This document shows, in pieces, positions 1-64,000 of a stretch of DNA of 64,000 nucleotides. A model generated the notes under the pieces. It was not told where the DNA came from. It made no database searches and saw nothing but the letters and a program-made list of their open reading frames with translations. How positions within the stretch are numbered: the stretch's first letter is position 1; each line of letters begins with the position of its first letter. Source of the stretch: a virus; IMG/VR virus record IMGVR_UViG_3300037851_001164, positions 3,904 through 67,903 of that record; one strand, written 5' to 3'. Both the position numbers and the translations under genes were made by a program.

Positions 1-18
1 CCCCATGACACCCGCCAT
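1..18 (-). CDS. 5' end of a probable Ash/Icd-like ORF running off the left edge (MAGVMG...)
   Basis: ATG at 18 directly after the C4-like RNA, the position occupied by ash/icd in P1/P4-type immunity loci; only 6 codons visible. Confidence 0.4.
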
Positions 19-19
19 G

Positions 20-109
20 GAACCGCGGGCGCAAAAAAGGCGCATCGGGTGAGCGCCTGGGCGCTCTGACTCGGGACGCCAATCCCGGCCGCCCCTGCGG
101 GGCGACGGG
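20..109 (-). ncRNA. C4-type antisense RNA (P1 C4 / P4 CI-like)
   Basis: Minus strand reads GTCGCCCC-GCA-GGGGCGGC, CGGGA-TTGGCG-TCCCG, GAGCGCC-CA-GGCGCTC, then GCGCCTTTTTTGCGCCC; the GGCCGGGATTGGCGTCCCG hairpin is the C4 hallmark. Confidence 0.75.
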
Positions 110-113
110 TAGG

Positions 114-142
114 AGAGTAGGCCGGCGAGCTCACCGCGTCAA
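114..142 (-). promoter_or_regulatory. Sigma70 promoter for the C4 RNA
   Basis: TTGACG (142-137), 17-bp spacer, TACTCT (119-114). Confidence 0.8.
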
Positions 143-178
143 TTCCGCCAGACTCTGGTCTCCCGGCCACCGCCACGC

Positions 179-709
179 TCACCCCTTCCCCCGCGCCAGC
201 GCCTCCAGCTCCGCGTCCGAGAGCCGGGACACGTCCACCCGGATGGCCTGGTCGTCCAGGCCCCAGGCCTTGCGCTCGCCGTCCTGTTTGCCCTTGAGCG
301 CGGCCACGTGGTCGCCGATGGTGTCTGCCAGGATCTTGGCCACCTTGGCCGCGCCCCAGTCCTCGGCCGCCTCGGCCTCCTCCGCGCGCCGGATGCAGCG
401 TTGGCGCAGCCCCTCCAGACCCTCCCACTCGCGCCGGTGGCGCTCGACGACCGCCGCCCGGCGCTCAGCCTCGGCATCCATCGCCGCGGCCTTTTCAGCC
501 TCGTGGCCGCCGGCCACCATCCCGGCCACCTTCTCGGCCACTTTGCGCCGGATAGCCGGCTCCACGTCCTGCGTCCAGCCCTCGGCCGCGGCCCGCTTCT
601 GCACCGCTGCCCGGCTCATGGAGTGCTTGCCGGCTACCGCGTTCAGCGACATGCCAGCCTCATAGTCGGCCCGCACCGCCGCCCACTGCTCGGCCGTCAG
701 CCGCGGCAT
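179..709 (-). CDS. Terminase small subunit-like HTH protein
   Basis: N-terminus W..VRADYEAGMSLNAVAGKHSMSRAAVQKRA..EGW is typical of TerS-like HTH proteins; helical C-terminus. Confidence 0.6.
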   Translation of the reverse strand: MPRLTAEQWAAVRADYEAGMSLNAVAGKHSMSRAAVQKRAAAEGWTQDVEPAIRRKVAEKVAGMVAGGHEAEKAAAMDAEAERRAAVVERHRREWEGLEGLRQRCIRRAEEAEAAEDWGAAKVAKILADTIGDHVAALKGKQDGERKAWGLDDQAIRVDVSRLSDAELEALARGKG

Positions 710-955
710 CTACCTGCCCTCCTCGCGCCGGATCACCACTCGTGCCCCGCTGCCCGGCACGTGCTCGGGCAGCGCGTGGCAGCGGTACGTCCCCACCGGG
801 GCGGCCCCGCAGGCGCACAGGGCGCTCGCCGCCCCCAGCACCTCGAGGTCGCAGTCCGCGCAGCGCACCGCCGGCCCCCTGGCCAGCACCCGGCCGCCGC
901 ACACCCGGCAGACGTGGTCCGTCACCCGCCAGCCGGAGACCGCCCGGGCGCTCAT
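710..955 (-). CDS. Small Cys-rich zinc-finger protein
   Basis: CRVC, CADC and CACG motifs; overlaps neighbouring genes in an operon. Confidence 0.6.
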   Translation of the reverse strand: MSARAVSGWRVTDHVCRVCGGRVLARGPAVRCADCDLEVLGAASALCACGAAPVGTYRCHALPEHVPGSGARVVIRREEGR

Positions 956-1566
956 GGCGCAGACCCTCCAGGCTGCCCCAGGAGCGCGAGCTGCACGGGG
1001 GGCGCTACCAGTGCACCACCCAGCCCGCCATCTCTGCGCCTAGGCCGGCCTGCGTCGCTCCTGCGGCGCCGGCCCGGCCCGCGCAGCCCGCCCAGCAGGT
1101 CCGGGTCGAGGCCCGGCGGCTGGCACGCGGCACGCCGGATCTGCGCATAGCCCAGCGCCATGGCCACCTCCACCACCCCGGTCACCGCACGGACCATCAC
1201 CGCCCCCGCCGAGGCCCACACCGCCACCGTGGCCAGCACCAGCCGCGGGCGCCCGCCGCGGGCATTGCGGCCACGCAGTACCTCCCGCTCGCGGTTGTAG
1301 CAGGACACGCACACCGGCCAGCCGGCCCGCGCGCGGATGAGCCGCGCGGCCCGCGCCCCGCAGCGCGGGCAGGCGCGCGACGGCGCCGGGGCAGGGGCCG
1401 GCTCCCCGGCGTGGCTCGCGCCCACCGCGCAGCCCCGGCACTCCCACAGGCGGCAGGAGGGGTCGCGCGCCTCGACCTTGGCCCGCTGGTAGAGCCGGGC
1501 GCAGCCCGCCGGGGTCAGGGTGAGGCCGCCGGCGTGGCGCTCGCAGCGGAAGGTCTGCACGGTCAC
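952..1566 (-). CDS. Cys-rich zinc-binding protein, possible late regulator
   Basis: CRGC, CPRC and CVSC motifs; ATGA-coupled to the next gene. Confidence 0.6.
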   Translation of the reverse strand: MTVQTFRCERHAGGLTLTPAGCARLYQRAKVEARDPSCRLWECRGCAVGASHAGEPAPAPAPSRACPRCGARAARLIRARAGWPVCVSCYNREREVLRGRNARGGRPRLVLATVAVWASAGAVMVRAVTGVVEVAMALGYAQIRRAACQPPGLDPDLLGGLRGPGRRRRSDAGRPRRRDGGLGGALVAPPVQLALLGQPGGSAP

Positions 1567-1574
1567 CGCGGTCC

Positions 1575-1925
1575 CTAGAACGGGATCTCGTCAGCGTCGA
1601 CGGGCGCACCGCTCGCGGCGCCGTTTCCGCCCCCGACCTGCCTCGGGCGCGGCTGGGCTGGCCGCTCCTGCCGTGCTGGCGCCTGGCCGACGCCGTGCCG
1701 GCGCCCCCGGGTCTCGTCGGGCGGGTCGAACAGGCTGGCGTAGACGCGGTCCTCGCCCTCCTTGCGCGGGATGGCCGCCAGGTTGGCCAGCGCATCGATG
1801 GTCACGTACTGGCGCCCGTCCTGGGCCTCGTGCAGCTGCCCGATGGTGCGCCAGCGCTTCTTCGTCTCCCCGGACGAGTCCTGGTACTCCCCGGTCGACA
1901 CGACCAGGTGCTTGAGAACGGTCAT
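1575..1925 (-). CDS. Phage single-stranded DNA-binding-like protein
   Basis: GEYQDSSGETKKRWRTIG beta-rich N-terminus, flexible linker and acidic DADEIPF tail. Confidence 0.7.
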   Translation of the reverse strand: MTVLKHLVVSTGEYQDSSGETKKRWRTIGQLHEAQDGRQYVTIDALANLAAIPRKEGEDRVYASLFDPPDETRGRRHGVGQAPARQERPAQPRPRQVGGGNGAASGAPVDADEIPF

Positions 1926-2869
1926 ACGTCACCTCGCATTGCTTGCCATTTTGGAGCTTCCGCCACACTCGGCCAGGGCATCGCGCCGCGCCCGGGCTGC
2001 GGCACGAGCTGTTGGCTCGGGCGGTCGAAGTACAGCCGCACCCGCCCCTCCCACTCGCCGTGGCGCTGCTTGACCACCAGCAGCTGCGCGTCGGGCTCCT
2101 GCGGGTCGCTCGCCTCACCGGCCTCGCACCGGCGCTCCTTGGCCTTGTTGCGGTGCACGATGAGCACGTTGTCAGCGAGATCCGTGATCTCGCCCGCGCC
2201 CTTGATGTCGTACTTGTCGGGCACGTGCTCCTCGCGCTCGCGCTTGCGGATGTGATGCACCAGGTGCAGGTGGATGCCGTGGGTCTTCGCCGCCCAGCAC
2301 AGCCGGTCGACGAACGTCTTCTGCGCCGGGTAGTCGTCGGGGGCCATGCCGCATTTGACCAGGCTGTCGATGACCACGTGGCGGATGCGCAGCTCCCTGG
2401 CCGCGTAGCAGACCATGCCGAGGATGCGCTCGGGCGCGACCGTGTCGGTCTGGTCGTAGATCCACAGCCGCTCGTCGGTCCACGCGAGCCAGCGCTGGAT
2501 GAACGCCAGGCTCGGCACCTCGCCTCCCGAGGCCTGGCGCAGCATCCTGGCGAGCGTCGCGGCTGGCGGCATCTCGAGCGATGCGATCAGCACGCTGGTC
2601 GCGGGCAGCAGCCAGAGCATCGTCTGGCCCAGCACCAGGGACTTGCCGTGGCCGTTGACCCCGGCCCAGATGGTGGTCTCCCCGGGCCGCAGGCGCAGCC
2701 TCGCCTGCGTCTCGCTCCACGGCAGTGCGTCGCCGTGCTGGGACACCCCGAGCAGCAGCCGGTCGCGGACCGCGTCGTACCAGTCCGAGGCCGGGCGGAT
2801 GAATTGCGACTCCTGAGCCCCGACGAAAGCCAGGAAATCGACGTCTTCGGGCACGGTACGCATGCTCAC
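1922..2869 (-). CDS. DnaB/T7 gp4-like replicative helicase domain
   Basis: Walker A GVNGHGKS, SLEM, Walker B VVIDSL, LVHHIRK, IKGAGEITDLADNV, KQRHG. Confidence 0.9.
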   Translation of the reverse strand: MSMRTVPEDVDFLAFVGAQESQFIRPASDWYDAVRDRLLLGVSQHGDALPWSETQARLRLRPGETTIWAGVNGHGKSLVLGQTMLWLLPATSVLIASLEMPPAATLARMLRQASGGEVPSLAFIQRWLAWTDERLWIYDQTDTVAPERILGMVCYAARELRIRHVVIDSLVKCGMAPDDYPAQKTFVDRLCWAAKTHGIHLHLVHHIRKREREEHVPDKYDIKGAGEITDLADNVLIVHRNKAKERRCEAGEASDPQEPDAQLLVVKQRHGEWEGRVRLYFDRPSQQLVPQPGRGAMPWPSVAEAPKWQAMRGDV

Positions 2870-4107
2870 CAGCGCTCCCAGTTGGCGTAGTCGTTACGCT
2901 CGGCCTTCGTGTCGCGGTCGTGCTTGTGCTTCCAGGTGCGCACCGCCGCCTTCCAGTCCCGCATCGGGCTCTTGCCCACCATCCAGCCCTTGGTGGCGTA
3001 GAAGTCCACGAACTCGCTGCCGTCGAGGCGAAAGCCGATGCTGCGCGCGTACTCCTCGACCTCGTAGGCGGTGGGGCGCTTCATCGACCTGGCACCGTTG
3101 ACGCCAGGCTCCGCGGCAGCCGCGGTCCCCGGGGTCGGCGCGTCCCCTGGCCGCTGGCGCGGCGTGCGCGGCAGCTCCGCGGGGCGCGCCCTGGCCTGGG
3201 CCAGGTGGTCGTCGATGAGCGCCAGCATCTCGGCCTCGCTGGGCGCCGGGCCCGCCGGTGCTCCGGCCGGCTGGCGGAGCGGTGCGGACGGACCCTGGGG
3301 AGCCCGCGGCAGCGGCTCTTCGGGGTTGCCTTCTTGCCCCGAAGGGGCGTCACCTACCTCCGGCGAGGGCGCAGCCCGAGACGCTACGGCCTCGCCCCCG
3401 GTCACGGTCCCGGTGGGTAGGGGGGGGCTATAGGGGGGGTTCTTGGATCTCCCTCTCCCTTTCTTAGCCGTGACAGGCCCGTGACAGGTGCGTGACTCCT
3501 CACAGCTTGTCACGCGTGACAGGTCGGTGACCGGCGTGTGACCTGGGCGCCCGGGATCGTCACTAGTCACCGGCGCCTCGCCGTGACCAGTCGCACCATG
3601 ACGCTCCCCAACCAGCTCTCTCAGTCTCGAGGTCGGCGTATCCCAGGACGGCACCTGCCCGCAGGCGCGCAGCACCTCGAACATGTGCCTGCGCTCGGCG
3701 CGCTCACGCTCCTTGCGCGCATTGGCAGACACCTGGGCGTCCTTGTAGCGCAGCCGCTCTTCCCACGCCTGCTCCACGATCTCCGCCACGGTGCGGTGGT
3801 ACAGCCGCCCGTCCCGGCACTTGATCCAGCCGCGCAGCGCCATCGCGCACACCTTGCGCCACTTCTTCAGGTCGCGGCCATACCCGGCCAACGCGGCCAG
3901 CACGCGCTCATCGTCCGGCAGGCTCCCGGCTGGCACCTGATGGAACGCGCGGCCCCACAGCACCAGTCCGGCGCGAAACTCGGCGTCGGTGGCCAGCGCG
4001 AAGAACTCGGAGTTGAACAGCCGGCCGAGATCTAGCTTCATCCACTGATAGCCTCTGAGGTCCACCTCGGCGGACACCAGCGGCTCGGGCAGCTCGGCCT
4101 GGCTCAT
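2866..4107 (-). CDS. Replication initiator (DUF1376/YdaU-like N-terminus, replisome-organiser C-terminus)
   Basis: WMKLDLGRL..SEF, VPAGSLPDDERVLA..AG, DGRLYH; C-terminal FVDFYATKGWMVGKSPMRDWKAAVRTW. Confidence 0.8.
   Translation of the reverse strand: MSQAELPEPLVSAEVDLRGYQWMKLDLGRLFNSEFFALATDAEFRAGLVLWGRAFHQVPAGSLPDDERVLAALAGYGRDLKKWRKVCAMALRGWIKCRDGRLYHRTVAEIVEQAWEERLRYKDAQVSANARKERERAERRHMFEVLRACGQVPSWDTPTSRLRELVGERHGATGHGEAPVTSDDPGRPGHTPVTDLSRVTSCEESRTCHGPVTAKKGRGRSKNPPYSPPLPTGTVTGGEAVASRAAPSPEVGDAPSGQEGNPEEPLPRAPQGPSAPLRQPAGAPAGPAPSEAEMLALIDDHLAQARARPAELPRTPRQRPGDAPTPGTAAAAEPGVNGARSMKRPTAYEVEEYARSIGFRLDGSEFVDFYATKGWMVGKSPMRDWKAAVRTWKHKHDRDTKAERNDYANWERW
3401..3602. repeat. GTGAC/GTCAC iteron cluster; candidate replication origin inside the initiator gene
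   Basis: GTGAC at 3470, 3481, 3492, 3516, 3527, 3538, 3583; GTCAC at 3401, 3509, 3559, 3566; two triplets at 11-bp period. Confidence 0.65.
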
Positions 4108-4589
4108 ACCATCTCCTCCAGCTCCGCACGCAGCCTCCTGGCCTCCAGGAACGCCTGGCGCTCGCGCTCCAGGTCCCGCGGCGAGAGGCGCTCCCCCCGC
4201 GCCCGCGCGCCCCTGGCGCAGGCGAGCACGGTCTCCTCGGCGCGCAGGCGCTGCTCGACGCAGGCGCGGGTGCGCGCCTGGTAGCGGTGGCGCCCGCCGC
4301 CCCAGGACTCGCGGTACAGGGCGCTGTCCGGGTAGAGCGCGCCCATGGTCAGGCCCACCGCGCCCAGCACGTCGGCCGGCGCGCAGCCGGCGTGGCAGTG
4401 GATCAGGATGATCCCGTCGGGGTCGAAGCGGATGGACAGCGAAGGGTCGTCATCGGCGTGCGCCGGGCAGCGGCAGGTGTAGTCGTCGGCACCCGCGCGG
4501 CGCACGCGCTCGAACCGGGCAAGGAAGTCCTGCCGGTCGATCATCCGCGGGCGCGGGGCGCTGACGTAGCGTGGCTGGCGTGCGCTCAT
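4104..4589 (-). CDS. Primase zinc-binding (CHC2-like) domain protein without TOPRIM
   Basis: CRCPAHADDDPSLSI...IHCHAGC; likely start MSARQ at 4589 (ATGA overlap). Confidence 0.75.
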   Translation of the reverse strand: MSARQPRYVSAPRPRMIDRQDFLARFERVRRAGADDYTCRCPAHADDDPSLSIRFDPDGIILIHCHAGCAPADVLGAVGLTMGALYPDSALYRESWGGGRHRYQARTRACVEQRLRAEETVLACARGARARGERLSPRDLERERQAFLEARRLRAELEEMV

Positions 4590-4795
4590 GCCCGCGCAAG
4601 CCCTCGCGCGCGCTCCATGCGCCGCACCTGCTCGGCCGAGCGCCGGGCGACCAGCCAGCGCTGGGCGGTGGCGGCCTCCTGCCGCGCCCGCGCCGAGGGC
4701 GCCGTGGCGAGCTCGACGCCGGCCTCCCGGATCAGGTCCTCGAGCAGCTCGTCGCGAGTGCCCAGGATCAAGTGCGGCAGCTGCCCGGGTCCCAT
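4586..4795 (-). CDS. Hypothetical protein
   Basis: Tiles the operon with an ATGA overlap; coding-like codon usage. Confidence 0.5.
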   Translation of the reverse strand: MGPGQLPHLILGTRDELLEDLIREAGVELATAPSARARQEAATAQRWLVARRSAEQVRRMERARGLARA

Positions 4796-4804
4796 CTCGC
4801 CGCC

Positions 4805-5071
4805 CTACCCGCGCGCCACCACCGGGCGCCGCGCCCAGATCTCGCGCACCCGCGCCTGCAGCTCCTCGCGCACGGCGCCGGGCGCGAGCCGCTCGATGGC
4901 CGCCCGGCGCCCGGCCCGCTCCGGCAGCGCCGCGATCTGCGCCGCCCGCGCGGCCAGCCAGCGCGCGAGGCACTCCCGCCGCTCCCGCGCCCAGCGCTCC
5001 TCGGTGGCTTGCACCGCGGGGTCGTCGCGCCAGCCCACGCCGCCCGTCCAGGTATCAACGCGGCCCATCAC
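4805..5071 (-). CDS. Hypothetical phage protein
   Basis: Fills the operon gap; helical, ERWARERRECLARW. Confidence 0.55.
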   Translation of the reverse strand: MMGRVDTWTGGVGWRDDPAVQATEERWARERRECLARWLAARAAQIAALPERAGRRAAIERLAPGAVREELQARVREIWARRPVVARG

Positions 5072-5270
5072 CGCACCCGCGCGCCGTCCAGGGCCGTGCC
5101 AGATACCAGCGCTGCAGGGCCCAGGATGCCTGCTCGGCCCGCACCCGCGCGGAGCGCTCGCGGCGCTCGGCGCGCAGGTCCTCGGAGCACCCGCAACGCG
5201 CAGTCCACACCGGGAGCCGGGTCGAGTCCCAGCGGCGGCGGGCTACACGCCGGGCCGTCGCCGGGGTCAT
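5055..5270 (-). CDS. Hypothetical protein
   Basis: ATG at 5270 overlaps the VRR-NUC stop codon. Confidence 0.4.
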   Translation of the reverse strand: MTPATARRVARRRWDSTRLPVWTARCGCSEDLRAERRERSARVRAEQASWALQRWYLARPWTARGCGDGPR

Positions 5271-5641
5271 GTCAGGTACTCCACCAGCACCGCCCGGCCC
5301 GCCTCCCAGCCGCGGCACACCTCGACGCGAAAGCCCTCGGCGCGCAGGCTCTCGATGGTCTCGCGCTGCTCGACCTCGACCCGTCCGCCCTGGCGGCGCT
5401 TCATCTCGATGTACAGCCCGTGATAGCCGGCCCGGGCGTGGGGCAGGAACAGGTCCGGGATGCCGGGGCGCACGCCCTGGCGCTGCAGTGCCCGGGCGGT
5501 GCCGATGTGGCGATGCCCGCCGTTGGGGATGGCGTGCAGGAGCTTCAGCGCCGGGTACGCGGCTTGCGCGAGCCGGGCCCACGCCACCAGCGCCTCCTGC
5601 TCGGCGGCCTCCAGCGCTTGCCCGCTCGATGGCCTGGGCAC
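5267..5641 (-). CDS. VRR-NUC domain nuclease
   Basis: HAIPNGGHR, GVRPGIPDL, LYIEMK, EQRETIESLRAEGFRVEVC. Confidence 0.88.
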   Translation of the reverse strand: MPRPSSGQALEAAEQEALVAWARLAQAAYPALKLLHAIPNGGHRHIGTARALQRQGVRPGIPDLFLPHARAGYHGLYIEMKRRQGGRVEVEQRETIESLRAEGFRVEVCRGWEAGRAVLVEYLT

Positions 5642-5646
5642 GGCCG

Positions 5647-5850
5647 CTACCGTCCCGCGCCGTCCCGGGCGGAGACCGTCGCGGGGCTCGCGCCGTCATG
5701 GCGCGTTGCCGCATGCTCGGCGACATGGGCGCGGATCAGCCGGCGCACGTACTCTGACAGGGGCCGGTCGTCCTCGCGGGCGAGCCGCTTCAGCGCCGTG
5801 TAGAGCTCGGCCGGGATCCAGACCCGCAGATCGTGATCGCAGGCCTGCAC
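5647..5850 (-). CDS. Ribbon-helix-helix (Arc/CII-like) DNA-binding protein
   Basis: LRVWIPAELYTALKRLAREDDRPLSEYVRRLI; start codon uncertain (GTG 5850). Confidence 0.6.
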   Translation of the reverse strand: MQACDHDLRVWIPAELYTALKRLAREDDRPLSEYVRRLIRAHVAEHAATRHDGASPATVSARDGAGR

Positions 5851-5883
5851 CTGCAGGCGCAGGCACCAACCGGAGGACCGTGC

Positions 5884-6174
5884 ATGACGCAGAAGACCTG
5901 GCCGCCCCGCCGCCGCGGGGTCAGCATCCAGATCGCCGCCGAGCCCGCCATCCTGGACTGCCCGGTGGTGGGCCACCGGGTCGCCCTGGTTATCGGCTAC
6001 CTCGCCTACCAGGCGCCGGCGACACGCGAGACGAGCGAGATGCCCGCCTGCTCGCACCTGGCCGAGTGCGGGCTCGCCAGCGCGGACACCGGCCGCCTCG
6101 ACCGCGAGCGGGCCGGGCGCGCCGGCTGCCCGCTGGCCGCGAGCCTGGGGGTCTGGCGGCCACCGGCGCGCTGA
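5884..6174 (+). CDS. Hypothetical Cys/His-containing protein, antisense to the cro operon
   Basis: GGAGG Shine-Dalgarno 7 nt before ATG 5884; high GC3 codons. Confidence 0.6.
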   Translation: MTQKTWPPRRRGVSIQIAAEPAILDCPVVGHRVALVIGYLAYQAPATRETSEMPACSHLAECGLASADTGRLDRERAGRAGCPLAASLGVWRPPAR

Positions 6175-6266
6175 GACGCTCATGCGGACTCCCCCCTTGG
6201 CCAGAAGCGACCCGGGATGCAGCCACACCCGGGGACCCGCTCGCCGCCCCCCGGAGCAGGCGCGGA

Positions 6267-6351
6267 TGGCCGACAGAGGAGGACTCGAACCTCCGACCCG
6301 CGGCCCCGGCGCCAGCTGGGCGGCAGGTCCCGGCGACCTGCCGGTCTGTCG
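6267..6351 (-). ncRNA. tRNA-like cloverleaf RNA with aberrant D arm and encoded CCA
   Basis: CGACAGA/TCTGTCG acceptor stem + G + CCA; T arm GGAGG-TTCGAGT-CCTCC; 8-9 bp hairpin in place of the D arm; 7-nt loop CTGGCGC. Confidence 0.6.
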
Positions 6352-6361
6352 GCAACAAGGA

Positions 6362-6616
6362 TCACGCAGCGGCCTCCCTGGCGCCAGCCGGCGCGGGCCC
6401 TGGGCCGTTGGCCGCGCCGTGCGCCGTCGGGCTGTCCTGGGCAGGCGGCATCCATTCGGCGGGAACCACGTCGGGACGCAGCAGCGCCAGCGTCTGCCGC
6501 CTGGCCCTGGGCACCCCATCATGCTGCCACTGCGACACCGCCTGCTTGGTGACCCCAAGAAGGCGCGCCACACAGGAGACCCCCCCGAGGCGCTCGATCA
6601 CGTTCGCGTCCGTCAT
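6362..6616 (-). CDS. cro: Cro-like repressor
   Basis: MTDANVIERLGGVSCVARLLGVTKQAVSQW HTH; divergent from cI. Confidence 0.85.
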   Translation of the reverse strand: MTDANVIERLGGVSCVARLLGVTKQAVSQWQHDGVPRARRQTLALLRPDVVPAEWMPPAQDSPTAHGAANGPGPAPAGAREAAA

Positions 6617-6623
6617 GGCGCTA

Positions 6624-6683
6624 GTCCAGCACACCGAACCCTCTCAGTCAAGCAGACTCACCCGTTTGTCCAGTAGGCTTGAC
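6624..6683. promoter_or_regulatory. OR: three 16-bp operators (6624-6639, 6647-6662, 6668-6683) with PR/PRM elements
   Basis: GTCCAGcacaCCGAAC, GTCAAGcagaCTCACC, GTCCAGtaggCTTGAC; TTGACT on the minus strand at 6651-6646; TAGGCT at 6674-6679. Confidence 0.7.
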
Positions 6684-6686
6684 GGC

Positions 6687-7397
6687 ATGACTATGGGGGA
6701 CCGGATCCGCGAGAGGCGCCTGCGCGCCAGGCTCACGCAGCTCGCCCTCGCGACGCGCCTCGGCGTGACCAAGTCGGCGGTGTCCCAGTGGGAGAGCGGG
6801 GACATCAAGACGCTCAAGGGCCCAGCGCTTGTCGCCCTGTGCCGGGAGCTCGGGGTCAGTGAGTCGTACATTCTGGACGGATCCGGGCCCGCAGCCAGAA
6901 CGGCACCGCCACCGGCGGGCCCGCAGCGGCGTGGCCCGGACAGCGCCACGCCGGCCACTGCCGCGCGCGACACCAGGCGGATCCCGGTGATCAGCTACAT
7001 CCAGGCCGGTGAGCCGCGCGAGGTGGTGGACGACTACGCGGCCGGCGACGGATTCGAGACCCTGGGCGTGGACCCCGATCTGGCCGCCAGGCTGGGCCCG
7101 CACGCGTTCGGGCTGCGGGTGGAGGGAGAGAGCATGCTCCCTGAGTTCCGGCCCGGGGACTACGTGATCGTGGATCCCGACGCACCTGTGCGCCCTGGCG
7201 ACATGGTGGTCGCGAAGCTGGAGCGCGATAACGCCGCCACCCTCAAGAAGTACCGCTCGCGGGGCGTAGACGCCGAGGACCAGCCGGTGTTCGAGCTGGT
7301 GCCCCTGAACGACGACTACCCGACCGTCACCGTGAGCGGGGCCAACCCCGGGCGGCTCGTGGGGCCCGTGGTGGAGCACCGCAGAAGGCTCAGGTAA
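6687..7397 (+). CDS. cI: CI-like repressor (HTH plus S24 autoprotease)
   Basis: GDRIRERRLRARLTQLALA..LGVTKSAVSQWESG; Ala-Gly site IQAG; LRVEGESM (Ser) and ATLKK (Lys). Confidence 0.95.
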   Translation: MTMGDRIRERRLRARLTQLALATRLGVTKSAVSQWESGDIKTLKGPALVALCRELGVSESYILDGSGPAARTAPPPAGPQRRGPDSATPATAARDTRRIPVISYIQAGEPREVVDDYAAGDGFETLGVDPDLAARLGPHAFGLRVEGESMLPEFRPGDYVIVDPDAPVRPGDMVVAKLERDNAATLKKYRSRGVDAEDQPVFELVPLNDDYPTVTVSGANPGRLVGPVVEHRRRLR

Positions 7398-7590
7398 GCG
7401 GCTCGTTGGGGCCGGTCGCGCCCCCCACCTCGCCGCGCGCCGCGCTGATACTCCCGGGCGCCGGCGCACTCACCTGCCCGTGCCCCCCTCCCTCTTCGTG
7501 GCTGCCTGCCCGCCGGGTCGCCAGCCACGGCACCAGTCGATGATCCCGATCTGCCGGCGCGGTGTGGGCCGGGCGCGGCACCACAAGGAA

Positions 7591-7630
7591 GTTCGGCTCG
7601 CTTGACTCTCTGGTGTTCAGTATGCTGTAC
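7591..7630. promoter_or_regulatory. OL: two operators (7591-7606, 7615-7630) over the PL region
   Basis: GTTCGGctcgCTTGAC and GTTCAGtatgCTGTAC match the OR consensus GTnCAG-N4-CTGnAC; TTGACT at 7602. Confidence 0.7.
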
Positions 7631-7737
7631 TACCACTCACCGCCCCGCTGCATACCCGCCGCGGCGAAGCGTCGAGGCCTGGAGCCGGGGTGCCAGGCCG
7701 GCGGGGTGGAGCCGGCACAGGGTGAGCGGAGGACAGC

Positions 7738-7905
7738 GTGGACGAGCAGACGATGTTGTGGCTGGTGGTCATGTCGGCGTTCTTCACCGGCAGCACCCTG
7801 GGCCTGCTGGCCGGGGCCCTGCTGGCGGGCGCGCGGCGCGGGGACTGCCTGGGCCGGGACGAGGACGAGGTCGCGGCCGTGACCGACCGGCGGAGCGAGC
7901 AATGA
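7738..7905 (+). CDS. Small single-TM membrane protein
   Basis: GGAGGA SD, GTG start, hydrophobic stretch MLWLVVMSAFFTGSTLGLLAGALLAG. Confidence 0.55.
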   Translation: MDEQTMLWLVVMSAFFTGSTLGLLAGALLAGARRGDCLGRDEDEVAAVTDRRSEQ

Positions 7906-8180
7906 GCGCCCGCCCCCGCCCCCTCGAGCACCTGCTCGCCGGGATGGGCGCGCAGCACCGCGCGGGGCTCCTGGCCGAGCGCAACGACCGGGCCCTGCGC
8001 GAGTGGCGCGTGCGCTGGTTCCTGCGCTTTGGCCACTACCCCGATGCGGCGGCCCACGCCCGGCACATCGCCGGCGGCATCCGCTGGCCAATCACCCCCT
8101 CGGCCCTCCCGCCCGAGTGGCGGCTGGCGGCGGGGCGCTGCGAGCCCACCGCGCATCAGGGCGCCGAGGAGCTCGCATGA
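7902..8180 (+). CDS. Hypothetical protein
   Basis: ATGA overlaps at both ends. Confidence 0.6.
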   Translation: MSARPRPLEHLLAGMGAQHRAGLLAERNDRALREWRVRWFLRFGHYPDAAAHARHIAGGIRWPITPSALPPEWRLAAGRCEPTAHQGAEELA

Positions 8181-9508
8181 GCACAATGCTGGTGACCCGC
8201 TCAGCCGACGGCGCCCTGGCCAGCGCCGAGGGCCCCTCCCTGCTCGGTGAGCGCAGCGTGCGCATCCCGGTGAGCGGCAAGCTCAGGAGCGGCATCAAGG
8301 TGCTGACGAAGACCGCGGCGCAGAGCGACCGCGCGCGCGCCATCTACGAGCGCGGGCTCGCGGCCGGGATCAGCTTCGATGCAATCGCCGCGGAGATCGA
8401 GGCCGCCGGGGTCAAGAGCCCCCTCACCCCGCGCAACGCGCCCTGGTTCAGCGCCCGCAGATGCGACTTCGCCATGCCGGAGATCGCCGACCGGCTGCTC
8501 GAGCTCTACGGCGAGAACCGCGGCGAGGGCCGCCACCTCTACCGCCTGCCGGTGGTGTTCGTCACCGACAGCTGGCTCACCAACCTGCCCCACCGCTTCG
8601 CCTGCTACTCGGCCGCGGAGCTGCGCTACTGGTCCGAGTACGGGCCCGACGGGGCGCGCTACTGCAAGACGCGGGCGGCGATCGAGGTCGATCCGAAGAC
8701 CCGCCGCGCCCGCCGGGTCTGGGGCGGGCGCCCGGTGGTGCTGCGGCCGGACAACGACGGCCGCTGCGAGCCCAACGTGTGCCCCGAGTACCAGGCGCGC
8801 GCCTGCACCTTGCGCGGCTCGCTGCTGTTCTACGTCCCCGGCATCCCCGGCACCGGTGCCATCGAGCTGACCACCACCAGCTTCTACGGCCTGGAGCAGG
8901 CCCGCCAGGCGATGGCCATGGTCTACCACCTGCGCGGCGGGCGCATCGCCGGGACCATCGACGGGCGGCCGGTGTTCTGGCTGACCAAGCGCCAGGAGCA
9001 GATCTCGATGATCGATCCGCAGACCGGGCGGCCCAAGCGGGTATCCCAGTGGCTGCCGCACCTCGAGGCGGATCTGGACATGGGGCGCGTGTTCGCCGCC
9101 ATCGATCGGGATCATGTCGCCGCCGGGGCAGCCGCCGCGGCGGACCTGTCCGGCGAGCCCGCGGGCCGGGACGCGGATGATGAGCCGCCGCCGATCGAAG
9201 GCGAGATCGCCGACGGCGCCGAGTGCGAGACGCCCGAGACGCACGATCCGCCCCCCGCGCCGCCGGCGCCCGCCCCCACGCCCACCCCCACCCGAGCCGA
9301 CATCGACGCCATGCGCCGTCAGGTGCGCGACGCGGCGCGCGCCCTCGCCATCCAGCCCGACGAGCTCAAGGCCTACTTCGGCCAGGCCGTCGGCGCGGGC
9401 TGGGCCAGCACCCGCGAGGGGTTGACGCGCACCCTGGACGTGCTCGCCCAGGCCGCCGACGAGCCGGACCTGCTCGACGACATCCGCAATTCCGTCGTCC
9501 CATTCTGA
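8177..9508 (+). CDS. Gp3-like recombination-associated protein
   Basis: RIPVSGKLRSGIK N-terminus, C..C..YQ..AC motif, LLFYVPGIPGTGAIELTTTSFYG; acidic linker and VPF tail; occupies the red-locus position. Confidence 0.55.
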   Translation: MSTMLVTRSADGALASAEGPSLLGERSVRIPVSGKLRSGIKVLTKTAAQSDRARAIYERGLAAGISFDAIAAEIEAAGVKSPLTPRNAPWFSARRCDFAMPEIADRLLELYGENRGEGRHLYRLPVVFVTDSWLTNLPHRFACYSAAELRYWSEYGPDGARYCKTRAAIEVDPKTRRARRVWGGRPVVLRPDNDGRCEPNVCPEYQARACTLRGSLLFYVPGIPGTGAIELTTTSFYGLEQARQAMAMVYHLRGGRIAGTIDGRPVFWLTKRQEQISMIDPQTGRPKRVSQWLPHLEADLDMGRVFAAIDRDHVAAGAAAAADLSGEPAGRDADDEPPPIEGEIADGAECETPETHDPPPAPPAPAPTPTPTRADIDAMRRQVRDAARALAIQPDELKAYFGQAVGAGWASTREGLTRTLDVLAQAADEPDLLDDIRNSVVPF

Positions 9509-9517
9509 GGAGCCACC

Positions 9518-10291
9518 ATGCACGTCTACCTCGACATCGAGACCATTCCCGGCCAGTCGCCACAGGTCCTGGCGCGACTGGAGGAGGAGCAGGCGCAGAC
9601 GCTCGCGGAGCTCAAGGCGCCGGCCAACTACAAGGACCCGGCCAAGATTGCGGCCTGGATTGAGGAGGCCAGGGCCAACCTGGAGGCCAGGCGCGAGGAG
9701 CGCTGGCGGCGCACGGCGCTGGATGCGCTCGACGGCGAGCTGTTCTGCGCCGCCGCGGCCGTGGACGCGGGCGATACCGTCACCTTCGCCCGCAGCGATA
9801 TCGGCTTCCCGCCGGCGGGCTCGGCCGCGGCCGCTCTGGACGAGGCGGATGCGCTGCTGCGGCTGTTCGGCTGGCTTGCGCACATTGGGGCTGGGAGCAC
9901 ACCCGCAGACCCGCTGGTGCTGGTGGCCCACAACGGCAACGGCTTCGACTTCCCGTTCCTGTGGCGGCGCGCCGTGCTGCTCGGGGTGCGGCCGCCGCCG
10001 TGGTACCCGGCGCCCGACGAGATCCGCGCCTGGCGCGGCGGCGCGGCGCGGCAGCCGTGCATCACCGCCGACACCATGGTTACGTGGACCGGCAGCCCGA
10101 AGGACCACGTCAAGCTCGACACCCTGGCGCGGGCGCTCGGCCTGCGCGGCAAGGGCGAGATCGACGGCAGCCAGGTGTGGGACTACGTGCGCGATGGCCG
10201 CGGTGAGGAGGTGGTGCGCTATTGCGCACACGACATCCGCATGCTGCGCGAGGTCCACCGGCGCCTGCGCTTCCTGGGGGTGGCGGCGTGA
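9518..10291 (+). CDS. PolB-type DEDDy 3'-5' exonuclease
   Basis: YLDIETIP, AHNGNGFDFPFL, YCAHDI. Confidence 0.85.
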   Translation: MHVYLDIETIPGQSPQVLARLEEEQAQTLAELKAPANYKDPAKIAAWIEEARANLEARREERWRRTALDALDGELFCAAAAVDAGDTVTFARSDIGFPPAGSAAAALDEADALLRLFGWLAHIGAGSTPADPLVLVAHNGNGFDFPFLWRRAVLLGVRPPPWYPAPDEIRAWRGGAARQPCITADTMVTWTGSPKDHVKLDTLARALGLRGKGEIDGSQVWDYVRDGRGEEVVRYCAHDIRMLREVHRRLRFLGVAA

Positions 10292-11505
10292 TCATCCTGC
10301 ACGCATCCGATCTGCACTACTGCCCCAGGCACCTGGCCGAGGTGGACCGCTGCTTCGGGGCGGCGGTGGACGAGGCCGTGCGCCGGGGCTGCGATCTGGC
10401 CGTGCTCTGCGGCGACACCTTCGACCAGGCCGTGGAGCTGCACCACCCGTGCGTGGCCGCGGTGCTGCGCCAGGTGCGGCGCTTGGCCGATGCCATGCCG
10501 GTGCTGATCCTGCAGGGCACGCTGTCCCACGACACTCCGGGCGCGCTGGAGGTGTTCCGGGTGCTGGGCGGGCGGCACCCGGTGCAGGTAGCCGATGCCA
10601 TCGGCCAGGTCGCATGGGTGCCGGGCGCCGGCTGGGTGGCGAGCGAGGGCTTCGCCTTCCAGGCCCCGCCGCCCGGGGCGGCCGCGCTCCTCTCCTGCCT
10701 GCCCGCGGTCAACAAGGGGGCGCTGGTCGCCTCCGGGCGCGACGCGGCAGAGGTTGGCGACGCGGTCGCGGCGGTCCTCGCGGGCTGGGCGCCCGTGCAC
10801 CTGGCGGCGCGCGCGACCGGGGTGCCGGCCCTGGTGGTGGCCCACGGCACGGTGAGCGGGTCGGTGTCCGAGCAGGGGGTGCCGATGGCCGGCCTGGATC
10901 ACGATCTGACCACCGGGGCGCTGTGGGCCGCCGAGGCCTGCGCGGCCCTGCTCGGGCATATCCACAAGCACCAGGCGTGGGCGCGCGACGGGCGGCTCAT
11001 CGCCTACCCTGGGTCGGTGGGGCGGCTGCACTTCGGCGAGCTCGATCCCAAGGGGGTGCTGTTCTGGGAGGTGCACGCCGACGGGGCCAGCGCCCAGCTC
11101 TGGCAGACCCCGGCCAAGCGCCTCCTCCAGGCCGAGTTCGACGGCCCCCCGGACCCGGTGGCGCTGGCGTGCCTGGCCGCCGAGTGCGCCGGTGCCCACG
11201 TGCGGGTGCGCTGGCAGATCGACGAGGAGCACCGCGCGAGCATCGATCCGACCGCCATCCGCGCGCTGTTCGCCGGCGCCGCCGAGCTCAAGCTCGAGGG
11301 GCGGGTGCTGCCGGTGAGCCGCCAGCGCGCCGCCGGCATCGGCGCCGCCCTCACCGTGGCCGACAAGCTCGCGCGCTGGTGCGCGGCCACGGGCACCGAG
11401 CCCGCGCCGCTCGCCGCGCGCCTCGCCGCGCTGGAGTCGGCGGCACCGGAGGAGATCCTGCGCCAGATCACGGCGGGGCCGCCGGCCCTGCCCCAGGCCG
11501 CCTGA
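10288..11505 (+). CDS. sbcD: SbcD/Mre11-like metallophosphoesterase nuclease
   Basis: ASDLH, CGDTFD, LQGTLSHD, AHGTV, LGHIHKHQ, YPGS; GTG start at 10288. Confidence 0.88.
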   Translation: MIILHASDLHYCPRHLAEVDRCFGAAVDEAVRRGCDLAVLCGDTFDQAVELHHPCVAAVLRQVRRLADAMPVLILQGTLSHDTPGALEVFRVLGGRHPVQVADAIGQVAWVPGAGWVASEGFAFQAPPPGAAALLSCLPAVNKGALVASGRDAAEVGDAVAAVLAGWAPVHLAARATGVPALVVAHGTVSGSVSEQGVPMAGLDHDLTTGALWAAEACAALLGHIHKHQAWARDGRLIAYPGSVGRLHFGELDPKGVLFWEVHADGASAQLWQTPAKRLLQAEFDGPPDPVALACLAAECAGAHVRVRWQIDEEHRASIDPTAIRALFAGAAELKLEGRVLPVSRQRAAGIGAALTVADKLARWCAATGTEPAPLAARLAALESAAPEEILRQITAGPPALPQAA

Positions 11506-11517
11506 GGAGGAAGACCC

Positions 11518-13959
11518 ATGCGTCCCCTGCAGCTCACCCTGGCCGGCTTCCTCGGCATCCGCGCCGGCCTCGGATGCGAGCGGATCACCGTGGACGTCGC
11601 GGCCTGGCCGCCGGGCCTCGTGGCCCTGGCTGGCCCCAACGGCGCCGGCAAGACCACCGTGCTCGACAACCTGCACCCGTACCGCGTGATGCCGTTTCGC
11701 GCCGGCGGCTACAGCCCGCGTCAGACCAGCTACTACGAGGAGACCGCCGGCGAGGCGCTGAAGGAGCTCACCTGGGAGCACGCCGGACAGACCTACCGCA
11801 GCCGCATCCTCGTCCACGGTGCGCGCAGGACGAAGTCGCAGGAGGCGTACCTGCACGTGCGCGGCAGCGCGGGCTGGGAGCCCGCCAGGCTGCCTGACGG
11901 CACCGTGTCCGACGGCAAGACCGACACCTACGACCGGTGCGTCGAGGGGATCCTGGGCTCGCCGGAGATGTTCTTCACCGCGGCGTTCTCGGCCCAGAGC
12001 CGGCCGGGCCTGTCCGGCTACTCGCGGGCGGATGTCTCCGCCCTGATGGTGGAGCTGCTGGATCTGGCGCGAGTGCAGGACCTGGCCGGGCGCTGCGCCC
12101 AGGTGCGCAAGGGCGTGCAGCAGGCGCTGACCGAGGCCCAGGGACGCGTGCGCGCGAGCGAGGCGCTGGCCGAGGAGCACCGCCAGGCGGCCGAGGCCGC
12201 CGAGGGCGAGCGGGCCACCTTAAACCTGCGCCAGGAGGCGCTGCAGGCCGCCCGGCTGCGCGCCCGCGAGGCGGCCCGGATGCTGGCCGAGGCGCGGGCC
12301 AGCGCCGCCCAGGGCGCCGGCCTGGCCCAGCGCCGCCAGGGGCTCGCCGCGAGCCTGGCGGGGCTCGCCCAGCAGGCGGGGGCGCAGCTGCGCGAGCTGG
12401 AGGAGGAGCGCGCGCGGCTGCAGCAGCAGCGCGCCCGCGCCGAGGCCCAGGCCACGACGGCCAGCACCGCCGCCACCCGCGATGTGCGCGCGGTCGAGGA
12501 GGCGCTCGGGCGCCACCAGGCCCTGCTCGAGCGGCGCGCGGCCATCGAGCTCGCCGCCACCGCGCTGGCCGCCGCCCGGGAGGAGCGATCCGCCCTGGAC
12601 GCCAGGCTGGCGCAGGCCCGCGAGCTCGCCGCCGCGTGGCAGCGCCACGCCACCGAGGTGGCGTGGCTGCAGGGCGAGATCGAGCTGAAGAAGAGCGCGG
12701 GCGTGACCCTAAACGCGCGCATCGGCGAGGTCGCTGCCCGCGCCGAGCTCACCGAGCGCGTGCCGTGCCACGGCACCGATCTGCAGGGGCGCTGCCCGCT
12801 GCTGGTGGAGGCCGTCGCCGCCAGCGCCCGGCGGCCGCAGCTCCAGGCCGAGCTGACCGCGCTGCGCGCGCAGTACCGGGGGCTCGGCGAGCGCCTGGCC
12901 GCCGCCCGGTCCGCCTGGGAGGATCGACCGGATCCGGAGGCGGCGCTGCGCGTCCTGGAGCGTGAGGCGCAGGGGCTCGCCGCCCGGCTCGAGGCCCTGG
13001 CCCGTGACGCGGCCCTGGCCCCGGCGCTCGCCACCGCGGCCGAGGCGGCCGCGACCGCCAGCGCCACCGCCGAAGGCCTGCGCCAGCGCCTCGCGGAGGC
13101 GGCCGCCGCCATCGCGGCCGCCCGTGCCGAGCACGCCGCGCAGGTGGCCGCCCTGGAGGAGCGAGCGGGCCGGGCGCGGGCGCGTCTGATTGAGGAGGAG
13201 CGGCGGCTACGCGCCGAGCTCGCCGCGCTCCCCGCGCCCCCCGAGGACCTGGTGGCGGGCGCCGAGCAGGCCCTGCGCTGCGCCGAGGCCGCCCAGCAGG
13301 ACCTGGAGCGCGCCGTCGACGCGGATCAGGCCCGGGTGGCCGAGCTGCAGGCCCGGGCCCGCGCCCTCGCCGAGCCTCTGGCGGCGGCCGCCACCGCCCG
13401 CGCCGCCCTCGCGCGCCTGGAGGCGGAGGCCGCCCACTGGACGGTGCTGGGCAAGGCCCTGGGCCGGGACGGCATCGTGGCGCTGTCCATCGACGACGCC
13501 GGCCCCCAGCTCTCGGCCATCGCCAACGAGCTGCTGCTCGCCTGCTACGGCCCGCGCTTCACGGTGGCCATCGAGACCCAGCGCCAGACCGCCGCCGGCG
13601 AGGCGCGCGAGACCTTCGACATCCGCGTGCTCGATGCCGAGGCCGACGCCGCCAAGAGCGTGGCCAAGCTCTCCGGCGGCGAGCGCATCTGGATCAACGA
13701 GGCCATGACCCGGGCCATCGCGCTGTACCGCGCCCGCCAGTGCGGCCACCACTACCACACCCTGTTCGCCGACGAGTCCGACGGCGCGCTCGACGCCGAG
13801 CGCCGCCAGCAGTTCGTGCAGATGAAGCGCAAGGTGCTGGAGGTGGGCGGCTACGAGCGTGAGATCTTCATCACCCACTCGCCCGAGCTGCTCGAGCTGG
13901 TGGACCACGTGGTGGACATCCGCGAGCTGGCCGCCCGGCAAGCCGAGGCCGCGGCATGA
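11518..13959 (+). CDS. sbcC: SbcC/Rad50-like SMC ATPase
   Basis: GPNGAGKTT, long coiled coil with central PCHG..C, LSGGE, LFADESDGALD, FITH. Confidence 0.9.
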   Translation: MRPLQLTLAGFLGIRAGLGCERITVDVAAWPPGLVALAGPNGAGKTTVLDNLHPYRVMPFRAGGYSPRQTSYYEETAGEALKELTWEHAGQTYRSRILVHGARRTKSQEAYLHVRGSAGWEPARLPDGTVSDGKTDTYDRCVEGILGSPEMFFTAAFSAQSRPGLSGYSRADVSALMVELLDLARVQDLAGRCAQVRKGVQQALTEAQGRVRASEALAEEHRQAAEAAEGERATLNLRQEALQAARLRAREAARMLAEARASAAQGAGLAQRRQGLAASLAGLAQQAGAQLRELEEERARLQQQRARAEAQATTASTAATRDVRAVEEALGRHQALLERRAAIELAATALAAAREERSALDARLAQARELAAAWQRHATEVAWLQGEIELKKSAGVTLNARIGEVAARAELTERVPCHGTDLQGRCPLLVEAVAASARRPQLQAELTALRAQYRGLGERLAAARSAWEDRPDPEAALRVLEREAQGLAARLEALARDAALAPALATAAEAAATASATAEGLRQRLAEAAAAIAAARAEHAAQVAALEERAGRARARLIEEERRLRAELAALPAPPEDLVAGAEQALRCAEAAQQDLERAVDADQARVAELQARARALAEPLAAAATARAALARLEAEAAHWTVLGKALGRDGIVALSIDDAGPQLSAIANELLLACYGPRFTVAIETQRQTAAGEARETFDIRVLDAEADAAKSVAKLSGGERIWINEAMTRAIALYRARQCGHHYHTLFADESDGALDAERRQQFVQMKRKVLEVGGYEREIFITHSPELLELVDHVVDIRELAARQAEAAA

Positions 13960-14189
13960 GCACCGGCCACGCGGCAGCACCCCCGCGCGATGAGCGGCCG
14001 ATGAGCGCGGTGCCTGTCCCCAACGCCGCCCGCGCCCGCCGACGGGCGGCCCTGGTCCTGCACCGGCAGGGCTGGAGCGTCGAGCTGCTCGCGGCTGTCG
14101 CCGGCGTGCAGGAGTCCACCATGCGCCGCTGGCTACGCCGGGAGCGGCAGCTCCACATCCTGGAGCGAGTGCGGGAGGGTGCGCGGTGA
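13956..14189 (+). CDS. Small HTH protein
   Basis: LHRQGWSVELLAAVAGVQESTMRRWL. Confidence 0.65.
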   Translation: MSTGHAAAPPRDERPMSAVPVPNAARARRRAALVLHRQGWSVELLAAVAGVQESTMRRWLRRERQLHILERVREGAR

Positions 14190-14524
14190 GCAAGCGTCTT
14201 AAGCGGGTCACCGACGTGCTGGCCCTGCTGAGCGCATGTGACGGCTGGCTGTCGGGTCCAGAGATCTATCAGCGTCTGACGGGCAATCGGTGGGACCTTC
14301 AGCCGGAGCGTGTGCGTCAGAGCTGGCGCTACACCATGCACCACCTGTCCAGCACCGAGCAGGTAGCACGTCGCCGCCGTGGTGGCTTGATGGAGTACCG
14401 CCGCCTGAACGGCGACGCACCGCTCCTGGTGATGTGCCGTCAGGAGACCGTGCCGGCGGCCATGACGCAGACCGAGCTACAGCGGTACTGGCTCACGCAC
14501 AGGTGGGGCGCCGCATGTTCCTGA
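14186..14524 (+). CDS. Hypothetical winged-helix-like protein
   Basis: Overlap-coupled in the operon; WLSGPEIYQRL. Confidence 0.5.
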   Translation: MSKRLKRVTDVLALLSACDGWLSGPEIYQRLTGNRWDLQPERVRQSWRYTMHHLSSTEQVARRRRGGLMEYRRLNGDAPLLVMCRQETVPAAMTQTELQRYWLTHRWGAACS

Positions 14525-14721
14525 GCCCAGAAGAGATCGAGGTCCTGACCGGCTACCGCCGCTGGAGCGCTCAACGGCGCTGGCTGTCCGAGCATGGGTA
14601 CCGACACGACGTGGCCGGTTCTGGCCGCCCGGTCCTGCTGCGGGCCGAGGTCGAGCGGCACCTGGTGGGCAGCGCTCGCCCTGCTGCCCGCCGCGATCCG
14701 CGGCTAGACTTGCTGACCTGA
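14515..14721 (+). CDS. DUF4224-type excisionase-like protein
   Basis: MFLSPEEIEVLTGYRRWSAQRRWL..GRPVLLR immediately upstream of the integrase. Confidence 0.75.
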   Translation: MFLSPEEIEVLTGYRRWSAQRRWLSEHGYRHDVAGSGRPVLLRAEVERHLVGSARPAARRDPRLDLLT

Positions 14722-15686
14722 TGGGCCGCCACCGCCAGCACAATCGCCATCTGCCGCCACGGGTGTTCCTGCGGCACGGGGCCTATTACCACGTCGTGCA
14801 CGGGGTTTGGACCCGTCTCTCCGACCGGCTCGATCTAGCCCTGGCCAGGTGGGCGGAGATCGAGGGTCCGCCCTCCCGAGGCTCGACCGTGGGAGCTGCC
14901 ATCGACCGCTACCAGCTGGAGGCCTTGCCCCGGCTTGCCGAGCGCACCCGCCAGGACTACGTGCTGAGCCTCGGGCGCCTGCGAACGGTGTTCGGGGAGG
15001 TCGAGCTGACCGACGTGCGCCCGATGCACGTCGCCCAATACCTCGACCGACGCTCTGCCAAGGTCTCGGCGAACCGCGACGTAGCCGTGCTCTCTAGCGT
15101 CTTCGCCATGGCCATGCGCTGGGGCTGGTGCGATGCCAACCCTTGCCGCGGGGTGCGACGTAACCCCGAGCGGGCCCGCGAGCGCTACCTGTCCGACACC
15201 GAGCTGCAGGCGTTACGTGATGCGGCCGACGCGCAGTGGCAGTGCATCATCGACCTGGCCTACCTGACCGCCCTGCGGCGCGGCGACCTGATGGCCCTGC
15301 GCCTGGGGGATATCGAGCCAGACGGTCTTGCCGTTACCCACCGCAAGACGGGGGCACGCCGGCTCTACACCATGACGGCCGAGCTGAAGCTCGTCCTGGA
15401 CCGGATCCGGAGGCTGCGCCGCCGGGTGGGCACCCTGCTGCTCTTCGCCGCTCGTAACGGCCAGCCGTACAGCGCCGGCGGCTGGGAGAGCGCCTGGCGG
15501 CGCCTGCGGACCCGCGCGGGCATTACCGACGCCCACTTCCACGATCTGCGTGCCAAGGCCCTGACCGACGCCAAGCGCGTCGGCGGGCTCGACTACGCCC
15601 AGGCTCTGGGTGGGCACGAGCGGCGGGACACGACCGAGGGCTACGTGCGGGCGCGTGAGACGGTGCCGGTGCGTCCGCTACGCTGA
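14721..15686 (+). CDS. int: Tyrosine recombinase (phage integrase)
   Basis: TALRRGD (R), HRKTG (K), HFHDLRAK (HxxR), LGGHE..TTEGY (H, Y). Confidence 0.95.
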   Translation: MGRHRQHNRHLPPRVFLRHGAYYHVVHGVWTRLSDRLDLALARWAEIEGPPSRGSTVGAAIDRYQLEALPRLAERTRQDYVLSLGRLRTVFGEVELTDVRPMHVAQYLDRRSAKVSANRDVAVLSSVFAMAMRWGWCDANPCRGVRRNPERARERYLSDTELQALRDAADAQWQCIIDLAYLTALRRGDLMALRLGDIEPDGLAVTHRKTGARRLYTMTAELKLVLDRIRRLRRRVGTLLLFAARNGQPYSAGGWESAWRRLRTRAGITDAHFHDLRAKALTDAKRVGGLDYAQALGGHERRDTTEGYVRARETVPVRPLR

Positions 15687-15688
15687 AT

Positions 15689-15949
<261 letters not shown>

Positions 15950-16206
15950 GTCAACCGTGAGCGCACGTAGACCGGGGCGGGTGACGTTGTAGGCGGCATC
16001 CTACGCACTGCGCGCCATTCGCCTACAGACCAGCCGGTCGTCGCAGCCTACTCTCTCCCATGCGCCCGAGCGGCTACGATGCCTGCGATCTGACCGAGGC
16101 CAGGAGGGGGAGCCTGGCCGGAACTGTCGGGAGAGGGCGCGGCTCCGGTCCGATTGCTGCCCTGCGTGGCGGCACCGCCCCGGCCCCGATGGCCGGAGCG
16201 CGACCC

Positions 16207-16734
16207 TCAGCCGCGCACCAGCCGCTCGATGGCCTCGGTCTTGCGCTGGCTCCCGGCGCTCGAGCCGAAGTAGTAGGACACCACCGCCGTCCAGGCCGCG
16301 CCGAGCGCCCCCAGCATCACCAGGATGGCGTCGCCACCCTGGGCCGGCAGTCCACGGGCGAGCATCACCGCCAGCACCCCGAAGAAGCCCAGGGTGATGC
16401 CCACGGCGAGCGCCCGCGGGGTGATCTTGTCGCCGGTCTGCACCTCGCGGCTCCGGGCATCGGCCCGGTCATCGGCCGCCAGGCGCTCGAGGTCGAGCTC
16501 CAGGCGCGCCATCTCGGCGGCGAAGGCCGCGTCGGCCTCGCGCAGGGTGGCCAGCGCCTGTGGCTGGGCCCGCTCGACGGCTTGAGCCACCTCCCGCTCG
16601 GAGGCCTCCGGCTTTCCCAGCAGCGCCGCGCCGATGGCCTGCACCGCGCTGCCCGCCAGGGGGCCGCCCAGGGCGGTGGCGAGCGTCGGGGCCACCGCCT
16701 GCACCACGGACTTCCACTTCGATGCATTCATCAT
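16207..16734 (-). CDS. 3TM holin-like membrane protein (GTA-type holin family)
   Basis: VAPTLATALGGPLAG N-terminus, DRADARSRE, C-terminal TMs ending VVSYYFGSSAGS. Confidence 0.65.
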   Translation of the reverse strand: MMNASKWKSVVQAVAPTLATALGGPLAGSAVQAIGAALLGKPEASEREVAQAVERAQPQALATLREADAAFAAEMARLELDLERLAADDRADARSREVQTGDKITPRALAVGITLGFFGVLAVMLARGLPAQGGDAILVMLGALGAAWTAVVSYYFGSSAGSQRKTEAIERLVRG

Positions 16735-16742
16735 CACCTCTC

Positions 16743-19331
16743 CTATGCGTTGGCGAAGTCGTAGATGGGGACGATGGTGTTGTAGAGATCTGGCGCGTCG
16801 GTGCTCTCCTGACCGATGAGCCAGTAGTCCAGGCGCAGGGCGGAGGCGCCGATCTCGTAAATGTCGACCCAGTACTTGTGCGCATCGGGGGAGGCGCCGC
16901 TGTCGGTCTCGCGGCGCAGCACCACCAGCTTGGTGTCGGTGAGCACGATGCTCAGGATGTTTCCGGGCGAGGACGCGCTCGGCGCCACCTCGGCGGCTGT
17001 GACCGTGTCGAGCCCGGGCAGATTGGCGTCTGGGGCGGCCTGGGTGGCGTCCGCGAGGTACAGGCGCACCTGGCTGTTGGCGAGCGCCACGAAGGCGATC
17101 CAGCGCCGGTCCGGGCTCATGGTCTGGTGCCGGATGGTGGACTCGCCCATGGTGTGCCCGGCCACCTTGACGAAGAGGCCGCGCACGTAGCCCGTGTCGC
17201 TCCACTGGGTGTAGAGCAGCGCCTTGCGGTAGTGGTTGGTCGCCGCCGCGTCCCACGGGTGCAGCAGGATCCCCAGCCCGTAGGCGGAGATCCCGGGCAG
17301 GTACAGCCCGTAGCCCTGCCCGGTGTTGCACGGGGTGATAGGGGTATGGGACCCCGGGCCGGTGATGGCGGCGGTGACCCCGGTGAGCTTCACCGAGTGC
17401 ACGGCCGAGAGCAGGGTGCCGCTGCGGCCCACGCGCTTCCTGGCCATGTACACGGACAGGTTGGTGCCGTCCTCCTTGCCCAGGAAGTGGGAGTACAGGT
17501 CCGCCGAGTCCTCGACCGGGCGGTTGTCGAAGCTGCAGATCTGCCAGTCGCCCCACACCTGGCTGCCGTAGGGGTTGCCACTGGGCTTGAAGGTGGACCC
17601 GGGCTGGATGATCGTGCTCCAGTCCGGATGGTAGCCGGTGGCCGTGGAGCAGGCGGTGGCGGCGTTCAGCGCCGCACTGGTGCAGTAGAAGCCGTCGCCC
17701 TTGACCTCGAGCGCCTTGACGGTCGCGGAGTCCAGCGAGGCCCAGCCGGTGTACGACCCGCCGGTGCAGGTGGAGCTGCCAAGGGACTCGTTGGTCGCGC
17801 AGGCGATGTTGACTACGGGCGGGGTCTTGACCGCGTCCGCCCCGGCCCGGAACCGGTAGGTCTGGGCCGACTGCTTGACCATGTAGCGCACGTCGCCCGC
17901 TGCCACCGGCAGGGACAGGGCGGTCAGCCCGTAGCAGATGGCCACGTGCAGGAAGGCGCTGGGCTGCAGGTTGCTGTGCGCCCCGCCGCCGCCCGCATCC
18001 TCGATGGTGCCCAGGGCCGTGATCTGGCCGGTCTGGGTCTGCTCGGTGAAGATGGCGTCGCCGTGCTCGGCCCCAGTGAAGCCGCCGCGCATCTTGATGT
18101 AGTCGTGGGCGTGGACCGGCAGCTCGGCCTCGGTCAGGGTGTGCATCTCGGCGCCGGCGTAGGCGCCCAGCGCCCGGGACGTGAGCCCCTGCCCCGCCCC
18201 GGCGGCGGCGAGCGCGCGCCCCAGCACCCGGGGCAGCGCCAGGGTCTTGTGCGCCAGCCAGTCGGCCTCGGCCGAGGCCCCGCGCCCGCCGGCGACCGGG
18301 CACCAGGTGTCCTGGACGTTGCTCCAGAGCAGCGTGAACAGGTCGTGCACGTCGGCCCGCGCCCTCGACGTGGCCCCCGACTGGTGGTCGCCGATGGTGC
18401 CGTCGTCCATCACCAGCCAGCCGGTGGCAGCGCTGGCGTTCAGCGTGAGCTTCACGTCGCCCACCGCCCAGGCGGCATCGGCCATGGTGACGCCCAGGGT
18501 CTTCGGGGTGACGATGCGGGCATCATCCGTCCCGGCGTCAACCTCGGCCTGGGTCGCGATCTCCGCCCAGCCAGCCGTCGTGGCAGTGGCCACCGGGTGG
18601 GTGTGGCCGATGACCATCAGCGTGGCGTCGCCGCGGGTGGTATTCAGATACTGCGGGTGCGGATCCGAGTCGGCGGCGACGTGCTCCGCCAGGTGGCGCA
18701 GCCTCCGGCGCTCGTCGGTGACCATGCCCGGGTCGATGGCGGCTGTCGCGGTCCTGGCCAGCGTCGCCAGCAGGCAGGTGTGGTGCCGCCGGCCCTGGGC
18801 ATCGGTGTAGTCGGCGGGCATGGCCGCCCCCTCGGCCACCCGCACAAGCCAGAAGACCTTCAGCCGCCGGCTGGTCTCCTCGCCGATGACCGGGTCCTGG
18901 ATGCGCGCATCCGCCGCCGGGCCCACCTCGTCCAGGTACACGTCGAGGTAGACCTGGTCCGTGCGGCTGCCGCCCGGGGTGGTCAGCGCCGGCCCCGGGA
19001 TCTCCTGGGTGAGGTAGGTGCACCCTGATGGCAAGACCACCGGGTAGCCGGCGACGTAGATCCGCCCCGCCCCGTCGGCGCTGCCGTCGCCGCCCAGGAT
19101 GGTGAAGCCGTTGGCCGCGCCGGTGCCGACGATCTTGAATCCGTCGTTGGGGCTGCCGTCGCCCACCGCATCCTGGATCACCCGGCGCAGGGCCACGAGC
19201 TGGGCCTCGCCGGCGTGGTTGAGCTCGTCGTCGAGCCCGGCCACGCCCTGCTCCTTCAGGACCATCAGGTAGCGGTCGGTCTCGTCGTAGGTGAAGCGGC
19301 TGTAGTCGCCGCCGAAGGTGCCGGTCTGCAT
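16743..19331 (-). CDS. Long tail fibre: DUF6519-like anchor, collar region, unique C-terminal domain
   Basis: GDYSRFTYD..RYLMVLKEQG..LDDELN; RTDQVYLDVYL; DPHPQYL; AEIATQAEVDAGTDD; HSNLQPS followed by about 370 extra aa. Confidence 0.8.
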   Translation of the reverse strand: MQTGTFGGDYSRFTYDETDRYLMVLKEQGVAGLDDELNHAGEAQLVALRRVIQDAVGDGSPNDGFKIVGTGAANGFTILGGDGSADGAGRIYVAGYPVVLPSGCTYLTQEIPGPALTTPGGSRTDQVYLDVYLDEVGPAADARIQDPVIGEETSRRLKVFWLVRVAEGAAMPADYTDAQGRRHHTCLLATLARTATAAIDPGMVTDERRRLRHLAEHVAADSDPHPQYLNTTRGDATLMVIGHTHPVATATTAGWAEIATQAEVDAGTDDARIVTPKTLGVTMADAAWAVGDVKLTLNASAATGWLVMDDGTIGDHQSGATSRARADVHDLFTLLWSNVQDTWCPVAGGRGASAEADWLAHKTLALPRVLGRALAAAGAGQGLTSRALGAYAGAEMHTLTEAELPVHAHDYIKMRGGFTGAEHGDAIFTEQTQTGQITALGTIEDAGGGGAHSNLQPSAFLHVAICYGLTALSLPVAAGDVRYMVKQSAQTYRFRAGADAVKTPPVVNIACATNESLGSSTCTGGSYTGWASLDSATVKALEVKGDGFYCTSAALNAATACSTATGYHPDWSTIIQPGSTFKPSGNPYGSQVWGDWQICSFDNRPVEDSADLYSHFLGKEDGTNLSVYMARKRVGRSGTLLSAVHSVKLTGVTAAITGPGSHTPITPCNTGQGYGLYLPGISAYGLGILLHPWDAAATNHYRKALLYTQWSDTGYVRGLFVKVAGHTMGESTIRHQTMSPDRRWIAFVALANSQVRLYLADATQAAPDANLPGLDTVTAAEVAPSASSPGNILSIVLTDTKLVVLRRETDSGASPDAHKYWVDIYEIGASALRLDYWLIGQESTDAPDLYNTIVPIYDFANA

Positions 19332-19338
19332 GGCGGCC

Positions 19339-20745
19339 TCAGAGCTTGATGTGCACGTTGAGGAACGCGGTGGGCTGCAGGTTGTTGTGGGCCTGCCCGC
19401 CGCCCGCCTCCTCGGTGCTGCCCATCGGCTGGGTGGTGCCGGTCAGGGTCTCCTCGGTGAAGATGGCATCGCCCGCCTCGGACCCGGTCAGCCCGCCGAT
19501 GAGCTTGATGTACTGGTGGTCGTGCACCGGCATCTCGCCCACGGTCAGGGTGTGGGTCTCCGCGCCCAGATAGGAGCCCAGGGCCCGGGCGGTGAGCCCC
19601 TGCCCCGTGCCGGCCGCGGCCAGCGCCCGGCCCAGCACGCGCGGCAGGGTAATGGTCTTGTGCGCCGCCCAGTCGGCGGCGGCCGAGGCGCCCCGCCCGC
19701 CCGAGACCGGGCACCAGGCGTTGGGGATGCTCTGCCAGAGCAATGTGAACAGCGCCTGGCAGTCGGCGTTGGCCCGGGTCGAGCCCCCCGAGGAGGCATC
19801 GCCGATGGTGCCGTCGTTCATGGCCACCCAGCCCGCGGGAGCGCTGGCGCGCAGGGTCAGGCGCACGTCGCCGGTGCGCCACAGACAGCGGCTGCCGACG
19901 TAGGTCGCGAGCGTCGCCGGGGTGACGATGCGGGTCGCGTCGGTGCCCGCGTCCACCTCGGCCTGGGTCGCGATCTCCGCCGGGCCGGCGGTGCTCTCGC
20001 TGGCCGCGGCGTGGGTGTGCGCGCCCTGCTGGTAGCGGGCGTCGCCCTCGGCCTGAGTCAGGTACTGCGGGTGCGGATCGGCGGCCGCCAGGTGCCCGGT
20101 CAGGGTGGCGATGGCCTTGCGCCGGTCGGTGACCATGCCGGCGTCGATGGCCGCGGTGGCGGTGCGCGCCAGCGTGGCCAGCCAGCTCGTGTGGTGGCGG
20201 ATGCCGTTGCCGTCGGTGTAGTCGGGCGGCACCGCGCCGCCCTCGGACACCTTGACCGCCCACATGAGCTTCAGGCGCCGGCTGGTCTCTACCGCGAGCG
20301 TGGGATCGACGATGCCGGTGTCCTCGGTGCCGTCGATCTCATCCAGCCACACGTCCAGGTAGACCTCGTCGGTCCTGGCCCCGCCCGGCGTGGTGAGCGT
20401 GGCCTGCGCCACCTCCTGGCCCGAGTAGGTGGTGTCGGATGGCAGTGCCACCAGGTAGCCGGCCACGTAGTAGTGCCCGGCGGTGTCCGCGGCTCCCCCG
20501 CCGCCCTTGATGGTGAAGTTGTTGGCCGCCCCGGTGCCGACGATCTTGCAGCCGTCGTTGGGCGAGCCGTCGCCCACCGCGTCCTGCACCGTGCGCCGCA
20601 GGGCGGTGAGCGAGATCTCCTGCATCAGGTTGAGCTCGTCGTCCAGGATCGGGACGCCCTGCTCCTTCAGCATCATCAGGTAGCGCTTGGCCTCGTCGAA
20701 GGTGAATCGGCTGTAGTTGCCGTCCCAGGTGCTGCCTACTTGCAT
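19339..20745 (-). CDS. Short tail fibre, paralogue of the long fibre
   Basis: Same anchor and collar motifs; ends HNNLQPTAFLNVHIKL; start MQVGST at 20745. Confidence 0.8.
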   Translation of the reverse strand: MQVGSTWDGNYSRFTFDEAKRYLMMLKEQGVPILDDELNLMQEISLTALRRTVQDAVGDGSPNDGCKIVGTGAANNFTIKGGGGAADTAGHYYVAGYLVALPSDTTYSGQEVAQATLTTPGGARTDEVYLDVWLDEIDGTEDTGIVDPTLAVETSRRLKLMWAVKVSEGGAVPPDYTDGNGIRHHTSWLATLARTATAAIDAGMVTDRRKAIATLTGHLAAADPHPQYLTQAEGDARYQQGAHTHAAASESTAGPAEIATQAEVDAGTDATRIVTPATLATYVGSRCLWRTGDVRLTLRASAPAGWVAMNDGTIGDASSGGSTRANADCQALFTLLWQSIPNAWCPVSGGRGASAAADWAAHKTITLPRVLGRALAAAGTGQGLTARALGSYLGAETHTLTVGEMPVHDHQYIKLIGGLTGSEAGDAIFTEETLTGTTQPMGSTEEAGGGQAHNNLQPTAFLNVHIKL

Positions 20746-20755
20746 TGCTCGCGCC

Positions 20756-21805
20756 TCATAAGGCCAATACGGTGTAGCTCGCCGCCCGCGGCCCGCAGGT
20801 CCAGCCGGCGGTGTTCCAGGTCTCATCAAGCACGTTGGTGCGCAGGATCCCGGCCGGCGCGCAGTACAGCGCCAGGGTGCCGGCGGCGCGGCTTCTGTCC
20901 ACCACGCGCTTGATGAGCGCCAGATCTGCCGCCGGCAGGAGCGCGGCGTTCCTCGCCCCGATCAGCACGGCGAAGGCGCAGACGATGGGCAAATCGTTGG
21001 CCGCATCGCCCCAGTACGGATAGCCGCCGCGCGGGAAGCGCCCGGGGGCGAAGGCGGTGAAGCCCAGGGATTCGAGGAACGCCCGGTTGCCAGACAGATC
21101 CGCGTGCTCGGGCCCGAACACCCAGGCCGCGCGGTTGAGGAGCTTGGCCTTGCGGTTGGTCTCGATCAGGTTGTCGCGGGTGCGCCAGGAGAGATCTCGC
21201 ACCTCGACCGTGTACCCGGTGGCGCGCTCGACCAGGGCCTCGAGGGCGCGGTTATTGGCGTGTTTCGCCAGCACCTCCTCGATGATGCGCGGGCCATAGA
21301 CCGGATCGCCCTCCCCCGCCAGGCGCGGCACGCCGAAGTAGCCGCCCCACTCGTCCAGCCACTCGCCATCGGCGGTGGTCACCGCCATCTGGTCGAGCAT
21401 GGCCAGGATCGCGGCCTGCGCGGCGGCCAGCTCCACGGCGAAGGCGTCCATCAGCGCCCAGAGCAGGGAGTCGTGCACGTAGAGGTGGTCGCCGTTGCTC
21501 TCCTCCTGGCTGCCGCTGCCATCGAGCAGCGCCAGGGCGCCGCGCGCGCCGAGGTCCACATCCAGGTAGGGCACCGAGTAGCCGGGCCGGGCCGCCAGGT
21601 AGCCGGCCAGGCCGGCCAGGGTGTAGGCGGACAGGTCAACGGTCAGGTCCGTACCGCTGCCGCCCGCCACGGTGGTGGTGAGCACCCCGTCGGCCACCTG
21701 CCAGCTCAGCTGGCCGTCGTAGGCCAGGCGCAGGGCCAGCAGCCGCCGCGGGTCGCGGTCGAACACCCGGTGCAGGTAGCCGATGAGCTTGGCGGCCAGG
21801 CGCAT
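20756..21805 (-). CDS. Baseplate wedge / gpI-like tail protein
   Basis: Lies between baseplate J and the fibres; TADGEWLDEWG..FGVPRL.GE.D..Y..RI. Confidence 0.7.
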   Translation of the reverse strand: MRLAAKLIGYLHRVFDRDPRRLLALRLAYDGQLSWQVADGVLTTTVAGGSGTDLTVDLSAYTLAGLAGYLAARPGYSVPYLDVDLGARGALALLDGSGSQEESNGDHLYVHDSLLWALMDAFAVELAAAQAAILAMLDQMAVTTADGEWLDEWGGYFGVPRLAGEGDPVYGPRIIEEVLAKHANNRALEALVERATGYTVEVRDLSWRTRDNLIETNRKAKLLNRAAWVFGPEHADLSGNRAFLESLGFTAFAPGRFPRGGYPYWGDAANDLPIVCAFAVLIGARNAALLPAADLALIKRVVDRSRAAGTLALYCAPAGILRTNVLDETWNTAGWTCGPRAASYTVLAL

Positions 21806-22926
21806 CAGCCGGCCACCACCGTGATGGTGCCGGGCATGATCTTGCCGCTCCCGCCGGGGGCCACGTCGCCCGCGGGGGCCGCCAGGCGCGCGTTGTATAC
21901 GCCAGAAACGGCCATGACCCGTCCGATCATCTCGGCCACCAGCGCCTTCTCTCCCACCTCCAGGGCGGTGAGATAGGCGCCCAGGACCTCGGCCACCGGG
22001 GCCATGAGATCCGCGGCCTCGTGGTCGGCCTCGGCGGTCACGGTGATGGTGACCGGCTCGTGGCGCACGGTGACGGCGGCCACGGCGCACACCACTCCCG
22101 CGGCCTTCCAGCCCATCACCCGGGTGCCGTCGGGGGCCACGTAGCCGTCGATGACCCGCTGTGCCTCGGCCACCAGCGCGGCCGAGGCCCCGTCCACCCC
22201 GTTCCACACGTAGCAATTGCAGTAGCCCAGCGGCAGCGCGCTGTTGCTGAGGTACGGCTCGATCACCTTGGCGCTCACCACGCGCTCGCCGATCCCGCCC
22301 AGCTCGTCGTACAGGGCCACGGTGCGCGCCCCGTACTCGATGGCGGCGAGCGGGGCGCGCGAGAGCGCCGCGACGTACTGGGCGAAGCGGATCTTGCGCT
22401 CGGCATCGGTCTCCTCGTCGCGGCCGGTGACGAAGGCCGCGTCGTTGACCACCGACACCCCGGAGATGGGCGCGTCCAGGGCGGTGATGGTGCCGGCGGA
22501 GGCGTTGCCCGCCACCCCGGACGTGTCGGCTGCCACCCGGGCGCTCACCTGGGTCTGCCCCTGGGCGATGACCGCCTGGGTCTGGGTGGCGTAGCCCACC
22601 GCGCCCCCGGGCACGCGCACGACAGTGCCCGCGGGGATGACGACGGCCGTCGTGGCCGCAGAGGCCAGATAGAGGCGCACGTCGCCGTAGGCGGCGGCCG
22701 CCGGCAGGCGGGCGAAGTCGAAGCTGGTGTAGATGGCGACCGGGATCGACTCCTTGAGCCCGAAGAACATCTGCTGGTAGAGCTCGTCGATCTCCACCGC
22801 CGGGGCCTCGACCAGGGTGCGCGCCACCGAGCCCACGTTGAAGTCGGTCAGGCGCGACTGCACGGCGCGCAGGTGGTTGACCATCGACGCCACGATCGAG
22901 CGCCAGTCCTTAAGCTGGAACGCCAA
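21805..22926 (-). CDS. Baseplate J/gp47 family protein
   Basis: TDFNVGSVARTLVEA, GVAGNASAGTI, TGRDEETDAERKIRF; TTG start. Confidence 0.9.
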   Translation of the reverse strand: MAFQLKDWRSIVASMVNHLRAVQSRLTDFNVGSVARTLVEAPAVEIDELYQQMFFGLKESIPVAIYTSFDFARLPAAAAYGDVRLYLASAATTAVVIPAGTVVRVPGGAVGYATQTQAVIAQGQTQVSARVAADTSGVAGNASAGTITALDAPISGVSVVNDAAFVTGRDEETDAERKIRFAQYVAALSRAPLAAIEYGARTVALYDELGGIGERVVSAKVIEPYLSNSALPLGYCNCYVWNGVDGASAALVAEAQRVIDGYVAPDGTRVMGWKAAGVVCAVAAVTVRHEPVTITVTAEADHEAADLMAPVAEVLGAYLTALEVGEKALVAEMIGRVMAVSGVYNARLAAPAGDVAPGGSGKIMPGTITVVAG

Positions 22927-23524
22927 CGCTCACCTCCTTGCCGCCTACCGCCATGGCCTGAACCTCGATGTGCAGCGCATCGCCCTGGACCTCGACCCGG
23001 GCGCGCGGCACGTCCGCCACCCGCGGGTCGGCGCGCAGTGCCCGGGCCACCAGGTGGCGCCCCAGCAGCGCGGTGCGCGCGGTGGAGCGTCCGCCCAGCA
23101 GCCGGTACACGTCGCAGCCGTAGAGCGGGTGGAAGGCCAGGTCCCCGGGCTGGGTGCGCAGCCGGTGCTCCAGGGCCTGCACCAGGTTCGTGGTGCCGGT
23201 GACGGTGGAAAGGTCCCCGCTCTCGGCCTCGAGCAGCCCCTTGGCCAGATATACGTCGGTGCCATAGAGCTCGCTCGGGTCCGCCACCCCGCTGGGCCCG
23301 CGTGCCCCGGAGGGCAGCCGCAGCTCGGCGCCGGTGAGGAGCACCCGGGGCGTGGCCAGCGCCGGGTCGTCGGTCAGATAGGGCGGCAGCAGGCCGTTGA
23401 GCCAGGCGATCTCGTGCCAGCGCCCGGCGTCGCCCAGCTCGCGCAGCGCCAACGCCTGCAGGGTGTCACCGCGCCGCGTGGCCACGCGCCGGAAGCCCGC
23501 GAGGCGGCGCTCGAAGCGGCTCAT
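22910..23524 (-). CDS. LysM-like plus gp25/GPW-like baseplate wedge protein
   Basis: RRGDTLQALALRELGDAGRWHEIA..N; NLVQALEHRLRT.PG.L..HP.YG. Confidence 0.75.
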   Translation of the reverse strand: MSRFERRLAGFRRVATRRGDTLQALALRELGDAGRWHEIAWLNGLLPPYLTDDPALATPRVLLTGAELRLPSGARGPSGVADPSELYGTDVYLAKGLLEAESGDLSTVTGTTNLVQALEHRLRTQPGDLAFHPLYGCDVYRLLGGRSTARTALLGRHLVARALRADPRVADVPRARVEVQGDALHIEVQAMAVGGKEVSVGVPA

Positions 23525-24783
23525 GCCGCCCACACCGTGGCCAGCTCCCCGGTGCGCGTGCGCAGGGCCTCGCCCACCCGCGCGAGCACCGCCTCGGGGA
23601 GCGGCAGGTTGACGGTGATCCCTTCGGCGACGGTGCGCAGCTGCGCCCCCACGGCGAGCGCATCCACCGGCACCGGCACGGTGAGCACGTCGCGCGCGAG
23701 CGAGCGCAGGGCCTCGCCGGCCGCGAGCGACACGTCCACCACCGGGCGGGCCACCGCGTCCACCGCGGGGACCGCCAGGGGCGAGGCGTAGATCGCCGCG
23801 AACGGGTTGACCCCGGCCAGCGGGCTCCCCGGCAGGCCGCCGCCGGTGGACGAGCAGCCGGAGGCGCCGAGCAGATCCGAGAAGTCGGGCATGCGCCCGA
23901 TGAGATCGAAGCCGGTGCGCAGCAGACACCAGGCCTCGTGGAAGGTGGCGGCGATGCGCCGGGCGAGCGCGTGCACGTGCACCGCCGCGGCATAGGGCAC
24001 GGCCAGGAGCTGGAAGGCGTTGCGCGCCGCCGCCTGCACCGTCTGCGCCACCTGCAGCAGCGGCAGGGCCGCGGCGTCGAGCACCCCGAGCCCGGCAGCC
24101 GCCACCGATTGCACCTGGGCGAGCAGCGCAGCGCTGGCCCCGAGAATGGCGTTGGCCGGCCCGGCCAGGGCGCCCAGCGCCCCGGTCACCCCGGCCAGGC
24201 CCGTCTGCCGGGCGATGATCCCGTCGAGCGCCGGGGCCGCCGCCAGGTACCGGCCGCCCGGATGGGCGATGGCCTCCACCAGCGGATCGGCCACCAGCAT
24301 CGCGAGCTGCTCGGACACCGGCCGCAGCACGGTCATCACGATCTCGTACTGGGCGAGCAGCGGGCGCGACTTGTGCCGACGCAGGGTGAAGCGGTCAGGG
24401 GCCACCACCTCGGCCACCTCGTCCAGGTGGTCGTAGAAGACGAGCTCCACCGAGTCGGGGCTGCGGCCCGCCTCCACGTTCGCCGCGCGCAGCCCGTGCC
24501 AACGGGGGAAGACGGCGTCCCTCAGCTCCTGGAACAGGGCCAGGCCGTCGCCGGAGGCGGTGCCCCGCCACCCCGTGGTGCCGCGGATGGTGATCTGCGA
24601 CACTCCCGGGCCGAAGGTGTCGGCCCAGGCCCCGCCCAGCGTTTGGTGCACGGTGATGCGCGAGGGATCGGTCTTGGTCAGCTCCTCGGGGCGGATGTGG
24701 AACGCAAGCTCGGCCTCGACGCCGCCCCCGGCGGCATCCCAGAGCAGGAACCCGATGGGCCGGTCCTTCTGCGACGCTGGCAT
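23521..24783 (-). CDS. Baseplate/tail-tube initiator-like structural protein
   Basis: RPEELTKTDPSRITVHQTLGGAWADTFGPGVSQITIRGTTG; first gene behind a late-promoter motif. Confidence 0.55.
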   Translation of the reverse strand: MPASQKDRPIGFLLWDAAGGGVEAELAFHIRPEELTKTDPSRITVHQTLGGAWADTFGPGVSQITIRGTTGWRGTASGDGLALFQELRDAVFPRWHGLRAANVEAGRSPDSVELVFYDHLDEVAEVVAPDRFTLRRHKSRPLLAQYEIVMTVLRPVSEQLAMLVADPLVEAIAHPGGRYLAAAPALDGIIARQTGLAGVTGALGALAGPANAILGASAALLAQVQSVAAAGLGVLDAAALPLLQVAQTVQAAARNAFQLLAVPYAAAVHVHALARRIAATFHEAWCLLRTGFDLIGRMPDFSDLLGASGCSSTGGGLPGSPLAGVNPFAAIYASPLAVPAVDAVARPVVDVSLAAGEALRSLARDVLTVPVPVDALAVGAQLRTVAEGITVNLPLPEAVLARVGEALRTRTGELATVWAA

Positions 24784-24789
24784 GGCGCC

Positions 24790-24805
24790 AGCGTAGGGTC
24801 ACGAC
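24790..24805 (-). promoter_or_regulatory. Candidate late promoter GTCGTGAC-N2-TACGCT
   Basis: -10-like hexamer ends 6 nt upstream of ATG 24783; motif recurs at 41400, 41956 and 51798. Confidence 0.6.
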
Positions 24806-24966
24806 CGGGGGAGGGGCAGGAGGGCGGTGCCCCCTTGATGGCTGCGCTTAGCGCGAAATCGAGTGCAACCGAGGAGCTAGATGCGGTAGTACCGCACGTC
24901 CGGGTCTGGGCGGGGGGGCGCCGGGTAGCCGGCGTCCCTACCGCGGAGCAGTTTGAGGGCCGCGCG

Positions 24967-25218
24967 ATGCGTCTGATTCTCATAGCACTTTCCGTCATCT
25001 TGCTGACCGCCTGCAGCCGATATGATGCCGAAGTAGGCTATTACGAGGGCGGATCTGAAAAGTGGGATATTTGGGGTGATTTTCGTTCGCTGGATGAGTG
25101 TAGAGACGCCGCAATCGCTCAGTTCAACTTTTACAACCGGAAATCGGAAGGGCGTGCGTTCTCGTGGGCATGCCTGAAGAAAAGTCGTGGCGGCGGGTAT
25201 GAGAGCCGCCATCGATAG
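24967..25218 (+). CDS. Lipoprotein (integron cassette ORF 1)
   Basis: Signal peptide with lipobox LTAC; followed by an attC site. Confidence 0.75.
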   Translation: MRLILIALSVILLTACSRYDAEVGYYEGGSEKWDIWGDFRSLDECRDAAIAQFNFYNRKSEGRAFSWACLKKSRGGGYESRHR

Positions 25219-25238
25219 TGAAATCACTCCATGAAACC

Positions 25239-25310
25239 GCCTAACAAGCGCTTGGAATCCGACCTTCTGGCCGCTGCGCAACCCTCGGCGCCTCAAGCGC
25301 GACGTTAGGC
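25239..25310 (+). other. Integron attC site 1
   Basis: GCCTAAC ... GTTAGGC perfect outer boxes; GCGCTTG/CAAGCGC inner boxes; 72 bp. Confidence 0.85.
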
Positions 25311-25322
25311 CGAAACTAAGAA

Positions 25323-25547
25323 ATGCGAATCGACAAGATCATATTTACAGTCTCTTACACGCTCGTCATCCTGGGTTCCGGCGGCATGATCGCATTTGCC
25401 TGCAAGTTCCCTCACTTCACAGGTATTTGGGAACTGAAACATACTCAAGAAAGGTTTCTCTGGCTGAATGGCTACCAAGTTTGGGTGTACTCCTGGCTTG
25501 CGATTTTGCTTGGTACCGTTGGCCAGATAGTGGCCACATGGTGCTAA
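25323..25547 (+). CDS. Small two-TM membrane protein (cassette ORF 2)
   Basis: Starts 12 nt after GTTAGGC; two hydrophobic helices; low GC. Confidence 0.7.
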   Translation: MRIDKIIFTVSYTLVILGSGGMIAFACKFPHFTGIWELKHTQERFLWLNGYQVWVYSWLAILLGTVGQIVATWC

Positions 25548-25576
25548 CCATAACGGTCCTTGGTCGGAGGGCGCTA

Positions 25577-25951
25577 ATGGCAGGGGAAAGGATAACTCGG
25601 ATATTGAAGCCGAAGAGCAGCCTCTCGGCTGAGCAGATTGCTCAGATGACCGACGGAGAAGCCTGGGCATGGCTGTATACACACTTCCCACCAAAGACGA
25701 AACGACATAAGAAAAATATTGCCGAGATATGCTTTACTGGTTTTTCCGGGAACGAGCGCGCGGTTTTGGAACACGAGGCACAACAAGCCCACCTTGATGT
25801 TGTTAAGTCCGTAACGAAACAGTTGCGATATCTTGTTGCAGGACCGAACGCTGGACCGACGAAGCTCCGGAAGGCAACCAAACAGGAAGTCGTAGTTCTG
25901 AGCTTGGAGCAATTTCGTACAATGCTGGAAACTGGCGGGCTCCCCGCTTGA
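25577..25951 (+). CDS. BRCT-domain protein (cassette ORF 3)
   Basis: ICFTGFS, VVKSVTKQLRYLVAGPNAGPTKLRKA..QEVVVLSLEQF, resembling the DNA-ligase BRCT domain; start MAGER. Confidence 0.75.
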   Translation: MAGERITRILKPKSSLSAEQIAQMTDGEAWAWLYTHFPPKTKRHKKNIAEICFTGFSGNERAVLEHEAQQAHLDVVKSVTKQLRYLVAGPNAGPTKLRKATKQEVVVLSLEQFRTMLETGGLPA

Positions 25952-25958
25952 CATTATG

Positions 25959-26031
25959 GTTTAACTAAGGCGCTCTAACCGAGCGCTCCACCGCTGCGCG
26001 GTTTCGCGCTGGCTGAGCGTGGTCGTTAACC
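25959..26031 (+). other. Integron attC site 2
   Basis: GTTTAAC ... GTTAACC (one mismatch), GCGCTC/GAGCGT inner boxes, ACCGC-TGC-GCGGT terminal hairpin. Confidence 0.7.
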
Positions 26032-26057
26032 GACAAGCGATAGTCTGCGGTCCCCCA

Positions 26058-26324
26058 ATGACGAAGCACCAGAAGACGCTGCAGCAAATTCTTCTCGCCA
26101 GATCGGACGCAAACACGTCCTTCGCCGATCTATGCGGTCTGCTGAAGGCGCTTGGCTTCGAGGAGCGTATCCGGGGTGATCATCACATCTTCAGCCGAGC
26201 GGGAGTGGAGGAGATCATCAACCTGCAGCCGGTAGGAGCCAAGGCGAAGGCATATCAGGTAAGGCAGGTTCGCAACCTCGTTCTAAGGTACGGGTTGGGA
26301 GATCGTGATGAACGTGAAGTATGA
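26058..26324 (+). CDS. hicA: HicA family toxin
   Basis: FADLCGLLKALGFEERIRGDHHIF..GVEEIINLQP..AKAYQVRQV. Confidence 0.88.
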   Translation: MTKHQKTLQQILLARSDANTSFADLCGLLKALGFEERIRGDHHIFSRAGVEEIINLQPVGAKAKAYQVRQVRNLVLRYGLGDRDEREV

Positions 26325-26520
26325 GGTGATCATCTACTGGAGCCCGCAGGATGCTGCGTTTCTTGCTGAGGTGCCGGAGCTCCCGGGGTGCATGGCGGAC
26401 GGGGCGACCCACCAGGATGCGCTGGCGAACCTGGAAGTAGTTGTCGAGGAATGGATCGCCACAGCTCGGGAGCTCGGCCGGCCAGTCCCGGAGCCGCGTG
26501 GTCGCCTCATGTTCGCCTAG
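26308..26520 (+). CDS. hicB: HicB family antitoxin (short form)
   Basis: YEVIIYWSPQDAAFLAEVPELPGCMADGATHQDAL..PVPEP. Confidence 0.9.
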   Translation: MNVKYEVIIYWSPQDAAFLAEVPELPGCMADGATHQDALANLEVVVEEWIATARELGRPVPEPRGRLMFA

Positions 26521-26756
26521 CCGAGTGAGGGCGGGTGTCCTGCAGGATCCGGTAGCTCGTGGATCCGCTGGAGCGCTTCGGCGAAGCTCAGCCCCAACGG
26601 CTCCACGACATGGATCGCCGGCAGCTCGGCCAGCCAGCCGCCGCCATGGCCGCACATCTCCATCGGCGCGGTAGCTGGCTCCCACCACACGCGGCCGACC
26701 GTGTAGCCGTGAGCCTCCAGGGCCGCGCGGAGGATGTCTACCCGCCTGCTCATCAC
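26517..26756 (-). CDS. Hypothetical phage protein
   Basis: Coupled to the spike gene by overlap. Confidence 0.6.
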   Translation of the reverse strand: MMSRRVDILRAALEAHGYTVGRVWWEPATAPMEMCGHGGGWLAELPAIHVVEPLGLSFAEALQRIHELPDPAGHPPSLG

Positions 26757-27475
26757 GGCCCCTCCGGGTGCCCAGACGGGATGTGCGGCACGTCGATGCC
26801 GTGCTCGGTGGTGCCGCCGGCGGCGCCCGCCACGTAGCTGTCGGTCTGCCAGGTGGTGCCGCCCGCCCAGGTCTCGCGGCTGCCCTTGCCGTGCACATCC
26901 TGCTGGACGTAGGTGCGCCCGTGGATCTCCACCCCATCGCCCTCCAGGCGCAGCACGCCATCGGCCCGGATATAGAGGTTGCCAGCCGGGTCCAGGGTGA
27001 TGCTGGCCACGGGCCCGGCGCCCAGGGACACGCGCAGCCAGGGCTGGCGCGCGGTGTTGCGGCCGATGGCCCAGGCACCGTTGGCGTCCTGGCCGGAGAG
27101 GTCCTCGTGGGCCGGGTCCTCGCCCAGGCGCACAAACGCCCCCGAGGGGTGCGCCAGCTCCACGTTGCCCGCCTCGTCCACGGTCCAGTACACGTCCGAG
27201 GGATGGCGGTAGACCGTGCGGTGGCGCTCGGCGAAGGCCATCTGGCCGGTGCTGGGCGGGAACAGGAAGCCCAGCACGATGGGCCCGCCGCGGGCGTTGG
27301 CCACGACCGCGGTCTGGCCACGCTCGGGCAGGTCGTTGACCCCGGCGTCGGCCGCGGCCGACGGGGCCATGACCGGCACCCGCGGCACCCGGCAGCCGTC
27401 GTCCAGGTAGCTGATGTCCACCTCCCGGCGGCCCGGGTGCACACGCTCGACGCGGGCCAGGCGCAGCTCACTCAT
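26753..27475 (-). CDS. Baseplate spike / gpV-like protein
   Basis: OB-fold-like N-terminus (ARVERVHP..VDI, PIVLGFL), beta-repeat region YRHPSDVYWTVD..GNVELAHPSG. Confidence 0.7.
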   Translation of the reverse strand: MSELRLARVERVHPGRREVDISYLDDGCRVPRVPVMAPSAAADAGVNDLPERGQTAVVANARGGPIVLGFLFPPSTGQMAFAERHRTVYRHPSDVYWTVDEAGNVELAHPSGAFVRLGEDPAHEDLSGQDANGAWAIGRNTARQPWLRVSLGAGPVASITLDPAGNLYIRADGVLRLEGDGVEIHGRTYVQQDVHGKGSRETWAGGTTWQTDSYVAGAAGGTTEHGIDVPHIPSGHPEGP

Positions 27476-28910
27476 ACACGCCTGGCCTGCCCTCGAGCCA
27501 GTACGGCGAGCGCTGCTCGCGCACCCGGGTGAGGAACCCGGTGCCGCGCTCGACCCGACAGGTGGTCGTGTAGCCCCGGAACGGGGCCAGCTGGTGGTCG
27601 ACCGCGGTCACGTAGTAGCGGGCGGTGAGCCCGCCGCGGCGCAGCGTCAGGTAGCGCCCGGGCTTGAGCCGCGGGCTGCCCTTGACCACGATGCTCCCCT
27701 CCTCCCACAGCACGTTGTCACGGTTCAGGAGCTTCAGCAGCTCGATGCGCGAGCGCTGCCAGTCGAGATCATTGTCGGCGTAGACGCGCCCCTGGCCGTC
27801 TGGCGGGTGGCCGGTATTGGCGTCGTGGGTCTGCAGCGAGCGCACCGCCAGCTCGCGCACCCCGTAGAGCGCCGGGTCGTCGTTGGGGTAGCCGGTGTCG
27901 AGCACCGTGCCCCGGGCCATGGCCTCCAGGCGCTGCAGGTCGTGGGAGTACAGGGCACCGCGGGCCAGCTCCACCCAGTAGAAGTTGGCCACGTGGTGGT
28001 CGGTGCGCGCGAGCTGCAGGCTCTTCACGTCCTCGGCGCTCACCGTCATGCCCTCGGGATCGTCCACGTTGGGGTCCTGGGCATCGCCGATCCACTGCCC
28101 CGCCATGTCCTGGTAGGGTAGCGGGCGGTAGACCAGGTACACCCCGTCCGCGCGGTCCTCGACGAAGAGCTCGTTCCAGGGCAGGTCCGCGACGCTGGCC
28201 AGCAGCCCCCACAGGTCCCCCTCGTACATGGCGATCGAGTCCGGGGTGATGCGCCCGCGCAGCACGCTGGCGTCGGTGCCCATGCGCATGGTGCCCAGCT
28301 CGCCCCCGTGCAGGGAGGACAGCCACAGCCGGTCGAGCTGCGGGTTGACGATGCGCTCCACCGCCTGCTGCATGAAGCTCGAGGCCGGCAAGAGCGCCAC
28401 CTCCATCCCGGTCGCCTCCTGCAGCCGGAAGGTGCCGAGCACGTCGTGGCCGGTGGCCATCCAGACCCGGAAGGACAGGTGGATGATCTGCAGGATCTTG
28501 CCGTAGTCCTGGCCGGAGACCACCACCACGCGCATGGGCCGGCCGTCGGCGCCCATGGTCTCGGGGCGCGCCACCTCGGACACCCAGCCGCGCATGACCA
28601 GCGGCAGCTCGCCCTCCGGGGCCGGGTCGCGGGCCATGCGGATGGCGACGTGGTCCATGGGCTCGACGAGCCCGTACAGGGTGTCGGCCAGGTCGTCGCG
28701 GATGCGGTCGCCGAAGGTGATGACGAAGCCGCCGGCGGGCTCGCGGATCCCCTTGTGCACCCGCACCTCGCCGCGGTCGCCCAGGTACGGGGTGAGGTCG
28801 ATCTGCTGATTCGCCCCCTGATAGCGCTCGGACGCGCCGTCGGCAGGCGAGCGGCCGACGTTCTTGGTCAGGATCACCTGGACCCGCGGGGTGTAGGTGC
28901 GAATAGTCAT
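27468..28910 (-). CDS. Baseplate hub protein
   Basis: Lies between tape measure and spike; C-terminal GSIVVKGSPRLKPGRYL, YYVTAVDH; start MTIRT at 28910. Confidence 0.7.
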   Translation of the reverse strand: MTIRTYTPRVQVILTKNVGRSPADGASERYQGANQQIDLTPYLGDRGEVRVHKGIREPAGGFVITFGDRIRDDLADTLYGLVEPMDHVAIRMARDPAPEGELPLVMRGWVSEVARPETMGADGRPMRVVVVSGQDYGKILQIIHLSFRVWMATGHDVLGTFRLQEATGMEVALLPASSFMQQAVERIVNPQLDRLWLSSLHGGELGTMRMGTDASVLRGRITPDSIAMYEGDLWGLLASVADLPWNELFVEDRADGVYLVYRPLPYQDMAGQWIGDAQDPNVDDPEGMTVSAEDVKSLQLARTDHHVANFYWVELARGALYSHDLQRLEAMARGTVLDTGYPNDDPALYGVRELAVRSLQTHDANTGHPPDGQGRVYADNDLDWQRSRIELLKLLNRDNVLWEEGSIVVKGSPRLKPGRYLTLRRGGLTARYYVTAVDHQLAPFRGYTTTCRVERGTGFLTRVREQRSPYWLEGRPGVYE

Positions 28911-28914
28911 GGGG

Positions 28915-31566
28915 TCAGCGCAGGAGCCCTGCGGCGGTGGGCCGGCCGATACGCAGCGTCGGCGCCACGGCGGCGGCCAGGGTCTCGCCGCGCGGGTCCT
29001 GCAGGGTGACCGCCACGTCCACCCGGTGCTGCTGGGCGGTGGTGTAGGCGGAGAGCCGGTCCAGATAGCCGCGAGTCTCCTCGGGCAGGTGCTCGCGCCA
29101 GGCTCCGCCCCAGCGCTCCACGGCGCGATCCATGCGCCCCGGGCCCCAGTTGTAGGCGGCCAGCGCCTTGTCCCAGGCGCCGAACTGATCACGCAGCTCG
29201 TCCAGGTAGCGAGCGGCCGCCCGGCTCGACTGCGCCGGGTCGAAGCGGTCGGTGACCCCGAGGTGGCGTGCGGTCCCGGGCATGAGCTGGAACAGGCCGG
29301 CGGCCCCGGCCCCGGAGACGGCGCGCGGATTGAAGCCGCTCTCGACCTTGGCTACGCGCTCGAGCAGCCCGGGCGGCAGGTCGTGGCGCGCCTCCAGGTC
29401 CTGCCACAGGGCGCGCAGTGCCGGCGGGGCCTCGGGGCGGCGCCGGTGGCGGTGGCCGCGCGGGGTGTCTGGTGGGTCCTGCTCGGGTGGCCGCGGTGCG
29501 CGGGTTGCCGGGGTGGGCGCGGGGCGCCGCGCGAGGTCCGGGGGCGCGCGGCTCACCAGCGCCGGGTCGGGCACAGCGGCTGGCTCGATAGTGCCGCGAT
29601 AGGGCGTGCCGCGCGCCAGGGACTCTGGTACTGGGGGCGGCTGCGCAGCATGCGCCTGGGGCGCCTCGCGCGCGGGTGAGCCAGTGGTGGACCTCCCGGT
29701 TCTCTCGTTATCCGGGGTAATAGTGGGAATCTCGGCTGTGGCCTTGGTCCTGGGCGGGGCAGGCGCCTTCTCCCGCGGCTCGGCCACTGTCGGCTCTGCT
29801 GCAGCAGGCTCTGGCTGCGGTGCTTCGTCCTTCTCCCCCCGCCCCCGCCACCAGCTCGCGATGCCCTGTCCAATCAGGGCCGGCGGGGCCATCGGCCCCA
29901 GCATGAGCTTGCCGGCCATGCCGGCGGTGGAGTCCGGACGGCTCACCACATCGGCCACGCCGAGCACCTTGCCCAGGGCCTGCATCACCGGCACCACGGC
30001 ACTGCGCAGGGCATCGAGCGGGGCGTAGAGCTTGTCGCCCACGTCCATCGTGGCCCGCTGCACGTCAGTCAGGGTAGCCTCGTGCACCGAGCCCGGGGTC
30101 TCGACCTTGCCCTTGGCGGCCAGGCGCCGGGCCTCGTCCAGGTCATCGGGCCGGGTGGCGGCCAGGCGCGCCAGGTCGGCCCAGGCGCTGGGCGCCACGT
30201 CGCGCTCGTTGATGCCGGCGCGATCCAGCATCGCGGTGAGCTTGCCCCAGCCGCCCTCGCCCAGGCTCTGCTGGGCTTCGGCCAGCCCCAGGGCCTGGGA
30301 GCGGCCCACGCCCAGCAGCCGGTGCAGCACGTCGGCCATCTGCTCGGGCGGCAGGTCGCCGTAGCGCTCGCGCACCTGCTCCATCACCAGCTCGCCGATC
30401 TGCCGGCCCTGGTACTGCCCGAAGAAACCTTTCTCGAGCTCTAGCGCCGACTGGTACACCGACAGCGGCCGATGACGCGCCAGGGCCTCGTGCAGGAACA
30501 GGCGCGATGCCTCCCCTGCCCCGCCACCGGCACGGACCGACTCGTCCACCTGCCCGAGCAGCCCGATCCCAGCCGTGCCGGCGAGCCCCGGGCGCCCGGT
30601 GGCGGCCATGGCCGCGAGCATCCGCATGTAGTCTTCGGCCTGCCAGGGCATGGCCGCTGCGGTCGTGGTCTGGCTGTAGCGCTCGGCCCAGCGGGTGAGC
30701 GCCTCGGTAAGCTCGCCGGCCCGGCTCCACTGCCCGCCGGCCTGCACCCCCTCGGCCACGATGCGCGAGAGCTGGCGCGCGTCGATGCCGGCGAACTGGG
30801 CGCGCCCCGCGGCATCGGCCAGGCGCAGCGGGGACACCCCGAAGCCGCGGGCCAGCCCGCCGGCGGCCCGGGCCTGCTCGCTCACGTCCTCGGCGGTGGT
30901 GGGCCGGGCGTTACGCTGGAAGGCCTCGGCCAGCGCGATGGACTCGCGCGTGGTGAGCGAGAGCCCCTCGCCGGCTGACAAGATCTGCCGGCGGAAGGCG
31001 TCGAAGTCCGGGGTCAAGGTGGCGAAGCTACGGGCCAGGTGGTCGAGCGCCACCGCGTCCTGGCCGGCCGCGTCCGCCAGCCCCTTGAGCGCCCCCACGC
31101 CGTAGCCGATGCCGAGCAAGCTCAGCATCTGCGGCAGGCCGCGCCCGAGCATGGCGGCCATGGTGCCGCCGGCCTCGCCGCCCGCGCCCCCGGCGAGCGG
31201 GGCCTGGCCCTCCCAGGCGGTGCCGCGCACCGCCTGCTGCTGCACCTGCTGGCGCAGGAACTCGCCATGGGCCCGGTCGCGGTACAGGCGCGCGAAGTCC
31301 TGCTCCCACCACGGGCGCTCGGCCTGCCCCGTGACCTCCAGGCGCTCGCGCAGCCCCCGGTAGCGTGACTGCTGCAGGAGCTGCCGGTAGCGGTCCTGGG
31401 TCAGGTCGGCAAGCTCGGAGGCCTCCTGCAGCCCGGGCAGGGAGAGGTCGAGATTCTGGTAGTCGCGCGCGGTCTGGCCCAGCTCGCGCAGCTTGCGCAC
31501 GAAACGGTCCAGCGAGGGGATGGCGCCGGAGACATCGGCGCCGACTCGGATCGAGACATCAGCCAC
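28915..31566 (-). CDS. Tape-measure protein with C-terminal lytic transglycosylase (SLT)
   Basis: Helical N-terminal region; VAKVESGFNPRAVSGAGAAGLFQLMP, ALAAYNWGPG. Confidence 0.85.
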   Translation of the reverse strand: MADVSIRVGADVSGAIPSLDRFVRKLRELGQTARDYQNLDLSLPGLQEASELADLTQDRYRQLLQQSRYRGLRERLEVTGQAERPWWEQDFARLYRDRAHGEFLRQQVQQQAVRGTAWEGQAPLAGGAGGEAGGTMAAMLGRGLPQMLSLLGIGYGVGALKGLADAAGQDAVALDHLARSFATLTPDFDAFRRQILSAGEGLSLTTRESIALAEAFQRNARPTTAEDVSEQARAAGGLARGFGVSPLRLADAAGRAQFAGIDARQLSRIVAEGVQAGGQWSRAGELTEALTRWAERYSQTTTAAAMPWQAEDYMRMLAAMAATGRPGLAGTAGIGLLGQVDESVRAGGGAGEASRLFLHEALARHRPLSVYQSALELEKGFFGQYQGRQIGELVMEQVRERYGDLPPEQMADVLHRLLGVGRSQALGLAEAQQSLGEGGWGKLTAMLDRAGINERDVAPSAWADLARLAATRPDDLDEARRLAAKGKVETPGSVHEATLTDVQRATMDVGDKLYAPLDALRSAVVPVMQALGKVLGVADVVSRPDSTAGMAGKLMLGPMAPPALIGQGIASWWRGRGEKDEAPQPEPAAAEPTVAEPREKAPAPPRTKATAEIPTITPDNERTGRSTTGSPAREAPQAHAAQPPPVPESLARGTPYRGTIEPAAVPDPALVSRAPPDLARRPAPTPATRAPRPPEQDPPDTPRGHRHRRRPEAPPALRALWQDLEARHDLPPGLLERVAKVESGFNPRAVSGAGAAGLFQLMPGTARHLGVTDRFDPAQSSRAAARYLDELRDQFGAWDKALAAYNWGPGRMDRAVERWGGAWREHLPEETRGYLDRLSAYTTAQQHRVDVAVTLQDPRGETLAAAVAPTLRIGRPTAAGLLR

Positions 31567-31831
31567 GGGGCGGCACCTCCTCCCAGTCGTCCGGGGCGCC
31601 CAGCAGCTCGCTCACGCCGCGGGCGAAGTCGGGGTCCTCGACCTCCTCGCCGGGCGGGGCCTCGGCGTAGTGGTGGGCGTAGAGATCGGTGAGCACGGTC
31701 TCCAGATCCGCGTCCAGGAAGCGCGGATCGGTGGGCGGCAGACTGTAACGGCGGCGAAAGGCGAAGGCCGCCGTGCCCGCCAGCTCACGCCCCGCCGCTT
31801 GCGCCCGGCGCGGCAGGTCCGCCGCGAAATC
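31559..31831 (-). CDS. Tail assembly chaperone extension (gpT-like), probably reached by frameshift
   Basis: About 90 open codons (FRRRYSLPPTDPRFLD...) with no canonical start near the 5' end, overlapping the chaperone 3' end in the +1 frame. Confidence 0.55.
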   Translation of the reverse strand, partial: DFAADLPRRAQAAGRELAGTAAFAFRRRYSLPPTDPRFLDADLETVLTDLYAHHYAEAPPGEEVEDPDFARGVSELLGAPDDWEEVPPRG

Positions 31832-32120
31832 GCCCCTCCTGCTCCCGCAGGGCGTAGAACGCGGCCACCAGGCGCCGCACGTTGTCCAGGTCCAGCGGGT
31901 CGAGCGCCTCCAGGTCCCAGCCGGCCGGACCCTCCACGGTGAGCACGCGCAGGGTCGCCCAGGCCTCGGCGATGAGCGCCAGGTGCTGGGTCGGGTGGTC
32001 CTGCCCGTCCACCGCCCGGCTGTACTCGGCGGCGATCTTGAGCTCGTCGCGGAACGTGCGGCGGCGGAAGGTGAAGTCGCCCACCCCCTCCACCGTCGCC
32101 TTGTAGGTCGCTGGCACCAT
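31785..32120 (-). CDS. Tail assembly chaperone (gpG-like)
   Basis: Lies between tail tube and tape measure; FTFRRRTFRDELKI. Confidence 0.7.
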   Translation of the reverse strand: MVPATYKATVEGVGDFTFRRRTFRDELKIAAEYSRAVDGQDHPTQHLALIAEAWATLRVLTVEGPAGWDLEALDPLDLDNVRRLVAAFYALREQEGRFRGGPAAPGASGGA

Positions 32121-32123
32121 GCG

Positions 32124-32549
32124 TTACGCCCCGAGGCCCTGGACGTCGCGCGCCATCAGCGTGGCATTGGCCATGGCGATGGCGTGCTTCTGCACCTCGA
32201 CGTCGCCCGAGGCGTAGGTGACGCCCACGTACTTCCGCAGCACCTCGCCGGTGTCCCGGTCCTGCACCAGCACGTCGAACTCGAGCCCGCGCAGGGCCGC
32301 ATCGCCGTTCTCGCTGGCGATACCACGGGCGCGCAGCCCGTCCCTCGAGATGATCATGCTCGCCACCTGCAGGGTGTGCCGGGCGATGGTCGGCACGTAC
32401 TCCTGCACGTGGATGTCGCCGATGCCGGAGGCGGGCTCCGGGCCATAGTCGTCGTTCATGCGCAGGCTCTGGATGAGCCCGATCTGCTGCCCGTCCAGGT
32501 GCACCAGGATGCGGTTGCCGGAGCGGACCCTGACGTTGGGGGTTGCCAT
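32124..32549 (-). CDS. Tail tube protein
   Basis: SGNRILVHLDGQQIGLIQS..DDYG....GIGDIHVQEYV resembles Twort/K-like tube proteins; follows the sheath. Confidence 0.85.
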   Translation of the reverse strand: MATPNVRVRSGNRILVHLDGQQIGLIQSLRMNDDYGPEPASGIGDIHVQEYVPTIARHTLQVASMIISRDGLRARGIASENGDAALRGLEFDVLVQDRDTGEVLRKYVGVTYASGDVEVQKHAIAMANATLMARDVQGLGA

Positions 32550-32557
32550 GCATCACC

Positions 32558-34255
32558 TCACAGCGTGAAGGTGCCGGAGAACGGCACCGCGTAGATGGTC
32601 ACCGGGATGTAGTTGACCGGGATCACCGGCGAGCACTGGAAGGCCACGCGCAGCACGTCGCCCTCGAGGCTGACCTCGATGCCCTTGTAGGCCGGGCTCT
32701 CGGCGTTGCCGGTGATCACCTCGGGGCCGGCCGGCTCGGGCCGGGCCAGCTCGCGCAGGGTGGACTCCACGCGGGCGGCGGCCAGGGCCAGCACCGCCGG
32801 GGTGGCCTTGGCCCCGCGCAGGTCGTCCAGGGCGTTGCGGACGTTCCTCGCCACGAAATCCACGGCGAAGCCGGTGGACACCTCGACCCGGTTGTAGTTG
32901 TCGTTGATGAGCCAGGTGCTGATGGACTTCACCACCTTGAAGCCCTTCGGCGTGTCCTCGACGCACAGCACCCCGCCCTCGATGAGATCGTCGGTGTCGG
33001 TGGGGTTCCGGAGCTTAACCTCCAGGCCGCGGCACTTCAGGGTCTTGTTGGTGAGCGGCGTGCCGGGGTTGCTGCCGGCGAAGGCCGCCGCCACCAGCGC
33101 CGCGGTCATGTACGGGGCCTTCAGCGCCAGGGCGCCGCTGGCGTCGTACTGGTAGTGCCCGGGATAGCACAGGCTGAAGCGATCGGAGTTGAGCAGCTTG
33201 GCCGCCGCGATGGCCTGGGCCGCGCTCTGGCCGGTGGCCCCGCCCGAGAGCGCCCGGCGCTCCATGCGCAGGACGTTCGACATGAGCACGCAGTGCGCGT
33301 CGGCCTGGGCGTGGATGCTGGCATCCGAGGTCAGCGGCACCACCCACTGCACGTCCTCGGCCTGCAGCGCGGTGAGCGCGTTGGCCCACTCGGTGCTGGT
33401 CACCGTGCCGTCGGACCCGCCGCTGAGATAGGTCCAGGCCAGGTTCGAGAAGGTGGTAGCCGGGTTGTCGCCACGGGTGACGGTGATGAAGCCCTCGGCC
33501 AGCCCGTTGAACCAGTCGATCACCGCCTGGATGTCGGCGCGCACCGTGTAGGTGGCGGTCTTCACGTCCTGGTCGGTCAGCGGGTCCAGACCCTTAACCG
33601 TCGCGTGCTCGCCGTTGCCGCCGAGCACGGTGGCGGTGAAGTCGGCGACCGTGTTGATCTTGTCCACCAGCTTCTGCACCGTGTCGTAGACGGCGAGGTC
33701 GATGGTGGCGACCACGGTGTTGAGCGGTGCCTCCAGGGTAACCGTGGAGTCGGTGACGGTGATCGCCCCGGTGGCCTGGGCGCCGGTGTAGCGCACCGTG
33801 AACACCTGCCGCGCCACGTTGTCTGCGGTGTAGTAGTCGTTGTCGAGCTGGGTGGTGAGCTTCTTGCCCTCGATGGTGCCAGACTCGATCTTGTACTTGA
33901 TGCGGTTGGTGTAGAGCCCGTAGTCGGTGCTCTTGAAGGTGTGCACGCCGACCGTGGCCTGGGCCTGGGTGGCGGGGTTCACGCGCACCGCGTAGACCTT
34001 GGCCGGGCTGTTGGTCTGAGCCGAGGCGTCGAAGGCGCGCTGCACCGCCTCGAGCAGCTCGCCCGAGCGCAGCACGCGCCTGGCCTCGGACGGCGATCCG
34101 AACTTCAGCACCGTGTTGGGCTGCCCGCCATCGGCGCGGCCGATGTAGGCCACGATGTTGCCCACGGTCAGGTTCTTGTTGACCATGGCGGAGTCGTCCA
34201 CCACGGACATGACCGCCGGGGTCGTCCACAGACGACCGTTGAAGAACACGCTCAT
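32558..34255 (-). CDS. Contractile tail sheath protein
   Basis: YIGRADGGQPNTVLKF....ARRVLRSGELLEAV; C-terminal EVSTGFAVDFVARNVRNAL, SPVIPVNYI. Confidence 0.92.
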   Translation of the reverse strand: MSVFFNGRLWTTPAVMSVVDDSAMVNKNLTVGNIVAYIGRADGGQPNTVLKFGSPSEARRVLRSGELLEAVQRAFDASAQTNSPAKVYAVRVNPATQAQATVGVHTFKSTDYGLYTNRIKYKIESGTIEGKKLTTQLDNDYYTADNVARQVFTVRYTGAQATGAITVTDSTVTLEAPLNTVVATIDLAVYDTVQKLVDKINTVADFTATVLGGNGEHATVKGLDPLTDQDVKTATYTVRADIQAVIDWFNGLAEGFITVTRGDNPATTFSNLAWTYLSGGSDGTVTSTEWANALTALQAEDVQWVVPLTSDASIHAQADAHCVLMSNVLRMERRALSGGATGQSAAQAIAAAKLLNSDRFSLCYPGHYQYDASGALALKAPYMTAALVAAAFAGSNPGTPLTNKTLKCRGLEVKLRNPTDTDDLIEGGVLCVEDTPKGFKVVKSISTWLINDNYNRVEVSTGFAVDFVARNVRNALDDLRGAKATPAVLALAAARVESTLRELARPEPAGPEVITGNAESPAYKGIEVSLEGDVLRVAFQCSPVIPVNYIPVTIYAVPFSGTFTL

Positions 34256-34285
34256 CTCGTCGATCTCCTGTTGCCGTGGTCAGCC

Positions 34286-34537
34286 TCAGCCCACCGGCCG
34301 CGCGGCGTACTCCGCCAGGCGCTGCCGGTACACGGATGCGGCACCGCGCAGCCGCCCGTGCGCGCGCTCGTCCAGGTGGAAGCCTGCCAGCAGCTCCACC
34401 CGCCGGTCGGTGCGCGAGATGGACAGACAGAACTCGTCCAGCGAGATCTCCGGCTCGCTCACCACGCCGCCCGCCGCGACCGTCACCGTCTCGCTCTCGC
34501 CCGCCATGTCCGTCACCTCCGCCGTCTTTCTCGCCAT
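34286..34537 (-). CDS. Hypothetical virion-region protein
   Basis: Located in the neck/tail operon. Confidence 0.6.
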   Translation of the reverse strand: MARKTAEVTDMAGESETVTVAAGGVVSEPEISLDEFCLSISRTDRRVELLAGFHLDERAHGRLRGAASVYRQRLAEYAARPVG

Positions 34538-34544
34538 GTCGCCC

Positions 34545-35399
34545 TCACTGTGTCTGTGCGCTCACGTCCACGCCCGCGATCTGCACCGGCCCGGCCGCGC
34601 CGGGGGCCTCGACCCAGACGCGCGACACGCAGGCGAAGGTGCCGCTGCTCAGGTACACGGGCACCTGGTAGGCCTGCAGCTCCTCGGTGTCCTGCTGGCT
34701 CCACTCCGGCAGCAGCAGCCCGCGGTCCGCGAGCACCGGCAGGTTGGCCAGCACGATGCGCCTCAGCGCCTGGCGCAGCGCAATGCGCTCGTCCGGGTTG
34801 AGCGACCAGCCGATCACCGAGATCTCGCTGCGCTGCAGCCAGCCCTCGTCGGTGTCCGCGCCCGCGCCCCCGGGCAGGTAGCTCTCGATCTGCTCGCCGA
34901 GCGCGCGCTCGACCGGGCCCTCGTGCTCCAGGTGTACCGTCACGACCGGGAACGCGGAATGATCCGCCAGCGGCGGCGCGGTGAGCACGGTGATGGCACC
35001 AGATGCCGGACGCAGCGCCCCGCGCGCGACCTCCACCGCGAGCCCCGCGGCGATGCGCTCGCGCAGCAGCACGAGCACGTCTGTGCCCCCGCCGGCGTAG
35101 GTCGCGGCAGGTACGACAGATCCCGTGGCAGATGCCGTCCAGGCCGCCCCGTCCCAGGCGTAGGCGCGGTAGTAGTAGGTCTCGCCGTTGGCGAGCCCCG
35201 CGGTGTCGAGCACGGTGTGCAGCACGATGCCGTCAGCCGCGAGTTCCACCACCAGGGTGGCGCCCTGGTCGTCGGGGCCGGCGAAGGTGTCCGCCGCCTT
35301 GCGCAGCAGCCGCCAGGAGACCGTGCTCGAAGGCAGCCAGACGTGGGCGCGCACCGCATTGCCAGCGGGCAGGGCCTGCAGGATGAGGCGCACGCTCAC
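34545..35399 (-). CDS. Tail terminator/completion-like protein with an N-terminal Fn3-like segment
   Basis: DTAGLANGETYYYRAYAW; FPVVTVHLEHE; upstream of the sheath. Confidence 0.6.
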   Translation of the reverse strand: MSVRLILQALPAGNAVRAHVWLPSSTVSWRLLRKAADTFAGPDDQGATLVVELAADGIVLHTVLDTAGLANGETYYYRAYAWDGAAWTASATGSVVPAATYAGGGTDVLVLLRERIAAGLAVEVARGALRPASGAITVLTAPPLADHSAFPVVTVHLEHEGPVERALGEQIESYLPGGAGADTDEGWLQRSEISVIGWSLNPDERIALRQALRRIVLANLPVLADRGLLLPEWSQQDTEELQAYQVPVYLSSGTFACVSRVWVEAPGAAGPVQIAGVDVSAQTQ

Positions 35400-36226
35400 A
35401 GGCTCGCCAGCGCCCGCACGTCGGCCTCCACCGCGGCGCCGATGGCGCGCCGTGCCCTGGGGTCGAGCCAGCGGGCCACGGTGCGCGCGGGCCAGCGCCC
35501 GGGCACCGCCGGGCGCAGCCAGCCGCTGCTGTCCTCGCTCATGGTGCGGAAAGTCAGGTACTTCGAGTGCGCGGCGCCCCCGCGGGCGTCGGGCTTTCTC
35601 AGGTTGACCATGCCGGCCAGGCGGCGGGCCTGCTCGGCGCCGACCCCGAGACGGGCGAGATCCGCCCGGCGCAGCCGGTCACCCCAACCCCAGACGTAGC
35701 GATTCACCGTGCCCCCGGGCGGGTTGACCGCCGGCTCGCGCCGGCGCCCGACCACGGCGGTGCGCTCGCGGTTCGCCCGCCACCACTCGTGCACCGCCTG
35801 CGGCAGGGTCTGGCGGCCGAAGGTGACCGTGCCCGGGGTGCCCCAGCGAAACGGGATCACCAAATAGCGCCGGCCGTGCTTGCTGATCCGCACCCGGCGC
35901 GAGGTGGCCAAGATCTGCTTCAGATCCCGTGCCGCCGTACCCTCCTCGATGGCGCTGGCGTAGGCCAGGTGCGAGTAGATCTCGGCGCCGAACAGGCCGA
36001 GGGCGCGCACCTGGATCGAGCGCGCGTAATTGCCCGAGCGTGGCGTGATCACCTTGCCGTCGGGCAGCGGCGTGCCCAGGGCGTAGGCCACCCAGCGGGC
36101 CTGGGCCTCGCTGGCCAGGCGCTGGACGGTGTGCACCAGCCGCGGGAAGACGCGCTCGTCGATGGGCGCGCCGAGCGGGATCAGGTGCGCGATGCGGATG
36201 CCGACGCGGTAGCTGGGGCCGGGCAT
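35396..36226 (-). CDS. Neck/tail completion protein
   Basis: SGNYARSI, YASAIEEG, GRRYLVIPFR, YLTFRTMSEDSSGW. Confidence 0.6.
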   Translation of the reverse strand: MPGPSYRVGIRIAHLIPLGAPIDERVFPRLVHTVQRLASEAQARWVAYALGTPLPDGKVITPRSGNYARSIQVRALGLFGAEIYSHLAYASAIEEGTAARDLKQILATSRRVRISKHGRRYLVIPFRWGTPGTVTFGRQTLPQAVHEWWRANRERTAVVGRRREPAVNPPGGTVNRYVWGWGDRLRRADLARLGVGAEQARRLAGMVNLRKPDARGGAAHSKYLTFRTMSEDSSGWLRPAVPGRWPARTVARWLDPRARRAIGAAVEADVRALASL

Positions 36227-36227
36227 G

Positions 36228-36404
36228 TCAGGCGCGCGCACCCTCGGCGGGCAGCTCTCTGCCGGGCTCGCGGAAGTAGCGTCGATCCGCGTGCTCCTGC
36301 TGCTTGCCCGGGTTCCACGCGCTCACCGGGCGGCAGTAGCCCATCACGCGGGTCCAGATCTCACAGGGCGTGCGCTCGGACGGGGACAGGTCGGCTGTGG
36401 TCAT
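36228..36404 (-). CDS. Stand-alone NrdD C-terminal glycyl-radical-like peptide (58 aa)
   Basis: CEIWTRVMGYCRPVSAWNPGKQQEHADRRYF matches class III RNR C-termini (RVxGY). Confidence 0.8.
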   Translation of the reverse strand: MTTADLSPSERTPCEIWTRVMGYCRPVSAWNPGKQQEHADRRYFREPGRELPAEGARA

Positions 36405-36420
36405 GGCAGGATCTCCTGGC

Positions 36421-37050
36421 TCAGCGCCCATACAGGTCCCAGCGGCGCAGCACCACCCGGCGCGGCAGGGCCTCGCCGCCGTGGTGGGCGCGGTCCTGGG
36501 GCAGCTCGCCCCAGACGAAATACTCGGGCCGGCGCCGGCCGGCGACGCTGTACTGCGCGCCCACCGACGGGGCGCGCGCGATCCAGGAGAGCGTGCCGTC
36601 CGCGGCCACCCGGGGGATGCCGCCGGTGACCGTGGCACCCTGGTCGAGCCAGCGCACCGCCTCCACCGCCACCACCGGGAAAGCCAGGCGCTCGTCGGTG
36701 GCGCCGCGCACCAGCACCGTCGCGAACGGCTCACTGGAGTCCATCAGTGCCACCCGGTCGCCCTCGCCCATGGCGTAGACGGGCGAGTCCGAGGGCAGGG
36801 ACACCACCACGTCGCCCGACTGCCACAGACCAAACTGGGCCCACTCACGCTGCACCTTGAGCCCCGAGATCCCGGCGTAGCCATCAAGTGCCACATCCCA
36901 GGTGCGCCCATTGCCAGCGCAGGCCTGGCAGCCCGGGGCAGCCGCCCCCGAGTAGGGGTCGCGGCACGGGCACGGGTAGGAGCGGCGCCAGGCGAGCGCC
37001 TGGCCCATCTGGGCGAGATGAGCGTTCAGCCGCACGGCCGACAGGCGCAC
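36421..37050 (-). CDS. Head-tail joining protein with CPC..C..C motif
   Basis: WRRSYPCPCRD....GCQACAGNG; GTG start overlaps the upstream stop. Confidence 0.65.
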   Translation of the reverse strand: MRLSAVRLNAHLAQMGQALAWRRSYPCPCRDPYSGAAAPGCQACAGNGRTWDVALDGYAGISGLKVQREWAQFGLWQSGDVVVSLPSDSPVYAMGEGDRVALMDSSEPFATVLVRGATDERLAFPVVAVEAVRWLDQGATVTGGIPRVAADGTLSWIARAPSVGAQYSVAGRRRPEYFVWGELPQDRAHHGGEALPRRVVLRRWDLYGR

Positions 37051-37817
37051 TACAGCACCCCCAGGCGGATGCCGTGAATGGCCTGGCGCAGGTGCTCGAT
37101 GCGCTCGGCCAGCTGCTCGCGCAGCCGCCCGGTGTCGGTGGACACCGACTGCGACAGCCCGTCCACCGACACCGAGCCCGAGCCGGGGGGCAGGGCGTCC
37201 TCGATCACGCCGATGGCGGCCGAGCGGTAGATCAGGCTCGTCAGATCCGGCCAGCGATTCGCGACGTCGGCGAGCCCCGCGCGGTAGCGCACTCGGATCA
37301 CCTGGGGCACGATGCGCCCGCCGCCGATCATGCCCAGCACGTAGGTGGACAGCGGGGCCGAGACGTAGGTCGAGCCGGTGGGCACCAGACGGATCACCCC
37401 GTACTTGTGGTCCACCCGGATCCAGTCCGCGGGCACCGTCCACACCGTGGTCTGCGGCGTGGGGTAGGCGAAGACGATCGAGCTCACCGACACGATGGGC
37501 CGCTGGCGGGTGCGGATCATCGCCCAGCCGTCGCCCCGGAAGTATTCGGGGTCGTAGTCGTAGGCGGGCTCCAGCTCGTAGCGGGTGCCCGCCGCCGCGA
37601 GCGCGTCGATCTCGGCCTGGGGCGTGCCCTCGGGCAAGATCTCGACCGGCTCGAGGAACACCCGCAGGTCGCGCTCGAGCCCCGCCTCGGCGGAGCGCAG
37701 CTTGCCCCACAGGTACTCGTCGGCGAGCGTCTCGCCAGGACGGTAGGTGGCCGCGACCTGCGCGAGACGGTCCTCGCGCAGGGTGAGCACCGCCGCCTCC
37801 CGCGCGAGGACGCTCAT
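37050..37817 (-). CDS. Head-tail adaptor/connector
   Basis: IRTRQRPIVSV, IRVRYRAG, GSGSVSVDGLSQSVS. Confidence 0.7.
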   Translation of the reverse strand: MSVLAREAAVLTLREDRLAQVAATYRPGETLADEYLWGKLRSAEAGLERDLRVFLEPVEILPEGTPQAEIDALAAAGTRYELEPAYDYDPEYFRGDGWAMIRTRQRPIVSVSSIVFAYPTPQTTVWTVPADWIRVDHKYGVIRLVPTGSTYVSAPLSTYVLGMIGGGRIVPQVIRVRYRAGLADVANRWPDLTSLIYRSAAIGVIEDALPPGSGSVSVDGLSQSVSTDTGRLREQLAERIEHLRQAIHGIRLGVL

Positions 37818-37821
37818 GGCG

Positions 37822-38022
37822 CTAGCGCTGGTCCAGCGTGGTGATGGCGTGCAGCGCCGAGTAGTTGGTGTCGGTCACCCCGGCATCCGCGTCGAGCTTG
37901 GCGGCCAGGGCGTTGTGCTTGGCAATGATGTCGGCCAGCAGGTCGCCCAGCTTCACGTGGGCCGTGCCCGGGGTGAGCCGGTTGAGATTGTCCTGATGGT
38001 TCCACTTGCCTGCTTCGGGCAT
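37822..38022 (-). CDS. Small virion-region protein
   Basis: Follows the capsid gene; SD present. Confidence 0.55.
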   Translation of the reverse strand: MPEAGKWNHQDNLNRLTPGTAHVKLGDLLADIIAKHNALAAKLDADAGVTDTNYSALHAITTLDQR

Positions 38023-38031
38023 ACGTCACCT

Positions 38032-38238
38032 CTAGCGCTTGCGCGGGCGCGCGGCGCCCGGATCTGGGTCGGCGGGCGCGCCGGACAGAGGGTCCGGCAG
38101 ATAGCCCGGGATGGACAGGAACACGGCGGCCACCTCTTCCGAGATCTCCTCGGAGCGCATCAGACCGTCGTCGGTCGGCGTGAAGCGCACGCCGGAGATC
38201 TCCTCGCTGGCATTGGGCAGGGCACAGAGCACTCGCAT
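38032..38238 (-). CDS. Small virion-region protein
   Basis: GAGGAGGA SD; directly after the capsid gene. Confidence 0.6.
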   Translation of the reverse strand: MRVLCALPNASEEISGVRFTPTDDGLMRSEEISEEVAAVFLSIPGYLPDPLSGAPADPDPGAARPRKR

Positions 38239-38258
38239 CGGTCCTCCTCGCTCGGACG

Positions 38259-38279
38259 GGGGCGGGTCGAGCCCGCCCC
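38259..38279. terminator. GC hairpin downstream of the capsid gene (no U tract)
   Basis: GGGGCGGG-tcgag-CCCGCCCC. Confidence 0.35.
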
Positions 38280-38286
38280 AGTGCCC

Positions 38287-39738
38287 TTACGCGAACGGCT
38301 GCCACACGGAGTTGTTGGGCAGGATGTTCTTGATCACCACGTGCTGCCGGCGCTTGCTGATGCGCAGGTAGCCGAAGAGCAGCAGCGCCCACGGCACCAC
38401 CGCGGCGTTCACCGGGTAGAGCTGGAAGCGCGTCAGCGGCAGGAGCTGGCGCCAGGTGATGGCGGTGTGCCCCGGGGTAAGGTTGAGCACGAAGGCCGGC
38501 GTGGTGCCCGGGATGTCCAGGTTCTCGTCCACGTAGGTGGTGGTCGCACCGGCCACGGCGACCTTCGCCATGTAGCGGAAGTCGTTGGTGGCGTTGGTGC
38601 CGTTCTTGCGGCTGCGGTAGATGACGTAGCCGGTCTCCTGGGCCCCCGCCGAGCGGTTGATGGTCAGCGTCACCTTCTGGCCCGAGGTGACCGCGATCTG
38701 CGCGGTCTTGGTGACCGTGGACTGGCCGGCAGCGTTCACGCCCGCCACCGCGTAGTAGTAGTTGCCGGCACGCGCCGCGGTGAACTTGTTGACCGAGGTG
38801 CCGGTGGCGGCCACGCCGGTCACCGACGCCGGGGCGATGGACGCCTGCGCCGTGGCGATGGCCGAGTAACGCAGCTCGAACGGGGTCTGCTGGTCCTGGT
38901 CGGGCACGAACACGTCGGCCTGGGTGCGGATGTTGCCGTGGCTGGTGCGGATCCCGACCACCGGGGCGCCCACCTCGATGCCGCCGCCAGGCACGTCGGC
39001 CAGGGGCACGCGAAAGGCCGGGTCGAGCCCGGTATCCCAGTCGGCCTGCACCTTGGGCGACATGAAGAGATCCGTGGGCACGCCGAAGTTGCCGTAGCCG
39101 GCGATGATGGCGGCCGCGTCGTTGATGAGATTCACGCTGGCCAGGCTCGCCGCGTCGGCGTTGAGCACGTGGTCGGCGAGGTTGGCGTCGCCGGCGATCT
39201 GCTTGAAGATGCCGTCGTACTCGGTGGGCACCACCGCGCTGTCGCCGAAGAAGGACAGCACCTCGGCATCGCGCAGCAGCCGCAGGGTGCCCATCTGGTT
39301 CTCGATGGCCTCGGCCTCGACGATGCTGCTCTGCAGGGTGGCGACGTAGCTCACCTTGCACTGGGTCATCAGGTACTTCACCAGCCCGACCCGGCGCGCG
39401 TAGGTGCCGTTGGCCTCGCTGATGGTGCCGCTCTCGGTGTTGGTCGATCCGCCCGGGAAGCCGCCCTGGTCGGTGGCCTCGGTCCACTCGTCCACCGTCG
39501 CCGTGGCGTTGGGCTTGGGCAGGGCGTTGAAGAGCTTGAAGTGCTTGTTGTCGGCCAAGGTGGCCTGCAGGGTCGCGTCCAGCGATTGTACGCGGATCGC
39601 GGCGCCCCCGGTCAGCGCCGACATGTCGGTGCCGTAGCCCGCCTCCAGGGCCTTGCGCAGAGCCTCCAGGTCGCCCTGCGGCATCTCGCCGGAGAGCGTG
39701 GGACCGCGCAGGGTCTGATTGATCAGGTTCTCGAGCAT
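38287..39738 (-). CDS. Major capsid protein, SPO1/Twort (Herelleviridae)-like
   Basis: LRKALEAGYG...GGAAIRVQSLD, VKYL, EVLSFFGDS and YDGIFKQI align by eye with phage K/A511 capsid motifs. Confidence 0.88.
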   Translation of the reverse strand: MLENLINQTLRGPTLSGEMPQGDLEALRKALEAGYGTDMSALTGGAAIRVQSLDATLQATLADNKHFKLFNALPKPNATATVDEWTEATDQGGFPGGSTNTESGTISEANGTYARRVGLVKYLMTQCKVSYVATLQSSIVEAEAIENQMGTLRLLRDAEVLSFFGDSAVVPTEYDGIFKQIAGDANLADHVLNADAASLASVNLINDAAAIIAGYGNFGVPTDLFMSPKVQADWDTGLDPAFRVPLADVPGGGIEVGAPVVGIRTSHGNIRTQADVFVPDQDQQTPFELRYSAIATAQASIAPASVTGVAATGTSVNKFTAARAGNYYYAVAGVNAAGQSTVTKTAQIAVTSGQKVTLTINRSAGAQETGYVIYRSRKNGTNATNDFRYMAKVAVAGATTTYVDENLDIPGTTPAFVLNLTPGHTAITWRQLLPLTRFQLYPVNAAVVPWALLLFGYLRISKRRQHVVIKNILPNNSVWQPFA

Positions 39739-39769
39739 GCTTGCTGTCTCCTCGTCGATGCGCGCGGCG

Positions 39770-40420
39770 TCAGGCCGCCTCGATGCGCTGCTTCAGGGTC
39801 GCCGGGATCTCCCGGCCGGAGTTGACGTAGCCCTCCGCCACCGCCACGTCTTCGCCGGTGATGCGCCCGGCCTTCTGGGCGGCCAGCGCCTTGGCCAGGA
39901 TCTCGCGCGGGGTCTTGCCGGGCTCGGCGACCGCACCGGGCCTCTCGTGCACGTCGAGCACGGACTTGCGCCCACGCCCCTGGCGGCCGATGGCCTTGAC
40001 CTGCCCAGCCAGGCTCTTGATGAGCTCGCTCTGCCGGTCGAGCGCCTGGCGCATGGCGCGCATGGCGGCCAGCGTCTGCCCCCGGGTGGCCTCGGCGGCC
40101 GCGACCCGGGTGTGCAGGGCCTTGAGCAGCGCCGTGCCGTCGTAGGCCTCGACCCTGCTGCCGTCGGCCAGCGTCACCTGGAAGGCCTTGCCGAAGGTCT
40201 CGTCGGCGTCGCTGTCGTCGTCGTCCTCGCCGCCCGCGCCGTCGGCCTCGTCGCCGTCCGGCTCGCCCTCCTCGTCGCCCTCGGGCGGGGCCCCGCCCTC
40301 CTCGCTCTCATCCTCCTCGTCGTCGCCGGCCGCGGCGTCCACCGGATAGGCCTTGTTCAGATCCTCGATCAGGGCCGCGAACTCGTCCGGCTGCCCCGTC
40401 TGCTGCGTCTGCTGCGTCAT
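39770..40420 (-). CDS. Scaffolding-like acidic protein
   Basis: Long D/E tract and coiled coil; lies between protease and capsid. Confidence 0.7.
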   Translation of the reverse strand: MTQQTQQTGQPDEFAALIEDLNKAYPVDAAAGDDEEDESEEGGAPPEGDEEGEPDGDEADGAGGEDDDDSDADETFGKAFQVTLADGSRVEAYDGTALLKALHTRVAAAEATRGQTLAAMRAMRQALDRQSELIKSLAGQVKAIGRQGRGRKSVLDVHERPGAVAEPGKTPREILAKALAAQKAGRITGEDVAVAEGYVNSGREIPATLKQRIEAA

Positions 40421-41277
40421 CGCGTGGTCCTCTTGCTGCGTAGATCGGTCAGGAAGCGCTCGACCCACTCGACCGCCTGCTCGCGGGTGAGCCCCAGGGC
40501 GCGCGCGGCGTAGACCGCCAGGCGCGCGGCGGACAGGCGCCCGAGCCGGCCCGCGCGGATGGCGGCGGCGAGGCGCTGGCGGAAGGCCGGGTAGTCGGCG
40601 GGCGCCCCGTCCAGGGACTGCCGGCGCAGGGCCGCGCCCCCGGTGAGCGTGGCGACGTCCGCGCCGTAGCCCGCCTCCAGGGCTTTGGCCAGATCCAGCC
40701 CCGCCGGGCCCCAGCTCTTGGCGAAGGCCGCGAACGGCACCGTGGTGACGGTGGGCACGGCCTGGTTGACCGGGGTCTTGGAAAAGCCGACGTTGGTCCA
40801 GCGCACCCGCCCGATCACCGAGCGCCGCGCCCCGCTGTCCGGGTCCACCTCGGTGCCCTTCTCGATCACCTGGCCGCCCACCGACGGATACCAGCGCGCC
40901 GGCGGCTGCAGCTCGGTCAGCGAGGCCCAGAAAGCGTTGGCGCGCTCGGCGGCCGGCCCGTCGCCCCGATAGATCTGCCCCTTGACCAGAGTGCGCCCGT
41001 CCATCACCGACACCTCGACCGGGCGGCCGATCTCGTATAGGTGGTAGTCGGCCACCCCGGCCTTGAGCCCGATCTGGGTCAGGTGGTCGAGATCCAGGTT
41101 GCCGTAGCGCAGGAAGTAGCTCGCCGACTCCTCCAGGGCCTTGGCCAGCACCACCTCGCCCTGCTGGTCCACCTGCTCGTTGGATGCCTCGAGGTAGACG
41201 AAGCGCTCCCCGCCCTCCTCGGCCAGGGTGGCCTTGAGGCAGTCGGCGATGCACAGATAGGACGTGTCGGCCTGCAT
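40417..41277 (-). CDS. Prohead protease
   Basis: FVYLEASNEQVDQQGEVV, LDLDH, IGRPV, SVGG (putative Ser); first gene of the head operon. Confidence 0.75.
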   Translation of the reverse strand: MQADTSYLCIADCLKATLAEEGGERFVYLEASNEQVDQQGEVVLAKALEESASYFLRYGNLDLDHLTQIGLKAGVADYHLYEIGRPVEVSVMDGRTLVKGQIYRGDGPAAERANAFWASLTELQPPARWYPSVGGQVIEKGTEVDPDSGARRSVIGRVRWTNVGFSKTPVNQAVPTVTTVPFAAFAKSWGPAGLDLAKALEAGYGADVATLTGGAALRRQSLDGAPADYPAFRQRLAAAIRAGRLGRLSAARLAVYAARALGLTREQAVEWVERFLTDLRSKRTTR

Positions 41278-41287
41278 GTCGCCCCGC

Positions 41288-41330
41288 AAACAAAAAGCCG
41301 CCATGCCGGCCTGGCCGGACCATGGCGGCT
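41288..41330 (-). terminator. Intrinsic terminator-like hairpin in the head-operon leader
   Basis: AGCCGCCATG...CATGGCGGCT followed by TTTTGTTT on the minus strand. Confidence 0.65.
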
Positions 41331-41399
41331 CAATCGCACTCGCCTGCTCGGGTCTATCCGGGAGGGAGGAGCACCAGGAGCCCTTTCGCTTCCGGGCTC

Positions 41400-41415
41400 A
41401 GGGTGGTGTCACGAC
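41400..41415 (-). promoter_or_regulatory. Candidate late promoter GTCGTGAC-N2-CACCCT
   Basis: Intergenic, upstream of the head operon. Confidence 0.55.
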
Positions 41416-41473
41416 ATGGGGAGGGGCAAGTTGTCACCGCAATTGCGGTGGTTGAGCACCGCAGTTGCGGTGC

Positions 41474-41695
41474 TCATGTCGGGTGGCGAAAGAACAGCAC
41501 CACCCGCTGGTGGATCTGCTGGTGCAGGGACTGAGAGAGCGGCACGTCCCCCCTGCACCGGGGGCAGACCAGGGCCAGGCCGGTGGCCTTGAGGATGACG
41601 CCGCGCGCGCGCAGCAGCGGCTCACCGCTGGCCGCCACGCTGGCGAGGTTGGCGTGGCAGTGTGGACAGGTGGCGACGGTGAGCGGGCCGCTCAC
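41474..41695 (-). CDS. Zinc-ribbon (Com-like) protein
   Basis: CPHC...LVCPRC. Confidence 0.65.
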   Translation of the reverse strand: MSGPLTVATCPHCHANLASVAASGEPLLRARGVILKATGLALVCPRCRGDVPLSQSLHQQIHQRVVLFFRHPT

Positions 41696-41949
41696 GCGAG
41701 CCGGGCACGGGCCCGGGCGATGACCTGCTCCAGGCGCCCGGCCTCGGCCCCCAGGGCCTCGTAGCGCGCGGCGGCCTCGTCCGAGGCGAGCGCCTTCGGC
41801 CGCAGCCGGTCGGCCTCGCGGCGCACGCTGGCCAGCCGGTCCTCGGCCCCGGCCAGGATGCGGGCCTCGACCGCCCGGGTGTGCTCGAGCTCGTGGTGCA
41901 GGTGCGCCAGCTCCCGGCGCATGCCGGCGGTCAGATCCTCGTCAGCCAT
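41692..41949 (-). CDS. Hypothetical coiled-coil protein
   Basis: Directly behind a late-promoter motif. Confidence 0.6.
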   Translation of the reverse strand: MADEDLTAGMRRELAHLHHELEHTRAVEARILAGAEDRLASVRREADRLRPKALASDEAAARYEALGAEAGRLEQVIARARARLA

Positions 41950-41955
41950 GCGGGG

Positions 41956-41971
41956 AGAGTAACGTCACGAC
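41956..41971 (-). promoter_or_regulatory. Candidate late promoter GTCGTGAC-N2-TACTCT
   Basis: -10-like hexamer ends 6 nt upstream of ATG 41949, the same geometry as at 24790. Confidence 0.6.
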
Positions 41972-42342
41972 GGGCCCCCGCCATCCCGCGCCCTGAGCAT
42001 CAGCTCCAGCCGGGCCAGGGCGTTCCAGGCCGTGTGCGCGGCGTGGGCGAGCCCTGAATCCCGGTCCGGGTCCTCGCCGGCCGCCTCGGCCAGCAGGTGG
42101 CGCCAGAGCGCGTCGGTGTAGCGCTCCCGCCCGTCCGGCACGTGCATCCAGCTACCGGGGCTGTACTTGATTGTGCCGTAGGTGCCCACCTCGCCCACCG
42201 CGGCCAGGGCCCGGGCGAAGCCGCCCAGCACCAGCCCCAGGCGCGGCTTGCCCGCGTCGAGCTTGGCCCCGGGCTCGTGCGGGGTGCGCCCGGTGGGGTC
42301 GGCCTCGCAGATCGCGTCGCCGCGCGCGATGCCGGCCTTCAT
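41965..42342 (-). CDS. dATP/dGTP diphosphohydrolase (DUF5664-like)
   Basis: GAKLDAGKPRLGLV, YG..KYSPGSW, YTDALWRH, DSGLAHAAH.AWNAL. Confidence 0.85.
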   Translation of the reverse strand: MKAGIARGDAICEADPTGRTPHEPGAKLDAGKPRLGLVLGGFARALAAVGEVGTYGTIKYSPGSWMHVPDGRERYTDALWRHLLAEAAGEDPDRDSGLAHAAHTAWNALARLELMLRARDGGGPS

Positions 42343-45300
42343 GCCGCCAGGGCGAAGAGGTCCGCCCCGCCCGCCGCCACCTGCCGCTCCTGTCGCGCCC
42401 GCCGGATCATCCCGGCGATGCCGGTGTCGTCCAGCCCCTCGAGCGGGCTGGTGAGCACCTCGCGCAGGGCATACTTCTCGGCCAGGCGCTTCCTGGCCGC
42501 CCGCTCGGTGGGGTGGTCGGCCACCAGGTCGATGAGCTCCACCTCGTGCTTCTGCCCCAGGCGATCGATGCGACCGTTGCGCTGGGCGTGCCCCTTGGCG
42601 GTGTCCGGGGTGTCGTACTGCACGAGCCACCGTCCGCGCTGCAGGTTGAGCCCCACCTGAGCCGCATCCGAGGCCACCAGGATGTCGGCCGCGGGCTCGC
42701 CCTCCTCGGGGCTGAAGGCGCGGCGCCGGGCATCCTTCTCCTTCGCCCCGTCCTCGCCGGTGACGGTGACCACCCGATGCCCCTCGCGGGTGAGACGCTC
42801 AGCAATCTGCCGCACCGCTTCGCGCGAGTGCGCGAACACCACCCCGGGTCGGCCCCGGCGCTCGCCGGCGATCTTCGTCAGGTGGTCGAGCTTGGCTGCC
42901 TGCGGGTGCTCATTCAGCACCCGCCGGTGGGCGGCATCGCGCACCATGCCGAGCGCCAGGGCGAGCCGCTTCGCGGTCGCCTCGTGCTCGGCCGCGGGCA
43001 CACCCGCGAACGCCCCGGGCGAGAGCTGGCGTAGGGCCGCGACATCCACCTGGCCGCGCATACGGGCGAGCCGGGCACGGGCGAGCAGCCGATCAGTGCC
43101 CTCGAGCGCGGCCTTCTGGGCGCCGTTGACCGGCACGGTCTCCTCGCGCCGCTCGGCGCGCACCCCGGAGCCGATGCGCCCCGGGTAGAAGTGGCGCAGC
43201 ATCTCGCGGCGCAGCTGCTCCTTCGCCGCCGCCGTGTCCACCCCGTAGCGGCGCAGGAAGGCATCCCGGTCCGCGTAGCGCACCGGGTCCATCTTGTGCA
43301 GGATGTCGAAGGCCTCAGAGGGGTCGTTCTTGACCGGATCTGCAGAGGCCGACACGTAGTACGGGGTCTCGTGGGCCACCGCATCCACCACGTGGGCGAG
43401 CAGGCTGCTCTGCTTGCCGCGGCGGTTCAGCAGATCGTGCCCCTCGTCCACCATCAGGTAGTCGAAGCCGATGCCCTCGCGCCCCAGGGTGTCGCGGGCC
43501 CAGGAGCGGCGCTCGCCCTCGCTCATGGCAGACAGGCGCTGGGCCATCTCGGCCTCGCCGATGCCGGCATGCTTGGCGCCCAGGTGAGCCAGGTCGTCGC
43601 GCAGAGCCTGGTGGGTGACCACGGCGAAGTGGGTGTTCGCATCGCGATAGGCGGCCAGGCGCGACTCGCGAGAGGCGCCGGGCTCGATGTGCCAGCGGTA
43701 CTTGCCCGGCTTCAGGTAGCGCAGGGCCTCGCCCGCGAACTGCCCCTGCACCACCGAGGGGACCACGAACAGACCGCGCTTGACCTTGCCCTGGCCGTGC
43801 AGGTGGGTGAAGGCGCCCAGGCCGATGACGGTCTTGCCCGAGCCCACACCCTGGGCCAGCACCACGCGCCTGCCGTGCTCGATGAGCTTCACCGCGCGCT
43901 GCTGGTTGACGTACTTGCCGTCCATCGACGCGCGCCACAGGGCCACCGGCTGCCCGGGGCGAAAGTTCGGGCCCACCACCCCCATCATGCCGGCGATGGC
44001 ATGCTCGGCGGCGGCGCCCAGGGTGTGGCGCTCGTCGGCGGCGAGCGGTAGCTCTTTCGCCGGCTCTGGCTCGGTCGCGAAGAAGCCCATCTGTGACTGC
44101 TGCATGGCCTCGACCCGCTCGCGAGCCGCCGCCAGCTTGTCGGACACCGCGCCGGAGGCGTAGCGCCCGGCCACCCGGTCGCGCAGGCTGTCGATGAGCG
44201 CGCGCTGCTCGGCCAGGCGCCGCTCGCGGGCCTGCGGGTCCACCGCGTCCAGGTGATCCAGGTTCCCCCGCACCACGGTGCGCCCGAGCTTCAGCGGCGA
44301 GTGTGGGGCGAGCTTGTTGTAGGCATCGGCGAAGGCCTTCGCCACCCGCCCGCGCACCAGGTCCTGCACCGCCGTGTAGGCCTGCGGCTGGCCGCCCATC
44401 ACCTGCACGTAGCGGCCCCAGGTGAGCCCTGAGGCGTTGAGTTGCTCGGCGAGCTCATCGCGGCGGGCCTTCCAGGCGGTCCACGCCGGGTTGGTGCCGC
44501 GCCCGAACATGTCGTCCACCTCCCGCTCGGGCTCGTTGGCCGCCAGGTCCTCGAGCTGACCGCGCAGCTCGGCGGTCCGCGGGTCCTCGTGAGCCACGTT
44601 GGCGGCGAACCAGTCGCGCAGGGCCCGGCGCTCGCGCGGAGCCAGATCGCCCACCGGGCGGTAGGCCACGGTGCCCGCTGGCTCGTGGGCCAGCGCCCGG
44701 TGCAGGGCCTCGACTGCCGAGCGGTCCACCGGGAAGCTCTGGCGGTGCAGAGGCGAGCGCCGGGCGCCGAAGCGGTCTGCGACGAAGGCATCGGCCAGGG
44801 CCTCGAAGGCCTCCTGGTGGGCCTCGGCGCGCACCGGCTTGCCCTTGGCGTCCTTCAGCGGCGCCACCTGGTCGATGGCCGCGAAGTAGGCCGTGCGCTG
44901 GTCCTCCGGGACCTTCCGTGCCAGGTCCTGGGAGAGTAGATCGGCCAGGATGTCGGCCGGCGGATCGCCGTCCGCGGTGCGCCCACCGATGTAGTCGCGC
45001 ACCGACTGCGCCAAGTCATTGCCCGGGGTGAAGGGTTCGGCGAGCCGCGGGGCCACCCCGGCTGGCACCGGCATGGCCAGATCTGGCCGGTCGGAGATCC
45101 CGAGCGGCAGCCAGCCGGGCTCGTCGCGCCGCCCCTCGATGATGTCGAGCGCCGCCCGCGCGTGCTCCAGGTCCTCGCGCGCCACCGGCCGCGACAGCCG
45201 GTCCAGCCCCGCCGGAGTGACCGAGAGCATGCGCTGTCCGGCCACCTCGTCCACCTGGTAGTCGCCATCGCCCAGGCCGATGGCGCGGGCCCGGGCGATG

Positions 45301-47579
45301 GCGGACTCCAGACTCGCGGTGCCCATGGGCACCTGCAGGGGCGCGTCGCGCCGGCCCTGCTTCAGGGCCACGATAAGCGCGGCGTTGGCCTCGAACTCGC
45401 CCAGGGCCACGCCCAGCGCCCGCCGGGCCTCGGCCAGGGCCTGCGCGCGGCGCCGGTTGGCCTCCTGGGCCAGGGCCAGATCGTGGCCGTCCACGGCGGC
45501 GCCCACGTCGATCTCCGCGGCCACCTGGCGCGCGGCCGCGGCCTGCGCCAGTGCCCGCTTGCCCTCCTCCTGGTAGCGCCCCACGTGCCACTGCTCGAGC
45601 GCGCCGAGCGCGTCGGCCACGTCCTCGGCAGACAGGTCCGCGTGCAGGCGCCGGGCGAGCACCTGGGCCGCCCCGGCCACGCCCAGCACGTCCACCACGT
45701 CGCGATCCACCAGCGAGGCCCCGCCCGCGGCCAGCGCCAGGGCGTTCACCGCGTTGTGGGCGCCCACGCCCACGTGCCGGCCCAGGGACTCGGCGCCGCC
45801 GAGCTTCCCCACCTCGTCCAGGAACGAGCGGGTGGCGATGCTGGCCAGGTCGTCAGCCAGCATGGACCGGATCTCGTCGTCCTCGACCGGCCGCTTGCCC
45901 ACCTCCAGCACGTAGGCCTTCTCCTCTGGCACCGGGGCCTGCTCGATCTTGCGCAGGGCCTCGCGGGCCTGGGCGCGCACCTGCTGCAGGGCCTTGCTCG
46001 CCTTCAGGAGCTCCACCGCCTCGCGGGCCGGCAGCACCCTGGCGCGGTCCACCGTGGGGGCCTCGATGCGCACCTGGTCCAGCTCGCGCCGAATGCCCTC
46101 GACGGTGGCCTTGCGCCTGGCCAGCCCCTCGCGCTGCTCCTCGGGGCGCTGGGCGCGCAAGCGCTCGGCCTCGGCCCGCACCTCCTCCTCGGTGGCGCCC
46201 GCGGCCTGCGCCCGCTTGCCGTAATCGGTGGCGTAGCCCAGCCCCCGATCGGGCGGGGCCACCGGGTCGAGATCCGTAGTCGCGAGGGTATCCGGGTCGT
46301 CGGAGTGCAGGGGGATCTCGCCGAAGGCCTCGTCGCGCGCCTCGGCATCGGCGAGCAGGCGCTGGCGCTGGGCCTCGACGGACTCCTGGGCGCGCGCCAG
46401 CAGCTCGGCGTGGTGCTTGAGGCGGGCCTTGTTCTCGGCCTGCTCGGTCATGGGCCGCTCTGGCTGCCACTCCAGGTCCTCGGGCGACCAGCCCATGGCC
46501 CGGGCCACGGTGTGGATGAGCTCGCGCTCCTGGGCGCGCACCTGGGTGGAAACCGCCTCCTTCTGCTTCCTCTTGGCGACGTAGGTGCCGGCTTCCTTGT
46601 CGCGCCTCCTCTGCTCGGCCTGGCGCGCCCGGTGGGCCTCTGCTTTGGCCCTGGCCTCCTTCTTGTACTCTGCCTCGCTCCTGACCCCGCGCAGCTTGAG
46701 GTAGTTGAGCTTGCCGCCGGCACCGCCCACCACGTGGAACACGCCGGAGCCCTCCTTGGTCTCGCGGATCAGGACCGGGGTTCCTTTGGATTCCTTATCC
46801 CCGTGTGCATGGATCGTTATCCATCTCTCACCTGGTCTAAGCGCCTTATCGAGCGCCAGAGCCTCCGGCTCGTCACCGCGCCAGAGATCGATGGATACGC
46901 CCCGGGCGAGGGGCGGGTGCGCCTTGAGCAGCCCGTCCAGAGTAGCTAGACTGTGATTCGTCCGACCACTACCGGCCTCGCAAGAGGTGGTGACACCCGG
47001 GGGAGCAATCCCGCCCCCATTTGGGGCTTCAAGCTGGGGGAATGTGGAGCAAGGCCCGCTCTTCTGGAGCGGGCCTTCATTTTTCCGTCCTCCACGACGG
47101 TGCATTAGCCTTGCAACATTTTCGATGGAACGGAAATGCGCACTGCTGAAGCCATACGTCTTCGATGGCGGGTGCCACTTCAAGACAACCGTGTAATGCT
47201 CGCCGCCGACGTTGCGCTCCAAGAACAGATCGGCATCCCAATCGCGCAATCGCCGCGTCGGGTACTCGATGACTGAGAGGATGCGCCCCATCGCCTGCGC
47301 CCGCCTGGCGTCGAATACGCGCACCCCGGTCTTCTGCCTCCCGCCCGCATCCGTCGTGTAGGCGTGGTCGTTCCTGGCATCGAACCGCACCCGGATCGGG
47401 ATCTCGCGCCCGCCCGAGTGCACCACCAGCGGCAGGGTCTTGCCGCCCAGGTGCTCGCGCCAGTAGGCGCTGGCGTCGTCATGGGTGGCGAGGTGCACGC
47501 TCGACGGCACGTGCGTGCCACCGTGCTGCGGCCCCCACCAGCCCTGGCCCGGGCCCTTGAGCAGCAGCAGGGCGCGCAT
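42339..47579 (-). CDS. Giant SNF2-type helicase polyvalent protein (1746 aa) with an N-terminal nuclease-like domain
   Basis: AQGVGSGKT, VDEGH, SDAAQVGLNLQ, QRNGRIDRLGQ; start MRALLLLKG at 47579. Confidence 0.85.
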   Translation of the reverse strand: MRALLLLKGPGQGWWGPQHGGTHVPSSVHLATHDDASAYWREHLGGKTLPLVVHSGGREIPIRVRFDARNDHAYTTDAGGRQKTGVRVFDARRAQAMGRILSVIEYPTRRLRDWDADLFLERNVGGEHYTVVLKWHPPSKTYGFSSAHFRSIENVARLMHRRGGRKNEGPLQKSGPCSTFPQLEAPNGGGIAPPGVTTSCEAGSGRTNHSLATLDGLLKAHPPLARGVSIDLWRGDEPEALALDKALRPGERWITIHAHGDKESKGTPVLIRETKEGSGVFHVVGGAGGKLNYLKLRGVRSEAEYKKEARAKAEAHRARQAEQRRRDKEAGTYVAKRKQKEAVSTQVRAQERELIHTVARAMGWSPEDLEWQPERPMTEQAENKARLKHHAELLARAQESVEAQRQRLLADAEARDEAFGEIPLHSDDPDTLATTDLDPVAPPDRGLGYATDYGKRAQAAGATEEEVRAEAERLRAQRPEEQREGLARRKATVEGIRRELDQVRIEAPTVDRARVLPAREAVELLKASKALQQVRAQAREALRKIEQAPVPEEKAYVLEVGKRPVEDDEIRSMLADDLASIATRSFLDEVGKLGGAESLGRHVGVGAHNAVNALALAAGGASLVDRDVVDVLGVAGAAQVLARRLHADLSAEDVADALGALEQWHVGRYQEEGKRALAQAAAARQVAAEIDVGAAVDGHDLALAQEANRRRAQALAEARRALGVALGEFEANAALIVALKQGRRDAPLQVPMGTASLESAIARARAIGLGDGDYQVDEVAGQRMLSVTPAGLDRLSRPVAREDLEHARAALDIIEGRRDEPGWLPLGISDRPDLAMPVPAGVAPRLAEPFTPGNDLAQSVRDYIGGRTADGDPPADILADLLSQDLARKVPEDQRTAYFAAIDQVAPLKDAKGKPVRAEAHQEAFEALADAFVADRFGARRSPLHRQSFPVDRSAVEALHRALAHEPAGTVAYRPVGDLAPRERRALRDWFAANVAHEDPRTAELRGQLEDLAANEPEREVDDMFGRGTNPAWTAWKARRDELAEQLNASGLTWGRYVQVMGGQPQAYTAVQDLVRGRVAKAFADAYNKLAPHSPLKLGRTVVRGNLDHLDAVDPQARERRLAEQRALIDSLRDRVAGRYASGAVSDKLAAARERVEAMQQSQMGFFATEPEPAKELPLAADERHTLGAAAEHAIAGMMGVVGPNFRPGQPVALWRASMDGKYVNQQRAVKLIEHGRRVVLAQGVGSGKTVIGLGAFTHLHGQGKVKRGLFVVPSVVQGQFAGEALRYLKPGKYRWHIEPGASRESRLAAYRDANTHFAVVTHQALRDDLAHLGAKHAGIGEAEMAQRLSAMSEGERRSWARDTLGREGIGFDYLMVDEGHDLLNRRGKQSSLLAHVVDAVAHETPYYVSASADPVKNDPSEAFDILHKMDPVRYADRDAFLRRYGVDTAAAKEQLRREMLRHFYPGRIGSGVRAERREETVPVNGAQKAALEGTDRLLARARLARMRGQVDVAALRQLSPGAFAGVPAAEHEATAKRLALALGMVRDAAHRRVLNEHPQAAKLDHLTKIAGERRGRPGVVFAHSREAVRQIAERLTREGHRVVTVTGEDGAKEKDARRRAFSPEEGEPAADILVASDAAQVGLNLQRGRWLVQYDTPDTAKGHAQRNGRIDRLGQKHEVELIDLVADHPTERAARKRLAEKYALREVLTSPLEGLDDTGIAGMIRRARQERQVAAGGADLFALAA

Positions 47580-50251
47580 CACCCGGCCTTCAGCAGCAGG
47601 ATGCGTGCGGCCTTGCGCAGGCCCCGCCCACCGACCCATGCCGGCACGGCATGCCCCATGTCCTCCAGGTAGCGGTGAGCAGCATCGGTCAGCGTCACAT
47701 CGGGCACGCCGCCCACGTCGCGCAGCACCGCCTCGGGGTCGATGCCCTTCTCGCGCGCCAGCGCCCGGAACTGCTCGATGCGCTGATAGGCGGTATGCAG
47801 GTCTGACCAATCCATGCCGGCCGCGGTCTCGGCCTGGTAGCGACCGCCGGCAGAAGGTCTGCCATCGAGCACGCGCGCATGCTCCAGGCTCTGCGCCGCT
47901 GCGCGCAGCTTGGCCGCGGACACGGCGATACGGGTGCGCACGCTCTCGGGGACCCGACCACTTAGGCTGGCAATACGGTCCTCCACCTGGGCGAGTCGGC
48001 GGGTGAGCGCCGGATCCACTGGCTGCCCGCGCGCCTGGCGGGTGAACATCCAATACTGTCGCTGCCGCTCCGCCTCCAGATTGGAGCGCTCACGCTCGGC
48101 CTCCTCCAGTGACAGAGAACCGACATCCGTCATGGTGCCAAGTGCCGCAGACGGCTGCGTTACCAGCTCTTCGGCTGGCGGTAGTGCCGGCTCGGCAGCG
48201 GGCGGTGCCCCGTCGCCCACCCCGGCCAGGCGCTTGGCATGGTACAGGGCGGCATTGGAGCGCTGGCGCTGCCAGGCGCCCTCGCTCGGCGCCCAGCGAA
48301 AGCCCGCCTGCTTGAGCTGCCGGCGGGTGGCCTCGTCGGGCTTGCCGGGGAAGAACACCTGCACCCGGTTGGCCTCCGGGCTATCCACCACCCTGGCCGC
48401 GGCGCCCTCCCACTCGCCCGCCGGGGTCGCGTCCACCCGGTGCATGGTGTCGATACGTGCCTTGAGCCGCCGGATCTCCGCGCCCATGTTCTGCAGCTGA
48501 TAGCTCGGGATGCCGATGCGCCCGCCATAGACTGAGCCGTCTGGCGTCTTCAGCTTCGCTATCGTGCTCTCGGACAGGCCCATGGCGGCCAGGGCGGCGT
48601 CATCGCCCCGGCGCAGCGCCGCGTTGATGGCTACAAACTGCTCGCGTTGCCGCTCGAGCTTGGCCAGCTTCTCCTGCAGCTTGGCCACGGCATCAGGGTC
48701 GTCCGAGGAGACCGCGCTGCTACTCTCGGCAGCATCCGCCCGGCGCTCCAGGTCAGCCGCCTCCTTGCTGGCCTCGACACCGGCACGCATGGATCGGTCG
48801 ATCTTCCTGATGTCGCTGCGGTGGCGCTTCTCGCTGTGATGCCCGACCAGGATGGGCTGCCCCAGCGGGATCATGTCGCCGATCTTCTTCGCCCGGTCGA
48901 AGGCAGCGGCCGCCTCGACGCGCCGCTTCTCCGCGCGCGCCCGCAGCCGCTCGATGTGGGCCTCGCGCCGCTCGGCGAAGTCCGCTCGGCCGCCGGAGCG
49001 CTGCGTCGGGCTCAGGACCGGCAGACTGGAGAGCTTGGTGACCAAGCTCTCTACCAGGTGATGCCGCTCCATCATGCTCGGTCGGATCACGTCTGGAGAA
49101 CCACGCTCCCAGCCGGGCGGCATGCGCTGATCTTCGGGTACCAGCCGGGCCACACCGTGTCGGTTATCTTCGCCGGTGGGGCGGTAGTACAGGGCCATGT
49201 TTAGGTTGGCGAGGAGCTGATCCCGAGTCAGGGTGAGCACTGCATCCTCGGCGATGCGCCGTACCGCAGCCCACCTCGACTTGCTATCTTCTGGCAGAAC
49301 ATCGAGCCCCTGCTTTGGCAGCGGGGTGTACCAAGACGGAGTCTCCGGCTCGCTTGGTGCGGCTGGTACGGGCGGAGGCTCGCTCATCGGGCGCACCTGC
49401 GAAATCGCCGCAGTGAACTCGCGCCCCTCGGGATCGCGCAGGCGAAGCCGCAGCCCGCCGGGCAGCACCTCCGGGACGGTGTGCGGACCCTTGCGGTGCT
49501 TCTGGGCGCCGAAGGTCTCGACCTTCTGGCCCGGGGTGAACGGGGCAGGCTCGTCGTCTTCGTCCGGTCCCTGCGGGGCGGGTGCGGCCCGTGCGTCCGG
49601 GTTGACCTCGACCCACTGCTGCACCCACTTCTTGGCCGCGGTCAGGTTCTCGAGATCGTGTTTCTCGCCATGGGTGGCAAGGGTCTGCGGGTCGAACACG
49701 TAAGCGGTATATCTGCCGCCGAGCAACGGCCCGGCAAGGCGTGCCACGAGACCACCAGGCAGCTCAGTGCGCCGGTATCCGTCCGGGGTCTGCGACTCGT
49801 GATGCCACTGGATCCGGGTGCTCTCATGAGGCGTGTCGCTCTGCGCACCTGGGCTGCCATTCCCGCGCCCAGTCATCACCGCCTCCAGAGCGCGCGGATT
49901 GCTGGAATTGGGATCGTAGAGCTTCGCCTTCTTCCTGCGTCCTTTCTGGCCGCGCTTCAGATGGCCCGATATACCCGTGGAGTTCATGTACTTCTGGCGC
50001 CAGGCCCAAGCGTCCTCCCGCGACTCAGCCCAGAACATTTCCTCGCCATCATCGTTCACGATCGACCACCCCATGGGGGGGCGCGACTCGCTCTTATCCG
50101 GGGCCTTCTTGCGCGTGGCCGTGTACGGTGCCACGTAGGTGCCCTGCGGGTTCACGTAGCCCGACACCTGGACCGGGGTCTCGAACAGGTCCGCGGTCTG
50201 CTTATCGCCGCGCCGGCGGGCCTTCATGAACAGCAGTGCGCGCATCGTCAT
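47579..50251 (-). CDS. Polyvalent protein with a DUF3560 domain
   Basis: IPLGQPILVGHHSEKRHR..IDRSM, AVSSDDPDAV.KL, NRVQVFFPGKPDE..R.LK..GFRWAPS. Confidence 0.8.
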   Translation of the reverse strand: MTMRALLFMKARRRGDKQTADLFETPVQVSGYVNPQGTYVAPYTATRKKAPDKSESRPPMGWSIVNDDGEEMFWAESREDAWAWRQKYMNSTGISGHLKRGQKGRRKKAKLYDPNSSNPRALEAVMTGRGNGSPGAQSDTPHESTRIQWHHESQTPDGYRRTELPGGLVARLAGPLLGGRYTAYVFDPQTLATHGEKHDLENLTAAKKWVQQWVEVNPDARAAPAPQGPDEDDEPAPFTPGQKVETFGAQKHRKGPHTVPEVLPGGLRLRLRDPEGREFTAAISQVRPMSEPPPVPAAPSEPETPSWYTPLPKQGLDVLPEDSKSRWAAVRRIAEDAVLTLTRDQLLANLNMALYYRPTGEDNRHGVARLVPEDQRMPPGWERGSPDVIRPSMMERHHLVESLVTKLSSLPVLSPTQRSGGRADFAERREAHIERLRARAEKRRVEAAAAFDRAKKIGDMIPLGQPILVGHHSEKRHRSDIRKIDRSMRAGVEASKEAADLERRADAAESSSAVSSDDPDAVAKLQEKLAKLERQREQFVAINAALRRGDDAALAAMGLSESTIAKLKTPDGSVYGGRIGIPSYQLQNMGAEIRRLKARIDTMHRVDATPAGEWEGAAARVVDSPEANRVQVFFPGKPDEATRRQLKQAGFRWAPSEGAWQRQRSNAALYHAKRLAGVGDGAPPAAEPALPPAEELVTQPSAALGTMTDVGSLSLEEAERERSNLEAERQRQYWMFTRQARGQPVDPALTRRLAQVEDRIASLSGRVPESVRTRIAVSAAKLRAAAQSLEHARVLDGRPSAGGRYQAETAAGMDWSDLHTAYQRIEQFRALAREKGIDPEAVLRDVGGVPDVTLTDAAHRYLEDMGHAVPAWVGGRGLRKAARILLLKAG

Positions 50252-50439
50252 GCCCCCACGTGGCCAATCATCATCAGCTCGTCCAGATCGTACTGGCCAC
50301 GCCACGGCGGGCCCCGGTCCCACTCCACCCAGCACCAGCGGGTCTCGGCATCGAAGCTACGCACCGTTCCGGTGACCCCGGTTTCGCGCAGCCCAGCGCG
50401 CCGGCAGCGTACCCGGTCGCCAGGCATCAGCGTGGTCAA
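50248..50439 (-). CDS. Small SH3/KOW-like protein
   Basis: PGDRVRC...GVTGTV....WCWVEWD; start uncertain. Confidence 0.5.
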   Translation of the reverse strand: MTTLMPGDRVRCRRAGLRETGVTGTVRSFDAETRWCWVEWDRGPPWRGQYDLDELMMIGHVGA

Positions 50440-50618
50440 CCGCGCCTCTTTCGACGTGGCGCCCTTTGGTCGAACACGCGGCGCGCCACGCTCACCTCGC
50501 GCATGCGTCTCCAATAATGCGCCCACGGATACCCGACGATGAACCAGCGCACCGTGCGCTCGGCATCGGTCATGGGCATCTCGACCATGTGCAGATAGGG
50601 TGCGAACTGGTAGCTCAC
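50436..50618 (-). CDS. Hypothetical protein
   Basis: GTGA overlap with the upstream peptide. Confidence 0.4.
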   Translation of the reverse strand: MSYQFAPYLHMVEMPMTDAERTVRWFIVGYPWAHYWRRMREVSVARRVFDQRAPRRKRRG

Positions 50619-50737
50619 CGCCCCCGCCTCTTGCCGCAGTACATGCAGGCCCCGCTCCACGCGGAACAGCATACGATCAGCGCCCCGGCGATGCCGATCG
50701 CGAGCGATCCGACCATGTAGTACGCGCACTCGGTCAT
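50615..50737 (-). CDS. 40-aa membrane peptide after the endolysin
   Basis: GAGGT SD; MTECAYYMVGSLAIGIAGALIVCC; absent from the ORF track because of its length. Confidence 0.45.
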   Translation of the reverse strand: MTECAYYMVGSLAIGIAGALIVCCSAWSGACMYCGKRRGR

Positions 50738-50749
50738 GTAGTTACCTCG

Positions 50750-51280
50750 TCAGGCGTAGGCCCGGTTGAGCCAGCCGCGCAGGAACACCTCGCGCGAAAC
50801 ATCCCGGGCAGCCAGGGCACGGTAGAAGCCGGCAGCCTCGGCGCGCAGCGCCACCAGCAAGGTCAGCTCGGGCGTGGCGTTGGCGGCCCCGAGTGTCATG
50901 GGCCCCAGCACCCCGTCCTCGACGATGGGCAGACCCGCCGCGCGCAGCGCCCGCTGCAAGATCCGGTGTGCCTGCTTGGCGCCCATGTTGACGGCGAGAT
51001 CGAGCACCTTGGCGGCGATGAGGTCCGAGCGCAGCCGCTCGTAGCCGTGACGCTCCCACCAGTGACGGCGGTAGAGCTCGGCGGCTCGCTCGCGGGTGAG
51101 CCCGCGCACGTCGGCCGCGGTGACCTCGCCATCCAGGTCGATGTCCCCCTCGGCGCCCAGGCCCTCGAGGAAGCGCAGGCTGATGCCGTAGCGGGTGCTC
51201 CCGCCCGGATCTGCCGGGTGATCCACGTAGCCGCCCTCGTGGGCGAGCACGGTGGCAAGCGCTGGCGCGAACGCGGCCAT
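50750..51280 (-). CDS. Endolysin: glycoside hydrolase family 108 plus peptidoglycan-binding domain
   Basis: HEGGYVDHPADPGGSTRYGIS, D.AVNMG, DGVLGPMT, FLRGWLNR. Confidence 0.92.
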   Translation of the reverse strand: MAAFAPALATVLAHEGGYVDHPADPGGSTRYGISLRFLEGLGAEGDIDLDGEVTAADVRGLTRERAAELYRRHWWERHGYERLRSDLIAAKVLDLAVNMGAKQAHRILQRALRAAGLPIVEDGVLGPMTLGAANATPELTLLVALRAEAAGFYRALAARDVSREVFLRGWLNRAYA

Positions 51281-51282
51281 GC

Positions 51283-51666
51283 TCAGGGCTCTATGCGCCG
51301 CGGATGGACGACTCCCATTCGCTCTTCCATCCTGGAAATCCGCTCTCTGATGTCGTCCAACTTGTCGCCGATCTTTTGAAATGCTGCGTCCATTGCCAAA
51401 CTTCTACGCTCGCACTCCGTCACACGCTGCTCCAATAGCTGGACCCCCTTGATGCCAGAGCTGATCACCTCCCTGAAATCACGCTCCAGTGCCTCAATGC
51501 GGCCCGACAGCCGTAGATCTAGCTGCCTCCCATCGGTGCCGGTAAACGGATCCGGCCTCGGCGGATCGAGGACACGCAATGCCGCACCGCTGCCACCACC
51601 GGCCAGAGTTGACAGTACCACGACCATGGCAAGCTGCTGCAGGGTCAGGTTGCCTAGCCCAGCCAC
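51283..51666 (-). CDS. Membrane-anchored coiled-coil protein (holin/spanin-like)
   Basis: One N-terminal TM followed by a coiled coil; adjacent to the endolysin. Confidence 0.5.
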   Translation of the reverse strand: MAGLGNLTLQQLAMVVVLSTLAGGGSGAALRVLDPPRPDPFTGTDGRQLDLRLSGRIEALERDFREVISSGIKGVQLLEQRVTECERRSLAMDAAFQKIGDKLDDIRERISRMEERMGVVHPRRIEP

Positions 51667-51767
51667 GACAGCACCTGCAGCAGCAGCAACGAGATACCGA
51701 GCCAGAGCAGCCCGATCGCAACTGCGATCCCGAAGATCTCCACCCCCACCGACGGCCGCAAGCTCAT
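51654..51767 (-). CDS. 37-aa hydrophobic peptide
   Basis: MSLRPSVGVEIFGIAVAIGLLWLGISLLLLQVLSWLG; GAAGGGG SD. Confidence 0.5.
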   Translation of the reverse strand: MSLRPSVGVEIFGIAVAIGLLWLGISLLLLQVLSWLG

Positions 51768-52003
51768 GTGCGCCCCTTCTCCGATCCGATCGTGGTCAGT
51801 GTCACGTCACGACCGGACACACCGGGAGCGTCCAGCCGCACCGGCCAGTGATACGGACAGGCAGCGCTCTCGTAAGGCGGACGCATCAGCGAGCACTGCT
51901 CACCGGCGGGCAGACGCCGCCCGGCCACGTAGCGCCAGCAGCTCGTGCGCCGCTCGCACCAGTCGCCGGTGCACAGGGTGATGTCGTGGTAGCGCACGGG
52001 CAT
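51764..52003 (-). CDS. Cys-rich hypothetical protein
   Basis: LC.G..C.RR..C.RY...CPYHW. Confidence 0.55.
   Translation of the reverse strand: MPVRYHDITLCTGDWCERRTSCWRYVAGRRLPAGEQCSLMRPPYESAACPYHWPVRLDAPGVSGRDVTLTTIGSEKGRT
51798..51813 (-). promoter_or_regulatory. Candidate late promoter GTCGTGAC-N2-GACACT for the lysis cassette
   Basis: 30 nt upstream of ATG 51767, within the 3' end of the preceding ORF. Confidence 0.45.
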
Positions 52004-52013
52004 GGCGCCAGGA

Positions 52014-53999
52014 TCAGGTAACGTAGCGCCCCGGCGGGGTCATGCGCCGCAGGGCCTCGCCCTCGCTCATTTCCGCCCCCTCGTGGTCGAAGCGGAACAG
52101 GTCGTGGTAGGGCAGCCAGCGGCCCACGCCCACGTGGATCTCCGGCCAGTGATCCGCGGACTGGCGCCGCACCAGCGCCCCGTCCAGGTCGAAGTAGCGC
52201 ACGGCCTTGCTCCCGGCGGCAGCCGCCGCCCGCTTTGCACCCTTGCTCTCGCCCATCCCGCCCAGCAGGCGCAGGAACCGCGCCCCGAACGCCTTGGCGA
52301 TGGCCTGGCTCCATGCCTGGGCGTAGATTTCGCGGGCCCGGGCGTTGGCGGCGTCATAGACGGCACGTTCCTCCCGGGTCATGCGCGACTCGTCGCGCCC
52401 CTCGGTCGCCAGCCTGGCGGCGATGCTGCGCGTCTCCTCGTAGAGCTTGTGCGCCACCTCCTTGGCCTTGAGCATGGTCTTGACGTGCAGCTGCAGCTCG
52501 CCGATATGCCCGTTGGGCAGGCGCACGTTCATGAGCACGTCGCGGTAGCCCACGTCCACCGGCTTGACGAAACGGTCCTTGGGCCGCCTGGCAAGCTGCA
52601 GCCCCGCCTGCTTGAGGCGCGCGAGCAGGGGCTTGAGCTCCTTGTAGGTGTCCACCGCCAGGGTGGCACGCACCACGTCGGTGAGCTTCGACCAGTCGCC
52701 CTGGTAGTCGGCCTCGACCTTCTCCTTCGCCCGCTTCTGGCTCTTCAGCGGGGCCAGCAGCAGCACCCCACCCGGTCGGTCCAGGTCCTCGATGGCCGCG
52801 TTGAACTCCTCGAGCGATGTCGGCGAGTAAGTGCGGTAACCCAGCCGATCGGCAATGCCGTTGCCCTCATCCAGCCAGTCACGATAGTGGCGCAACGCCT
52901 CCTCGGCCTGACGGTAGAGCCCGTCGGGGTCCGCCACCGGCTGAGACGCATCCTCTGGCAGCGCGCGCTCACGCTCGTCGAAGAGCGGCTGCACGTCGCC
53001 CGGGCTCTTGGCCCGCTGCGCCTCCTCGTGCAGCTTGCGCACCTCCTCGTGCCAGCGGTCCTGACTGATCTGGCCCGACCCAAGCTGCTGGGTCAGATCC
53101 GCGTAGCGCATGCCCCGCTTCCACTTTTCAGTGCCCGCCAGGCGCCCCAGAACACGCCCGTCGGTGGCCTGGTGGTAGCCGTGGGTGACCGCGTCTTCGA
53201 GCGCCTGGTGCGGCGTGTCGAACATGTCGTGGCCGGAGAAGCCGTGCTCGTCGTAGCGCTGGATGCGGTGCTTGCCGGGCTGGGAGGCGTCCGGGAGGAT
53301 GCGCGCGTAGCGCCCGCCTTCCTTGTGCTCCAGCTCCAGCCCCACCGGATCGCCGCCGTGGCCGTCCAGTAGCTCGTTCACGCGCTCGTCGTGGGCGTGG
53401 GCCTGGGCCAGCAGGTCCGCGAGATACGCTGGCCGCTCCCCGCCCTTGCGATCCACGCGCTCGGCCAGCTCCTGGGCGTGCTTGAGCCGCGCGGTCTGGT
53501 GCGGCTGCGGCCCCTCGGCCCGGGCCACCACGTCCCGGTGCAGCACCCGGTGCTCGCGCCCCTTGGCGTCGCGCACCGTGACGCCGTCCTTGCCGGCGGC
53601 CACCACCTGGCCCTTGCCAGTGCCGTCCTTGCCGCGGAACTTCACCACGTCGCCCTTGCCGGCGGCGGGCCTGCCCGGGGCCCCGCCAGGCTTGGCCCCG
53701 CGTCCGCGCTTGCCCTCTGCGGCATCCTCGGCGGTGCGCATCCAGCGCTTGGTGTGATGTCCGGCACGGTCGGTGAGATCGCGCAGCGCCAGCCCCGGCC
53801 GGTCCTTCACGGGGCCGGCCTTCACCAGCAGCAACGGCCTGGCCAGCGCGGCGCGCACGGCCGCGTCCAGGCCCTCGTCCGCGCCCTCCGGGGCTGTGCC
53901 CGGTCCTGGCCCGGGCGCGGCAGGGCCATACGGCGGCGCCACGTCGTCCGGCGGCGCCTCCAAAGAGAACCACTCCTCGCGCAGCGGATAGGTGTGCAT
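52014..53999 (-). CDS. Polyvalent protein with a RelA/SpoT-like nucleotidyltransferase domain
   Basis: PLKSQKRAKEKV, DVVRAT, KDRF....GYRDVLMNV, GELQLH; N-terminal KOW-like segment. Confidence 0.8.
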   Translation of the reverse strand: MHTYPLREEWFSLEAPPDDVAPPYGPAAPGPGPGTAPEGADEGLDAAVRAALARPLLLVKAGPVKDRPGLALRDLTDRAGHHTKRWMRTAEDAAEGKRGRGAKPGGAPGRPAAGKGDVVKFRGKDGTGKGQVVAAGKDGVTVRDAKGREHRVLHRDVVARAEGPQPHQTARLKHAQELAERVDRKGGERPAYLADLLAQAHAHDERVNELLDGHGGDPVGLELEHKEGGRYARILPDASQPGKHRIQRYDEHGFSGHDMFDTPHQALEDAVTHGYHQATDGRVLGRLAGTEKWKRGMRYADLTQQLGSGQISQDRWHEEVRKLHEEAQRAKSPGDVQPLFDERERALPEDASQPVADPDGLYRQAEEALRHYRDWLDEGNGIADRLGYRTYSPTSLEEFNAAIEDLDRPGGVLLLAPLKSQKRAKEKVEADYQGDWSKLTDVVRATLAVDTYKELKPLLARLKQAGLQLARRPKDRFVKPVDVGYRDVLMNVRLPNGHIGELQLHVKTMLKAKEVAHKLYEETRSIAARLATEGRDESRMTREERAVYDAANARAREIYAQAWSQAIAKAFGARFLRLLGGMGESKGAKRAAAAAGSKAVRYFDLDGALVRRQSADHWPEIHVGVGRWLPYHDLFRFDHEGAEMSEGEALRRMTPPGRYVT

Positions 54000-54688
54000 C
54001 AGATGAGCCCTCGCTCGGCGAACGACACGACATCGAGATTGCGGTCCCCGCCCACGATCAGGTGATCGAGCACGCGCACGTCCACAAAGGCGAGCGAGTC
54101 CTTGAGCCGCCTGGTCAGCTGCTCGTCGGCGCGGCTGGGCGATGCCACCCCGGAGGGATGGTTGTGCACCAGGATCACGGCGGCGGCGTTACGCGCCATC
54201 GCCTCCCGGACCACCTCGCGCGGGTGCACGCTCGCCCCGTCGATGGTCCCGCGGAACATCTCCTGGAAGTCGATCAGGCGATGGCGGTTGTCGAGCCACA
54301 GGCAGGCGAACATCTCGTGTGGGTAGGCCCCGAGCTTCAGCCGCACCAGATCGCGCGCGGCGCCGGGATTCCCCAACTCGTCGCCCGGCACCCGCAGCCT
54401 GGCTTGTAGCTCATTTATCGCTGCCGCGATCAGCGCATCGCCCGTGAGCGCGGGGGCTGGCGCTACATCCGGCGTAGCCACGACCACATCCTGCGTAGCG
54501 GGCTCCTGGGACGGTGCGCGGCGCGGCCGCCTTGGCACCGGCGCCTCGGCTGGCCCGCCGAACAGATCCGGCGTCACCGGATCCTCGGCCTCGTGGCGGC
54601 TATCGACGTAGGGTCGCACCAGCACCGGCCGGCCGGAGGGCAGGCGCCGGGTATGGCCCCGCACCCGGGTCTTCAACAACAGCATCAT
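53999..54688 (-). CDS. radC: RadC-like JAB/MPN domain protein
   Basis: [32 protein letters not shown]...[13 protein letters not shown]. Confidence 0.9.
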
Positions 54689-57600
54689 CGCTTCACCCTC
54701 CGTCCAGGTCGCAGCACTCCGAATGCCTGCGCATCAACGCCCGCGACATGCACCACGCGCTCGGTGTCGTAGATCACCACGCGGGTTCCGCTGTCGCTGA
54801 TGAAGTCGTGCATGGGCGCGACCTGATCGCGCAGCCGGCGGCTGGCGTCGGCCTTGGTGCCGCCGCGGATTTCCGCGTACAGCTCAGCCGCCACACGGTC
54901 GTTGACGGAGGCACGCCCGCCAGCCAAGAACCTGGCCTCCTCCGGCGACGGCATGCGCCCGAAGCGCAGGCTGTCGATGATCCGCGTCCGCCGCTCCGCG
55001 CTCACCCGCCCGGCATCGGCCTGGACGAGCTTGTCCGTCGCGTCGCGCAGCGCCGCCTCGCGCGACACCAGCCAGTTGCTCACCAGGTCCCACCCGCCGC
55101 TCGCGGCGCTGGGCACCCACGCCGAGAACCTGCCGGCCAGGTGCGCCAGGTGTCCTCGGCCGCTCGCGGCTTTGGCCCGCGCCTCTTCGATGCGGCGGAT
55201 CTCGCGGTCCAGCCGGTTCATTTCGCGAAAGGCGTCCTGCCGCTCCGAAGGCGTCTCGCCAGCATCGAGATCGAACACGTTGTAGGGCCGCCCCTCGGCC
55301 CGCATCGGCTCGAAGGTGGCATCGAAGCGCCGCCGCGCGGCGGCGTGGCGCTCGCGCAGCACCGCCAGATACGGATCGTCCTGGGCCGGCGCGTCCGGGT
55401 ACCGCCCCACCCAGATCCGCGGCCGGCCCGGGACCTCGCCAGGCGCCCACTCGGCAAGCCCCATGGGCGGGGGACGCTCCTCTGGCGGCAGCAGCGCCCC
55501 GAACAGATCCCGCGCGTAAGCCGGGTCCGACTGCGCCCGGTAGGCGACGATCTCCTCCAGGCCGTAGTCATCCGGCAGCTCCAGCCCGGCGCGCCGGGCG
55601 GCGGCCGCGTACACTGCCAGGGTCACGTACTGCCCATCCGCCTCGACCGCCAGGCCGGCGGAGGCCGCCAGTTCCGCCCGGTCGCTGGGCACCATCAGCT
55701 CGATCTCCAGCATGGCGCGCAGCTGTCCCTGTTCATGGGCCTGCGGCAGGGCGCGCAGCAGAGCGCGCAGGCTCTTCGCCTGGTGCCAGGCGATCTCGGA
55801 GACCCCCTCGGCAGGGCGCGCGGTGCGATAGCTGGCGCTGCTGGCGTGGGCGAGGAGCTGCTCGCCATAGGCGATGGCCGCGTCCCGCGCGCGCTCCACC
55901 GCCGCCAGGGCGGCCCCGGGGCGGCGTTCATCGCCCCACAGGTCCAGCCAGGCCAGATGCACCAGCTCGTGGGTGAGCGCCCCGGTGCTCGGGAACCGAT
56001 CCCCCCAGAACTCGATGCGCGTGCCGTTGACGGTGATGGCGGCAGCCTGCCGGTACTGCGCCCGCAGCTCCGGCGGCACCGCCTCCAGGGTCGCACGGTA
56101 GACGAGGGGGAAGTCGGGCTCGCCCTCGCTCAGACCCATGCGCTGCAGTCGCCCGCTCTGCGCGCCGGCCCTGCGCTCCATCCAGGCGCGCACCGGATCC
56201 GGCAGCGCCGGCAGCGCCGCGGCTAGCTGGTCCTGGAAGGCCTCGGGCCAGGCGCCCGCGGCGGCGCGGGCCGCGAGGGCGGCGGCAAGGGCCGGGCCGA
56301 TGGCTCCGGAGCGCGCAAGAGCAGCCCAGCGAGCGGGCTCGCCAGATCCGGCTCCACCCCCAGGGCCCGCATCCGCTCCCGGATCTGGTCGGCCTTTGCC
56401 TGCAATAGCGGGTCGTAGCTCATGCGGTGCGTCCTCCGGGGCTGCGAACAGGTCGAGGGTGCGGTCGTCAGGCCGCGGGCGGCGCGGCACCCGGTTGGTG
56501 TACGGCTGGACCAGCACGGGCCGGCCGCCGGGGCCGCGCCGGCTGTAGCCGCGCACATAGGCGCGCAGCAGCAGGATCGGGCGGGCCTTCAGGATGTGGT
56601 CGAGATCTGGGCGGAAGGTGCCGATGTTGCCGGCAGCGGACTTGATCTGCTCGCGAGCGAAGACGACACACACCTTCTCCGTGTACGGGTCATTGTCTGG
56701 CTGCTTGTACCGGGTCCAGTGCTCGAAATACCCGTCATAACCACGCGCTCTGAGCGCAGTCGGAGAAAGCCGCTGCACCAGCGAATATGGAGCAGGGTTC
56801 TTCAGTAACAGGTAGGCCAGCATGACGTTGCCATGCTCGCCATACTGACTTGCGGTAGTAGGTGCTTCGGTGAAGTACGCTTCGCCACCAGCAATGTTGA
56901 AAGCGGTGAAGTCGTTTGAGGTCCCATGGTACACCACCTGCGGCTCGCCGTTCTCGTCCAGGACCTTCGACACCCCCTCGCCCTTGACCGCGGCGACCAG
57001 ACGGGCCATCCTGTCATCGAAGCCCACGGGCGGGTGTGGAAGTCGGGCCTGGTCCACCAGGACAGTCGAGTCCCCCCTATCGACGTGGGCTTCATCTATT
57101 TCCACGGCTGCCACGGTGTAGATGCGGCTGCCTTGGTCGACGCGCTCCATCTCCTTCACCAGCAGCTTCGCCCGCAGGACCCTGCCACCGAACGGCATGG
57201 GCGCGTCGAAGTGGTGCCAGGCAGTGATACCGGCGGCCCCATCGGCATCCGGCCGGCTCATCCGCAGGGTGGACACCTCGAACAGCCGGTCCAGGTTCGC
57301 GACAGCCATCATGTGCGCCTGCGGGGAAATGGAGCTTGCCGCAGCGCTGCCGCTCGTCATCTTCCCGAGCGTCACCCCGGAGACGGTCGCAACGTGCCCC
57401 GTCTCGGCGTTGACCAGTGGCCGGTTCAGGAACGCCTGAGCCGCCTTGCGCGCCTGGTCCGAGCCGGTGATGTCGCGCATCCGTGATGGCAGCGTGGCCG
57501 CTCGCCAATCGCCAAACCACCGCTTGAAGTTGGGCGTCCGCACCAGCACCCATTGCCGCTCGGTGAGCCGGGTCGGCTGGCCGTTGGGCGCCTTCATCCA

Positions 57601-59535
57601 GGCCGGAGTGCCCCGGTAGCGGGCCTCGACTTCCCGGTACTGGCGCACCGCCTCGGTGATCTCCCGGGCCGACACCTCACCGTCCCCGGCATAGGTCGCC
57701 AGCAGCCCGACCAGTAGCGGATCCTGTCCGGGAGCGGACTCCTCGGCGGTCCGAGTCCACCGCCGGGCCCGACGCCCGCGCTTGTCGGTCAGCTCGCGCA
57801 GGGATAACCCGGGGCGACCCTTGAGGGGACCGGCCTTGGCGAGCAGGAGCACCGCCTTGGCCAGCACCGGCCGGCCGCCGGGGCCGCGGCGGGTGTGGCC
57901 GCGCACGTGGGCGCGCAGGAGCAGGAGCGGGCGGGCCTTCAGAATGTGGTCTAGGTCCGGGCGAAACGTGCCGATGTTGCCGGTGGCGGACTTGGCCGCC
58001 TTTCCAGAAAAGGCGATGTACCACGACTCTTCGCTCGACTTGCTGCGGTCCCCGTAGAGGATGCCATCCGCGCCTCCCTGAATCGCCTTGTGCCGCAGCG
58101 CATCGGTCGCCGCGGGGCCGCTGTAATGGGCGGCAGCCATCTCTGTGTGCGTGGCCACGTAGGGGCTCCTGATAGCCAGAAACACCGCCTGGATATTTGC
58201 CCCCACGGGATACCATGCCGAGTCCGCTCCCTGGTCATAGCGAGCAACGGCACCCGCCCACACGCTGGCCCCGTGCACGCGCTCGCTCTCAACCCCCCGC
58301 TCACGGCCATGATGGGTGGTGAAGAAGTGCCCGAGCCTCGCGGACGCCGCCTTCGTCTGCCGCCCCAGGAACGCATCGTCGAACCGAGACAGGTCCGCCT
58401 CTGTCCCGTGGTACACCACCAGCGGCTCGCCGTTCTCGTCGAGGACCTTGGACACGGCGCCCGAGTTGACCGAGCGCCACCAGGTGGCTAGTCTGTTCTT
58501 GGAAAGCCCCTCGGCGTCTTCCCCCGGCTTTGGTTGCCGGTCAGGTTGACGAGCACCGACAGGGGCTTTCGTCTCGTCAAGGGCCTCGACAGAGGTCGCA
58601 TCGTTGTCGTAGTACACGTTTCCGTCTACATCTTCCCTTAGCACCAGACGTACATAGGCTTGCTGGCCGTCGAAGTCAGCGCGCACACCGTAATGGTGGT
58701 ACGCTCGGATATTCGGCTTCCTTGGGTTGGCTGCGGGATCGGACCAAAGAGGCAGTGCCAGCGGAAGCAAATCAGCAAGCTGCGGCACTACCCGCAACAC
58801 TCGGCGGTCTGCAGCATGATGGGCGGTCTCCTTGAACGAAGAGACTGGGAATGAGACCTCCCGCCCATCTCGGGTAGTCGCCTTCGGTAACCGGGAATAA
58901 GCTTGCCGTGCCAACTCTCTGGCCTGCCGAACATCTGATGCGGCGGCGATAGCTTTGTCCGTAATGGCCACAGCCGGCATGGTTTGAAGCACCGTGCGAC
59001 GCCCCAAGCTCTCCCAATCCCCAAACCACCGCATGAAGTTGGGGGTCCGCACCAGCACCCACTGGCGCTCGGTAAGCCTAGTCGGCTGCCCGTTCAGGGC
59101 CTTCATCCACGCCGGAGTGCCGCGGTAGCGAGCTTCGACCTCCCGGTACTGGCGCACCGCCTCGACGATCTCCTGGGCCGACACCTCACCGTCGCCGGCA
59201 TAGGTCGCCAGCAACCCGGCCAGCAGCGGGTCCTGTCCAGATACAGACTCCCCGGCGGTCCGAGTCCATCGCCTGGTCCTGTGCCCCCTCTTATCGGTCA
59301 GCTCGCGCAGGGAGAGCCCAGGGCGACCTTTGAGGGGACCGGCCTTCACCAGCAACATGAGTCCCTTGCCCAGCCGCCGGCTCTTGCCCGCGGCGCGAAT
59401 GCAGGCATGCACCGCGTCGGCCTCGGTCCCGCCCCGGGCCAGCACGGCATTGGCGGCCACCGTGCACCTGCGCCGGGCACCAGCATCCCAGCCCCGGGCC
59501 GGCGGCGGCACGTGCTCGGGGTAACTCCAGGGCAT
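54685..59535 (-). CDS. Polyvalent polyprotein (1616 aa): ChaB-like N-terminus, two LPD23-LPD3-ART modules, C-terminal unknown domain
   Basis: Two copies each of [31 protein letters not shown] and [15 protein letters not shown]; start MPWSYP at 59535. Confidence 0.75.
56514..57995. repeat. Direct repeat pair 56514-56645 / 57858-57995 ([36 protein letters not shown])
   Basis: Near-identical DNA. Confidence 0.8.
57505..59346. repeat. Direct repeat pair of about 333 bp (57505-57837 / 59014-59346) inside the polyprotein gene
   Basis: Near-identical DNA encoding [21 protein letters not shown]...RWFGDW. Confidence 0.85.
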
Positions 59536-60740
59536 CAGCCGATCTCCCCGGCCAGCAGCTCGTCGAGCCAGCGATCGAACTCGGTGGGCACCCCGGGCAC
59601 GGCCTGCGGCAAGGCAAGCCACCGGCCCCGGCAATTCGGATGCACCACGCCCGCCGGCACCCACCAGCGCTCCTCGGGAGCGCGCTCGACCAGCGTGTTG
59701 CCCACGCGCTTGCGCGGGCTCGCCGAGCGCCCGACGTTGCTCTTTCCCGCCCACACCTGGGTCGCACCGTTTTTGTCCTGGGCGCTGGGGCTGACCACCT
59801 CGAAGACCAACCCGTGGATAGCGCGGCAGAAGGCGCAGGCCCCGCTGTAGGCCTCCACACGCTTCAGGCGCGCCCCGGGGGCGTGGGCGGCCACCAGCCC
59901 CTCGTTGGCGGCGCGCCCGGTCTCGGTGATGGCGATGCGCCGCCAGTCGCGGTTGAGCTCGGCGAAGCCCTCGACCAGCCGCTGGCGCAGCGCCGTCCAG
60001 GTGCCCGCCGGCATGCCGAGCACCATGGCCTCCTGGTGCTCGATGACCGCCAGCGCGATGCGATGGCGGGCCGCCGCCCGCAGATCGGTGATGAGCTCCG
60101 CGGCACGGGCCCGGGCGAAGTCGATCACCGCCGCCTCGATGCCAGTCAGCCCCGGCGGCAGATCGTCACGCGCCACCGGCAGCAGGGCCGTGATGGCGGC
60201 CGGGGCCCAGGTACCCCGCTCGCGCCCGGCCATGGCCGCCTGCACCTTGCCGGCCAGGGCCGCGCGCACCGCCAGGTAGTCGGCCTCGGTGCGAATCACG
60301 TCATCCGGCAGATAGGCCTGCACGACCCACTCGGCGAGCAGCAGCCAGTCCTCGAGCGTGTAGCGCTCGACCGGCAGCCCGGCCAGGCGATCGCCCACCG
60401 CCGAGAGCCATTCGTGGCCGCGGCGGGTCCAGGCAGCCGGAGCGGCCTTGCCCAGCTCGTCCCCGGCGGCCATGTCCAACACCCGCAGCAGGCGCTCGAG
60501 CATCCTCTGCAGGCGCGAGCCGAGGGCATGCGCGACCTGCTCCACGTGCCGCACGATCCACGGGTTGTCGTGCGGGGCGTCGAGCCCGGCGCCGTCAGGC
60601 GGATCGGCCAGGGCCTTGTACAGGTGCTCGAGGGCGTGGTCAGTGCAGCCACAGGAGACCTCGCCCAGATCGAGCAGCAGGCGGCCATCCGGACCGCCTG
60701 CGGCAGGCTGGACATCGCCAGCAGCGTGCGTCAGGGACAC
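59535..60740 (-). CDS. Minor head protein, Mu gpF/SPP1 gp7-like
   Basis: DWRRIAITETGRA, ACAFC, HPNCRGRW. Confidence 0.8.
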   Translation of the reverse strand: MSLTHAAGDVQPAAGGPDGRLLLDLGEVSCGCTDHALEHLYKALADPPDGAGLDAPHDNPWIVRHVEQVAHALGSRLQRMLERLLRVLDMAAGDELGKAAPAAWTRRGHEWLSAVGDRLAGLPVERYTLEDWLLLAEWVVQAYLPDDVIRTEADYLAVRAALAGKVQAAMAGRERGTWAPAAITALLPVARDDLPPGLTGIEAAVIDFARARAAELITDLRAAARHRIALAVIEHQEAMVLGMPAGTWTALRQRLVEGFAELNRDWRRIAITETGRAANEGLVAAHAPGARLKRVEAYSGACAFCRAIHGLVFEVVSPSAQDKNGATQVWAGKSNVGRSASPRKRVGNTLVERAPEERWWVPAGVVHPNCRGRWLALPQAVPGVPTEFDRWLDELLAGEIG

Positions 60741-60744
60741 GGGC

Positions 60745-61239
60745 TCACAGCCACCCGGTGGACCAGTCGTAGGCCAGCGCCGCCTCGAAGCTCTGCGCCG
60801 CCGTCACCGCGTCCTTGTGTCGCCCGGCCACGCCGGCGATGGCCGCCTCGCGGTCGGCCAGCGCGCGGTAGGCGGCGAGCACACGCGCCACCAAAGCGGC
60901 GAGCCCGATGTTGCGCGCCACGGCCTCGGCGGCGAGCAGCGGGGCCTGCGCCGGACCCGGGTTGGCCTGGTAGGCCAGGGCCTCGGCACGCTTGACCGCC
61001 CAGAACGCCATCTCGGCCGGGGTCACCCCGCGCACACCGGCCTCGCGCCGCTCGGCCGCGCGCGCGTCGATGGCGGCGTGGATCTCGGCGCGGCAGTCAG
61101 CGAGCGTGTAGCCGTCGATGATGGCCTGCACCGCCACCTCGTCGGAGGCGATCCAGGCGCCGTTCTCCTGGCGCAGCCAGTGCCCTGCCTCGGCGATGCG
61201 CGCGTGCAGTCCCGGCCCCTTCTCGGTGTACTCGATCAT
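60745..61239 (-). CDS. Fibre-associated chaperone-like protein, copy B2
   Basis: 164 aa; paralogue of 61253-61747; ends AALAYDWSTGWL. Confidence 0.7.
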   Translation of the reverse strand: MIEYTEKGPGLHARIAEAGHWLRQENGAWIASDEVAVQAIIDGYTLADCRAEIHAAIDARAAERREAGVRGVTPAEMAFWAVKRAEALAYQANPGPAQAPLLAAEAVARNIGLAALVARVLAAYRALADREAAIAGVAGRHKDAVTAAQSFEAALAYDWSTGWL

Positions 61240-61252
61240 GATTTGCTCTCCT

Positions 61253-61747
61253 CTATGGCCAGCCGGTGGACCAGTCGTAGGCCAGCGCCGCCTCAAAGCT
61301 CTGGGTGGCGCGCACCGCGTCTTTGTGACGGCCGGCCACACCGGCGATGGTGGCCTCCAGGGTGGCGAGAGCCTGGGCGGCGGCCAGCACCCGCGCCACC
61401 ACCGCGTCGAGGGGCACACCACGCGCGGCCGCCTCCACCGCCAGCACCGGCGCCGCCCCCGCCATCGGATCTGCAGCATGCGCCAGGGCCTCGGCGCGCT
61501 TGACCGGCCAGCTCGCCATCTCCGACGCCGAGACCCCGGCGGTGGCCGCATCCCGGCGCGCCGCGGCGTGCGCGTCGATGGCCGCGCAGATCTCCGCCTG
61601 GCAGGCGGCGAGCGGGTAGCCGTCGATGATGGCCTGCACCGCGGCGTCGTCGGAGGAGATCCACACGCCGTCCTCCTCACGCAGCCAGTGCCCGGCGGCG
61701 GCAATCGCGCCATGCAGGCCGCCACCCTTCTCGCGATACGTGATCAT
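61253..61747 (-). CDS. Fibre-associated chaperone-like protein, copy B1
   Basis: 164 aa; ends AALAYDWSTGWP. Confidence 0.7.
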   Translation of the reverse strand: MITYREKGGGLHGAIAAAGHWLREEDGVWISSDDAAVQAIIDGYPLAACQAEICAAIDAHAAARRDAATAGVSASEMASWPVKRAEALAHAADPMAGAAPVLAVEAAARGVPLDAVVARVLAAAQALATLEATIAGVAGRHKDAVRATQSFEAALAYDWSTGWP

Positions 61748-62334
61748 GCGGAGCGTCTCCAGAACACCATGGGCGTGGCGACCGTGCGCCGGCCGCCGCC
61801 GGACGGAAAGGTGGATGGCAGGGCGCCATAGGTCTGCGCCACGGTCAGCGCGGTGGCCCCGGTGGCGGGCAGCGTGGAGTCGGTGCCGAGAATGGGCGCC
61901 GTCCACACGTTGTTGGACCCGCGAAACGTAGGCGTACCGGAGGACAGCAGCGCGAGCCAGTAGAGCCGGCCGCCGGCCAAGGCCTGACTGATGGTGAGCG
62001 ACTTGACCCCGGTGGTGCCGGTGTCGACCGCGCCGGCATCGAGCACCAGGGCGGACGGATACCAGGCGGCGAGGCTCGTGGCCGCATAGATCCCGATCCT
62101 GGTATTGGTACTGGATGCCGCGGTGGTCACGTTGATCGCCAGCCGGTCCAGCGTCATCGCCTCGGCCACCCACAGCGGCAGCGCGAACAGGGTGTTCGCC
62201 ACCATGGCCCCGGTGGAGGTCGCGAGCCCGCCGGTGATCACCCCGGCGTTGTACCAGCACTCCAGCGGGCTGGTGCCGGCCTGGTGCACCCCAGCCATGG
62301 ACAACCGTCCGATCAGTGGCGCCAGGATGTCCAT
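61744..62334 (-). CDS. Beta-rich virion decoration/fibre-like protein, copy A2
   Basis: 196 aa; paralogue of 62334-62933. Confidence 0.65.
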   Translation of the reverse strand: MDILAPLIGRLSMAGVHQAGTSPLECWYNAGVITGGLATSTGAMVANTLFALPLWVAEAMTLDRLAINVTTAASSTNTRIGIYAATSLAAWYPSALVLDAGAVDTGTTGVKSLTISQALAGGRLYWLALLSSGTPTFRGSNNVWTAPILGTDSTLPATGATALTVAQTYGALPSTFPSGGGRRTVATPMVFWRRSA

Positions 62335-62933
62335 CAGGCGGCCAGCCGGAAGAAGACCTGGGGCGTGGTGCCGGAGCGCGGTGCGCCGCCGGACGGAAAC
62401 GTCGCGGGCAGGGCGCCATAGGTCTGGGCCACGGACAGCCCCTGCGCGCCCGTGGTGGGTAGCGTGCTCAGCACCCCCAGGACATCGACCGCCCAGGCAA
62501 GATTCGTGCACCGGAACCAGGCGCTGCCGGTTGCGTTCTTCATCATCGCGAGCCAGTACAGCCGGCCGCCGGCCAGGTTCAAATTGACCGTGACCGACTT
62601 GACCCCGCTGGTGCCCGCGTCCACCTCTCCGGCATCGAACAACAGCGCGTCTGGGTACAGGTTCCCAGTAACGGCCGCGGTGTAGACCCCGAACCGGGCC
62701 AGCGCACCCGAGGCGCCTGTGCTCACGTTGACCGCCAGGCGGTCCAGCGTCATCGCCTCGGCCACCCACAGCGGCTGTGCGAACAGGGTGTCGCCGGCGA
62801 CTATGACCTGCGACGAGTTCAGCCCGCCCACCAGCGCACCGGCGTGATACCAGGCCTCCAGCGGGCTGGTGCCGCGCAGGCACAGCCCGCGCATCGAGTC
62901 GATCAGACCGGCCGCCGGGGCGAGCAGCTCCAC
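62334..62933 (-). CDS. Beta-rich virion decoration/fibre-like protein, copy A1
   Basis: PLWVAEAMTLDRLA.NV, LAGGRLYWLA, VAQTYGALP.TFPSGG shared with A2. Confidence 0.65.
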   Translation of the reverse strand: MELLAPAAGLIDSMRGLCLRGTSPLEAWYHAGALVGGLNSSQVIVAGDTLFAQPLWVAEAMTLDRLAVNVSTGASGALARFGVYTAAVTGNLYPDALLFDAGEVDAGTSGVKSVTVNLNLAGGRLYWLAMMKNATGSAWFRCTNLAWAVDVLGVLSTLPTTGAQGLSVAQTYGALPATFPSGGAPRSGTTPQVFFRLAA

Positions 62934-62943
62934 GGGCGCGACC

Positions 62944-63735
62944 TCAGCCCAGCACCACCACGCGGTAGGCGTTGCTGGCGGGCGCGGCGGCGAAGCGCAC
63001 CACCACGCTGTTGGTGGTGTCGCGCTCCACGTCCACCAGCACCGTGTCGTAGGGCGCGCTGTTGCGGTACACGGCCACGTGCGCGTCGCGGGTGCCCAGG
63101 TTGTGGGTCACCGTGTACTGGGTGGCCGCCCCGTCGCCGATGGCCGCCGCGTAGAGCCGCTTGGCGTTGCTCCAGGTCTTGAGCTTCAGCGGCGTGACGA
63201 TGCGCGCGTCGTCCGTACCTGCGTCGGTCTCGGCCTGGGTGGCCAGCTCGGCGATGCCCGCGCTGGTCTCGGAGGCGGAGCCGGCCGCGGTGCCGAAGGT
63301 AGTCCAGGCCACGCTGCCCGAGCCCAGGGTGAAGTTGACGCTGGTCTGGCGATAGGTGGCCCCGGCGCTGGTGCCCTCCTCCACGGTGACCACCGCCTGC
63401 TCGAGCTCGGCGGCGGTATCGCAGTCGAGCGCCCGGCTCATGGCCACCGCGGCCCCGTTCCACAGGTAGATGCCGTTCTCGGCCTGCGCGGTCTGCGCGC
63501 GCACCAGCACCCGGTCGCCCGCGCTCATCGTGATGCCGTCGATGGTGGCGCCCGGGCTCGACAGGTTGAGATTGCTCTGGGTCGCCACGCGGCAGGAGTC
63601 CTTCCACGCCAGCCCCTCGACCGCACTGTTCAGATCCGCCAGGCGAACCGCGTCATTGGCCGACACCGGGGCGGCCAGACCCGTGATCTTGGCCACCGTC
63701 CCCAGGTCCAGGTCCTGCAACACCTTCACGCTCAT
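62944..63735 (-). CDS. Fibre/decoration protein
   Basis: GDRVLVRAQT..AENGIY, AELATQAETDAGTDDARIVTP (shared with the tail fibres), TVTHNLGTRD. Confidence 0.7.
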   Translation of the reverse strand: MSVKVLQDLDLGTVAKITGLAAPVSANDAVRLADLNSAVEGLAWKDSCRVATQSNLNLSSPGATIDGITMSAGDRVLVRAQTAQAENGIYLWNGAAVAMSRALDCDTAAELEQAVVTVEEGTSAGATYRQTSVNFTLGSGSVAWTTFGTAAGSASETSAGIAELATQAETDAGTDDARIVTPLKLKTWSNAKRLYAAAIGDGAATQYTVTHNLGTRDAHVAVYRNSAPYDTVLVDVERDTTNSVVVRFAAAPASNAYRVVVLG

Positions 63736-63744
63736 CGCTCGCTC

Positions 63745-64000
63745 CTATGCCTGCACCAGCGCCGTGCCGCTCGTGGCCACGGCGAAGTAGATCCGCGCCT
63801 GGTCGGCGCTGACATGCACCACCTCGGCCAGCACCTGCGCCCCGCCCACGTACACCTCGACCGACGGCACGATGCCGAGGTTGTGGTTGACCACCCACTC
63901 GCTAACCGGCACCGACTGGGTGTGCACGTGGATGCGCCCGCCCGCCCCCGCGGGCCCAGGGGGCCCCTGGGTGCCCACCTCGAGCACGCGCAGGCGCTCG
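63745..64000 (-). CDS. Partial fibre/collagen-like protein (5' end outside the window)
   Basis: QGPPGPAG, WVVNHNLG. Confidence 0.6.
   Translation of the reverse strand, partial: ERLRVLEVGTQGPPGPAGAGGRIHVHTQSVPVSEWVVNHNLGIVPSVEVYVGGAQVLAEVVHVSADQARIYFAVATSGTALVQA

Follow-up and report, generated by a model that had tools for sequence, protein, structure and literature searches.

The immunity region examined here belongs to a viral contig of 70,376 bp with a G+C content of 71.7%, of which a stretch of 64,000 nt was analysed (the window, to which all coordinates refer unless another locus is named). The local map was established by codon-position GC analysis and family searches, and the resulting features are listed in Table 1. 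It comprises a repressor gene of the cI type, a cro-like gene and an early operon on the minus strand that continues beyond the gene of the VRR-NUC nuclease with DUF1376 and DnaB-like replication genes. Between cro and the gene encoding a ribbon-helix-helix (RHH) protein lies an element of 85 nt with the outline of a tRNA, located, like cro, on the minus strand (6351..6267). It starts 10 nt past the end of cro: the TGA stop codon (6364-6362) is followed by eight nucleotides (tccttgtt), then by GC and then by C1 of the element at position 6351. This confirms the initial annotation, which had placed a tRNA-shaped RNA directly downstream of cro. A consensus scan of positions 5600-7000 revealed no sigma-70-type promoter, and no tRNA-related gene is encoded near the element.

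Two of the neighbouring genes display features of their own. The convergent open reading frame P0002 specifies a protein with four cysteine residues and without a Pfam match, for which the AlphaFold model reached a pLDDT of 48.7, and no homologue of it was detected among 5.8 billion proteins by a word-based search or among 1.84 billion representatives by a full HMMER search. P0002 is located upstream of cI on the same strand, and a transcript of the lambda P_RE type could carry it. The Cro protein comprises 84 amino acids, compared with 60-65 in its closest relatives. The approximately 30 additional residues at the C-terminus are of low complexity (Pro/Ala/Gly), and near position 6400 the GC signal of the codon positions becomes weak. 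This tail (6362-6450, minus strand) may have originated by reading on into former non-coding sequence; CGGCTGGCGCCAGGG occurs in this region and nearly repeats CAGCTGGCGCCGGGG of the element.

Table 1. Features of the immunity region and of the tRNA-like element (coordinates in the window)
Feature	Position	Strand	Basis
cI-like repressor gene, HTH and S24 peptidase, divergent from cro	6687..7397	plus	
cro-like gene, 84 aa, P22_Cro	6362..6616	minus	GC3 frame; PF14549, E 2.8e-10
tRNA-like element, with two further 5' bases by which the acceptor helix reaches 9 bp	6267..6353	minus	sequence; ARAGORN overlap; tRNA-Sec model alignment
Acceptor stem, 5' strand CGACAGA	6345..6351	minus	all seven bases in Watson-Crick pairs with 6271-6277
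Arm 2 of the minimum-energy fold (alternative to the 9-bp hairpin): CCGGC-AGGUC-GCCGG, 5-nt loop containing GG, stem of 5 bp	6330..6344	minus	
9-bp GC hairpin CGGCAGGTC-GCCGG-GACCTGCCG, the 'D-arm replacement' of the initial annotation	6321..6343	minus	prefix folds
Arm 3 of the minimum-energy fold (likewise alternative): irregular hairpin of 35 nt with a UGGC tetraloop, 7+4+2 bp	6295..6329	minus	
Canonical T arm GGAGG-TTCGAGT-CCTCC	6278..6294	minus	read from the sequence
Acceptor stem, 3' strand TCTGTCG (6277-6271), with discriminator G and encoded CCA (G-CCA, 6270-6267)	6267..6277	minus	
92-nt spacer between element and convergent ORF; CCCGGG/CCCGGG hairpin, no T run	6175..6266		
P0002, convergent ORFan, 96 aa	5884..6174	plus	GGAGGA Shine-Dalgarno sequence, GC3 > 0.9
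RHH gene, next minus-strand gene of the early operon	5647..5850	minus	
VRR-NUC nuclease gene	5641..5267	minus	

The segmented string given for the element in the initial annotation is the exact reverse complement of window positions 6267-6351, as established both by a programmatic match and by reading. Its anatomy was likewise recovered: the acceptor stem consists of seven Watson-Crick pairs, the T arm is of canonical form and the 3' end carries G-CCA. The long GC hairpin described in place of the D arm is present as well, with an actual length of 9 bp (6343-6335 paired with 6329-6321, loop GCCGG), and the anticodon stem that had been proposed contains the A.G mismatch ascribed to it. Additionally, G6353 and C6352 are able to pair with G6270 and C6269, by which the acceptor helix would grow to 9 bp. 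Three T-arm-like motifs occur on both strands of the whole 70-kb genome, namely the true attP, one weak match in a coding region and the element. The element alone is accompanied by a perfect 7-bp partner at a spacing typical of tRNAs (empirical P = 0.011), and it is also the only one of the three in which GCCA follows the T arm in combination with such a partner. The element is beyond chance. An independent metagenome contig of 59 kb (L007) carries the identical sequence, with 100% identity over 10,255 nt, and the element is therefore not an assembly artefact.

The recurrence of part of the element within the attachment site of the phage, which had been pointed out before, was verified: the 12-mer GGTCGGAGGTTC is found again at 15795-15806 on the minus strand, within the genuine attP. 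This attP (15700-15950, minus strand) contains a tRNA-Pro(GGG) 3' end of 45 nt, reaching from the anticodon loop as far as CCA, and its core is identical to tRNA-Pro(GGG) genes in many Gammaproteobacteria, in Thermaceae and in other groups, spanning many phyla. The same core is carried by two phages with a related cI (L023 and L024). The flanks of the attP are AT-rich and contain CCTGTCCAATAT repeats in both orientations that are probably arm-type integrase sites, and the adjoining 321-aa open reading frame (14721-15686, plus strand) is likely to encode the integrase.

These 12 shared nucleotides, together with the fact that the stretch from variable loop to CCA is the part typically carried by tRNA-targeting attP sites, raise the question of whether the element acts at the level of DNA, either as a pseudo- or secondary attachment site or, with its 9-bp inverted repeat around a 5-bp spacer, as a palindromic site for a binding protein. 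We regard such a role as very unlikely. The element is separated by 9.5 kb from integrase and attP, no CCTGTCCAATAT arm repeats occur nearby, and its T loop reads TTCGAGT as opposed to TTCAAAT in the attP core. The palindrome does not resemble the operator region between cI and cro, and a relic of an att site would leave the 5' acceptor strand unexplained. Moreover, a tRNA with the acceptor and T loop of the element was found neither in the 185,579 species genomes nor in the metagenome or viral contigs, and no integrase is located beside it.

With respect to the features that define a canonical elongator tRNA (RF00005, clan CL00001), the element divides into two parts. The 7-bp acceptor stem, the discriminator, the CCA end, the 5-bp T stem with the pair G53-C61 and the T loop of the form TTCRANY are all present. 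The remaining features are missing: position 8 is C in place of U8, and the D arm, expected as a stem of 3-4 bp with a loop of 7-11 nt containing A14 and G18G19, has given way to either the 9-bp hairpin with the loop GCCGG or a 5-bp stem with the loop AGGUC. An anticodon arm with a 5-bp stem, a 7-nt loop, U33 and a purine at position 37 is also lacking; in the canonical frame set by the variable loop GGGTC, two of the five anticodon stem pairs fail and position 33 is occupied by G, as read from the sequence. The score against the RF00005 covariance model is below that of a member of the family. No Rfam family at all was matched at its gathering threshold, and the best match within the tRNA clan at E <= 10 was that to tRNA-Sec, with 18.5 bits compared with a threshold of 47. 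ARAGORN detected no tmRNA in the window or in the genome.

The initial annotation had expected a pseudogene call or no call from tRNA detection software, and this expectation failed for ARAGORN, which reports a tRNA-Ala(GGC) at 6343..6267. The call depends on a poor alternative register in which the 3' acceptor strand is matched to a second 7-mer, CGGCAGG, at the cost of two G.U pairs, and the D arm is reduced to two pairs. The probability of a G.U-tolerant 7-mer match within 45 positions was estimated at about 0.18; since such a match is expected roughly once in five cases, the tRNA-Ala(GGC) call was treated as an artefact. If adopted, this label would inflate phage tRNA counts and any inference on codon usage that is drawn from them.

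It is most improbable that the element is a functional decoding tRNA, be it the tRNA-Ala(GGC), for which the ARAGORN register even yields a G3.U70 pair, or an unusual type such as tRNA-Sec or an allo-tRNA, to which the end-to-end alignment with the tRNA-Sec model (RF01852) and its 9-bp acceptor might point, although that alignment scores far below the threshold. The acceptor branch of the element is 7/5, or 9/5 and thus 14 bp when the flanking bases are counted; tRNA-Sec and allo-tRNAs have branches of 13 bp (8/5, 9/4) or 12 bp (8/4, 9/3), and a length of 14 bp agrees neither with the 12-bp (7/5, 8/4, 9/3) nor with the 13-bp (Sec) branch according to PMC5389517. Neither a long variable arm nor a UCA anticodon is present, and position 73 is G where an alanine tRNA needs A73. 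Accordingly, the view that the RNA is something other than a decoding tRNA was upheld: no match to the Rfam tRNA clan exceeds the threshold, neither a canonical D arm nor U8 is present, and the best predicted folds contain no anticodon loop. The element is real, well-formed and tRNA-derived, but it is no tRNA.

Structure prediction yielded two competing cloverleaves that differ by about 3 kcal/mol and have the acceptor stem and the T arm in common. The minimum-energy fold (-51.3 kcal/mol) accounts for 75% of the ensemble and remains the centroid when 211 nt of context are included. It represents a four-way junction without unpaired junction bases, in which a 5-bp arm and a 35-nt irregular arm are found between the two common helices. 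The pairs of the former (arm 2 in Table 1) have probabilities of 0.98-0.99 in the equilibrium ensemble, and the latter (arm 3) occupies the place of the anticodon arm and the variable loop. The alternative fold, with -48.1 kcal/mol, retains the 9-bp hairpin of the initial annotation in combination with an 8-bp bulged arm that ends in a hexaloop. The 9-bp hairpin and the arms of the minimum-energy fold are mutually exclusive. According to prefix folds, this hairpin would form first during transcription (-18.2 kcal/mol at 31 nt), and the barrier from the state containing it to the minimum-energy fold was estimated at about 15.4 kcal/mol. A 7-nt anticodon loop is absent from both best folds; the anticodon arm proposed earlier (CCCAG/CUGGCGC/CGGGG) appears only in a fold at -36.4 kcal/mol, which is 15 kcal/mol above the minimum. 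GC-rich hairpins thus replace the D and anticodon arms, and no anticodon loop is left.

The stability of these folds was compared with that of suitable controls. When the acceptor stem and the T arm were kept fixed, the 50-nt interior folded more stably than dinucleotide-shuffled versions of itself (z = -2.0, p = 0.04), and it likewise surpassed random genomic 50-mers (p = 0.003), the latter partly on account of its G+C content of 84%. The 211-nt context as a whole gave z = +0.5, and a high G+C content alone makes strong folds likely.

Similarity to real tRNAs is restricted to the 3' 37 nt of the element, which display 84% identity to a mycobacteriophage tRNA-Trp; in the region of the T arm, exact identity over 22-24 nt exists to ordinary phage genes for tRNA-Asn and tRNA-Lys and to a plasmid gene for tRNA-Arg. 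At the same time, the 5' strand, which is outside this region of similarity, pairs perfectly with the 3' acceptor strand. A descent from tRNA-Pro(GGG) arm by arm was considered and rejected, as the 5' half scored 27.0 in comparison with a shuffle mean of 26.6.

Searches for homologues were carried out in several collections. A 551-nt query gave no blastn match among 50,697 phage records, and an 87-nt query detected only generic tRNA T arms in them. A pattern that fixed the acceptor stem and the T loop matched nothing in viral contigs, metagenome contigs and 185,579 species genomes, and hairpin patterns, both exact and degenerate, had no match in viral contigs. The pattern of the T-arm junction recovered normal tRNA-Asn and tRNA-Lys genes only, and the search of plasmids returned one chance match in a coding region and one normal tRNA-Arg. 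A covariance model built for the element (R1) was applied to 185 phage loci (860 kb) and recovered nothing beyond the element and its reverse complement, and a script-based scan of 186 phage loci yielded six ordinary tRNAs and no other aberrant element of tRNA shape. The element is a singleton in the collections searched, the sole other copy being the 100% identical one on L007. Because homologues are absent, the lack of covariation cannot be counted against it. The reverse complement (6269-6355, plus strand) reaches 39 bits against the element's own model, a measure of how palindromic the element is; a plus-strand transcript of this interval would form a mirror cloverleaf.

The same slot was then compared in related phages. 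The closest relatives of cI are 52-62% identical and those of Cro at most 61%, and the respective loci lack the element. In three of the cI loci (L018, L019 and L020) the order is cI, cro, a spacer of 172-202 nt and a small gene that is homologous to the RHH gene of the present phage (38-41% identity, E 6e-15 and 2e-14); the cro gene of L020 is homologous to the cro gene described here. The three spacers are GC-rich and end in a hairpin with a T run, as detected by a scanner in L020 and by eye in L018 and L019, and no tRNA-like features were found in them. An alignment of the sequence downstream of cro with these spacers was discarded, since it disclosed only a common GC richness. In the present phage the slot between cro and the RHH gene measures about 510 nt and holds the element together with P0002 on the opposite strand. 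This comparison indicates that the element and P0002 are specific to this lineage. The statement that the element lies where lambda has nutR/tR1 is in agreement with this synteny, as relatives with the order cI-cro-RHH carry a terminator-like spacer at that place. Three further loci (L008-L010), in which cro is 12 nt away from a 96-aa open reading frame, were rejected as evidence of an insertion, since that reading frame is not homologous to P0002.

Further observations were made in the loci compared. In L018, cro is adjoined by a tandem pair of cI-like HTH/S24 repressor genes that encode 232 and 234 aa (2501-4042 of that locus). Relatives of the VRR-NUC protein reach no more than 61% identity, and ordinary tRNAs are the only ones in their loci. 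In six of these (L220, L222, L275, L277, L287 and L303) a single ordinary tRNA gene, for Lys-TTT, Glu-TTC or Ile-TAT, is located approximately 600-1000 nt downstream of VRR-NUC, so that an isolated tRNA gene within an early operon is no rarity across this broad group. On L306, a phage tRNA cluster for Gln, Asn and Phe includes a stretch (positions 1053-1121 of that locus) that ARAGORN labels 'tRNA-???' with a two-base anticodon (gc), a result suggestive of an irregular anticodon loop in a further viral contig.

These data could be explained by an inert relic, that is, by a decayed or captured phage tRNA gene that arrived together with P0002 in a moron-type insertion and has lost its function, with stems that persist owing to its youth or because a sequence with 80% GC pairs easily. 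This explanation is a real possibility, albeit a somewhat doubtful one; the initial annotation, which suggested a processing signal, a regulatory RNA or a decoy, did not include it, yet it is the strongest rival of the processing function proposed below. It agrees with the restriction of the tRNA likeness to the 3' 37 nt and a 5' half no closer to tRNA-Pro than shuffled sequences, with the occurrence of the element as a singleton beside an ORFan in a slot in which relatives do without it, and with an interior structure only modestly better than that of shuffles. Furthermore, tRNA fragments abound in mobile elements, and software frequently mislabels them as tRNAs (PMC9897764). Uniform decay, however, would hardly be expected to leave a perfect acceptor of 7 bp, or 9 bp, with three A-U pairs against a background of 72-84% GC, nor a flawless T arm and CCA end. 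A pure 3' fragment would not bring along a complementary 5' strand (P ~0.011), and no donor tRNA with this acceptor was found among the 185,579 species genomes scanned.

What has been retained is a 7-bp acceptor stacked on a 5-bp T stem (12 bp in total), the T loop and R73-CCA. RNase P, the enzymes that trim 3' ends and the CCA enzyme read exactly the acceptor/T-stem stack, the T loop and RCCA, and bacterial RNase P recognises these determinants rather than the anticodon. An intact acceptor/T minihelix combined with D and anticodon regions that have no similarity to tRNA agrees better with selection on the determinants of processing than with uniform decay. The most likely function of the element would accordingly be that of a cut site for RNase P and 3' trimming in the early transcript, to which we assign a probability of roughly 0.4. 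A cloverleaf with acceptor and T helices dominates the predicted ensemble, also within 211 nt of context. Bacterial RNase P also processes tRNA-like substrates other than tRNAs, including the C4 RNA of phages P1 and P7, and tRNA-like structures at the 3' ends of transcripts are RNase P substrates in other systems, according to PMC4919922.

According to this proposal, the element would be a tRNA-derived gene for a non-decoding RNA of tRNA shape. From the lack of a visible promoter of its own and its start 10 nt after the cro stop codon we infer that it is transcribed as part of the rightward early transcript of the P_R type. RNase P would cut this transcript at C6351 or 1-2 nt before it, and trimming from the 3' side would halt at the encoded CCA. 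Cleavage would sever cro from the delayed-early genes, namely those for the RHH protein, VRR-NUC and replication, and would release a stable RNA of about 85 nt. In this manner, RNA processing could uncouple cro from downstream expression at a position where relatives appear to use termination. Pairing of C-1 and G-2 with G73 and C74 would hide the first C of CCA and may weaken or shift the cleavage by RNase P. The occurrence as a singleton and the ambiguity of the predicted structure, with two cloverleaves and an estimated barrier of about 15 kcal/mol between them, speak against processing. The proposal in its full extent, in which a tRNA mimic devoid of an anticodon separates cro from the delayed-early genes by processing instead of tR1 termination and in which the freed RNA may act as well, is put forward as a tentative and rather unlikely whole.

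The RNA released with a CCA end might possibly serve as an antisense RNA to a transcript of the P_RE type or as bait for enzymes that target acceptor ends. A primary role as a trans- or cis-acting regulatory RNA of immunity, comparable to C4 of P1/P7 or the CI RNA of P4, or as a stable antisense RNA aimed at plus-strand transcripts which, in the manner of lambda P_RE, would cross P0002 and anti-cro in the direction of cI, is considered unlikely. The location in the immunity region and a tRNA-like acceptor with CCA as in C4 (PMC4919922) are consistent with it, as is the order of P0002, the complement of the element, anti-cro and cI on the plus strand, by which a read-through RNA would be perfectly complementary; that read-through transcript, however, is hypothetical. 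With the Rfam model of C4, a match was lacking even when E values of up to 10 were allowed. Outside the element, the longest stretches of the genome complementary to it amount to 13-14 nt, are GC-rich and are close to the level of chance, and none of them lies close to a ribosome-binding site in the immunity region.

A main function as a decoy or sponge appears decidedly improbable. Such an RNA would occupy enzymes whose substrate is the acceptor end or the elbow of tRNAs (defence nucleases, transferases, CCA-adding or repair enzymes) and would shield host tRNAs early in infection, for which the element would be suited insofar as it has kept the acceptor/T minihelix and CCA while losing the decoding parts and would be expressed along with the first early gene. 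On the other hand, an RNA without an anticodon loop cannot mimic the target of an anticodon nuclease, no partner gene for an RNA ligase, a kinase or a CCA enzyme is located nearby, the protein encoded at 52014-54188 has no Pfam match, and the element is present in a single copy and as a singleton.

A comparison with known systems places the element between several classes of RNA. It resembles phage tRNAs and miscalled tRNA fragments (PMC9897764) in being located in a phage genome and in being called by a tRNA finder, and its T arm, 3' acceptor strand and CCA are identical or nearly identical to those of phage and bacterial tRNAs for Asn, Lys, Arg, Trp and Pro. Unlike phage tRNAs, it lacks a D arm, U8 and a credible anticodon loop and fails the covariance models; unlike fragments left by integration, it has a perfect 5' acceptor strand and is situated neither at the boundary of an element nor beside an integrase. 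The tRNA-like domain of tmRNA also combines an acceptor, a T arm and CCA with another helix in place of the anticodon arm, but the element contains no reading frame for a tag, has no G3.U70 in its Watson-Crick register and measures only 85 nt.

With regard to phage regulation, the element has the same map position as lambda nutR/tR1, between cro and the next early gene. It differs from this site in its derivation from a tRNA and in that no T run follows any of its helices; no intrinsic terminator (GC-rich hairpin with T run) was detected in 5600-7000, and no motif resembling boxA or boxB was seen by eye at the element. The C4 RNA of P1/P7 (RF01695) is likewise a small structured RNA of an immunity region with a tRNA-like acceptor end. 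Hartmann et al. reportedly identified this antisense RNA of P1 and P7 as a substrate of RNase P in 1995. According to PMC4919922, C4 is matured from a longer transcript by RNase P. In contrast to C4, the element has a canonical T arm, which C4 does not have; it shows no match to RF01695 at E <= 10 in 5800-6700, and no complementary targets of it were found in the operon, its matches of 13-14 nt being scattered in late genes.

The location of the element inside the cI/cro switch is unusual; in other respects it is a variant of known pseudo-tRNA genes and tRNA-like substrates of RNase P, and as a single case from one uncultured phage its significance is limited. If it is processed as proposed, it would represent a lambda-type switch that employs the tRNA maturation enzymes of the host at the boundary between cro and the delayed-early genes. 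Parallels would then be MALAT1 with mascRNA and the t-elements of plant mitochondria, in which, as PMC4919922 describes them, a non-decoding tRNA shape is located directly 3' of a functional RNA, as is the case here, and cleavage by RNase P sets the 3' end of the upstream RNA and frees a small tRNA-like RNA. Those systems are eukaryotic or organellar, whereas the element belongs to the early operon of a bacteriophage, its CCA is encoded in the DNA and its processing is a proposal. On this proposal, punctuation of mRNA by tRNA-like structures, otherwise known mainly from organelles and from eukaryotic long non-coding RNAs, would extend to bacteria, and the element would be the counterpart of MALAT1/mascRNA and the mitochondrial t-elements in a bacterial virus, set inside its switch between lysis and lysogeny.

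Follow-up and report, generated by a model that had tools for sequence, protein, structure and literature searches.

The 1.7-kb island at 24834-26538 of the window (the whole 64-kb stretch of viral DNA analysed here) forms an integrase-less cluster of two attC sites, and it is composed of true integron cassettes. We consider it likely that the island is a fragment of a bacterial integron array that was illegitimately captured in a variable accessory slot of a phage tail module; the array it came from was probably chromosomal. The cassettes are recurrent environmental ones and encode a small lipoprotein, a pair made of a membrane protein and a BRCT protein, and HicAB. The extent given here is wider than the interval 24967-26520 outlined in the first-pass annotation, and takes in an intron stub at the left end and half of a recombination site at the right end (Table 1).

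The source record is an IMG/VR virus (70,376 bp, linear, ∼77% complete), an uncultured freshwater phage of high GC content. The island lies within its tail/baseplate module, between the tail-tube-initiator gene and baseplate genes. This module is read from the minus strand, and the order of genes is tape-measure/SLT protein, 574-aa protein, 240-aa hub-like protein, 79-aa ORF, island, tail-tube initiator, sheath initiator and Baseplate_J. GC content drops from ∼0.72-0.75 outside to 0.50-0.60 within ∼24950-26520, and GC3 is 0.54-0.78 for the island genes versus 0.84-0.95 for the flanking phage genes. The initial description of a low-GC plus-strand island that runs opposite to late transcription and has the structure ORF-attC-ORF-ORF-attC-hicAB is confirmed, with all of these elements on the plus strand. 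Both flanks have homologues in the related phage contigs L147 and L149: the tail-tube initiator is syntenic there at ∼45% identity, and the 240-aa hub/spike-like gene is found at 39-44% identity. A homologue of the 79-aa ORF is absent from these two contigs.

Table 1. Features of the island and its flanks, in order along the window
Feature	Position	Strand	Description and evidence
Tail-tube-initiator gene	23521-24783	-	420 aa, left flank; Pfam PF23980, E 3e-15
Group II intron stub	24834-24949	+	5'-truncated, domains V-VI; blastn and weak Rfam RF00029 match (24872-24947, 17 bits)
ORF1	24967-25218	+	Cassette 1; predicted lipoprotein, 83 aa; lipobox LTAC, two conserved Cys, conserved C-terminal GGYESRHR
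attC1	25239-25310	+	72 nt; R'' GCCTAAC, R' GTTAGGC, exact; R1 36.7 bits, E 5.5e-6
ORF2	25323-25547	+	First gene of cassette 2; 74 aa, hydrophobic, probably membrane protein; pair with ORF3 conserved
ORF3	25577-25951	+	Second gene of cassette 2; 124 aa, three N-terminal helices and BRCT domain; Pfam BRCT E 8.5e-4, below cut-off
attC2	25959-26031	+	73 nt; R'' GTTTAAC, R' GTTAACC; R1 32.8 bits, E 4.3e-5
hicA	26058-26324	+	Cassette 3; toxin gene, 88 aa; Pfam HicA_toxin E 2.7e-5, 24.6 bits (cut-off 27 bits)
hicB	26308-26520	+	Antitoxin gene, 70 aa; Pfam UPF0150 40 bits and HicB_lk_antitox 29 bits, both above cut-off
Remnant of post-hicB site	26515-26538	+	R''-like GCCTAGC overlapping the stop and 5' arm of a hairpin; 3' arm missing
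79-aa phage-side ORF	26517-26756	-	Convergent with hicB; last seven codons are island-derived sequence
Baseplate hub/spike-like gene	26753-27475	-	240 aa, right flank; weak Phage_base_V match (Pfam)

The two attC sites carry the main conclusion. They were searched for with R1, a covariance model built in this analysis from 16 seed sites, sequences of the window being excluded. The seeds come from unrelated cassette arrays and were preselected by a RYYYAAC/GTTRRRY filter: surroundings of ORF3 homologues in metagenomes and genomes were scanned for RYYYAAC...GTTRRRY pairs, which detected, for example, four 129-132-nt repeats in L032 and three sites bracketing single genes in L028. The architecture of R1 is canonical (R box, spacer, L box with bulges), and covarying L-box pairs are found in the seed alignment (RNAalifold). 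When both strands of the window were searched with filters off, scores were significant at exactly two places, attC1 and attC2, the third-best score in the whole window being 10.8 bits. No further site, either a third or a zeroth one, was found in the window with R1 even at E up to 10. Background of the model is low: among 660 kb of genomic loci only a seed site (53 bits) scored >25 bits, and R1 had zero matches at E up to 0.5 in 541 kb from other viral contigs. Across array-bearing loci every R1 match is on the gene strand, and many of the new sites adjoin ORF3 homologues. The Rfam scan returned no attC-family match, its sole relevant result being a weak match to a group II intron.

For attC1 the perfect GCCTAAC/GTTAGGC boxes noticed at first reading stand, and the score is strongly asymmetric (36.7 bits on the plus strand versus 10 bits on the minus strand); folding of the bottom strand gives a z of -2.6. 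Its L box is less canonical in the R1 alignment: two pairs are mismatched, the first bulge is a G, and the unpaired spacer is short. The second attC is a real site as well, though its R'' had been placed slightly too far right. R' of attC2 has one departure from GTTRRRY and is complementary to R'' at 6/7 positions, bulged C and A occupy the canonical top-strand positions of the model, and across 52 nt the site shares 83% identity with an attC in the array L062. In L139 and L146, which have an integrase as neighbour, attC matches are in canonical orientation and divergent from intI; the cassettes of the window are therefore in the normal orientation and not inverted. A search of five genomes for the exact pattern GCCTAAC N45-75 GTTAGGC gave a single site, which adjoins intI of a Sphaerotilus MAG.

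All three units of the island recur elsewhere with a G|TTRRRY boundary, and the search for the cassettes in bacterial integrons, suggested together with the original annotation, indeed returned homologues with the same boundaries. One such case is hicAB next to IntI in L146. [quoted passage not shown] The window, L145 and L146 share a conserved 5' UTR after R', with GTTAGGC (L145 and L146) or GTTAACC (window) preceding a GAC(C/A)AG leader. In L146 hicAB has an attC on either side (33.6 and 29.9 bits with R1) and adjoins a divergent integrase with TIGR02249 scores of 348 bits (C-terminal part) and 66 bits (N-terminal part), so L146 is a real integron. ORF1 belongs to no Pfam family and has 53 homologues. 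One of them, in L143, is preceded by GTTATGC just before the shared leader and followed by an attC (32 bits) 21 nt past the stop, the same offset as in the window; another, in L141, has an attC upstream.

Cassette 2 is a two-gene unit. The ORF2-ORF3 pair is 86% identical at the nucleotide level to L002/L094 and 72-77% identical to L095. Homology to L002/L094, an Acidiferrobacterales MAG in which a different contig encodes an integron integrase (498 bits), extends from the first base of GTTAGGC (R' of attC1) to one base past the stop of ORF3. In L094, the closest homologue, the two genes are separated by a short spacer and GTTAGGCC lies upstream, yet there is no recognisable full attC on either side. 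L095 is a non-integron context, with a ∼75-nt spacer devoid of attC features and a chromosomal gene upstream. ORF3 also occurs as a single-gene cassette (L028, L033, L059, L062, L087 and others), and its attC-flanked homologues are always co-oriented (L028, L032, L033, L062, L066, L092 and others). The AF2 model of ORF3 (pLDDT 82) matched BRCT domains of LigA and RFC1 in Foldseek (E 1e-4).

The TGCTAAC at the end of ORF2 had been considered a possible remnant of a deleted attC, and this idea has to be dropped. Homologues in L094 and L095 read TGC CAA AC(A/C) and then stop; since CAA is conserved at the place of TAA in the window, the stop of ORF2 arose by a CAA-to-TAA change, and the motif is a mutated codon. 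The related possibility that ORF2 and ORF3 represent two cassettes fused by loss of an attC was rejected, as the pair is conserved in L094 and also in the non-integron L095.

A donor array with the cassette order of the island was not found. PADLOC gave no match for ORF1, ORF2 or hicAB and no whole-protein match to a known defence family for any cassette; the BRCT part of ORF3 matches the PADLOC candidate PDC-S48 at the level of the domain, in the C-terminal region only.

The absence of intI, initially claimed for the window, extends to the whole 70.4-kb record, where no TIGR02249 match exceeds 17 bits (cut-off 265); as the record is ∼77% complete, there is a small chance of an IntI elsewhere in the phage. 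By definition, a CALIN comprises two or more attC sites spaced within 4 kb and lacks a nearby IntI (Cury et al. 2016, IntegronFinder; 10.1101/030866). The island has two plus-strand attC sites <4 kb apart, true integron cassettes, hicAB among them, and no integron integrase nearby within the 70.4-kb record, so the proposed reading as CALIN is upheld. A complete integron (intI, attI and Pc) it is not: IntI is missing, and the left end is an intron stub that abuts phage DNA.

Both ends of the island are informative. On the left, homology to other ORF1 cassettes begins at ∼24950, and the intron stub occupies the place of R' of the attC expected before the ORF1 cassette, as judged from L143 and L141. 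The stub is ∼80% identical (blastn) to intron 3' ends from 275 plasmid records, the match being adjacent to ltrA or under it; one example is a Pseudomonas putida plasmid, in which the match begins at the 3' end of ltrA and extends a little past the gene. Related copies occur in the same metagenomes at other depths, with the match confined to 24834-24948. Neither reverse transcriptase (IEP) nor 5' domains were found with the stub, which is a fragment on the cassette-sense strand and not a group II intron with six domains and reverse transcriptase. It also accounts for the only blastn match between the island and GenBank phages, 74 nt long. On the right, homology to L145 continues for 18 nt past the stop of hicB. 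L145 has a complete hairpin here, and the homology breaks off within the loop of this hairpin, at 26538; the equivalent of this remnant in L146 is a canonical attC, with R'' GCCTAAC overlapping the stop. Neither end of the island thus coincides with the G|TT crossover of IntI, the left one being inside the group II intron and the right one in the middle of the third site. Capture was therefore probably illegitimate and not mediated by IntI.

Relatives of the phage were compared for the content of the same slot. The nearest ones are ∼45% identical in the tube initiator and retain the order of six neighbouring genes. In L147 and L148 the slot is occupied by an opposite-strand gene of 283 aa, and in L149 by a 548-nt gap; this difference in content marks the slot as a variable site for morons. 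Searches of viral and genome contig collections with the tail-tube-initiator protein returned no close phage relatives. Of the two states that this comparison was meant to reveal, a differently filled slot was found, and a close relative with an empty site was not, the nearest being ∼45% identical at the protein level.

The first-pass annotation itself named an assembly chimera as an alternative. Such an artefact, a bacterial integron contig joined to a phage contig, would be in line with the sharp GC break and with the metagenomic origin of the record. It is contradicted by Logan contigs of two runs (19.4 kb, depth 47, and 8.2 kb, depth 18), which span 7 kb (22000-29000) with zero differences; each of the two contigs, which are unitig-based, has one even depth. 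These runs may be the source samples of the record, so the support is that of an independent assembler and of additional samples and falls short of full independence. Identical short contigs come from two further samples as well: in the third, a 169-nt piece (24817-24985) covers both left junctions, and in the fourth, identical pieces lie within the island and in the flank. The island is contiguous with phage genes, which are present on both sides and in conserved order, and we regard a chimera as extremely improbable. Only slightly more credit can be given to the view that this is an ordinary phage moron island of non-integron nature, with hairpins that act as terminators or are palindromic by chance. 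Unrelated accessory genes in the slot of related phages would fit it, and 62 other viral contigs carry BRCT-like genes without any attC. However, R1 scores of the two sites exceed the background of the window and controls by 22-26 bits, the GTTRRRY boundaries are common to cassettes of real integrons, and attC2 resembles the L062 array site too closely. This explanation is largely refuted.

A more serious competitor is the scenario in which a host IntI integrated a circle of several cassettes at an attG-like secondary site in the phage, with routine cassette swapping afterwards. Two complete and correctly oriented attC sites argue for it; furthermore, phage-borne attC sites do recombine with IntI1 (PMC9892861), and insertion outside att sites is catalysed by IntI according to a preprint (10.1101/2022.09.11.507474). 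It is more difficult to reconcile with the junctions. Neither is at G|TT, the left one falls within the group II intron stub, and the right one halves a site, although insertion by IntI should leave a complete attC next to the target. IntI is also missing from the record, and among the mapped contigs neither an alternative nor an excised form is seen. The joints in these contigs have short sides (20-27 nt), and none of them links attC1 to attC2; rare variants, however, are invisible to contigs. We thus find IntI-mediated capture not supported by the ends of the island and unlikely overall.

Under illegitimate capture, which we prefer, the probable history of the island is as follows. A group II intron would have inserted at the core of the attC upstream of the ORF1 cassette before capture, its 3' stub being all that was kept. 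The slot bounded by the baseplate-hub and tail-tube-initiator genes would then have taken up a fragment of the array in the order intron stub, cassette 1 with attC1, cassette 2 with attC2, and cassette 3 with half of the downstream site. Illegitimate recombination, as for other phage morons, is the presumed route. In a host that provides IntI, recombination between attC1 and attC2 could excise cassette 2, and either intact attC could receive new cassettes; the initially suggested exchange by a host IntI would thus be limited to these two sites. ORF1 and hicAB would be fixed, only the middle cassette being excisable by host IntI. That the two intact sites serve as a docking platform, through which hosts expressing IntI let the phage swap or gain cassettes and carry them between bacteria, is a possibility we hold to be doubtful.

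Since the genes face away from late transcription, moron-like expression might be expected, for instance in a lysogen. No sigma-70-like promoter was found 5' of ORF1, so it is uncertain whether cassettes 1 and 2 are expressed. The hicAB genes are the likeliest to own a promoter, and they may stabilise the island or act in defence.

Comparison with known systems places the island among phage-borne CALINs, which have been described before. Among 10,705 phage genomes, Qi et al. 2023 (Qi, Rajabal, Ghaly, Tetu, Gillings) detected 17 CALINs; they demonstrated that phage attC sites are recombined by IntI1 and proposed illegitimate recombination as the route of capture (PMC9892861). Similarly to those cases, the present island is a cluster of attC sites without IntI and with co-oriented cassettes, and a two-gene toxin-antitoxin cassette is present in one of them too (PMC9892861). 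In contrast to them, it belongs to an uncultured high-GC freshwater phage, resides in a tail/baseplate module, has only two intact sites and is visibly truncated at both ends. It resembles sedentary chromosomal integron arrays (10.1101/030866) in having RYYYAAC...GTTRRRY attC sites between promoterless small genes and toxin-antitoxin cassettes, and differs from them in being phage-borne, in the GC content of the cassettes, 10-20% lower than that of the replicon, and in lacking attI or Pc.

Group II introns are familiar companions of such arrays. 5'-truncated copies in a CALIN, as well as an intron in the same orientation just downstream of an attC, have been reported (PMC7923331), while classical group IIC-attC introns occupy the bottom strand, antisense to the cassettes (PMC3001079). 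The stub of the window is like introns of integrons and CALINs in that the 3' end with domains V-VI lies at an attC of an array (PMC7923331, PMC3001079). Unlike the classical IIC-attC introns, it is on the cassette-sense strand, and the point of truncation is the junction with the phage.

Phage morons are accessory genes located between late operons, often in opposite orientation and with deviant GC content. The island shares with them its position, orientation and GC deviation, and the slot in relatives holds other cargo. It differs from usual morons in that its own cargo is recognisably cut from an integron array and retains recombination sites that look functional.

The island does not represent a new kind of system. 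Phage-borne CALINs are already known (PMC9892861), and what is instructive here is the anatomy, with the intron stub at one end and the half site at the other. These truncated ends probably point to entry by illegitimate capture into a moron slot and not to the action of an integrase. The cassettes, in turn, are candidates for a role in superinfection exclusion or defence. Altogether the island provides a clean natural example of a phage that carries integron cassettes together with intact recombination sites, and it lends support to the published idea of phages as vehicles for the spread of cassettes.

Two related phages, L147 and L149, have different cargo around the same slot, between the baseplate-hub and tail-tube-initiator genes (see table). 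Neither of these two phages has a homologue of the 79-aa ORF at the right edge of the island; either the end of this ORF was replaced by the insertion or the ORF is not a real gene.

Coordinates of features in the window and in comparison loci
Feature	Sequence	Positions	Strand	Description
79-aa ORF	window	26517-26756	-	final seven codons and stop lie in island-derived sequence
Opposite-strand gene	L147	6079-6930	-	283 aa, lower GC
pRha-family gene and gap	L149	4055-4780 and 5440-5987		gene one position upstream; 548-nt gap
Palindrome	window	15158-15218		ACGTAAC...GTTACGT, 61 nt
Group II intron stub	window	24834-24948
ORF3	window	25577-25951		BRCT-domain protein
Metagenomic integron	L146	4154-6516		intI broken into 71-aa and 247-aa ORFs

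In the metagenomic integron L146, both of the first two cassettes are HicA/HicB-like pairs, and the split of its intI reflects either a frameshift or a sequencing error. The closest homologue of ORF2-ORF3, on the Acidiferrobacterales contig L094, is preceded by GTTAGGCC. Within positions 1-8000 of this contig a full attC is not recognisable on either flank of the homologue; 5.5-6.5 kb downstream there are two good attC sites, and the intI of the same genome is located on a different contig. The L094 locus may represent an array that has decayed or been rearranged.

Elsewhere in the window, a palindrome lies inside the frame in which the record has its tyrosine-recombinase-like match. The attC model gives this palindrome only 10.5 bits; it could be an att or regulatory site. 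Relatives of the group II intron stub, with 13-15 differences over ∼107 nt, were found on short contigs, at depths of up to 50x, from the same freshwater samples. Similar introns are therefore common among the organisms that co-occur there.

Through its BRCT region, ORF3 aligns with the last 70 residues of PDC-S48, a candidate defence protein in PADLOC (E 2.8e-11). Relatives of ORF3 with a BRCT domain occur in 62 other viral contigs from IMG/VR (L151-L212), at 33-51% identity, mainly across residues 34-123, and an attC match lies near the relative in none of the 62. Therefore, stand-alone BRCT proteins seem to be common phage accessory genes.

Follow-up and report, generated by a model that had tools for sequence, protein, structure and literature searches.

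The head-maturation protease encoded in the window, which is the whole stretch of viral DNA analysed (64,000 nucleotides, positions 3,904 to 67,903 of the IMG/VR virus record IMGVR_UViG_3300037851_001164), carries a copy of a segment of the major capsid protein of the same phage, and through this copy the protease is most likely recognised and cleaved in the manner of a capsid subunit. The copy in the protease contains residues 205-232 (40609..40692, minus strand). The segment in the capsid contains residues 27-54 (39577..39660, minus strand), which correspond to a predicted cut site and the start of the mature N-terminal arm. Both align by BLASTP without gaps, with 21 of 28 residues identical and 24 of 28 positive, and this is the single significant match between the whole protease and the whole capsid (E=3e-9, and 1.5e-9 in a repeat run). 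Protease residues 204-232 also match the capsid family profile, at positions 20-48. A first-pass annotation of this DNA had claimed this likeness, which is confirmed for both minus-strand peptides at exactly these coordinates. The segment is within the protease, but about two thirds along it and not at its end as had been described, and the part called the capsid N-terminal arm is refined by homology to three leader residues followed by the 25 residues with which the mature capsid begins. A search of the six-frame translation of the whole window with a 43-column HMM of the capsid segment finds only two places, with 77.5 and 49.2 bits, and no third copy (next match, E=2.3).

The major capsid protein gene (38287..39738, minus strand) encodes 483 amino acids and belongs to phrog_752 (major head protein, E=1e-85). 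Full-length homology to solved capsid proteins points to the Herelleviridae-type HK97-fold family of SPO1 and phage 812: residues 17-458 match 9vel (SPO1 Gp6.1, E=7.5e-37), residues 26-472 match 5lii (phage 812, E=1.6e-19), and a further match is 9row (E=1.3e-18). The predicted leader, residues 1-29 (39652..39738, minus strand), is poorly conserved (0.40, versus 0.80 for the segment), and alignment with the phage 812 chain suggests that a cut at Lys29/Ala30 would remove all 29 of these variable residues. The 9row entry is the phage 812 capsid with a chain of 439 residues, which begins at residue 25 (Ser25) of the 463-residue chain in 5lii, and the mature start of phage 812 is read here from the length of this deposited chain. 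In the alignment, this start falls at Ala30 of the window capsid, which corresponds to Ala208 of the protease. Removal of the leader after Lys29 is thus suggested by the 9row chain start together with the invariant Lys29. The positions invariant in 27 capsids are L27, K29, L31, G34, Y35, D38, G44, A47, R49, Q51, S52 and L53. The AlphaFold model of the capsid is poor (pLDDT 55.7, and below 50 in the N-terminal 160 residues), so the folding of the N-terminal arm is not readable from it.

The head-maturation protease gene (40417..41304, minus strand) encodes 295 amino acids, belongs to phrog_1028 ("head maturation protease", E=7e-33) and shows no Pfam family at E<=0.01. More than 800 homologues were found. 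The only longer protease encountered is P0245, of 563 amino acids, in which a protease is joined to a scaffold-like part; this apparent natural fusion seems to be an artefact of a frameshift. The AlphaFold model, which is of moderate quality (pLDDT 70.7), shows T4 gp21 (5jbl) as its best Foldseek match (E=2.6e-5, prob 1.0) and several herpesvirus assemblins as the next ones, which assigns to the catalytic core an assemblin-like fold of the class of T4 gp21, HK97 gp4 and herpesvirus assemblin. This core, about residues 25-196 (40717..41232, minus strand), is beta-rich and moderately confident in the model. His74 and Ser141 are invariant in 21 homologues and are presumably the catalytic residues, a role taken from what is known of the family. 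The C-terminal domain, residues 238-294 (40423..40593, minus strand), shows three helices in the model (238-250, 259-269 and 274-294) with a pLDDT of about 90. The copy is in the linker between the gp21-like core and this three-helix domain, and the pLDDT of 30-39 over residues 211-230 marks it as a low-confidence linker. If the predicted cut happens, the C-terminal domain and the copy would be released together. By hhalign, the C-terminal domain shows no similarity to scaffold or capsid profiles; in the comparison with 68 scaffolds the probability is 0.1%, and the domain was rejected as a relative of the scaffold or the capsid. A nested protease-scaffold layout of the herpesvirus or lambda type is likewise not found in this phage, the C-terminal part of the protease not being homologous to the scaffold.

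Related loci were retrieved from viral contigs with a protease alignment as query, a single protease query giving no match. The segment is not absent from homologous proteases: it is found, with an HMM derived from capsids, in the protease of all 77 related protease/scaffold/capsid loci (median 44.6 bits), so that every close homologue carries it, as do the proteases of Herelleviridae. The SPO1 and CP-51 proteases score 25.7 and 27.7 bits, respectively, with this HMM, and the segment is also present in the proteases of phage 812/K, P100 and EFDG1 and, weakly, in those of Thermus phages. It is common to Herelleviridae (SPO1, phage K, A511/P100) and to a large clade of myophages of about 90 kb that infect Gram-negative bacteria. 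In the Bacteroides phage DAC16, the capsid site is present and no protease copy is detectable. Within the protease, the segment is the best conserved stretch (0.75, versus 0.68 in the core and 0.54 and 0.38 in the flanks).

The copy also follows its cognate capsid lineage by lineage. Six phages show matches of their own protease to their own capsid with E=1e-9 to 3e-13, the Thermus phage Lalka8 one with E=4e-5, and scores across lineages are much lower. The phage 812 copy has 19 of 33 positions in common with its own capsid, versus six with the window capsid and seven with the window protease copy. As judged from these alignments, the protease copy tracks the capsid of its own lineage in relatives of SPO1, phage K and the Listeria phages, and for this reason the protease is probably recognised and cut like a capsid subunit. 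The co-variation argument holds for deep lineages only: at fine scale, tree-aware pair tests in the Gram-negative clade, on a tree of the capsid body, gave p values of at least 0.25 and had no power, with only one to seven independent changes per column. Permutation p values, which take no account of phylogeny, carry no weight in this argument. In full-text literature searches, no publication describing the segment was found.

The acidic scaffold-like protein gene (216 amino acids, 39770..40420, minus strand) overlaps the protease stop and contains five sites with a hydrophobic residue, any residue and Lys followed by Ala, Ser or Gly. The protein shows no match to Pfam or PHROG, and its position, its composition and the annotated SPO1 gp3.3 point to a scaffold role. 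The gene order protease, scaffold, capsid is found in the window and in 70 or more related loci, as well as in SPO1, CP-51, phage 812, P100 and EFDG1. Sites of the hydrophobic-x-Lys type are 5- to 9-fold enriched in scaffold proteins: against shuffled sequences, the window scaffold shows five Lys sites versus 0.6 expected, and further scaffolds show 11 versus 1.3, 13 versus 1.4 and seven versus 1.3. In 68 scaffolds these sites are at the conserved columns K23, K78, K100, K118, K135 and K177, the last one being present in 82% of them. A cut at K177 would detach the last 40 residues or so, by analogy with the herpesvirus M site. None of the scaffold Lys sites is followed by a long capsid-like part.

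The segment starts in both proteins with a site of this type. The Lys is present in 61 of 62 proteases and in 62 of 62 capsids, and is followed by Ala, Ser or Gly. Alignment with the mature start of phage 812 predicts that the scissile bond of the protease copy is Lys207/Ala208 (codons 40681-40686, minus strand), which would put a site of the substrate consensus between the protease core and its C-terminal part, a feature of precursors of the SPN3US gp245 type. Other short-form Lys sites are found at protease residues 53, 106, 147 and 194, so the cut need not fall at 207. The first-pass annotation had proposed that the segment either docks the protease into the shell or serves as a self-cleavage site with the specificity of the capsid site. 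The second proposal fits the start of the segment at a hydrophobic-x-Lys/Ala-Ser site, the near-invariant Lys and the enrichment of such sites in the scaffold, but does not explain the long similarity downstream. A bare cut site leaves some 25 to 45 conserved, co-varying residues unexplained, so neither self-cleavage nor docking alone suffices; since a cut site needs few residues and the scaffold sites lack a downstream part, this part must do something more.

The shared segment is proposed to be a two-part maturation module: a cut site (hydrophobic-x-Lys, then Ala, Ser or Gly), and the N-terminal stretch of the mature capsid, which is about 25 residues long in this phage and reaches up to about 45 in Herelleviridae. 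The full-length protease precursor would enter the procapsid held by its C-terminal part, and would then cut itself at Lys207/Ala208 by the recognition also used on the capsid; this self-cut would free the catalytic core to degrade the scaffold at the numerous Lys sites there. The similarity downstream would persist over such a length because one partner reads the segment in both proteins. This partner is most likely the protease itself, one option being an extended substrate-docking surface, and a protease reading both copies would tie self-release and capsid trimming together. We infer every one of these cleavage events for this phage, and also the identity of the reading partner. That the copy is a self-release site of the protease, read in the same way as the capsid site, is about as likely as not. 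A less probable, tentative version is that the copy mimics the capsid N-terminal arm and is itself an encapsidation handle: the scaffold C-terminus or the shell would hold both copies, and the cut site would release the enzyme.

Several head-assembly systems show parts of this arrangement. The herpesvirus assemblin precursor (UL26), which contains release (R) and maturation (M) sites, is similar in having a catalytic domain of a related protease fold, a consensus cut site and then a C-terminal part for incorporation into the procapsid. It differs in that its C-terminal part is scaffold, by means of nested genes, whereas the protease in the window has no scaffold similarity there and its copied element derives from the capsid protein. 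In HK97, the C-terminal region of the gp4 protease reportedly directs encapsidation, as is said in work of Duda, Oh and Hendrix from 2013, and would thus also be a targeting part of a maturation protease, but HK97, unlike this phage, does not have a separate scaffold. Between HK97 gp4 and gp5 the similarity is weak and not significant (E=0.018) and involves the N-terminus of the protease, not its C-terminal region, and T4 gp21 shows no such similarity to gp23, gp24 or gp22 (E at least 0.2). The capsid and the scaffold of Staphylococcus phage 80alpha share an N-terminal leader which is cut by the host protease Prp, so that, as here, two head-assembly proteins have the same cut site and one protease trims both. 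In 80alpha, however, a host enzyme does the cutting and the likeness lies in the leader that is cut off, whereas here it lies mostly in the part that is retained, and it is the protease that carries the second copy. A prohead protease of the same fold class is found in Salmonella phage SPN3US, whose gp21-type protease gp245 removes its own 64-residue C-terminal propeptide at the motif used on the capsid (PMC10052503). Both proteases would lose their own C-terminal part, of 64 residues in gp245 and of a predicted 88 here, and one short motif is used by gp245 for itself, the capsid and other head proteins, as is proposed for this phage. The motif is Ala-x-Glu in SPN3US and hydrophobic-x-Lys here, and the passages of that paper drawn on here mention no long capsid similarity beyond the cut site, versus the approximately 25-45 co-varying residues of this family; cleavage is predicted here, from sequence.

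The loading of maturation proteases into procapsids and their restraint are understood for a few model phages only, and the literature searched contains no account of protease loading or timing for this phage family, whose members include Staphylococcus phage K/812, used in therapy, Listeria phage P100, used in biocontrol, and the classic Bacillus phage SPO1. The protease copy, being conserved and co-evolving, is a concrete peptide for testing. If the mimic is an encapsidation handle, it would be an undescribed way to package and time a maturation protease, common to Herelleviridae and the myophages of Gram-negative bacteria, and a copy sufficient for loading could be used as a tag to direct foreign proteins into these capsids. 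For annotation, the segment also provides a rule by which the N-terminus of the mature capsid can be predicted in over a thousand metagenomic relatives.

Alternatives to self-release at a capsid-like site differ in the partner that would bind the copy. In P22 and 80alpha, the C-terminal part of the scaffold binds the capsid N-terminal arm, and it is conceivable, although unlikely, that the scaffold of this phage grips the capsid arm in the same way and carries the protease copy likewise into the procapsid core, the cut site being secondary. A shared binding partner would be expected to preserve a long, co-varying similarity beyond the cut, in the mature part, the segment alone has low model confidence, and the conserved K177 site would detach the very end of the scaffold; but the quality of the capsid model does not allow the arm to be placed, and the protease has in its confidently modelled C-terminal helices another candidate handle that is just as good. 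Docking into the shell lattice, in which the copy would fill the groove of a capsid subunit for the N-terminal arm of its neighbour and fix the protease to the inner shell, is ranked below other docking partners and is improbable. The lineage-wise co-variation applies equally to it, and mass spectrometry of purified virions found the prohead protease in a P100-like phage (PMC12282133) and a K-like phage (PMC5618024), which is compatible with a bound fragment remaining there. However, peptide maps are not given in these reports, whose authors consider the protease residual, and a mimic would compete with assembly, as each groove of a complete shell has its own arm. Equally improbable is a latch, by which the copy would fold into the substrate groove of its own protease as a pseudo-substrate until assembly and would then be cut or displaced by capsid arms: the linker adjoins the catalytic core and the copy is near-identical to the real substrate, besides being the most conserved protease stretch, but the copy still has the scissile Lys-Ala pair and would therefore be cleaved instead of inhibiting.

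The weakest reading holds that the protease gene acquired a piece of the capsid 5' end as a functionless relic, whose likeness to its source DNA exchange maintains; it is very remote, although both genes lie on one strand, about 1 kb from each other, and their segments share an identical run of 21 bases. A cruder codon table had suggested an excess of shared codons; with gene-specific codon usage, by which gene conversion was rejected, the same codon is used at 682 identical residues versus 663.8 expected, and this ratio of 1.03 matches the codon-bias expectation. There is thus no codon-level sign of recent gene conversion, which argues that selection acts on the protein, and in phages of lineages as distant as those of Pseudomonadota and Bacillota no other part of the protease is as well conserved as the copy.

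The protease, scaffold-like and capsid genes are consecutive in that order on the minus strand of the window (G+C 71.7%): a head maturation protease of 295 aa (41304..40417; phrog_1028 of PHROGs, E=7e-33), an acidic scaffold-like protein of 216 aa (40420..39770), which overlaps the protease stop, and a major capsid protein of 483 aa (39738..38287; phrog_752, major head protein of PHROGs, E=1e-85). Pfam shows no family for the protease or the capsid, only a sub-threshold PPC match in the latter. The first-pass annotation had claimed that the protease carries a copy of the capsid N-terminal arm, and both peptides translate exactly as quoted from the minus strand, as protease residues 205-232 (40609-40692) and capsid residues 27-54 (39577-39660). 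The similarity is real: BLASTP gives one significant match, gap-free, with 21/28 identities (E=3e-9). An HMM of the segment, built from 77 capsids and run on the six-frame translation of the window, finds two places only (77.5 and 49.2 bits; next match E=2.3), and protease residues 204-232 match positions 20-48 of the phrog_752 capsid profile.

The closest cultured relatives are myophages of about 90 kb from Gram-negative hosts, e.g. Bordetella PHB04, Pseudomonas Touem01, Dolphis, Jeremy and Aeromonas ST4, followed by Thermus phages and then by Herelleviridae (SPO1, CP-51, Staphylococcus K-like, Listeria P100-like and Enterococcus phages). Among solved structures, the capsid matches SPO1 Gp6.1 (9vel, E=7.5e-37) and phage 812 (5lii, E=1.6e-19). 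Relatives in large protein collections number more than 800 for the protease and more than 1000 for the capsid. Eighty viral contigs with a protease relative were fetched and 76 of them, plus the window, yielded a protease and capsid pair, nearly all with a scaffold-like gene in between. The segment is present in all 77 proteases, with a median score of 44.6 bits when the capsid-derived HMM is the query, and is the most conserved protease stretch: among 67 non-redundant proteases, the commonest residue reaches a mean frequency of 0.75 in the segment, compared with 0.68 in the catalytic core and with 0.54 and 0.38 in the flanks. The capsid copy is well conserved (0.80), the leader that precedes it poorly (0.40). 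The protease copy is weak in Thermus phages.

Across deep lineages, the copy follows the capsid of its own genome, which bears out the suggested co-variation, and the protease-capsid score matrix is block-diagonal because cross-lineage scores are far lower. BLASTP of each protease against its own capsid gives E=1.5e-9 for the window (in the all-lineage comparison), 1.4e-10 for SPO1, 2e-11 for CP-51, 8e-11 for phage 812, 5e-11 for P100, 3e-13 for EFDG1 and 4e-5 for Thermus phage Lalka8. The paired stretches have lineage-specific sequence in SPO1 (L081:4490-4597 and L081:5586-5696) and phage 812 (L084:3063-3215 and L084:4501-4647), CP-51, P100 and EFDG1 show the same pairing, and in Herelleviridae the similarity spans about 40-60 residues. 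Of 33 aligned columns, the protease copy of phage 812 has 19 in common with its own capsid, six with the window capsid and seven with the window protease copy; therefore, copies within one genome are more alike than the same copy across genomes. Within the Gram-negative clade, identity is 0.607 for cognate versus 0.549 for non-cognate pairs, and several columns change together in the two proteins, among them the one that follows the Lys (Ala or Ser) and one occupied by Arg or Gly; a tree-aware test finds one to seven independent changes per column in this clade, too few for power. The co-variation suggested by these alignments rests on the deep lineages, not on the columns of the Gram-negative clade.

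Deposited chains of the phage 812 capsid comprise either all 463 residues (5lii) or 439 residues (9row, 9rox, 9roz); the shorter one starts at residue 25, directly after a Lys (HMMER alignments), and read off this deposited chain, residue 25 would be the mature start. The alignment places this start at Lys29|Ala30 in the window capsid and, via the internal match, at Lys207|Ala208 in the protease. In the close clade, this Lys occurs in 62/62 capsids and 61/62 proteases; the next residue is Ala, Ser or Gly, and a hydrophobic residue stands two positions before the Lys. Such short sites (hydrophobic-x-Lys-Ala/Ser/Gly) exceed the shuffle expectation in the scaffolds of the window (5 vs 0.6), SPO1 (11 vs 1.3), CP-51 (13 vs 1.4) and phage 812 (7 vs 1.3), and also in the protease (5 vs 0.6 expected); in the capsid there is essentially a single such site, located where it is expected. 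Among 68 scaffolds, they lie at conserved columns K23, K78, K100, K118, K135 and K177. The pattern fits a protease that would cut after hydrophobic-x-Lys, trimming the capsid once, shredding the scaffold and processing itself. The K177 site recalls the M site of the herpesvirus scaffold, and a cut there would release the last ~40 residues (window gene 39770-40420, minus).

In the AlphaFold model of the protease (pLDDT 70.7), a beta-rich core at about residues 25-196 is followed by a stretch of low confidence, in which the segment lies (pLDDT 30-39 over residues 211-230), and then by three helices that form a confidently modelled domain (residues 238-294, pLDDT about 90). The core best matches T4 gp21 (5jbl, E=2.6e-5, prob 1.0), then herpesvirus assemblins, and profile comparison of the C-terminal domain with scaffold and capsid reveals no similarity. 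No natural fusion was found among protease relatives; the only long one, P0245 (563 aa, ENA metagenome contig), was rejected, as its order of protease, proline/arginine-rich out-of-frame stretch and scaffold-like sequence looks like an assembly frameshift error.

This layout of catalytic core, substrate-type cut site and C-terminal part is that of self-releasing precursors. Herpesvirus assemblin shows an equivalent self-release at its R site. The gp21-type protease gp245 of phage SPN3US removes a 64-residue C-terminal propeptide from itself, at the motif where it also cuts head proteins (PMC10052503). From the layout and both precedents, we propose that the protease would enter the procapsid as a precursor and then cut itself at the predicted site Lys207|Ala208. 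The unusual feature is that the 25-45 residues past the predicted cut replicate the capsid sequence and co-vary with it. Since a bare cut site needs no such residues downstream, and the scaffold sites do without them, some partner must read the stretch in both proteins. There is an even chance that this partner is the protease, reading the stretch as an extended docking surface, with self-release coupled to capsid trimming. That the capsid-binding end of the scaffold grips the protease copy is rather unlikely. Docking of the copy onto the shell lattice, one of the roles put forward in the first-pass annotation, is improbable. The capsid structure model is too poor to show the N-terminal arm. 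Little probability is also given to the copy being a pseudo-substrate latch. Prohead protease was detected in purified particles in two Herelleviridae virion proteomes (PMC12282133; PMC5618024), which come without peptide maps and therefore do not discriminate among readings. A neutral relic or gene conversion is highly improbable: against same-codon use expected from the protease and capsid codon usage of each locus, identical amino acids share the codon in 682 cases versus 663.8 (ratio 1.03; window alone, 15/21 versus 12.9, p=0.24), which gives no sign of recent gene conversion, and therefore the likeness is maintained at the protein level.

Self-processing at a substrate motif and C-terminal targeting parts are already known; a long co-evolving copy of the capsid mature N-terminus within the protease appears to be new, and full-text searches of the literature turned up no account of these proteases having a stretch that resembles the capsid. 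The copy is absent from the T4 protease, and none is detectable in the putative protease of Bacteroides phage DAC16 (L087:3458-4306; E=0.005 to the window protease), a distant relative whose capsid (L087:5046-6449) begins only nine residues ahead of the conserved Lys-Ala site. HK97 shows a weak, non-significant match of the same kind, probably due to chance (E=0.018, 12/29 identical), between residues 20-45 of protease gp4 (L088:3405-3482) and residues 90-118 of capsid gp5 (L088:4295-4381), which surround the known Lys103|Ser104 maturation cut.

A portal gene lies directly upstream of the protease in SPO1, CP-51, phage 812, P100 and EFDG1. The corresponding region of the window (41305-48053, minus) contains small ORFs at 41474-41695 and 41692-41949, without PHROG match, and a 1904-aa ORF at 42339-48053 (minus); no portal was recognised among the window ORFs scanned up to 63.6 kb. 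Capsid residues ~289-401 (38536-38874, minus) form a beta-rich insertion domain, modelled at pLDDT above 90, that weakly matches phrog_8040 (head closure Hc3, E=7e-4) and, below the cut-off, the Pfam PPC pre-peptidase domain (PF04151, E=0.0019). In Thermus phage Lalka8 (L082:7185-8714, PQ109075.1), a CRISPR repeat region and a TnpB-family transposase gene are annotated directly downstream of the major capsid gene.
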